A DNA stretch of 25,549 nucleotides from Macrostomum lignano (Eukaryota). The notes beneath the pieces were generated by a model. That model made no database searches. It saw only the letters and a list, made by a program, of their open reading frames with translations, and had not been told where the DNA came from. Where the stretch lies: the NCBI GenBank assembly GCA_002269645.1, contig NIVC01001041.1, positions 1-25,549 of the forward strand, written 5' to 3'. Every line of letters starts with the position of its first letter. Position 1 is the stretch's first letter. Below, in pieces: positions 1-25,549 of the stretch. A program made the position numbers and the translations under genes.

Positions 1-186
1 GCCTGTACGCCAGTTCCATGTGAACACTGGCTGGATCGGACCCGGCCGTCGTGGATGCATCATCGTTGATGCTGCTGCTGATGGTTGTGTGAGCCGAGCT
101 ACGTTGGGTGCCTTAGACAAAGGCAGCGTCCGCAGCGTTGGGGCCTACTTCTTAGCTTTGGTCCCCTTCGCTCCAGGCTCACATTG

Positions 187-1500
187 GGTCTGGGACTGGG
201 GCTGGGACTGGGACTTGGACTGGGACTGGGCTAGGAATGGGGCTGGGACTGGAACTGGGACTGGGACTTAGACTGGGACTGGGAATGGGGCTGGGAATGG
301 GGCTGGGACTGGGACTTGGACTGGGACTGGGACTGGGGCTGGGAAATGGGGCTGGGAATGGGGCTTGGACTGGGGCTGGAAATGGGGCTGGGAATGGGGC
401 TGGGACTGGGGCTTGGACTGAGGCTGGGACTAGGGCTAGGAATGGGACTGGGAATGGGGCTTGGACTGGGGCTGGGACTGGGGCTGGGAATGGGGCTGGG
501 ACTGGGACTTAGACTGGGACTGGGAATGGGGCTGGGAATGGGGCTGGGACTGGGACTTGGACTGGGACTGGGACTGGGGCTGGGAATGGGGCTGGGAATG
601 GGGCTTGGACTGGGGCTGGAAATGGGGCTGGGAATGGGGCTGGGACTGGGGCTTGGACTGAGGCTGGGACTAGGGCTGGGAATGGGACTGGGAATGGGGC
701 TTGGACTGGGGCTGGGACTGGGGGGAATGGGGCTGGGACTGGGACTTCGACTGGGACTGGGACTGGGGCTGGGAATGGGGTTGGGAATGGGGCTTGGACT
801 GGGGCTGGGAATGGGCTTGGACTGGGACTTCGACTGGGACTGGGACTGGGGCTGGGAATGGGGCTTGGACTGGGGCTGGGAATGGGGCTTGGACTGGGAC
901 TTGGACTGGGACTGGGACTGGGGCTGGGAATGGGGCTGGGAATGGGGCTTGGACTTGGGCTGGAAATGGGGCTGGGAATGGGGCTGGGACTGGGGCTTGG
1001 ACTGGGGCTGGGACTGGGGCTGGAATGGGACTGGGAATGGGGCTTGGACTGGGGCTGGGACTGGGGCTGGGAATGGGGCTGGGAATGGGACTGGGAATAG
1101 GGCTGGGACTGGGACTTGGACTGGGACTGGGACTGGGGCTGGGAATGGGGCTGGGAATGGGGCTGGGACTGGGACTTGGACTGGGACTGGGACTGGGGCT
1201 GGGACTGGGGCTGGGAATGGGGCTGGGAATGGGACTGGGAATGGGGCTGGGACTGGGACTTGGACTGGGACTGGGACTGGGGCTGGGAATGGGGCTGGGA
1301 ATGGGCTTGGACTGGGGCTGGGAATGGGGCTGGGACTGGGGCTGGGAATGGGGCTGGGAATGGGGCTGGGACTGGGGCTGGGAATGGGGCTTGGACTGGG
1401 GTTGGGAATGGGGCTGGGATTGGAATGGGGCTGGGGCCGGGGCTGGGAATGGGGCTGGGACTGAGGCTGGGACTGGGGCTGGGAATGGGGCTGAGGCCGG
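187..1500. repeat. G-rich mosaic micro/minisatellite of 6-7-nt words (TGGGAC, TGGGGC, TGGGAA, TTGGAC)
   Basis: Continuous GGGNNN periodicity for 1.3 kb; the GLGL/WDWD/GTGA ORFs are direct translations of it. Confidence 0.97.
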
Positions 1501-1512
1501 GGCTAATAAAGA

Positions 1513-1751
1513 CTTGTTTTCTCCAGTTTCTAGAAAGCTAAATAGGCTAAAAGTGCAGCTGGCCGGCAGCCCAGCCTCCGCCCGTCATCTCTGAGCACAA
1601 AAGCGAAGGTGCAGTGAGGGGAAGGCAGGGTGCTCAAGCACAATGCAGAGTCTCCATTGTGCAAGGCTGGGGCTGAAAATCATTCGGGAGCAGCCGCCAG
1701 TGCAGCCTCCGACAGCTCAGCATCTCTGCAGCCTCATCGCTAATTAAATCT
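1513..1751. repeat. Dispersed repeat A, copy 1
   Basis: Aligns with 24950-25169 in the same orientation (shared CTAAAAGTGCAGCTGGCCG, GGCAGGGTGCTCAAGCACAATGCAGAGTCTCCATTGTGC, TCATTCGGGAGCAGCCGCCA, TCATCGCTAATTAAATCT), apart from indels. Confidence 0.85.
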
Positions 1752-2145
1752 CGCTTTTGCAATGACCTTGATTCTCAGTGCCCCTGATATGTCATGCTGT
1801 CAAGAGCTGCATTTTCTGAACAGCTGCTGTGTACTGCTGGGATTCGACAGCTCAGCCCCATCTCACTCTGCATCATTTAGAGCTGCTAGCCTCCTCTCTG
1901 CAGAGGCCCTGAGCAGCTCATTGTGCCACCGTACTGACCGCCTTTGTCTCTCATGAAATGCTGAATTACTTGGCAACTCCTTTGCACCTCATCTTCTCAG
2001 CTGCCCGCTTCGGACTGCCTTAGGCTTGGGGTGGGCGCTCAGCCTCGAGTCTCTCAGCATCTCCGCAAAGCACTGCTCACTGGCCTCTCAGCTCTTGGGT
2101 GGTCTGTCTTTCACCTGCATGCACAAGCTCTGTTTATCAGCCACC

Positions 2146-3281
2146 TGAAAGAGACAGGCTGGGATGAAGGGTGAGCGGCAGGGAGAGAGACAGGCTGGGA
2201 TGAAGGGTGAGGGGCAGGGAGGGAGACAGGCTGGGATGTAGGGTGAGGGGCAGGGAGGAGACAGGCTGGGATGTAGGGTGAGGGGCAGGGAGGGAGACAG
2301 GCTGGGATGTAGGGTGAGGGGCAGGGAGGGAGACAGGCTGGGATGTAGGGTGAGGGGCAGGGAGGGAGACAGGCTGGGATGTAGGGTGAGGGGCAGGGAG
2401 AGAGACATGCTGGGATGAAGGGTGAGGGGCAGGGAGGGAGACAGGCTGGGATGTAGGGTGAGGGGCAGGGAGGGAGACAGGCTGGGATGTAGGGTGAGGG
2501 CAGGGAGGGAGACAGGCTGGGATGTAGGGTGAGGGGCAGGGAGAGAGACAGGCTGGGATGAAGGGTGAGGGGCAGGGAGGGAGACAGGCTGGGATGTAGG
2601 GTGAGGGGCAGGGAGAGAGACATGCTGGGATGAAGGGTGAGGGGCAGGGAGGGAGACAGGCTGGGATGTAGGGTGAGGGGCAGGGAGGGAGACAGGCTGG
2701 GATGTAGGGTGAGGGGCAGGGAGGGAGACAGGCTGGGATGTAGGGTGAGGGGCAGGGAGGGAGACAGGCTGGGATGTAGGGTGAGGGCAGGGAGAGAGAC
2801 AGGCTGGGATGAAGGGTGAGGGGCAGGGAGGGAGACAGGCTGGGATGTAGGGTGAGGGGCAGGGAGGGAGACAGGCTGGGATGTAGGGTGAGGGGCAGGA
2901 AGGGAGACAGGCTGGGATGTAGGGTGAGGGGCAGGGAGGGAGACAGGCTGGGATGTAGGGTGAGGGGCAGGGAGAGAGACAGGCTGGGATGAAGGGTGAG
3001 GGGCAGGGAGGGAGACAGGCTGGGATGTAGGGTGAGGGGCAGGAAGGGAGACAGGCTGGGATGTAGGGTGAGGGGCAGGAAGGGAGACAGGCTGGGATGT
3101 AGGGTGAGGGGCAGGGAGATACAGGCTGGGATGTAGGGTGAGGGGCAGGAAGGGAGACAGGCTGGGATGTAGGGTGAGGGGCAGGGAAGGGAGACAGGCT
3201 GGGATGTAGGGTGAGGGGCAGGAGGGAGACAGGCTGGGATGTAGGGTGAGGGCAGGCTGGGATGTAGGGTGAGGGGCAGGG
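2146..3281. repeat. 36-bp G-rich minisatellite (GGGAGGGAGACAGGCTGGGATGTAGGGTGAGGGGCA)n, array 1
   Basis: About 31 near-identical units; source of the LPAPHPTSQPVS-type ORFs. Confidence 0.98.
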
Positions 3282-3409
3282 TTGGTCGCCGGCCCATGGG
3301 AGGGGCCAATATCGATACTGCATGGTTGGACACCCACAAAAACTCCAAGAAACATGAAAAAGCGCATAAAACCCGGTACGGCAGCTGCCAGCAATCTCTA
3401 TGCATCGCT

Positions 3410-3685
3410 TCTTTGGCTCTCGCGGATATACGAGTATAATCTGCCAATCTAAAAATATTTTTAATCTCCGCAAACAATATCGCTTACAGTAAGTACGCTT
3501 ACAGTAAGGTGCGGCAAGCATATCCTTGTTGTAAAAGAGAATACCCGTATAGCATATTAGGAAAATGTATTGCCAACTGCTCATCAAGGAGTCACCAAGC
3601 AACAATCAATCCGAATTGGTTTGCGATGTGAAGTTTTTCAGTGGCGATAAAACTGTAATAAATAGTAATTTATTAGTTAGAAAAC
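3410..3685. repeat. Dispersed flank B downstream of 36-bp array 1
   Basis: 3463-3488 is identical over 26 bp to 21505-21530; further blocks match 21455-21480, 21561-21580 and 22060-22112. Confidence 0.75.
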
Positions 3686-3958
3686 TTTCGAATAATCACA
3701 GGGTAAAAAACTGAACGAAAAGAAAAATATTATAAGAAAAAAAGTTCACATTAATTAAGTAAGGTTAAACAAATCAACTTTAGTAGACATGGGACAATTA
3801 GATTAAAGTGCACTTGAGCAGAAGGGCCAAAAATTAACGTAATTGAGAATGGTAAAGCAGATCCACTTAAGTAAGCATCGGAGCCGAATACCTGCTACCA
3901 GCATACGGTGGGTTTGAGCTGAAGGCCATGGAAACACAGCAGTCAAGAGAAGCATAAT

Positions 3959-4672
3959 ACTGAGTTGGTTAAACTGTGCTCAGTAAGCCTGAGTTGGTTA
4001 AACTGTGCTCAGTAAGCCTGAGTTGATTAAACTGTGCTCAGTAAGCCTGAGTTGGTTAAACTGTGCTCAGTAAGCCTGAGTTGATTAAACTGTGCTCAGT
4101 AAGCCTGAGTTGGTTAAACTGTGCTCAGTAAGCCTGAGTTGGGTAAACTGTGCTCAGTAAGCCTGAGTTGATTAAACTGTGCTCAGTAAGCCTGAGTTGG
4201 TTAAACTGTGCTCAGTAAGCCTGAGTTGATTAAACTGTGCTCAGTAAGCCTGAGTTGGTTAAACTGTGCTCAGTAAGCCTGAGTTGGTTAAACTGTGCTC
4301 AGTAAGCCTGAGTTGGTTAAACTGTGCTCAGTAAGCCTGAGTTGGTTAAACTGTGCTCAGTAAGCCTGAGTTGGTTAAACTGTGCTCAGTAAGCCTGAGT
4401 TGATTAAACTGTGCTCAGTAAGCCTGAGTTGGTTAAACTGTGCTCAGTAAGCCTGAGTTGGTTAAACTGTGCTCAGTAAGCCTGAGTTGGTTAAACTGTG
4501 CTCAGTAAGCCTGAGTTGGTTAAACTGTGCTAGTAAGCTGAGTTGGTTAAACTGTGCTCAGTAAGCCTGAGTTGATTAAACTGTGCTCAGTAAGCCTGAG
4601 TTGGTTAAACTGTGCTCAGTAAGCCTGAGTTGGTTAAACTGTGCTCAGTTGAGTTGGTTAAACTGTGCTCAC
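3959..4672. repeat. 29-bp minisatellite (TGAGTTGGTTAAACTGTGCTCAGTAAGCC)n
   Basis: About 24 near-perfect units, no spacers. Confidence 0.98.
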
Positions 4673-4865
4673 AGATTGTCATTCTGAGTTGGTATCGATT
4701 TTTTAATCAATGCAATCTGGAGACTGTGCAGAATGTCATCGAATAATTTTGATGGCACGGCAACTCTACAATTATGAGATTATGAGGTCCATGTTTATTG
4801 TTAATTTACTTGGATGCCTTTGATTAATTTATAACAAATCGTTCGTTTAGCATTTAGGCATTGAT

Positions 4866-5533
4866 TTAGGTCATAGACAATTGCGGTCATACCCAGTAGG
4901 TCATAGACAATTGCGTTCATGCTCAGTAGGTCATAGACAATTGCGTTCATGCTCAGTAGGTCATAGACAATTGCGTTCATGCTCAGTAGGTCATAGACAA
5001 TTGCGGTCATCCTCAGTAGGTCATCAGACAATTGCGGTCATACTCAGTAGGTCATCAGACAATTGCGGTCATGCTCAGTAGGTCATCAGACAATTGCGGT
5101 CACACCCAGCAGGTCATAGACAATTGCGGTCATACTCAGTAGGTCATAGACAATTGCGGTCACACCCAGCAGGTCATAGACAATTGCGGTCATGCTCAGT
5201 AGGTCATATGCAATTGCGGTCATGCTCAGTAGGTCATAGACAATTGCGGTCGTGCCCAGTAGGTCATAGGCAATTGCGGTCATGCTCAGTAGGTCATAGA
5301 CAATTGCGGTCATGCTCAGTAGGTCATAGACAATTGCGGTCATGCTCAGTAGGTCATAGGCAATTGCGGTCATGCTCAGTAGGTCATAGACAATTGCGGT
5401 TATGCTCAGTAGGTCATAGACAATCGCGGTCATACTCAGTAGGTCATAGACAATTGCGGTCATACTCAGTAGGTCATAGACAATTGCGGTCATGCTCAGT
5501 GGGTCATAGACAATTAGGGTCATACTCAGTACA
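4866..5533. repeat. 30-bp minisatellite (AGTAGGTCATAGACAATTGCGGTCATGCTC)n
   Basis: About 22 units with point variants. Confidence 0.97.
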
Positions 5534-5867
5534 TGTAGATCATAGACAATCATGATCACAACTCGTACATGTAGGGTAGCTGTGAAGAATCGGTCATAAA
5601 CAGTACATGAATTCAACGATCAAAATTAACAATAGCATGAAGCCTACGAACCCCTTTTACCTTCTATTCTACGCCCTTTCCCCTGATCTTACCCTCACCA
5701 GAATCTCACCCGAGTTTCACCAGAATCTCACAAAGATGGGGACAAAGCGACATGACATGCATGAATTAATAATTCTCCGATGTACGCCTGCATGCAGCCT
5801 ACCAGAAAATTATGATAACTTTGCTGGATATGAGAGGGTAGAGAGAAGAGTAAAGAAGACTGTCATA

Positions 5868-8219
5868 TCAAACAGGAGATTCCCGTGTCTAACAGGAGAC
5901 TCCCATGTCTAACAGGAGACTCCCATGTCTAACAGGAGACTCCCATGTCTAACAGGAGACTCCCATGTCTAACAGGAGACTCCCATGTCTAACAGGAGAC
6001 TCCCATGTCTAACAGGAGACTCCCATGTCTAACAGGAGACTCCCATGTCTAACAGGAGACTCCCATGTCTAACAGGAGACTCCCATGTCTAACAGGAGAC
6101 TCCCATGTCTAACAGGAGACTCCCATGTCTAACAGGAGACTCCCATGTCTAACAGGAGACTCCCATGTCTAACAGGAGACTCCCATGTCTAACAGGAGAC
6201 TCCCATGTCTAACAGGAGACTCCCATGTCTAACAGGAGACTCCCATGTCTAACAGGAGACTCCCATGTCTAACAGGAGACTCCCATGTCTAGCAGGAGAC
6301 TCCTGATCCCATGTCTAACAGGAGACTGCCATGTCTAACAGGAGACTGCCATGTCTAACAGGAGACTCCCATGTCTAACAAGAGACTCCCATGTCTAACA
6401 GGAGACTCCCATGTCTAACAGGAGACTCCCATGTCTAACAGGAGACTCCCATGTCTAACAGGAGACTCCCATGTCTAACAGGAGACTCCCATGTCTAACA
6501 GGAGACTCCCATGTCTAACAGGAGACTCCCATGTCTAACAGGAGACTCCCATGTCTAACAGGAGACTCCCATGTCTAACAGGAGACTCTCATGTCTAACA
6601 GGAGACTGCCATGTCTAACAGGAGACTCCCATGTCTAACAGGAGACTCCCATGTCTAACAGGAGACTCCCATGTCTAACAGGAGACTCCCATGTCTAACA
6701 GGAGACTCCCATGTCTAACAGGAGACTCCCATGTCTAACAGGAGACTCCCATGTCTAAAGGAGACTCCCATGTCTAACAGGAGACTCCCATGTCTAACAG
6801 GAGACTGCCATGTCTAACAGGAGACTCCCATGTCTAACAGGAGACTCCCATGTCTAACAGGAGACTCCCATGTCTAACAGGAGACTCCCATGTCTAACAG
6901 GAGACTCCCATGTCTAACAGGAGACTCCCATGTCTAACAGGAGACTCCCATGTCTAACAGGAGACTCCCATGTCTAACAGGAGACTCCCATGTCTAACAG
7001 GAGACTCCCATGTCTAACAGGAGACTCCCATGTCTAACAGGAGACTCCCATGTCTAACAGGAGACTCCCATGTCTAACAGGAGACTCCCATGTCTAGCAG
7101 GAGACTCCTGATCCCATGTCTAACAGGAGACTGCCATGTCTAACAGGAGACTGCCATGTCTAACAGGAGACTCCCATGTCTAACAGAGACTCCCATGTCT
7201 AACAGGAGACTCCCATGTCTAACAGGAGACTCCCATGTCTAACAGGAGACTCCCATGTCTAACAGGAGACTCCCATGTCTAACAGGAGACTCCCATGTCT
7301 AACAGGAGACTCCCATGTCTAACAGGAGACTCCCATGTCTAACAGGAGACTCCCATGTCTAACAGGAGACTCCCATGTCTAACAGGAGACTCTCATGTCT
7401 AACAGGAGACTGCCATGTCTAACAGGAGACTCCCATGTCTAACAGGAGACTCCCATGTCTAACAGGAGACTCCCATGTCTAACAGGAGACTCCCATGTCT
7501 AACAGGAGACTCCCATGTCTAACAGGAGACTCCCATGTCTAACAGGAGACTCCCATGTCTAAAGGAGACTCCCATGTCTAACAGGAGACTCCCATGTCTA
7601 ACAGGAGACTGCCATGTCTAACAGGAGACTCCCATGTCTAACAGGAGACTCCCATGTCTAACAGGAGACTCCCATGTCTAACAGGAGACTCCCATGTCTA
7701 ACAGGAGACTCCCATGTCTAACAGGAGACTGCCATGTCTAACAGGAGACTCCCATGTCTAACAGGCGACTCCCATGTCTAACAGGAGACTCCCATGTCTA
7801 ACAGGAGACTCCCATGTCTAACAGGAGACTCCCATGTCTAACAGGAGACTCCCATGTCTAACAGGAGACTCCCATGTCTAACAGGAGACTCCCATGTCTA
7901 ACAGGAGACTCCCATGTCTAACAGGAGACTCCCATGTCTAACAGGAGACTCCCATGTCTAACAGGAGACTCCCATGTCTAACAGGAGACTGCCATGTCTA
8001 ACAGGAGACTCCCATGTCTAACAGGAGACTGCCATGTCTAACAGGAGACTCCCATGTCTAACAGGAGACTGCCATGTCTAACAGGAGACTCCCATGTCTA
8101 ACAGGAGACTCCCATGTCTAACAGGAGACTCCCATGTCTAACAGGAGACTCCCATGTCTAACAGGAGACTCCCATGTCTAACAGGAGACTCCCATGTCTA
8201 ACAGGACACCATGTCTAAC
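5868..8219. repeat. 20-bp minisatellite A (AACAGGAGACTCCCATGTCT)n
   Basis: About 117 highly homogeneous units; internal ~805-bp duplicated variant pattern. Confidence 0.99.
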
Positions 8220-8640
8220 AGCAAGAGTGTGCATTCAGTTTAAAACCATACTCTGCTATCTAGAGTAGTCTCAAAAGTGTTTTCCCACCAAATTCGGTCC
8301 AAACAAAAGCAGAAATGCGGTTCTATTCTCATTTTCCTGCTCAAAACAGCGGCTGAGGTGGCTGAGCAGCCCTCATGCCCGCCATTGTCTCAGTTCAATG
8401 CAATGCGAAGCCACTGCAAACACTTATTTATGTACATTTCACAGCGCACTGAGTGAGCACAGACTCAAGTGTCTGCCAGCATCATTGATGCAGCATCAGC
8501 TGTTCAAAAGAGATGCACAGAATGGCTGATGCTCGTTTGAACACACTTTTGTGCAGATGAAGCAACAAGCAGCACCACCCAGCCTCCAGGTGAGCACATT
8601 GCTCATCTGTCCACAGACTCTCCGTGCTCGAGTCTCCCCC

Positions 8641-8654
8641 GTTGCCATGGCAAC
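8641..8654. promoter_or_regulatory. Perfect palindromic RFX X-box GTTGCCATGGCAAC
   Basis: Exact match to the canonical RFX-binding palindrome, in unique sequence; function not shown. Confidence 0.4.
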
Positions 8655-8889
8655 TGGAGCAGCTCTGCAGCGTCTCTGCAGTTAAGGGCTCTGCACATCT
8701 CTTTGCTCACTGCGTGAGGGGCCGAGCCGTGGGCAGCCTCAGACTTCATGACACTCTGCAAGCCCTTTGAAAACAATGGCCAGCTTCACTGCATGCCTGC
8801 TTCATCAGCTCTGCCTTCCTCCCACTGTTGTGTGCATTGCACTGAGTGAGGCTCAGAAATGATGCTGCGAAATATTGAAATATGAAATG

Positions 8890-9536
8890 GGACACAGCGG
8901 GTCACGGCAAGTCAGGACACAGCGGGTCACGGCAAGTCAGGACACAGCGGGTCACGGCAAGTCAGGACACAGCGGGTCACGGCAAGTCAGGACACAGCGG
9001 GTCACGGCAAGTCAGGACACAGCGGGTCACGGCAAGTCAGGACACAGCGGGTCACGGCAAGTCAGGACACAGCGGGTCACGGCAAGTCAGGACACAGCGG
9101 GTCACGGCAAGTCAGGACACAGCGGGTCACGGCAAGTCAGGACACAGCGGGTCACGGCAAGTCAGGACACAGCGGGTCACGGCAAGTCAGGACACAGCGG
9201 GTCACGGCAAGTCAGGACACAGCGGGTCACGGCAAGTCAGGACACAGCGGGTCACGGCAAGTCAGGACACAGCGGGTCACGGCAAGTCAGGACACAGCGG
9301 GTCACGGCAAGTCAGGACACAGCGGGTCACGGCAAGTCAGGACACAGCGGGTCACGGCAAGTCAGGACACAGCGGGTCACGGCAAGTCAGAACACAGCGG
9401 GTCACGCCAAGTCAGGACACAGCGGGTCACGGCAAGTCAGGACACAGCGGGTCACGGCAAGTCAGGACACAGCGGGTCACGGCAAGTCAGGACACAGCGG
9501 GTCACGGCAAGTCAGGACACAGCGGGTCACGGCAAG
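8890..9536. repeat. 25-bp minisatellite (GACACAGCGGGTCACGGCAAGTCAG)n
   Basis: About 26 units; only two substitutions visible (9391, 9407). Confidence 0.99.
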
Positions 9537-10011
9537 CCAAGCGGTGGCTGTATATTTAACTGAGAACTCTTGAGTAAGCACCGGACTTCCTGCTCCAACA
9601 GTTGCTAATAAAAAGTCAGTCCAAAAATCAAATACAAAAATCAGAGCCGGAAAAAGCGCCAAACCGGTGGCTGAAAAATGTGAAAAATTCTCGGCAACAG
9701 AAAATCTGGAGTAGGCAGTGAGCAGTCTGAGCAGATTGGGGAAATTGTGATTGGCTTTGTGCCAGAGTTTCAAAATCAACATTGATCAGCTTGAAACTGG
9801 AATGGCACTCGAGTCAGCTCAAAAATGTCTCATTAATTGAAAGGAGCAACCGGTAAAACAAACCCGGCAGTCAAATAAACAAAATTTGAATTCCGAATCG
9901 CAGACGAATAAACAAAACTGTGATTGGATAACTGATCCGGGCATCGGGAAGCAGCAGGTGATCAATAGACAAAACGATAATTCAAAATTTAAAATCTGAA
10001 TGAGCAGTTCG

Positions 10012-10487
10012 AACAAACAAAGCAGCCGGATAAACAAAATGCCCAATCGGATAAACAAAATGGGCAATCGGATAAACAAAATGGGCAATCAGATGAACAA
10101 AAACGGCAATCGGATAAACAAAAAGGGCAATCGGATAAACAAAAAGGGCAATCAAATAAACAAAAAGGTCAATCGGATAAACAAAAAGGACAATCGGATA
10201 AACAAAAAAGGGCAATCAGATAAACAAAAAGTTCAATCGGATAAACAAAAAGGGCAATCAAATAAACAAAAAGGGCAATCAGATAAACAAAAAAGGGCAA
10301 TCAGATAAACAAAAAGGTCAATCGGATAAACAAAAAGGGCAATCAAATAAACAAAAAGGGCAATCAGATAAACAAAAAAGGGCAATCAGATAAACAAAAA
10401 GGTCAATCGGATAAACAAAAAGGGCAATCGGATAAACAAAAAGAGCAATCGGATAAACAAAAAGAGCAATCAGATAAACAAAAAACA
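10012..10487. repeat. A-rich 21-22-bp minisatellite (GGATAAACAAAAAGGGCAATC)n
   Basis: About 22 units beginning ~65 nt 3' of the kinase stop codon (minus strand). Confidence 0.95.
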
Positions 10488-10551
10488 TCACCAAGCAAAA
10501 CCGGCCGCTCCAAGAGCCGCTCCGCTCCCTCACAGCCCATCGCTCTCGCAG

Positions 10552-11037
10552 TCAGGATGAGGCACTCAGGAAGCTGTGCCGCAGCAGCTCCGCGGTGTCC
10601 GCTCGCTTCCTCGGGTCATAGTCTACGCACCTGAGGTAGAAGTCCTTCAGGCCGGCTGAGAACCCGTCCGCAATCCGAGGCATCTTCTGCTTTCTAAACC
10701 GCAGAATGCCAATATTTTCAATTGGCTGGTCTCCATCAGGAGGCTGCATGGCCGTCAGCTCATACACGGTGCAGCCGAAGGCCCACACGTCGGTCTTGGC
10801 TGAGTACAGAAGTGATTTCAATTTTGTGTCGAACAGCTCCGGAGCCATGAAGTACATGGTACCTTTTGGTCCGAAGCCTGTGCTAAGACCGCAGGTCTTC
10901 TCAATCTCCTTGGCCAGACCGAAGTCGATCAGCTTGATGACGCCCTCGTTGGTGAGCATAATATTGGAGCTCTTAATGTCACGGTGCAAGATAGCGCCCT
11001 CCGGCTGGCAGTGCAGAAAGTTCAGGCCTGAGCAGAT
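10552..11037 (-). CDS. ANK-kinase gene, last exon: kinase C-lobe (STE11/MAP3K-like Ser/Thr kinase)
   Basis: [43 protein letters not shown], then TGA at 10554-10552; acceptor CTGCAG| at 11038, phase 0. Confidence 0.93.
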
Positions 11038-11085
11038 CTGCAGGAGCAGTTTTGAGCAGTCATGAGACCCCATACCTGCTCCCAC

Positions 11086-11353
11086 CCACACTGATCCCAC
11101 ACTAATCCCACACTGATCCCACACTGATCCCACACTGAACCCACAATGATCCCACACTGATCCCACAATGATCCCACACTGAACCCACAATGATCCCACA
11201 CTGATCCCACACTGATCCCACACTGATCCCACACTGATCCCACACTGATCCCACACTGATCCCACACTGATCCCACACTGATCCCACACAGATCCCACGC
11301 TGATCCCACACTGATCCCACACTAATCCCACACTGATCCTACACTGATCCCAC
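11086..11353. repeat. 11-bp minisatellite (CACTGATCCCA)n in intron 3 of the ANK-kinase gene
   Basis: About 24 units between donor CAG|GTGCGT (11389) and acceptor (11038). Confidence 0.97.
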
Positions 11354-11389
11354 CCATGCCAGGCAATGCCAGAGAACTCAGACACGCAC

Positions 11390-11774
11390 CTGTCTGGAGA
11401 AGTCCCTGACCCCGGACTCCTTGAACGGCTTTTTTTGACGCTGCATCAGCTCAAAGAGGCTGTGACCCGAGACCAGCTCGGTGAAGATGTACAGCCCATC
11501 CGACTTCTGCTCGCACTTGAGGAACTGCAGGATGTTGGGATGCGAGAGTCGCTTGAGGATCTCAACTCCCCGCTTCTCCATCTCGACGGCTCTCTGCAGC
11601 TTCCCCGATTGGCCGGTGCCGCTCAGGGGCAGCACCTTGACAGCCACCGTCTGGTTGCGGTCTGTGAGGGCCTTGTACACCTCACCGAATCCGCCACGGC
11701 CGATGAGCTGCTTCTTGTCGTCCTGCAGAATGAAGTCCCAGTCGGTGAAGCTGGGGTCCAGCTGCTTCTTGGCG
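11390..11774 (-). CDS. ANK-kinase gene exon 3: kinase N-lobe
   Basis: [67 protein letters not shown]; acceptor TTCATTTCATGTTTCAG| (phase 2), donor |GTGCGT (phase 0); 385 nt fits both phases. Confidence 0.92.
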
Positions 11775-11844
11775 CTGAAACATGAAATGAAGGAATTGAT
11801 GAATTTTGTGTTGCTTGGGGCTTTCTGAGTACTTTGGAGTCACT

Positions 11845-12586
11845 CAGCCTTCTGCGTCACTACTCTTATGCGTCACCAGCCTTCTGCGTCAACCACCCTT
11901 CTGCGTCACCACCCTTCTGCGTCACCACCCTTCTGCGTCACCACCCTTCTGCGTCACCACCCTTCTGCGTCACCACCCTTCTGCGTCACCACCCTTCTGC
12001 GTCACTACTCTAATGCGTCACCATCCTTATGCGTCACCACCCTTCTGCGTCACCAGCCTTCTGCGTCAACCACCCTTCTGCGTCACCACCCTTCTGCGTC
12101 ACCAACCTTCTGCGTCACCAGCCTTCTGCGTCACCACCCTTCTGCGTCACCACCCTTCTGCGTCACCACCCTTCTGCGTCACCACCCTTCTGCGTCACAA
12201 CCCTTCTGCGTCACCACCCTTCTGCGTCACCACCCTTCTGCGTCACCACCCTTCTGCGTCACCACCCTTCTGCGCACCACCCTTCTGCGTCACCACCCTT
12301 CTGCGTCACCACCCTTCTGCGTCACCACCCTTCTGCGTCACCACCCTTCTGCGTCACCACCCTTCTGCGTCACCACCCTTCTGCGTCACCACCCTTCTGC
12401 GTCACCACCCTTCTGCGTCACCACCCTTCTGCGTCACCACCCTTCTGCGTCACCACCCTTCTGCGTCACCACCCTTCTGCGTCACCACCCTTCTGCGTCA
12501 CCACCCTTCTGCGTCACAACCCTTCTGCGTCACCACCCTTCTGCGTCACCACCCTTCTGCGTCACCACCCTTCTGCGTCACCACCC
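11845..12586. repeat. 16-bp minisatellite (CCACCCTTCTGCGTCA)n in intron 2 of the ANK-kinase gene
   Basis: About 46 units. Confidence 0.97.
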
Positions 12587-12701
12587 TTTTGTCATGAGCA
12601 TCCTCGGGCGCCGTGAAGAGCCAGGTGCCTTTTGGCTGGTTGCCTGCGCTCAGACTGCAGGTTCTGATGAGTTCACTAACTGTCGCCTCATCATTTCTCA
12701 C

Positions 12702-12788
12702 CGAGTCTTTTCAGGCAGTCCGACCGGAGTCGGCCCAGGCGGCTGGACGCTCTGTCGAGCTCGTGGGCGGGGACGCGGAGCTGCAGCG
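12702..12788 (-). CDS. ANK-kinase gene exon 2: Pro/Arg-rich linker (AAAPRPRPRARQSVQPPGPTPVGLPEKTR)
   Basis: Acceptor CTCTTCCTACAG|, donor |GTGAGA; 87 nt, phase 2 at both ends, matching the neighbouring exons; GC-rich and stop-free. Confidence 0.65.
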
Positions 12789-13121
12789 CTGTAGGAAGAG
12801 TTTTACGAGTGAGCCGTTAAAAATGTCTGGGTCGCCAAGACGGCACTTAAACTCTGCTAATGCTTCGTGTATAAAAAGCCCCTGCAGATTGAGCTTTGGG
12901 TGGCGCTATATGGACATTGGGGGCGCGATCGGGAGATTGCGGCGCCACGAAGAGATTGGAGGCTCTCAAATCATTCAAGTGCCAATATTTTGAACATCAC
13001 ACCAAGTACATTCCTACTAAAATCGGAGAGTTTGAAACTTCGGAGAGTTTGATGGCACTTGCACTCGCTGATGCTTTGTGTTTAAAAACTGCAGATTGAG
13101 CTGTGGGTGGGGGTTGTGGGC

Positions 13122-13350
13122 CCATAGGGAGGTTGGAGGCGCCATGGGGAGATTGGAGACGCCGTTGGGAGGTTGGAGGCGCCATGAAGAGGTTTAAGGC
13201 GCCATGGGGAGGTTGGGGGCGCCATGGGGAGGTTGGAGGCGCCATGAGGAGGTTGGAGGCGCCATGGGGAGGTTGGGGGCGCCATGGGGAGGTTGGGGGC
13301 GCCATGGGGAGGTTGGAGGCGCCATGTAGAGGTTGGGGGCGCCATGAGGA
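13122..13350. repeat. 21-bp minisatellite (GGAGGTTGGAGGCGCCATGGG)n in intron 1 of the ANK-kinase gene
   Basis: About 11 units. Confidence 0.95.
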
Positions 13351-13505
13351 GCTGTACTGACAGATTCATGACACCCTCGCTTGACTGCGGCGCTGCTGAG
13401 AATTTCAGGGCGCCGATCATCAAAGCAATGAATTTCAATGAATTTTCGCCAAAAAACATTTTCAGAATTTTCAGTGTCAGGCAGCAGCTCTCAGTCAGGA
13501 CTCAC

Positions 13506-14857
13506 CCAGCTGAGGCGGCAGTCGGCGCTGAGCTGCCAGCGGGAGGCCGAGAGGCTTCGAGCTGCCGCTGCGTGGAGGAAATCCAGGCCCGCTTTGCTGA
13601 CTGGTCTCTAAAGTAGCAATAACTCTCAACATAATCAGCCGGTGTTTTGCCCTCGTTGTTCTTCAAGCCGAGCATTTCGGCTCCGATTTGGTCAAAAATG
13701 AACTGAAGAGAGTCGACTGGCTGCCACTGAGCGGCCAAATGGACGGCCGTGTCACCTCTAGAGTCAGGAACTGTGAGACAGTCGCTGCCGAGCTCCTTCA
13801 CCAGCCACTCCAGATTTGAATTGTCAGACTTCTTAGCAGCAAAGTGAAATGCTGTTCTATCATCATCTCCCTTCAGCCGAAAGCAGTCAGTTCCGATCTG
13901 TCTCTTGATCCACTCCAGCGACTCGATGCTCTGATGCTGAGCGGCCAAATGGACGGCCGTGTCACCTCTAGAGTCAGGAACTGTGAGACAGTCGCTGCCG
14001 AGCTCCTTCACCAGCCACTTCAGCATTGAATTGTCAGACTTCTGAGCAGCAATGTGAAATGCCGTTCTATCACCATCTCCCTTCAGCCGAAAGCAGTCAG
14101 TTCCGATCTGTCTCTTGATCCACTCCAGCGACTCGATGCCCTGATGCTCAGCGGCCAAATGGACGGCCTTGTTCCCGTATTTGTAAGGAACTGTGAGACA
14201 GTCGCTGCCGAGCTCTTTCACCAGCCACTTCAGATTTGAATTGTCAGACTTCACAGCAGCAAAGTGAAATGCTGTTGTATCACATTCTCCCTTCAGCCGA
14301 AAGCAGTCAGTTCCGATCTGTCTCTTGATCCACTCCAGCGACTCGATGCCCTGATGCTGAGCGGCCAAATGGACGCCCGTGGTACCGTCTTCGTCAGGAA
14401 CTGTGAGACAGTCGCTGCCGAGCTCCTTCACCAGCCACTTCAGACAAGAGTTGCTTTTTCTGTTCATAGCGGCAAAGTGAGCGACTGTCTCTCCATTTTT
14501 AGCGGCAATTCTCAAGCAGCCTCTGCCTCCCTTCTCTTTAACCAGCTCCATCCAAGATTCGTCCTGATGCTGGGCAGCCAAGTGCACTGGAGTCTGCCCT
14601 CTACCATTTCCACGTGTCAGACAGCCGGTTCCGAATCTGTCAATCAGCAGCTCCAGGCACGACGAGCTCACCGGCTTGCAAGCCACGTGTTGGGCCAGCG
14701 GCATTTTGTGAAGCTCTTCAAAGGGATAGTCTTGCTTGTCGAACCCGCCCACCTCCAGCTCGATGTTGCTGCCGACCTCACCGCACAGTCGCTGCAGCTC
14801 CTCGCTGTCTCCAGCCTCCAGCGCCGCTCTCAGCTTCCGCTTCATCTCTGTTGCCAT
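13506..14857 (-). CDS. ANK-kinase gene exon 1: ankyrin-repeat array
   Basis: 450 codons with repeated G-x-T-A/P-x-H-x-A-A motifs; start context GCCATGG with an in-frame upstream TAG at 14890-14888; perfect donor GG|GTGAGT at 13505 (phase 2). Confidence 0.95.
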
Positions 14858-14863
14858 GGCTAC
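14850..14863 (-). promoter_or_regulatory. X-box-like motif GTAGCCATGGCAAC overlapping the ANK-kinase start codon
   Basis: Fits the GTHNYY-AT-RRNAAC X-box consensus; may be a by-product of Kozak context plus Met-Ala-Thr codons. Confidence 0.25.
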
Positions 14864-15470
14864 ACAGCTTCTCCTAGCAGCGCTTCTCTACCGATCTGCT
14901 GTCTGCCGCAGCTGTTCCACACGGCTTCAAACTGAGTGCTTTGCTCTTCTTCAAGCGAATTTGCCTGCCAGCTCAGCAGCAGCAGCAAAAGTCCGGCTGT
15001 CACGGACTGAAATCTCTGAGCTCTCCCTGTGCAGAGAAATTTGTTTAAATGGACTGAGGCCGATTCTCTTCTCTGACCCAGCGGCTGAGTTTGAGGGCTG
15101 ATTGGGTGCCAGGGGGCCCGGCAGCTGCTCTGCTCAGCGGGGTGAGAGATGCAGGAGCAGTGAGATGCTGCGAGCTCTGCTGATTTAAACAATGAGAGCT
15201 GACTGTGGCTGCGTGCTCGGCATAGCAAGTGCATTGCCAGTGGGCAGGGGTGAAGGGGCGGCAGCTGAGACACGAGGGGAGAGAGATGGAGGGGGAGGGA
15301 GGGCAGGGCTGAGGCCTGGAAACCAAGCGGAGCTCTCTGACGATTTTCAATTCAGTTTGCAATTGTATGGCAAAAATTTTGCAGAAAAATGCTTATAACT
15401 GAGGATTTTTTGTTGCTGAACTCGAAACAGATGGAGAATGGTCGCTTGGGTTTGCCAGCGACACTTTAAG

Positions 15471-15978
15471 TCAGTATCTAACAGGTGACGTCAGTATCTA
15501 ACAGGTGACATCAGTGTCTAACATGTCACTCTAGTATCTAACAGGTGACGTCAGTATCTAACAGGTGACACCAGTATCTAACAGGTGACATCAGTATCTA
15601 ACAGGTGACATCAGTATCAAAAAGGTGACATCAGTATCTAACAGGTGACATCGATATCTAACAGGTGACATAAGTGTCTCACAGCTGACATCAGTATCTA
15701 ATACGTGACTTCTTTATCTAACAGGTGACGTCAGTATCTAACAGGTGACGTCAGTATCTAACAGGTGACATCAGTATCATACAAGTGACATCAGTATCTA
15801 ACAGGCGATATCGGTATCAAACACGTGACACCATTATCTAACAGGTGACATCAGTATCTAACAGGTGACATCAGTATCATACAAGTGACATCAGTATCTA
15901 ACAGGCGATATCGGTATCAAACACGTGACACCATTATCTAACAGGTGACATCAGTATCTAACAGGTGACATCAGTATC
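15471..15978. repeat. 20-bp minisatellite B (TCAGTATCTAACAGGTGACA)n, segment 1
   Basis: About 25 moderately diverged units; the same unit resumes at 17509 and 17931. Confidence 0.95.
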
Positions 15979-16419
15979 GTGCGTGCGTGTAATTGATTTT
16001 TTCGAGAATGGCTCAACCGATTCTCTTCAAACTTGCACCATTCGATCAGAAATTTTCCTGGGATGGTGCATGCATCTTGGCTAAGAAATTGATCAATATT
16101 AAAGGAATTAAATATTCGAAAAAACTGATTTTCTGCAAAGGTCAAGCAGCTCTTTCGACCTGAAATGCATTGTAAAAATGCTAGAGAAAAACCTGACTGA
16201 CTGAATTTCAATTCTGATAAAGATTGCATCACAGCAAGTTGAAAACAGTGCCAAAGAAATGCACACACGACTTGATTTAAATTGCGTAACCATATTGCTA
16301 ACTTAAATTGAGACTGATACTGGCTGACTGAGAAATTGATTATGTCATAACTTTTTACTCTAACCGATTTGCTATAAGAATGAATTATAAGGGCCACAAT
16401 TCATGTTCTCCAATCGACA

Positions 16420-16488
16420 AGAGATAGCATAGATGCGAACAGACTGGACTGCTAATTCAGCGACCTGGGTTCGAATCTAAGTAGTGCA
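16420..16488 (+). pseudogene. tRNA-derived relic / SINE-head-like sequence
   Basis: A-box-like TAGCATAGATG, anticodon arm CTGGA-CTGCTAA-TTCAG, B-box GGTTCGAATC, T-run at ~16495-16501; the acceptor stem does not pair. Confidence 0.5.
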
Positions 16489-16549
16489 AAATAATTTTTT
16501 TATTAAAACATCTTAAAAACAAAATGCTAAGCATAAAAGAAGCACAATG

Positions 16550-17082
16550 TCAAACAAAAGTGGCACCATTTCAAACATTAAAGGCCACCATGTCAAACAT
16601 ATATGTGACTCCATGTCTAACATTAAAGAGCCACCATGTCAAACATTAAAGAGCCACCATGTCGAACATTAAAGAGCCATCATGTCGAACATTAAAGAGC
16701 CACCATGGTGAACATTAAGAAGCCATCATTACAGACATTAAGGTGCCACCAGGTCAAACATTAAAGAGCCACCATGTCGAACATAAAAGAGCCACTATGT
16801 CAAACATCAACGAGTCACCATGTCAAGCGTATAAGTGACTCCATGTCAGACATTAAAGAGCCATCATTGCAGACATTAAGATGCCACCAGGTCAAACATT
16901 AAAAAGCCACCATGTCAAACATAAAAGAGCCACCATGTCAAACATTAAAGAGCCACCATGTCGAACATAAAAGAGCACCATGTCGAACATTAAAGAGCCA
17001 TCATTACAGACATTAAGATGCCACCAGGTCAAACATTAAAGAGCCACCATGTCAAACACAAAACAGCTACCATGTCAAACAT
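16550..17082. repeat. Diverged 23-bp minisatellite (AAACATTAAAGAGCCACCATGTC)n with ~137-bp higher-order blocks
   Basis: About 22 units; the GCCATCATT(A/G)CAGACATTAAG-TGCCACCAGGTC block recurs near 16725, 16860 and 16997. Confidence 0.9.
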
Positions 17083-17086
17083 AAAT

Positions 17087-17352
17087 GGGGTGCCTACTAT
17101 CTTGGAGTGCTTGCTATCTGGGGTGCTTGCTATTAGGTGGATGCTTGCTATCTGGGGTGCCTGCTATCTTGGAGTGCTTGCTATCTGGAGATGCGTGCTA
17201 TCTGGGGGTGCTTGCTATCTGGGGGGGGATGCTTGCTATCTTGGGGGTTCTAGCTATCTGGGGGTGCTTGCTATTAGGTGGATGCTTGCTATCTGGGGTG
17301 CCTGCTATCTGGAGATGCTTGCTATCTGGGGGTGCTTGCTATCTGGGGGGTT
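17087..17352. repeat. 16-bp minisatellite (GGGGTGCTTGCTATCT)n
   Basis: About 16 diverged units. Confidence 0.92.
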
Positions 17353-17508
17353 GCTTGCTGTCCTGGGATGTTTTCTTTTTGCATTACACTTCATTTGAGC
17401 AGTTTTTCTATTGTCTATGTGAAGGCTTTATTTGGCCGTCTTTTTGATACTTGTAGAGAGCTAGAGATTCTATCTAGATGCCCCCCATCGGGGGGCGAAG
17501 ATTGCTAG

Positions 17509-17650
17509 TCAGTATCTAACAGGTGACATCAGTATCTAACAGGTGACCTCGGTATCTAACATTTGACACCAATATCTAACAGGTTACACCAGTATCTAAC
17601 AGGTTACACCAGTATCTAACAGGTTACACCAGTATCTAACAGGTGACATC
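17509..17650. repeat. 20-bp minisatellite B, segment 2
   Basis: About 7 units. Confidence 0.92.
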
Positions 17651-17898
17651 TGTGGCAAAGTGCCACTGGACTGATCTGAGGTTGCTTGGGGTGTAGGGTT
17701 GCGTGGGCACGTTGATTATTGCTTAAGTAGCTCGTAAATACACCTCATTGATTGCTCGTCCTCGCGTGTACGTGTATCGTGTACTAATGTACGTCTTGCT
17801 TATTAAATATATATGCGCGTGCGCTAACTAGCAGTCGCTCAAGTTTTCTCAAGAAGTTCTTACTTACTTAACCAGTGGAGTCCGTGTGAGTTACTACA
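17651..17898. mobile_element. Solo-LTR-like insertion (248 bp)
   Basis: TGTGGCAA...TTACTACA termini (TG..CA, 6/8 inverted match), internal TATTAAATATATA; it interrupts satellite B; no clean TSD, PBS or PPT. Confidence 0.45.
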
Positions 17899-17930
17899 TC
17901 TAATATAGTAATAATATAGGATCTAGTATA

Positions 17931-18146
17931 GTATCTAACAAGTGACATCAGTATCTAACGGGTGACATCGGTATCTAACAGGTGACATCGGTATCTAACG
18001 GGTGACATCGGTATCTAACGGGTGACATCGGTATCTAACGGGTGACATCGGTATCTAACGGGTGACACCAGTATCTAACAGAAGACACCAGTATCTAAAA
18101 GGTGACACCAGTATCTAACAGGTGACATCAGTATCTAACGGGTGAC
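17931..18146. repeat. 20-bp minisatellite B, segment 3
   Basis: About 11 units. Confidence 0.92.
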
Positions 18147-18642
18147 TGGCCACTGGAGAGACCGCGCGTTAGTGCCCAGTCGACGAAAAATATCGCGCCA
18201 CTTAACTAATCAATAATTAATTCGTCACTTGACAGTCATGATACTTGATTTTCTGATTTAAATTTAGTGAAATTTAATTTCCACGACACGCACAATTTGT
18301 GCACGAATTTGAAAGTTGGATTCAATTTCCTTGGATTGATGCTTTGAAAAAATTACCTGATCAAAGAAATGATCCATTAAAATTGCTATTTTTTAATTGC
18401 TTGGTTTAGAGGACTGCTGAGACTTTAAACTATACAGCCAGGGTGTCCTAGTAGCTTGACTACGGGCTACTGTGGTATATTTGATTGGGTAAATATTTCA
18501 TGTAACACAATATCCGCTAACATCCGCATAGAGAAGCTATTATTTTGTATGGGCTAATTGGGGAATTAAAGCAAGCTTACGCGAAAATAGTTAATGTTTT
18601 TTAGCATGTAGATATTATGTCAAACATTTGGAAAGTCTCGCA

Positions 18643-18698
18643 TCAACGCTTGACTTCAAACTTGACGTCTTTGCACTCGTTGATTGTTTCGCAAGAAT
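18643..18698 (-). CDS. Neurophysin-domain gene, last exon: (D)SCETINECKDVKFEVKR*
   Basis: Acceptor TTTTTTTCTATTTTAG|; phase 1 matches the upstream donor; it supplies the last two Cys with exact neurophysin spacing (CC-x4-C-x5-C); TGA at 18645-18643. Confidence 0.88.
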
Positions 18699-18790
18699 CT
18701 AAAATAGAAAAAAATGTCAGTAAAGATATCTGGATTGTGAAATATTTTATTTGAAACTTTCTATTTGGTAGAGAAGGAACAGCTTCTTAC

Positions 18791-19033
18791 CAGCAGTGCA
18801 GCAGATGCCTCTGGAAGCGCAGCGACCCTTGCCTCCCAGACAGACGGTGGCGACGCGACCGCAGCCAAGGACTTTCGCTGGCAGACGGCGACACGCGGCG
18901 GTGTCCGGGCCGAAGCCGACGCGATATCCGCCGTGGGGGTGACAGCAGATGGCGCGGCCGAAACAGCGGCCCCAGCCGTGGGAGCAGCTCAGGCAGGGAC
19001 CGTTGATGGTATTGGTTGCCGGTACATGACTGC
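18791..19033 (-). CDS. Neurophysin-domain gene, core exon (oxytocin/vasopressin-type precursor)
   Basis: SHVPATNTINGPCLSCSHGWGRCFGRAICCHPHGGYRVGFGPDTAACRRLPAKVLGCGRVATVCLGGKGRCASRGICCTA matches the neurophysin pattern CxxC..GRCFGxxICC..C..C..C..GRCA..GICC; perfect donor G|GTAAG at 18790; 5' acceptor ambiguous (19033, 19029 or 19068). Confidence 0.88.
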
Positions 19034-19245
19034 CTGCGGGTTTGAAGTTATGGTAGACTTTAAAATACCTGTGTTTGGATTCGGCGTGCCGTTACATTAA
19101 TTTGAGGTTCAAGGCCCAGGGCTGGCTGGCCATCTCAAAATGCCCACAGTGTGCATACTGTTGTAGCACAGTGGTACAGCGTCGGACTATCGAAAAAAGC
19201 CACAGAACTCTTAACGGTTCCTGGATATTGAAAAGCTCGGTGCAG

Positions 19246-19690
19246 CCAGCTGTGCTACTGCAAGTACTGAATATGGCTCGCTTGACTGCAATCTGCATGA
19301 ATTTGTGTCTGACTTTGCTGCCTTCACTTCACCCAGCTGTGCTACTGCAAGTACTGAATATGGCTCGCTTGACTGCAATCTGCATGAATTTGTGTCTGAC
19401 TTTGCTGCCTTCACTTCACCCTGCTGTGCTACTGCAAGTACTGAATATGGCTCGCTTGACTGCAGTCTGCATGAATTTGTGTCTGACTTTGCTGCCTTCA
19501 CTTTACCCAGCTGTGCTACTGCAAGTACTGAATATGGCTCGCTTGACTGCAGTCTGCATGAATTTGTGTCTGACTTTGCTGCCTTCACTTCACCCTGCTG
19601 TGCTACTGCAAGTACTGAATATGGCTCGCTTGACTGCAGTCTGCATGAATTTGTGTCTGACTTTGCTGCCTTCACTTCACCCTGCTGTGG
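19246..19690. repeat. 87-bp minisatellite, 5 units
   Basis: TGTGCTACTG recurs at 19251, 19338, 19425, 19512 and 19599. Confidence 0.95.
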
Positions 19691-20207
19691 CACCTCATCA
19701 ATGGCGCTTTGTGCTCAAATGCAGTTTATTTATAAATTTATTAATAATTTTGCATTTTGTACTCACGGTTTATTTTGCTAATCTTTATACACAGTTCAGG
19801 TGTGCATTTTGTAATCCACCTTTGATAATCTTTGGATTTATTTATCCGGTGCAACAGACTGACCCTGCTTCTACTCGCCCCGACCCTAGCCATCCAAGCA
19901 GCTCCAGACCAGCCGAGCTCAATGCCTAGAGGACAATGGCGAAGCTGAGGTTTAAGGGCCGAGCCGGCAGCCTGCGAACGCGTGTCAAAAGAAGACTCGC
20001 TGCAAATGCTTTTTTAGGAGGGGGGGGGGTTGATGGCTGCCTAAAAGCGGCACAGAGACAAGATGCGTGAGCGCCAACCCTGCCCCGCTCAAACCATTCA
20101 CTGCTTTGCATTGCGCTTGTGCTCTCAGCTAAAATTTACTGCCTTTGATATTCGGCACTTCGTGTTTTCAGATGCGAGCCTCCCACTCATATTGGGCGTT
20201 TAGAATT

Positions 20208-21366
20208 AGGGAGAGGGGCAGGGAGAGACAGGCTGGGATGTAGGGTGAGGGGCAGGGAGAGACAGGCTCGGATGTAGGGTGAGGGGCAGGGAGAGAAAGG
20301 CTGGGATGTAGGGTGAGGGGCAGGGAGAGAGACAGGCTGGGATGTAGGGTGAGGGGCACGGAGAGAGAAAGGCTGGGATGTAGGGTGAGGGGCAGGGAGA
20401 GAGACAGGCTGGGATGTAGGGTGAGGGGCAGGGAGAGAGACAGGCTGGGATGTAGGGTGAGGGGCAGGGAGAGAGACAGGCTGGGATGTAGGGTGAGGGG
20501 CAGGGAGAGAGACAGGCTGGGATGTAGGGTGAGGGGCAGGGAGAGAGACAGGCTGGGATGTAGGGTGAGGGGCAGGGAGAGAGACAGGCTGGGATGTAGG
20601 GTGAGGGGCAGGGAGAGAGAAAGGCTGGGATGTAGGGTGAGGGGCAGGGAGAGAGAAAGGCTGGGATGTAGGGTGAGAAGCAGGGAGGGAGACAGGCTGG
20701 GATGTAGGGTGAGGGGCAGGGAGAGAGACAGGCTGGGATGTAGGGTGAGGGGCAGGGAGAGAGACAGGCTGGGATGTAGGGTGAGGGGCAGGGAGAGAGA
20801 CAGGCTGGGATGTAGGGTGAGGGACAAGAAGAGATAGGCTGGGATGTAGGGTGAGAAGCAGGGAGGGAGAAAGGCTGGGATGTAGGGTGAGGGGCAGGGA
20901 GAGAGACAGGCTGGGATGTAGGGTGAGGGGCAGGGAGAGAGAAAGGCTGGGATGTAGGGTGAGGGGCAGGGAGAGAGAAAGGCTGGGATGTAGGGTGAGA
21001 AGCAAGGAGAGAGACAGGCTGGGATGTAGGGTGAGGGGCAGGGAGAGAGACAGGCTGGGATGTAGGGTGAGGGGCAGGGAGAGAGACAGGCTGGGATGTA
21101 GGGTGAGAGGCAGGGAGGGAGACAGGCTGGGATGTAGGGTGAGGGGCAGGGAGAGAGACAGGCTGGGATGTAGGGTGAGGGGCAGGGAGAGAGACAGGCT
21201 GGGATGTAGGGTGAGGGCAGGGAGAGAGAAAGGCTGGGATGTAGGGTGAGGGGCAGGGAGAGAGAAAGGCTGGGATGTAGGGTGAGGGGCAGGGAGAGAG
21301 ACAGGCTGGGATGTAGGGTGAGGGGCAGGGAGAGAGACAGGCTGAGATGTAGGGTGAGAGGCAGGG
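20208..21366. repeat. 36-bp G-rich minisatellite, array 2 (same family as 2146-3281)
   Basis: About 32 units, dominant variant GGGAGAGAGA. Confidence 0.98.
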
Positions 21367-21454
21367 CTGGCAAAATACCTTCCAAAATACCTTCAAAATC
21401 GCGAACAAACAGCTGCCATCAATCTAATCACTTCATCACTTCATAACTTGCATC

Positions 21455-22112
21455 ACTTCTTGGCCCTCGTGGATATATAGTCGTTCAGTTAAAAAATAGT
21501 TTTAAATCTCCGCAAACAATATCGCTTACAATACGCTACTCATAGTACTCATAAGAATACCATTTGTTGTTAAAGAGAAGAAGGCTGCATGGAATTTTTC
21601 CAGAAACTCGTTGGCACCTGAAGATTCGCTATGCTGGAGTTTTTTACTCAAAAGCGAATGACAAAACTCTTACACTGCCGTGAGTCGTGCCTCGGCTCTC
21701 GGGGGTGGGTCAGCTTGTGTTTTGTTGCGCACCTGTAAGAATTCAATTTTATTGCACATTCGAGTCCGCCTCTCCATCGATTTCATTGTCCGCATTTGGC
21801 TTGTAAAAAAACTGGCTTCTCAAGCAGCTGATTGCATTTTATAACAAATGCTCGCTCAGCTCGAGTTTTGTTTAGCTGCGAGCTTGAGCAGTCCTGCTCA
21901 CAGGGCTCTCTTCGCCAGCTACATGAGCACGCATATCAACTGACAGAATTCAGCAATCCACCCTCGCTTTGGCCCACTGATGTTCCACACTTCTTTATAT
22001 TTTTGCCTCCAAGAAGTCCAAAAGCAACAGCCAATCAGATTTTGTTGCCGATGCGCAGATTTTTAGTGGCGATAAAAGTGAAAATTGAATACTGATTTAT
22101 TATTTCGAAAAC
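21455..22112. repeat. Dispersed flank B, copy 2 (with ~400 bp extra internal sequence)
   Basis: Homology blocks colinear with 3410-3685. Confidence 0.65.
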
Positions 22113-22482
22113 GTTGGACTACCTTAGAAAATGAGAAACAGTCCATCACAGGCGCGTGTGGTTGGTGCTGACTCACACAGCCATCCCTCAGGTAGCTGAC
22201 TGCTCACACAGCCAGTGCAGTTACATGTGCATTATTTATCCGGTGCAACAGACTGGCTCAGCAGTTCAGCATTAATAATCTAGTTTTTCATCTGCATTGC
22301 TCAAATAAAAGTATTGCTGTTTCAATGTTTCTGTCAGATCACTAATGGATGACAATGCAGAGCAGCACATGTAAAGTATGTGCATTTGAGCATAAAGTTC
22401 TCGGCTGGTGTTTGTCTTTGCTATTTTGTTCGTGGTTTGGAATCTCAGATTCGTGCTCATGTGCCATGACTAATATCTCATG

Positions 22483-24662
22483 CACACAGTCATTTCTCAT
22501 GTGCAATGAAACATATCTCATGCACCCAGCCATTGCTCACGTGCAATGACACATATCTCATGCACACAGCCATTGCTCATGTGCAATGACACATATCTCA
22601 TGCACACAGCCATTGCTCATGTGCATGACCATATCTCATGCACACAGCCATTGCTCATGTGCAATGACCCATATCTCATGCACACAGCCATTGCTCATGT
22701 GCAATGACCCATATCTCATGCACACAGCCATTGCTCATGTGCAATGACACATATCTCATGCACACAGCCATTGCTCATGTGCAATGACCCATATCTCATG
22801 CACACAGTCATTTCTCATGTGCAATGACACATATCTCATGCACACAGCCATTGCTCATGTGCAATGACCATATCTCATGCACACAGCCATTGCTCATGTG
22901 CAATGACCCATATCTCATGCACACAGCCATTGCTCATGTGCAATGACCATATCTCATGCACACAGCCATTGCTCATGTGCAATGACCCATATCTCATGCA
23001 CACAGCCATTGCTCATGTGCAATGACCCATATCTCATGCACACAGCCATTGCTCATGTGCAATGACCCATATCTCATGCACACAGCCATTGCTCATGTGC
23101 AATGACACATATCTCATGCACACAGCCATTGCTCATGTGCAATGACCCATATCTCATGCACACAGCCATTGCTCATGTGCAATGACACATATCTCATGCA
23201 CACAGCCATTGCTCATGTGCAATGACCCATATCTCATGCACACAGCCATTGCTCATGTGCAATGACACATATCTCATGCACACAGCCATTGCTCATGTGC
23301 ATGACCCATATCTCATGCACACAGCCATTGCTCATGTGCAATGACCCATATCTCATGCACACAGCCATTGCTCATGTGCTATGACCCATATCTCATGCAC
23401 ACAGCCATTTCTCATGTGCAATGACCCATATCTCATGCACACAGCCATTGCTCATGTGCCATAACTAATATCTCATGCACACAGCCATTGCTCATGTGCC
23501 ATGACACATATCTCATGCACACAGCCATTTCTCATGTGCCATGACACATATCTCATGCACACAGCCATTGCTCATGTGCCATGACCCATATCTCATGCAC
23601 ACAGCCATTGCTCATGTGCAATGACACATATCTCATGCACACAGCCATTTCTCATGTGCCATGACACATATCTCATGCACACAGCCATTGCTCATGTGCC
23701 ATGACCCATATCTCATGCACACAGCCATTGCTCAAGTGCCATGACTAATATCTCATGCACACAGCCATAGCTCATGTGCCATGACCCATATCTCATGCAC
23801 ACAGCCATTGCTCATGTGCAATGACCCATATCTCATGCACACAGCCATTGCTCATGTGCCATAACTAATATCTCATGCACACAGCCATTGCTCATGTGCC
23901 ATGACCCATATCTCATGCACACAGCCATTGCTCATGTGACATGACACATATCTCATGCACACAGCCATTGCTCATGTGCAATGACACATATCTCATGCAC
24001 ACAGCCATTGCTCATGTGCCATGACCATATCTCATGCACACAGCCATTGCTCATGTGCCATGACCCATATCTCATGCACACAGCCATTGCTCATGTGCTA
24101 TGACCCATATCTCATGCACACAGCCATTGCTCATGTGCCATGACCCATATCTCATGCACACAGCCATTGCTCATGTGCCATGACCCATATCTCATGCACA
24201 CAGCCATTGCTCATGTGCTATGACCCATATCTCATGCACACAGCCATTGCTCATGTGCCATGACCCATATCTCATGCACACAGCCATTGCTCATGTGCCA
24301 TGACTAATATCTCATGCACACAGCCATTGCTCATGTGCCATGACTAATATCTCATGCACACAGCCATTGCTCATGTGCAATGACCCATATCTCATGCACA
24401 CAGCCATTGCTCATGTGCCATGACCCATATCTCATGCACACAGCCATTGCTCATGTGCCATGACCCATATCTCATGCACACAGCCATTGCTCATGTGCTA
24501 TGACCCATATCTCATGCACACAGCCATTGCTCATGTGCCATGACACATATCTCATGCACACAGCCATTGCTCATGTGCCATGACCCATATCTCATGCACA
24601 CAGCCATTGCTCATGTGCCATGACACATATCTCATGCACACAGCCATTGCTCATGTGCCATA
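22483..24662. repeat. 40-bp minisatellite (TATCTCATGCACACAGCCATTGCTCATGTGCAATGACCCA)n
   Basis: About 54 units, no unique spacers. Confidence 0.99.
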
Positions 24663-24704
24663 ACCATCTGATTGTCTCTATTGTGTTTCTCCAACCATCT
24701 CCCT

Positions 24705-24808
24705 TTTACACACCCCTCCCACCCATCCCCCTCTCACCTATCCCCCTCTCACCCATCCCCCTCTCACCCATCCCCTCTCACCCATCCCCCTCTCATCCTC
24801 CCCCTCTC
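24705..24808. repeat. C-rich ~15-bp repeat (CCCATCCCCCTCTCA)n
   Basis: About 6 imperfect units. Confidence 0.85.
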
Positions 24809-24814
24809 GCCAGC

Positions 24815-24936
24815 TTCTCTATTCTCCATCAGATCCCAGCTCAGTTTCTCTATTCTCCATCAGATCCCAGCTCAGCTTCTCTATTCTCCATCAGATCCCA
24901 GCTCACCTTCTCTATTCTCCATCAGATCCCAGCTCA
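24815..24936. repeat. 31-bp minisatellite (TATTCTCCATCAGATCCCAGCTCAGCTTCTC)n
   Basis: 4 units. Confidence 0.92.
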
Positions 24937-24949
24937 AACCCAAAAAACG

Positions 24950-25169
24950 CTTGTTTTCTCCTGTTTTGAGAAAGCTAAAAAAGCTAAAAGTGCAGCTGGC
25001 CGCCAGCCCAGACAGTGGGGGGGGGGGCAGGCAGGGTGCTCAAGCACAATGCAGAGTCTCCATTGTGCGAGGCTGGGGCTGCAACTCATTCGGGAGCAGC
25101 CGCCACTGCAGCCTCAGACAGCTCAGGTTTGCGCTGCTCATCTCGGCAGCTTCATCGCTAATTAAATCT
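24950..25169. repeat. Dispersed repeat A, copy 2
   Basis: Aligns with 1513-1751. Confidence 0.85.
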
Positions 25170-25549
25170 TCAACCTTCATCGTTAGCGGCCCCACCCAGC
25201 TCAGCACTCGCAGTGCGACAGTCTGGCGTGATAAAAGCGGCCGGCAAAGAGAAAACTGCTCGAGTTCGCAATCACCCCATACTGGCCTCCCGAACCACCC
25301 AACCCCCCCCCCCCGCAACCCCTGCCTGAGACAAACAAGTCCAGCTACAACGCAACTCCACCAGCTCACTGCTCAAAACAGATCAGGTTGCCCCCCAGAG
25401 TCTGCCAACTGCAGGGAGGCTGGCAGAGCGGTGCGCTGGCCTGAGAATAGCGAGCGAGCAGGTTAATTACTGCTTAATTACTGCTTGAGGTCGAGCTGGC
25501 CTCTCTAACCACCCGCTCTCTACGACTCAAGACTGCTTTTGTCATAAAT

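Follow-up and report, generated by a model that had tools for sequence, protein, structure and literature searches.

A constant scaffold that carries a hypervariable surface is the hallmark of the repertoires of fungal NOD-like receptors (NLRs), plant NLR LRRs and lamprey VLRs. Protein engineers have made the same pattern by design in DARPins, in which positions 2, 3, 5, 13, 14 and 33 are said to have been randomised by Binz et al. 2003. Ankyrin arrays are also found in kinases; ILK and TNNI3K carry theirs at the N-terminus, as does the gene described here, and ILK, TNNI3K, RIPK4/ANKK1 and DAPK1 are single-copy conserved genes that are not known to have hypervariable repeats. The nematode F-box and MATH-BTB families have been proposed as intracellular adaptors for foreign proteins. 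The nematode F-box expansion shows positive selection on the substrate-binding part (PMC8120010).

The randomised positions of DARPins lie on the concave binding surface (PMC8229355). In fungal NOD-like receptors, including the Podospora HNWD/het-e genes, Dyrka et al. [quoted passage not shown] Just 0.8% of metazoan ANK/TPR/WD proteins have such conserved repeats (PMC4986451). Within the flatworms, ankyrin-caspase fusions have been described as limited to parasitic species, plus one annelid ANK-caspase, in a report that does not discuss hypervariability (PMC11463336).

[quoted passage not shown] The window, by which we mean the whole 25,549-nucleotide stretch of DNA that was analysed, is 100% identical to bases 1-25549 of contig NIVC01001041.1. 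Region 13700-14500 is the central portion of an ankyrin exon, in a gene for a predicted cytosolic protein that joins ankyrin repeats to a STE11/MAP3K-like kinase. The minus strand carries the array, within exon 1 of this gene, which has four exons, encodes 769 aa and reads in order N-cap, 10 ankyrin repeats of 35 aa, linker and STE11/MAP3K-like kinase. Every intron of the model runs GT..AG, and the predicted product has no transmembrane segment. The ORF that contains exon 1 (14857-13502, minus strand) translates into 451 aa. The parts of the gene are as follows.

13506-14857, minus strand: exon 1, 451 codons, defined by the ORF, the repeat register, Pfam and AlphaFold2 (pLDDT 92.6); N-terminal cap, then repeats R1, R2, B0, A1, B1, A2, B2, A3, B3 and A-last, then on the C-terminal side a C-cap repeat that is degenerate and the first part of the linker; at the junction with intron 1 the final codon is split GG/C and the donor is GG/GTGAGT
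12789-13505, minus strand: intron 1, 717 nt, GT..AG, with a 20-bp minisatellite at 13122-13351
12702-12788, minus strand: exon 2, a 29-aa Pro/Arg-rich linker (AAAPRPRPRARQSVQPPGPTPVGLPEKTR)
11775-12701, minus strand: intron 2, 927 nt, GT..AG, with a 16-bp minisatellite at 11839-12588
11390-11774, minus strand: exon 3, kinase N-lobe from the G-loop to the lysine, placed by tblastn and junctions
11038-11389, minus strand: intron 3, 352 nt, GT..AG, with an 11-bp repeat at 11085-11353
10552-11037, minus strand: exon 4, kinase C-lobe with the stop codon at 10552-10554, placed by tblastn and junctions

The exon 2 linker is missing in the products of paralogues L003, L006 and L007. Minisatellites make up most of the window, and nearly all of its remaining long ORFs are minisatellite read-through. 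The six non-repeat ORFs of the window had no Pfam match, and a direct-repeat scan of the whole window found nothing further than Tandem Repeats Finder gave. In a protein search, 40 of the 51 matches were M. lignano proteins, and the next best were generic ankyrin proteins at E ~1e-14; judged by these matches, the gene belongs to a multigene family known only from Macrostomum lignano among the databases searched. The gene identifier had no match in the literature, and our search found no publication on an ankyrin-kinase expansion in Macrostomum or on the M. lignano ankyrin-kinase family.

The N-terminal part is an ankyrin solenoid, as had been proposed from the letters of the sequence. Pfam Ank_2 matches at E=7.5e-36, with Ank_4 (5.6e-31) and Ank (3.5e-24) also above their curated cut-offs, and the AlphaFold2 model (pLDDT 92.6, pTM 0.84) has regular helix pairs whose top Foldseek matches are the solenoids of AnkB, Espin, NOMPC and ankyrin-R. 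Every repeat carries the TPLH-type motif at positions 6-9 as T-A-V-H or T-A-F-H. DSSP assignment of the model places helix 1 at positions 7-14 and an extra short helix at 29-33. Positions 2-5 are in the loop that precedes helix 1, and the last turn of this helix holds positions 13-14.

The coupling to a kinase claimed in the first-pass annotation is real, and the kinase follows the array in exons 12788-12702, 11774-11390 and 11037-10552 (minus strand). The whole product matches Pfam Pkinase at E=7.4e-56, and an alignment finds the VAVK, HRD, DFG and APE (MAPE) motifs intact. By this measure the kinase is apparently conserved and catalytically competent. Its best solved relatives are STE20-type STK25/MST and MAP3K5 (E ~5e-35), and outside M. 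lignano its best matches are plant STE11 MAPKKKs with 36-38% identity. Membership of the ILK, TNNI3K, RIPK4/ANKK1 and DAPK families was considered and rejected, none of them being among the 60 best solved-structure matches, which are of STE20, MAP3K, NEK, PAK and similar types. The kinase has a dN/dS of 0.3-0.6 across the family; framework and kinase are under purifying selection.

The array itself was first noticed through a 23-mer, GTGAGACAGTCGCTGCCGAGCTC, that recurs four times on the plus strand (13773, 13983, 14193 and 14403). These positions are 1 base off the earlier estimates, the spacing is exactly 210 bp, and 100 shuffles gave 0 matches. As the first-pass annotation described, the array is built of 210-bp units; each encodes 70 aa, made up of one 35-aa repeat of type A and one of type B, and the two types alternate along the array.

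13727-14444, minus strand: 210-bp tandem array (Tandem Repeats Finder: period 210, 3.4 copies, 91% matches)
14396-14443, minus strand: tail of B0
14186-14395, minus strand: unit 1, A1 (DEDGTTG) and B1 (GECDT)
13976-14185, minus strand: unit 2, A2 (YKYGNKA) and B2 (GDGDR)
13766-13975, minus strand: unit 3, A3 (DSRGDTA) and B3 (GDDDR)
13727-13765, minus strand: first 13 codons of A-last

Between the units of this gene, pairwise amino-acid identity is 81-86%; nucleotide identity is ~91%. All of the peptides first quoted for the array are present in the 451-aa ORF: the scaffold segments WLVKELGSDCLTVP and ESLEWIKRQIGTDCFRLKG, the hairpins DEDGTTG/YKYGNKA/DSRGDTA/DSRGDTA and ECDT/DGDR/DDDR, and the helix strings AAVK/AAQK/AAKK and QHQ/EHQ/QHQ/QWQ. 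The scaffold was said to be nearly identical even at synonymous sites, and it is: across the three complete units no nucleotide differs within codons 17-35 of the A repeats (IESLEWIKRQIGTDCFRLK), and the one difference in WLVKELGSDCLTVP is synonymous.

The differences are placed quite otherwise. They had been described as clustered in the β-hairpin and first helix, and the substitutions are indeed non-random. Of the 26 nucleotide columns that vary between units, 15 fall within the 30 nt of positions 2, 3, 5, 13 and 14 (binomial P=3e-7), and 8 of the 15 amino-acid-variable codons of this gene are among the 10 DARPin-type codons (hypergeometric P=2.5e-5). The most variable positions are listed below, all on the minus strand.

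14387-14392: positions 2-3 of A1 (E, D; codons GAA GAC), hypervariable by codon table and site models
14177-14182: positions 2-3 of A2 (K, Y)
13967-13972: positions 2-3 of A3 (S, R)
13757-13762: positions 2-3 of A-last (S, R)
14282-14287: positions 2-3 of B1 (E, C)
14072-14077: positions 2-3 of B2 (D, G)
13862-13867: positions 2-3 of B3 (D, D)
14357-14359: position 13 of A1 (Q), hypervariable by codon table and site models, in DSSP helix 1
14147-14149: position 13 of A2 (E)
13937-13939: position 13 of A3 (Q)
14252-14254: position 13 of B1 (V)
14042-14044: position 13 of B2 (Q)
13832-13834: position 13 of B3 (K)

Within this gene, pN is 0.36-0.53 at positions 2, 3, 5, 13 and 14, and overall pS is 0.036-0.065. 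Family-wide, pN reaches 0.5-0.67 at positions 2 and 3 of both repeat types and at position 13 of A repeats, is 0.28 at position 13 of B repeats and is 0.04-0.06 elsewhere, with pS at ~0.10. Many of the hypervariable codons differ by 2-3 nt next to neighbouring codons that are identical. Site models of eight paralogous loci, run in our own GY94 implementation on fixed neighbour-joining trees whose assumption is violated by repeat recombination, chose positions 2, 3 and 13 of both repeat types with omega2 of 5.8-9.2; at positions 2 and 3, P(omega>1) is at least 0.95 in both types. Position 14 was flagged in A-last only, position 5 is moderately variable, position 33 is invariant, and occasional variation occurs also at positions 1, 7, 10, 16 and 21. 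Comparison of M2a with M1a gave a 2dlnL of 33.8 in the A repeats and of 20.7 in the B repeats; in the non-duplicated parts of exon 1 it was 66.6, and the selected sites there include hairpin positions in R1, B0, A-last and the C-cap repeat. The likelihood-ratio P values are not relied on, because the kinase, taken as a control, is also significant. The control had an M0 omega of 0.28 and 0.7% of its sites selected, yet reached a 'significant' 2dlnL=21 that was driven by two codons with multi-nucleotide changes. What carries the case for selection is instead the share of sites affected, together with pairwise counts and an intron control.

The intron control is provided by L008, the closest paralogue of the gene in the window (L001). 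Flanks and introns of the two are 96.6-97.9% identical, and the mismatch rate of non-coding DNA is 0.019. The kinase exons, at 99.2-100% identity, differ in no amino acid, whereas the ankyrin exon is just 92-94% identical. In the non-duplicated ankyrin parts, pS between the two genes is 0.037, near the non-coding rate, and pN is 0.079, which exceeds the non-coding mismatch of 0.019 with P=6e-11. By this local control, the sensor exon is evolving several times faster than its own introns.

Neutral drift at unconstrained surface positions of ankyrin repeats, with concerted evolution and purifying selection holding the framework, would give a superficially similar pattern. Positions 2, 3, 5, 13 and 14 are established as the least conserved of ankyrin repeats in general, homogenisation of the scaffold is evident, and the kinase control shows that recombination and multi-nucleotide changes can inflate the likelihood-ratio test. 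Neutral sites, however, cannot outpace synonymous sites or introns, and the hypervariable codons have a pN of 0.36-0.67, compared with a pS of 0.04-0.10 and an L008 intron and flank mismatch of ~0.02. Multi-nucleotide differences beside identical codons also speak against drift, and conversion tracts that homogenise the framework would also wipe out neutral differences that lie 3-10 nt away. Neutrality is thus disfavoured, and we regard it as very unlikely.

Diversifying selection on a predicted recognition surface, which the first-pass annotation had inferred, is supported by the pN/pS counts and the site models: dN/dS greatly exceeds 1 at positions 2, 3 and 13, and does so less clearly at 5 and 14. 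The further claim that the positions randomised in DARPins are the ones that vary stands for three to five of the six (2, 3, 13 and partly 5 and 14) and fails for position 33. In canonical ankyrin geometry and the modelled secondary structure, positions 2, 3 and 13, and partly 5 and 14, would line up as one unbroken stripe along the usual binding surface of ankyrin repeats. The selected positions are in this way inferred to be a ligand-contact surface.

The number of units has changed recently: this gene has 3 and an inverted copy on the same contig has 4, L008 has 5 and a deposited protein has 2. Among paralogues, internal unit number is 2, 3 or 5. Gene conversion, also proposed at first reading, or shuffling is borne out by hairpin cassettes with identical codons at several loci. 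DSRGDTA occurs twice in L001, twice in L002 and once in L003, GDDDRTA in L001 and L003, and TKCDRTA in L004 and L006. In L002, two units have identical scaffolds and B hairpins while their A hairpins differ (DQCDDTA versus DSRGDTA). 'Recent' is a relative term for the duplications: unit number did change recently, but within this gene the scaffolds of the units diverge by 2.4-6%, about as much as those of units from different paralogues (4.5-5.6%). This points to ongoing family-wide exchange instead of a private duplication burst, and a private, very recent duplication as the whole story was rejected on the same comparison.

Changes in unit number could also arise from long-read mis-assembly of the array, or the gene could be a decaying pseudogene. 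The contig is a palindrome with 25-kb arms, which differ in unit number (3 versus 4), and the copy on the other arm is frameshifted; some family members may therefore be decaying, or the assembly may be imperfect in arrays. The window is mostly minisatellite, and the deposited protein, of 699 aa, lacks unit 2 and holds 2 internal units. A canonical intron was rejected as the source of this difference, since none of 49 possible 210-nt deletions has GT..AG, GC..AG or AT..AC ends; the protein may come from an allele or a transcript that is one unit shorter, or from a transcript assembly that collapsed. Against an artefact stand the uninterrupted 451-codon exon, canonical splice sites and intact kinase of the copy in the window, eight other loci on different contigs with the same architecture and variable positions, in-frame substitutions at specific codons that are unlike the indels of long-read error, and purifying selection on framework and kinase. 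Artefact or decay as the explanation of the array is highly improbable.

A limited set of old hairpin cassettes might instead have been shuffled by gene conversion with no selection for novelty, the high dN being imported divergence. Cassettes with identical codons at different loci and positions are what this would produce, and codons that differ at several nucleotides are better explained by import than by mutation step by step. Hairpins are mostly unique, though, with 48 distinct strings among 67 repeats; imports should bring linked synonymous differences, and pS between L001 and L008 is near the non-coding rate; and differences in non-duplicated repeats are limited to 1-5 adjacent codons. 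We consider unselected shuffling unlikely. Keeping so many cassettes in the face of homogenisation needs selection that favours diversity, at which point it largely merges with the explanation that we prefer.

That explanation, which we hold to be probable, is an ankyrin-kinase family in which shuffled 210-bp units and diversifying selection yield variable binders wired to a kinase. Units of 210 bp would be gained, shuffled and lost by unequal recombination and by gene conversion, both inside single paralogues and between them, leaving the framework nearly identical. Positive diversifying selection would act at the hairpin tip (positions 2, 3 and partly 5) and the end of the inner helix (13 and partly 14), and would reach essentially every repeat of the array. 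From its sequences, the family looks like a germline set of binders in which the scaffold is constant and the paratopes vary. Each predicted binder is coupled to a conserved, apparently active kinase or, among relatives, to another type of kinase or a caspase. A ligand in the ankyrin groove would alter the activity of the kinase, either relieving autoinhibition or causing clustering, and the kinase would feed a MAPK-type stress or death pathway. FADD and DED-caspases are reported to be lost from the flatworm phylum.

Related arrays that are joined to another type of kinase or to caspases show that the sensor is combined with different effectors. The ANK-caspase paralogues P0015 and P0016 match Peptidase_C14 at E=9.5e-42 and 7e-16, have the A/B unit in common with this gene and vary at the same positions; in the product of the window gene, Pfam finds no Peptidase_C14 caspase domain, and a kinase is in its place. 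The L002 kinase has a dS>1.2 against the rest, though its flanks and ankyrin exon are ~90% identical to the window gene. No NACHT or NB-ARC domain was found in P0001, P0002 or the window ORF, in which Pfam detects ankyrin and kinase families only. Membership of the NLRs was rejected, since the gene product has no NOD domain by Pfam.

What the binders would recognise is a separate matter. Binding diversification may be real and yet directed at an endogenous target: fast-evolving reproductive proteins in the sexual conflict of this hermaphrodite, selfish elements, or partners of a signalling scaffold that subfunctionalised after the recent genome duplication. Nothing in the sequence specifies immune function, and family members sit in repeat-rich, duplicated and even palindromic DNA. 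M. lignano also has very many recent in-paralogues, 40,944 by one count (10.1101/2024.02.05.578899). Subfunctionalisation, on the other hand, predicts neither an omega of 6-9 on one surface of each repeat nor recurrent change in unit number, and caspase fusions of the same sensor suit death or defence signalling more than reproduction, though none of these arguments is decisive. An endogenous target is possible though improbable; if it is correct, a striking cassette-based diversification of kinase targeting would still be at hand.

Sensing of non-self or danger is our favoured, tentative guess for the class of ligand, and an immune-type sensor role is suggested by analogy only. The wider proposal, that the family is a NOD-less, DARPin-like intracellular receptor repertoire with interchangeable effectors and so an undescribed class of animal innate-immune or allorecognition receptors, is one we put forward as doubtful. 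If true, this NOD-less class would be convergent in logic with fungal NLRs and lamprey VLRs, and would add to the candidate innate-receptor architectures of animals an ankyrin scaffold with no NOD that is fused directly to a MAP3K-like kinase or a caspase. M. lignano, a laboratory model, is reportedly amenable to RNA interference and transgenesis (as Wudarski et al. 2017 are said to have shown), which makes the hypothesis directly testable.

The comparison with known systems brings out what is shared and what is not. Like ILK, TNNI3K, RIPK4/ANKK1 and DAPK1, the gene joins an ankyrin array and a kinase domain in one cytosolic polypeptide; unlike them, its kinase groups with STE20/STE11-MAP3K kinases, judged by the best 60 solved-structure matches. 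It resembles the platyhelminth and M. lignano ANK-caspases in having a homologous ankyrin domain (45% identity over ~80% of the query), but its effector is a kinase. With the nematode F-box and MATH-BTB families it has in common a lineage-specific cytosolic expansion in which the binding part is selected and the effector-coupling part conserved; those families differ in having other folds, no tandem-repeat cassettes and, as effector, ubiquitin ligase recruitment.

The likeness to DARPins is one of sequence pattern and consists of a constant framework with diversity at hairpin positions 2, 3 and partly 5 and helix-1 positions 13 and partly 14. Unlike DARPins, the array is natural, its 35-aa repeats are of two alternating types with an extra helix at 29-33, and position 33 is constant. 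The family would give a body of natural data on which ankyrin positions tolerate or exploit diversity, in a 35-aa two-repeat framework unused in designed libraries.

Fungal NLRs, with their highly conserved ankyrin repeats, are the closest parallel known. Both have a near-identical framework, changing repeat number (here among paralogues) and exchange of repeats within and between members; in both, positive selection falls on a few hairpin and inner-helix positions, which in the M. lignano array are predicted to lie on the concave ankyrin face, and the repeat sensor is combined with different effectors, Pkinase included. The M. lignano gene differs in having no NACHT or NB-ARC, in joining an N-terminal sensor directly to its effector and in belonging to an animal. 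Its duplicated unit is a pair of 35-aa repeats as against the single 33-aa repeat of fungal NLRs, and an amino-acid identity of 81-86% between units makes it borderline to the 85% by which the fungal repeats are defined.

The array of 210-bp units described in the first-pass annotation is present in the window, where the 23-mer GTGAGACAGTCGCTGCCGAGCTC occurs four times (13773, 13983, 14193 and 14403) against a chance expectation of none. Tandem Repeats Finder places the period of 210 bp at 13727-14444, with 3.4 copies and 91% matches. The coding strand is the minus strand, on which an ORF (14857..13502) encodes 451 aa and carries every peptide quoted earlier. A protein search matches almost exclusively Macrostomum lignano proteins, and the window itself is 100% identical to bases 1-25549 of GenBank record NIVC01001041.1 (assembly GCA_002269645.1). 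The apparent stop of the ORF is a splice donor, GG/GTGAGT, and three further exons follow.

Exons of the window gene, placed by mapping the deposited protein PAA73052.1 (BOX15_Mlig008815g1) onto the window
14857-13506, minus strand, exon 1
12788-12702, minus strand, exon 2 (29-aa Pro/Arg-rich linker)
11774-11390, minus strand, exon 3
11037-10552, minus strand, exon 4

The three introns are all GT..AG and rich in minisatellites. The ankyrin-kinase gene is intact, and none of the hydrophobic stretches in its 769-aa product is long enough to be a signal peptide or to cross a membrane. Pfam assigns ankyrin families (Ank_2, E=7.5e-36) and Pkinase (E=7.4e-56), the latter with VAVK, HRD, DFG and APE motifs. 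Among the matches listed, the closest solved kinase structures are the STE20-type STK25/MST and MAP3K5 (E about 5e-35), while the closest sequences outside M. lignano are STE11-type MAPKKKs at 36-38% identity. Membership of the ILK, TNNI3K, RIPK4 or DAPK groups was rejected, none of them being among the best 60 solved-structure kinase matches listed. In the AlphaFold2 model (pLDDT 92.6, pTM 0.84), residues 1-421 form a regular solenoid whose nearest solved folds are ankyrin-B, Espin and NOMPC. In each modeled repeat of 35 aa, positions 7-14 make up helix 1, positions 17-27 helix 2 and positions 29-33 an additional short helix. An A-type repeat (D-x-x-G-x-T-A-V-H-L-A-A-x-H-Q-G-I-E-S-L-E-W-I-K-R-Q-I-G-T-D-C-F-R-L-K) alternates with a B-type repeat of the same length (G-x-x-D-x-T-A-F-H-F-A-A-x-K-S-D-N-S-N-L-K-W-L-V-K-E-L-G-S-D-C-L-T-V-P), so the 210-bp unit is one A plus one B.

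Variation among the units is concentrated at a few positions of this repeat. Positions 2, 3, 5, 13, 14 and 33 are reportedly those randomised in the DARPins of Binz and colleagues in 2003. Of 26 variable nucleotide columns in the three full units of the window gene, 15 fall in the 30 nt that encode positions 2, 3, 5, 13 and 14 of A and B (P=3e-7), and these 10 codons include 8 of the 15 that vary in amino acid (P=2.5e-5), which upholds the clustering at hairpin and first-helix positions proposed from the window alone. At these positions pN is 0.36-0.53, compared with 0.02-0.05 in the other 60 codons and an overall pS of 0.036-0.065. Several hypervariable codons differ at all three nucleotides and are flanked by identical codons.

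The same pattern extends to DNA of six paralogous loci (L002-L007), which share the exon-1 design and donor of the window gene and have 2 or 3 internal units. Across 17 internal repeats of each type, pN reaches 0.5-0.67 at positions 2 and 3 of both types and position 13 of A, with 0.28 at position 13 of B, 0.04-0.06 at the remaining positions and a pS of about 0.10. In author-written codon site models (GY94 with F3x4 on a fixed neighbour-joining tree), the data favor M2a over M1a for A repeats (2dlnL=33.8, omega2 8.4) and B repeats (2dlnL=20.7, omega2 5.8), and positions 2, 3 and 13 of both types have a posterior of at least 0.95 for the positive class. The non-duplicated parts of exon 1 (211 aligned codons, 7 paralogues) give 2dlnL=66.6 and omega2=9.2 for 8% of sites. 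Positions 2-3 are flagged there in R1, B0 and A-last, as are position 14 of A-last and, in the degenerate C-cap repeat, positions 3 and 5. Three more flagged codons lie away from these hairpin positions, two immediately N-terminal of R1 and one in the C-cap/linker region. The signal is therefore a stripe along the entire solenoid, reaching beyond the duplicated units. The kinase domain, used as a negative control, has an M0 omega of 0.28, against 0.86-1.1 in the ankyrin sets. It places only 2 codons (0.7%) in the positive class yet gives a likelihood-ratio statistic of 21, so the test is sensitive to isolated multi-nucleotide changes. Subject to this caveat, the site models agree with the proposed selection across repeats and paralogues (omega2 5.8-9.2 at selected sites); the fraction of selected sites, pairwise counts and the comparison with L008 below carry more weight. 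Both kinase codons lie in exon 4 (N of LTNEGV and M of GTMYF, in the activation segment) and show multi-nucleotide differences among paralogues; one is in the activation loop, directly ahead of the APE motif.

L008 (NIVC01000558.1), the closest paralogue, was found via a kinase search and serves as a local neutral yardstick. Its annotated product is a kinase alone (357 aa, Mlig009647g1), but just upstream (L008 6356-8131) lies an ankyrin exon of 592 aa, open throughout, that has the same donor and five internal units, so the gene model is truncated.

Nucleotide identity between the window gene and L008
Upstream flank, 97.3%
Ankyrin exon, 92-94%
Intron 1, 97.4%
Exon 2, 100%
Intron 2, 96.6%
Exon 3, 99.2%
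Exon 4, 100%
Downstream flank, 97.9%

The two kinases differ by no amino-acid changes. In the non-duplicated ankyrin parts, pS (0.034-0.042) is near the non-coding rate and pN is 0.060-0.113. At 0.079, pooled pN is higher than pooled pS (0.037; P=0.03), than the mismatch rate of non-coding DNA (0.019; P=6e-11) and than the rate in the kinase exons (3/958; P=1e-16). Most of the replacements affect the R2, B0, A-last and C-cap hairpins. Import of diverged tracts by gene conversion is ruled out as the cause of this divergence because pS is not raised; excess amino-acid replacement can account for it.

The two-repeat units also turn over and are exchanged. Scaffold-only nucleotide divergence is similar among units of one gene (3.8-4.0%) and between genes (4.5-5.6%). 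Hairpin strings are mostly unique (48 distinct in 67 repeats), and some cassettes recur with identical codons: DSRGDTA twice in the window gene, twice in L002 and in L003, GDDDRTA in the window gene and L003, and TKCDRTA in L004 and L006. Loci carry 2, 3 or 5 internal units. The contig is palindromic, each arm being about 25 kb long: in a comparison with positions 27120-50790 of the record (L009), the reverse-complemented window aligns to ~29.0-50.8 kb at 97-99% identity. Either a genuine inverted duplication or an error of long-read assembly may lie behind this. The second arm holds an inverted gene copy, annotated as Mlig034536g1 (562 aa), in which unit 1 is frameshifted and the internal units number four; the extra unit joins an A3-type hairpin to a B2-type repeat. 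Deposited PAA73052.1 (699 aa) has two internal units, missing exactly the 70-aa unit 2 (YKYGNKA...GDGDR, 13976-14185), across which genomic exon 1 is uninterrupted. A canonical intron was rejected, as 0/49 equivalent placements of the 210-nt gap have canonical splice ends; the deposited model probably follows a one-unit-shorter transcript or a collapsed transcript assembly. These differences in unit number may be biological (alleles, recent inverted duplication) or assembly and annotation noise, and all fit an array prone to unequal recombination. Two more family members (P0074 and P0075) lie together on another contig (129,768 bp), like the two copies here, which suggests an arrangement in local pairs or clusters.

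The rest of the window is mostly minisatellites; nearly all other long ORFs are minisatellite read-through, and six non-repeat ORFs have no Pfam match. Two arrays of one 36-bp minisatellite (TAGGGTGAGGGGCAGGGAG...), directly oriented and ~17 kb apart (2151-3256 and 20207-21366), flank the gene on both sides; this array also lies upstream of the paralogue in L008. A 20-bp array (15471-15978) and a 25-bp array (8890-9536), among others, are common to the window and paralogous loci, so the segmental duplication unit takes in minisatellites.

The sensor appears with more than one effector. L002 (NIVC01002760.1) is ~90% identical to the window gene in its flanks, in the ankyrin exon and over part of intron 1, whereas its kinase exons lack a nucleotide-level match (41% amino-acid identity, dS>1.2). 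An old, different kinase therefore lies behind a recently shared sensor, which indicates an effector swap. Linker exon 2 is in the products of L001 (the window gene), L004, L005 and L008 and missing from those of L003, L006 and L007, so sensor-kinase linker length differs within the family. Peptidase_C14 caspase domains occur in remoter M. lignano relatives (P0015 and P0016), whose ankyrin part is 45% identical. In the one caspase locus read, L010 (NIVC01000874.1, 5890-7254), the A/B unit is repeated at least 5 times. A-type amino-acid changes are all at positions 3 and 5, and B-type changes (14 codons analysed) at positions 2, 3, 5, 10 and 13. Beyond the annotated start, on its upstream side, the array runs on in a different frame, suggesting a frameshift or a longer gene.

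In this family the framework is constant and under purifying selection, the kinase is conserved, and amino-acid replacement outpaces the neutral rate in the hairpin and helix 1 all along the solenoid. The evolutionary part of the first-pass reading, diversifying selection and exchange of units, is supported. Randomised DARPin positions are on the concave binding surface (PMC8229355), and by established ankyrin structural biology the hypervariable positions would form such a surface. The family would then be a repertoire of cytosolic binders of variable specificity, with recognition coupled to MAP3K-type (or caspase) signalling. A role in sensing non-self or danger, the immune-type part of that first-pass reading, would be plausible by analogy; a serious alternative to it is that the family co-evolves with fast-evolving partners of endogenous origin.

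A literature search found no published work on the M. lignano ankyrin-kinase family or its hypervariability. ANK-caspases are known from platyhelminths and were described in 2024 as limited to parasitic species, except for one annelid ANK-caspase (PMC11463336). Those of M. lignano, with the same A/B two-repeat unit as the window gene, appear to bring a free-living flatworm into that family. [quoted passage not shown] In contrast to the fungal receptors, the M. lignano ankyrin-kinases have no NOD domain, their sensor sits at the N terminus and is joined to the effector directly, and their unit of duplication is a pair of 35-aa repeats.

Follow-up and report, generated by a model that had tools for sequence, protein, structure and literature searches.

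Two exons on the minus strand of the window (the whole 25,549-nucleotide stretch of Macrostomum lignano DNA analysed here) encode a neurophysin domain. On balance, we favour the reading that they belong to a divergent neurophysin paralogue, remodelled at its 5′ end, within a multi-copy M. lignano family, and that the window copy is probably impaired. According to this reading the family is small, and its two 3′ coding exons form a complete but divergent neurophysin domain ending in KR and a stop codon. The ancestral phase-0 intron before the first conserved cysteine (Cys1) has gone, with a phase-1 junction 13 codons upstream in its stead, and in a transcribed paralogue the domain is fused to a 75-aa exon that has no signal peptide.

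Gene structure and domain identity

The exon pair (19033–18791 and 18698–18646, minus strand) is joined via a 92-nt GT..AG phase-1 intron to give a peptide of 99 aa, which begins GSHVPATNTINGPCLSC and ends CCTADSCETINECKDVKFEVKR before the stop (in full GSHVPATNTINGPCLSCSHGWGRCFGRAICCHPHGGYRVGFGPDTAACRRLPAKVLGCGRVATVCLGGKGRCASRGICCTADSCETINECKDVKFEVKR, then stop). The features of the locus are listed below; a slash marks a splice site, and the paralogous locus is NIVC01000558.1, which encodes PAA80927.1.

18341–18642, minus strand: probably 3′ UTR or flank, in collinear order with the paralogous sequence, indels present
18643–18645, minus strand: TGA stop codon, read from the sequence
18646–18698, minus strand: last coding exon segment, (D)SCETINECKDVKFEVKR, with Cys13, Cys14 and a C-terminal KR; no copeptin
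18699–18790, minus strand: phase-1 intron of 92 nt (GTAAGAAG...TTTCTATTTTAG; G/GTAAG donor, ...TTTTAG end), read from the sequence
18791–19033, minus strand: GC-rich central coding exon of 243 nt, with phase 1 at either end (translation, tblastn, Pfam Hormone_5)
18881–18913, minus strand: codons for C48-RRLPAKVLG-C58, replacing C-x-E-E-N-Y-L-P-S-P-C of vasopressin/oxytocin (VP/OT) neurophysins
18924–18926, minus strand: TAT (Tyr37) at the sixth of 14 conserved cysteines; TGT (Cys) in NIVC01000558.1
19034–19035, minus strand: AG of the 3′ splice acceptor (..AAACCCGCAG/GC; acceptor ...CCCGCAG), a junction also used in the transcript-based model at NIVC01000558.1
19036–19245, minus strand: 210 nt immediately 5′ of the acceptor that match the paralogous locus at 100% identity, with no usable start or signal peptide in ORF scans

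The product of the central exon, 95% identical to residues 76–156 of PAA80927.1 (tblastn), starts with (G)SHVPATNTINGP and continues through neurophysin Cys1 to Cys12, with Tyr in place of Cys6. After the intron end TTTCTATTTTAG the last exon opens with ATTCTTGC... and its frame stays open to the TGA; it is 100% identical to that of the paralogue and fills Pfam profile positions 72–79. Unspliced read-through meets a stop after 13 intron codons, and the Pfam match falls to 46.3 bits (profile 3–71). It is thus through the splice that the domain gains its final two conserved cysteines, in the canonical CC-x4-C-x5-C spacing. The neurophysin frame holds no in-frame Met and the exon begins in phase 1; an upstream coding exon is therefore required. 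Downstream, the sole ATTAAA-type signal in 18341–18642 lies at 18397. The first-pass annotation had described two minus-strand exons spliced in phase over a 92-nt intron, lacking copeptin and buried among satellites. The sequence is as described: both junctions are used by PAA80927.1, the C-terminal KR is followed by the stop, and tandem repeats make up ~60% of the window.

The neurophysin domain that had been proposed was borne out by HMMER. The spliced 99-aa peptide matched Pfam Hormone_5 (PF00184) with E = 1.6e-13 and 51.8 bits over positions 3–79 of the 79-position profile, against a gathering cut-off of 27.2 bits, and PAA80927.1 scored 53.1 bits. This match is far beyond chance. Hormone_5 was the only family returned when the spliced peptide was scanned against Pfam at E ≤ 1, and a phmmer search of PDB returned bovine neurophysins only, the best being neurophysin II (1npo, E = 1.4e-6). 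An AlphaFold2 model, of modest confidence, had a mean pLDDT of 59.8 from an input alignment made of neurophysins. Its top 10 Foldseek matches in PDB were all bovine neurophysins (TM 0.50–0.64), although the model is not independent given that input alignment. At the level of sequence, a genuine neurophysin (Hormone_5) domain is confirmed here.

Paralogous copies and the gene's 5′ end

The closest proteins are four M. lignano entries with 94–97% identity over 98–99 aa (A0A1I8IKP1, A0A1I8I0Z5, A0A1I8I2P0 and PAA80927.1), the last being A0A267G698, hypothetical protein BOX15_Mlig008727g1. In UniProt and GenBank the four are labelled as hypothetical or uncharacterised, or as ‘GRANULINS’ or ‘EB domain’, and PF00184 is precomputed for them. 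The automatic UniProt names ‘GRANULINS domain-containing’ and ‘EB domain-containing’ belong to A0A1I8IKP1 and A0A1I8I2P0; the database names of these paralogues should read neurophysin instead. The peptide of the window copy is absent from the four-member 90% cluster. The gene had been thought likely unannotated, which holds for the exact copy, as it is not in the protein collection, but not for its four near-identical paralogues, which are in GenBank and UniProt with PF00184. The family is thus already in databases as uncharacterised proteins, and VP/vasotocin-type genes of M. lignano were already published in 2022 (PMC8896804). A literature search with the gene id Mlig008727 found no paper.

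The window copy has the two exon junctions of PAA80927.1 and the CRRLPAKVLGC motif in common with its paralogues. However, it is identical to none of the four, having Tyr for the sixth Cys and 2–5 further substitutions. The PAA80927.1 locus, NIVC01000558.1, lies in reverse orientation and is collinear with window positions 9115–25549 at 93–98% identity, which marks the window, judged by that collinearity, as a duplicated or homeologous copy of the locus. The M. lignano assembly contains 180 Mb of duplicated blocks that are at least 95% identical (PMC5730564).

Residues 76–156 and 157–174 of PAA80927.1 map exactly onto the two window exons. The Mlig_3_7 GenBank annotation was built from RNA-seq and transcript assemblies only (StringTie, TACO, TransDecoder; PMC5730564). 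Because the PAA80927.1 annotation is purely transcript-derived, the junctions have RNA support in the paralogue, as distinct from this copy. Exon 1 of PAA80927.1 encodes 75 aa, starts with MLVKRKTMATPLRVPPQASATRHHG (MLVKRKTMATPLRV...ASRQRQE) and is spliced over a 10-kb satellite-filled intron; its window equivalent would fall ~1 kb past the right window edge. The peptide encoded by exon 1 lacks a hydrophobic core, matches no Pfam family and carries neither a dibasic nor an amidation site adjoining the domain.

For comparison of the introns, the genomic loci of Lymnaea conopressin and goat AVP were mapped against the window. The junctions are as follows.

Intron 2, Lymnaea conopressin: GAT TCA G/gt..ag/AA TCA TGT, phase 1
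Intron 2, goat AVP: AAC GAC G/gt..ag/AG AGC TGC, phase 1
Intron 2, window: GCT G/gt..ag/AT TCT TGC, phase 1
Intron 1, goat AVP: CAG/gt..cag/TGT, phase 0, directly before Cys1
Intron 1, Lymnaea conopressin: GAG/gt..cag/TGC, phase 0, directly before Cys1

Intron 2 occupies a common aligned position in all three genes, between CC-x-x and x-S-C, and has a common phase. The first-pass annotation had likened this phase-1 intron, just past the second CC, to that of vertebrate AVP/OXT genes, and the likeness extends to both goat AVP and Lymnaea conopressin. Retention of this diagnostic intron is strong evidence that the neurophysin domain descends from a VP/OT-type precursor gene. The 5′ junction of the window exon, by contrast, is in phase 1 and lies 13 codons 5′ of Cys1, and so differs from intron 1 of goat and Lymnaea. 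The gene is shown to have been remodelled at its 5′ end.

A start codon, signal peptide and hormone exon were sought upstream. On the gene strand, no ORF combining a Met with a hydrophobic stretch was found in window positions 19035–25549, nor did a signal-peptide scan find one in positions 9001–20175 of the NIVC01000558.1 locus. The six frames of the window contain no CxxxxC(P)xG nonapeptide motif (regex), and relaxed gene-strand scans found no CxxxxC..G-basic motif in the upstream part of the window or in positions 1–20175 of NIVC01000558.1. The same gene-strand scans, of the upstream window sequence and of NIVC01000558.1, found no codons for G-basic-basic followed by a phase-1 GT donor, and an NG[hydrophobic][aromatic]..basic motif was absent from every frame of the window. 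A short, split or non-canonical signal-plus-peptide exon could lie outside the sequence examined.

Four other candidates for the 5′ end were rejected. In M. lignano the spliced leader has ATG at its end (PMC8629364), but this AUG would be out of frame as a start: joined to the AG at 19034 or 19030 it gives AVMYRQ...stop or SCTGNQ..., respectively. A cryptic proximal first exon can be drawn in frame from an ATG at 19133–19131 (MASQPWALNLKL), with a donor AT/GTAACG at 19096/19095 and an acceptor at 19030/19029; it was discarded because it lacks a signal peptide, its donor is weak and the paralogue has a different, RNA-based junction. Further upstream, an 87-bp tandem repeat (19246–19689) is open for 160 aa on the gene strand, but it matches no family and is intronic in the model of the paralogue. 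Finally, a Cys-x7-Cys-Y-P-N-V-G stretch in exon 1 of the paralogue, considered as a degenerate hormone, was judged to be a chance resemblance; it has no signal peptide, amidation site or dibasic site and is 31 residues from the first neurophysin Cys.

Hormone-binding motif, lost cysteine and constraint

Twenty-three VP/OT neurophysins were aligned with the M. lignano family. All five family members (the window copy and its four paralogues) have CRRLPAKVLGC instead of CxEENYLPSPC, whereas the second acidic residue of the latter is present in 23/23 of the VP/OT neurophysins aligned, Lymnaea included. CxEENYLPSPC contains Glu47 of bovine neurophysin, which, going by bovine NP crystal structures, we take to bind the α-amino group of the hormone. 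With the segment bearing Glu47 replaced, canonical carriage or binding of hormone by the M. lignano family would be unlikely.

The window copy has 13 of the 14 conserved cysteines in register and each of the four paralogues has 14/14; by descent the copy is thus a homologue, albeit a damaged or variant one. The neurophysin Cys pattern reported in the first-pass annotation therefore stands for 13 positions, but the annotation had missed that the sixth is Tyr37. This position is Cys in all four paralogues and in all VP/OT neurophysins, and Tyr in the window copy alone. It presumably corresponds to bovine Cys34, the partner of Cys28 in the 28–34 disulfide. Since the change from Cys6 to Tyr removes a disulfide partner, a free cysteine would be expected. 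The Tyr codon could be due to a single-base assembly error.

Two further differences from VP/OT neurophysins were seen in the window copy, where the CGPGG loop reads CSHGW and CFGP reads CFGR.

The coding exons (297 nt) differ from those of the paralogue at 5 sites, 4 nonsynonymous and 1 synonymous; the resulting pN/pS of 1.3 shows no detectable constraint but has no statistical power. Copy-specific differences include TAT/TGT at 18925, CCC/TCC and GTC/ATC. Exon divergence is 1.7%, whereas the intron (18790–18699) has diverged by ~8% besides an indel, with ~7 substitutions, an indel of 5 nt and both splice sites intact. The low exon divergence and the identical last exon are hints of either some constraint or gene conversion, and for the identical 210-nt block 5′ of the acceptor either is possible. 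Overall, the divergence would suit weak constraint as well as gene conversion or neutrality. The open frame and both splice sites are kept in all five known copies, and all 14 cysteines in 4/5.

An exhaustive HMMER search of 1.84 billion representatives at E ≤ 1e-3 revealed no relative outside the family's own cluster, save one spurious match. The latter (P0005) is a low-complexity repeat protein that matched via ‘ICCHP’.

Alternative readings and comparison with known systems

We infer that these copies represent a neurophysin paralogue that is orphaned or in decay, and no working OT/VP hormone gene. The window copy itself is probably structurally impaired, as the loss of Cys6 to Tyr leaves one cysteine unpaired, or else a pseudogene copy from the recent M. 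lignano genome duplication. Counted against decay are transcription of the paralogue, the open frames in five copies and the lower divergence of exons than of the intron. If in decay, the family is a record of how the VP/OT system dissolves in the M. lignano lineage.

Two readings would leave the family a function, and each is unlikely. The first is a secreted precursor that joins the neurophysin domain to a peptide other than VP/OT, its true first exon having gone undetected; we would give it only a minor chance. Such a precursor would be akin to deuterostome NG-peptide precursors or to the vasotocin-derived peptides without Cys that hoplo- and heteronemerteans have. Several observations would suit it: the frame and splice sites persist, with 14 Cys in 4/5 copies; exons have diverged less than the intron; the paralogue is transcribed; conservation between paralogues is 100% over the 210 nt that precede the exon; an altered binding motif would suit an altered ligand; and neurophysin domains are documented on non-VP/OT peptides (10.1101/2021.03.03.433790). 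However, no signal-peptide-like ORF occurs on the gene strand for 6.5 kb upstream in the window or ~20 kb in NIVC01000558.1, and the transcript-derived model begins with a hydrophilic exon that has no dibasic or amidation sites adjoining the domain. Moreover, the NG-type motif is absent from the window, pN/pS is ~1, and no homologue was found in other organisms among the 1.84 billion representatives.

The second such reading is tentative at best: an expressed ‘orphan’ neurophysin family, detached from its VP/OT hormone through a new 5′ exon and the loss of the Glu47 binding motif and repurposed, either to carry another peptide or in a role other than that of a carrier. If true, a flatworm would here provide an instance of a neurophysin domain outliving its hormone, in an animal with no recognisable VP/OT receptor. 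If functional, the family would offer a tractable example of the fate of a hormone-carrier domain once hormone or receptor is gone. Transgenesis and RNAi are available in M. lignano.

A bona fide OT/VP-type (platytocin-like) precursor, with a small exon 1 lying far upstream across the satellites or in a gap, is improbable. The neurophysin domain and the conserved intron 2 agree with it, VP/vasotocin-type precursors exist in M. lignano and in polyclads (PMC8896804), and a distant exon is conceivable given satellite-packed introns and a window that is 60% tandem repeats. Yet the canonical nonapeptide is absent from every frame of the window and from the gene strand of NIVC01000558.1 (1–20175), intron 1 is unlike that of goat and Lymnaea in position and phase, the EENY/Glu47 motif that is invariant in 23 VP/OT neurophysins is missing, and the RNA-based model joins the domain to a different, non-secretory exon. 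The accession of the family is, in addition, outside the four of Kobayashi et al., and an M. lignano-biased profile with CPxGGKR baits gave no closer M. lignano relative. The OT/VP-family precursor put forward in the first-pass annotation is not supported, on the same lines of evidence (no signal-peptide or nonapeptide exon found upstream in the window or in ~20 kb of the paralogous locus, a different intron 1, a replaced binding motif and a non-secretory exon in the model). Of its proposals, the best fit is the alternative of a ‘divergent neurophysin-only paralog’. The idea of a Cys-rich ORF arisen by chance, or of a granulin/EB-module domain, as suggested by the automatic UniProt names of A0A1I8IKP1 and A0A1I8I2P0, can be dismissed, as Hormone_5 is the only Pfam family at E ≤ 1 and well over its cut-off, PF00184 is the only precomputed Pfam family of the cluster, sequence and fold searches of PDB returned neurophysins only, 13/14 Cys line up and the intron has kept its position.

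VP/OT signalling was counted as lost in Platyhelminthes in a 2020 review (PMC7181382). Kobayashi et al. have since described platytocin and its receptor in polyclads and, as reciprocal-BLAST orthologues, the VP/vasotocin precursor genes PAA85176.1, PAA50340.1, PAA46766.1 and PAA87831.1 in M. lignano, for which they report no clear VP/vasotocin receptor orthologue (2022; PMC8896804). The present gene is not, then, the first OT/VP gene found in a flatworm. The accession of the window family is not among these four precursors. Nor did the four appear among word-sharing relatives of the window family or when the exhaustive search was run at E ≤ 1e-3, and in a profile search with human and Lymnaea baits they were absent from the best 120 matches listed, which were mostly vertebrate. 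With CPxGGKR baits fused to the M. lignano domain, a profile search returned no further M. lignano protein. An alignment that included short hormone baits misplaced them onto the CFGRAICC motif and was discarded. Since the four Kobayashi precursors are absent from the searches at E ≤ 1e-3, they must be no closer to the window family than vertebrate neurophysins are. Set apart by accession and by these searches, the window family appears to be a separate and more divergent neurophysin lineage. What it has in common with the Kobayashi precursors is the species and, presumably, a neurophysin domain. As a divergent paralogue, the locus brings the neurophysin gene families of M. lignano to two, of which it represents the more divergent, with several near-identical copies from recent genome duplication.

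Compared with VP/OT-type precursors (vasopressin/oxytocin-neurophysin, Lymnaea conopressin, polyclad platytocin), the window gene has the Cys framework, ~30–41% identity and intron 2 in common; copeptin is absent from it, as from oxytocin- and conopressin-type precursors. It differs in that no signal peptide or CxxxxCPxG-GKR was found, in its intron 1, in the replacement of EENY (Glu47) and in having 13 Cys. Neurophysin domains are also found on peptides other than VP/OT, namely in deuterostome NG-peptide precursors and in diverged vasotocin paralogues of hoplo- and heteronemerteans (10.1101/2021.03.03.433790). In those precursors a signal peptide is present and a peptide can be identified directly 5′ of the domain, whereas none was seen in the window. 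They nevertheless provide a precedent for the window gene, that of a neurophysin domain outlasting the loss or replacement of its Cys-bridged hormone.

Sequence upstream of the neurophysin exon

The 210 nt directly 5′ of the acceptor of the neurophysin central exon (window 19036-19245) are 100% identical to the paralogous M. lignano locus on contig NIVC01000558.1 (L001). The central exon itself (19033-18791) carries 5 differences from the paralogue, and the intron and 3′ flank show 5-10% divergence. The perfect identity could be explained by constraint, on either a regulatory element or an unrecognised exon, or by local gene conversion. An 87-bp tandem repeat also lies directly upstream of the gene:

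19246-19689, 87-bp tandem repeat, 5.1 copies, 98% matches

Because 87 nt equals 29 codons, the array is open on the gene strand (minus), where it encodes a 160-aa ORF of repeated GEVKAAKSDTNSCRLQSSEPYSVLAVAQQ without a significant match to a Pfam family. In the paralogue's transcript-derived model (PAA80927.1, at L001) the repeat is intronic.

The downstream flank and neighbouring gene

Just past the 3′ end of the neurophysin gene, a stretch of ~2.4 kb (15900-18340) has no counterpart at L001, so the two copies differ here by an insertion or deletion. Arrays of one 20-bp repeat border the stretch, and further arrays lie inside it. Downstream of the neurophysin gene, a neighbour gene (10552-14857) occupies the same (minus) strand.

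Features downstream of the neurophysin gene
15471-15978, 17510-17648 and 17930-18146, arrays of the 20-bp repeat CAGTATCTAACAGGTGACA
16532-17367, 23-bp and 17-bp repeat arrays, inside the ~2.4-kb stretch
13502-14857, minus, ankyrin-repeat ORF (Ank_2, E=7.5e-36)
11378-11680, minus, protein kinase N-lobe ORF (Pkinase, E=1.9e-12)
10552-11385, minus, protein kinase C-lobe ORF (Pkinase, E=1.9e-33)
11085-11353, 11-bp tandem repeat within a kinase-containing ORF, translating to a repeated 11-residue unit

The ankyrin and kinase ORFs agree with the gene calls at L001, which are of the types Ank+Pkinase and Pkinase.

Satellites around the gene pair

Two arrays of one satellite family are found 17 kb apart, one on each side of the genes:

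2151-3256 and 20207-21366, 36-bp satellite of the GGGTGAGGGGCAGGGAG.GAGACAGGCTGGGATGTA family, ~31-32 copies per array

The second array is located in what is presumed to be intron 1 of the neurophysin gene and yields long artefactual minus-strand ORFs of up to 405 aa (PSLSLSLPLTLH...). A satellite block with periods of 12, 36, 29, 30, 20 and 25 bp makes up the left third of the window (1-9414). This block is downstream of the kinase gene in the window, whereas at L001 (compared over 1235-8943) it is upstream of the model's exon 1. A similar block follows the kinase gene there too (L001 29038-29907). The gene pair thus has satellite blocks to either side, and the whole unit may be part of a larger tandem organisation.

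The first exon of the paralogue model

The first exon of PAA80927.1, a transcript-based model, falls outside the window and contains HCGDHGTPLCYPNVGTR:

L001 10001-10225, first exon of PAA80927.1

HCGDHGTPLCYPNVGTR is a Cys-x7-Cys-Y-P-x-x-G stretch. Since signal peptide, amidation site and dibasic site are all absent around it, its faint resemblance to a VP/OT-like ring plus tail is probably a coincidence.
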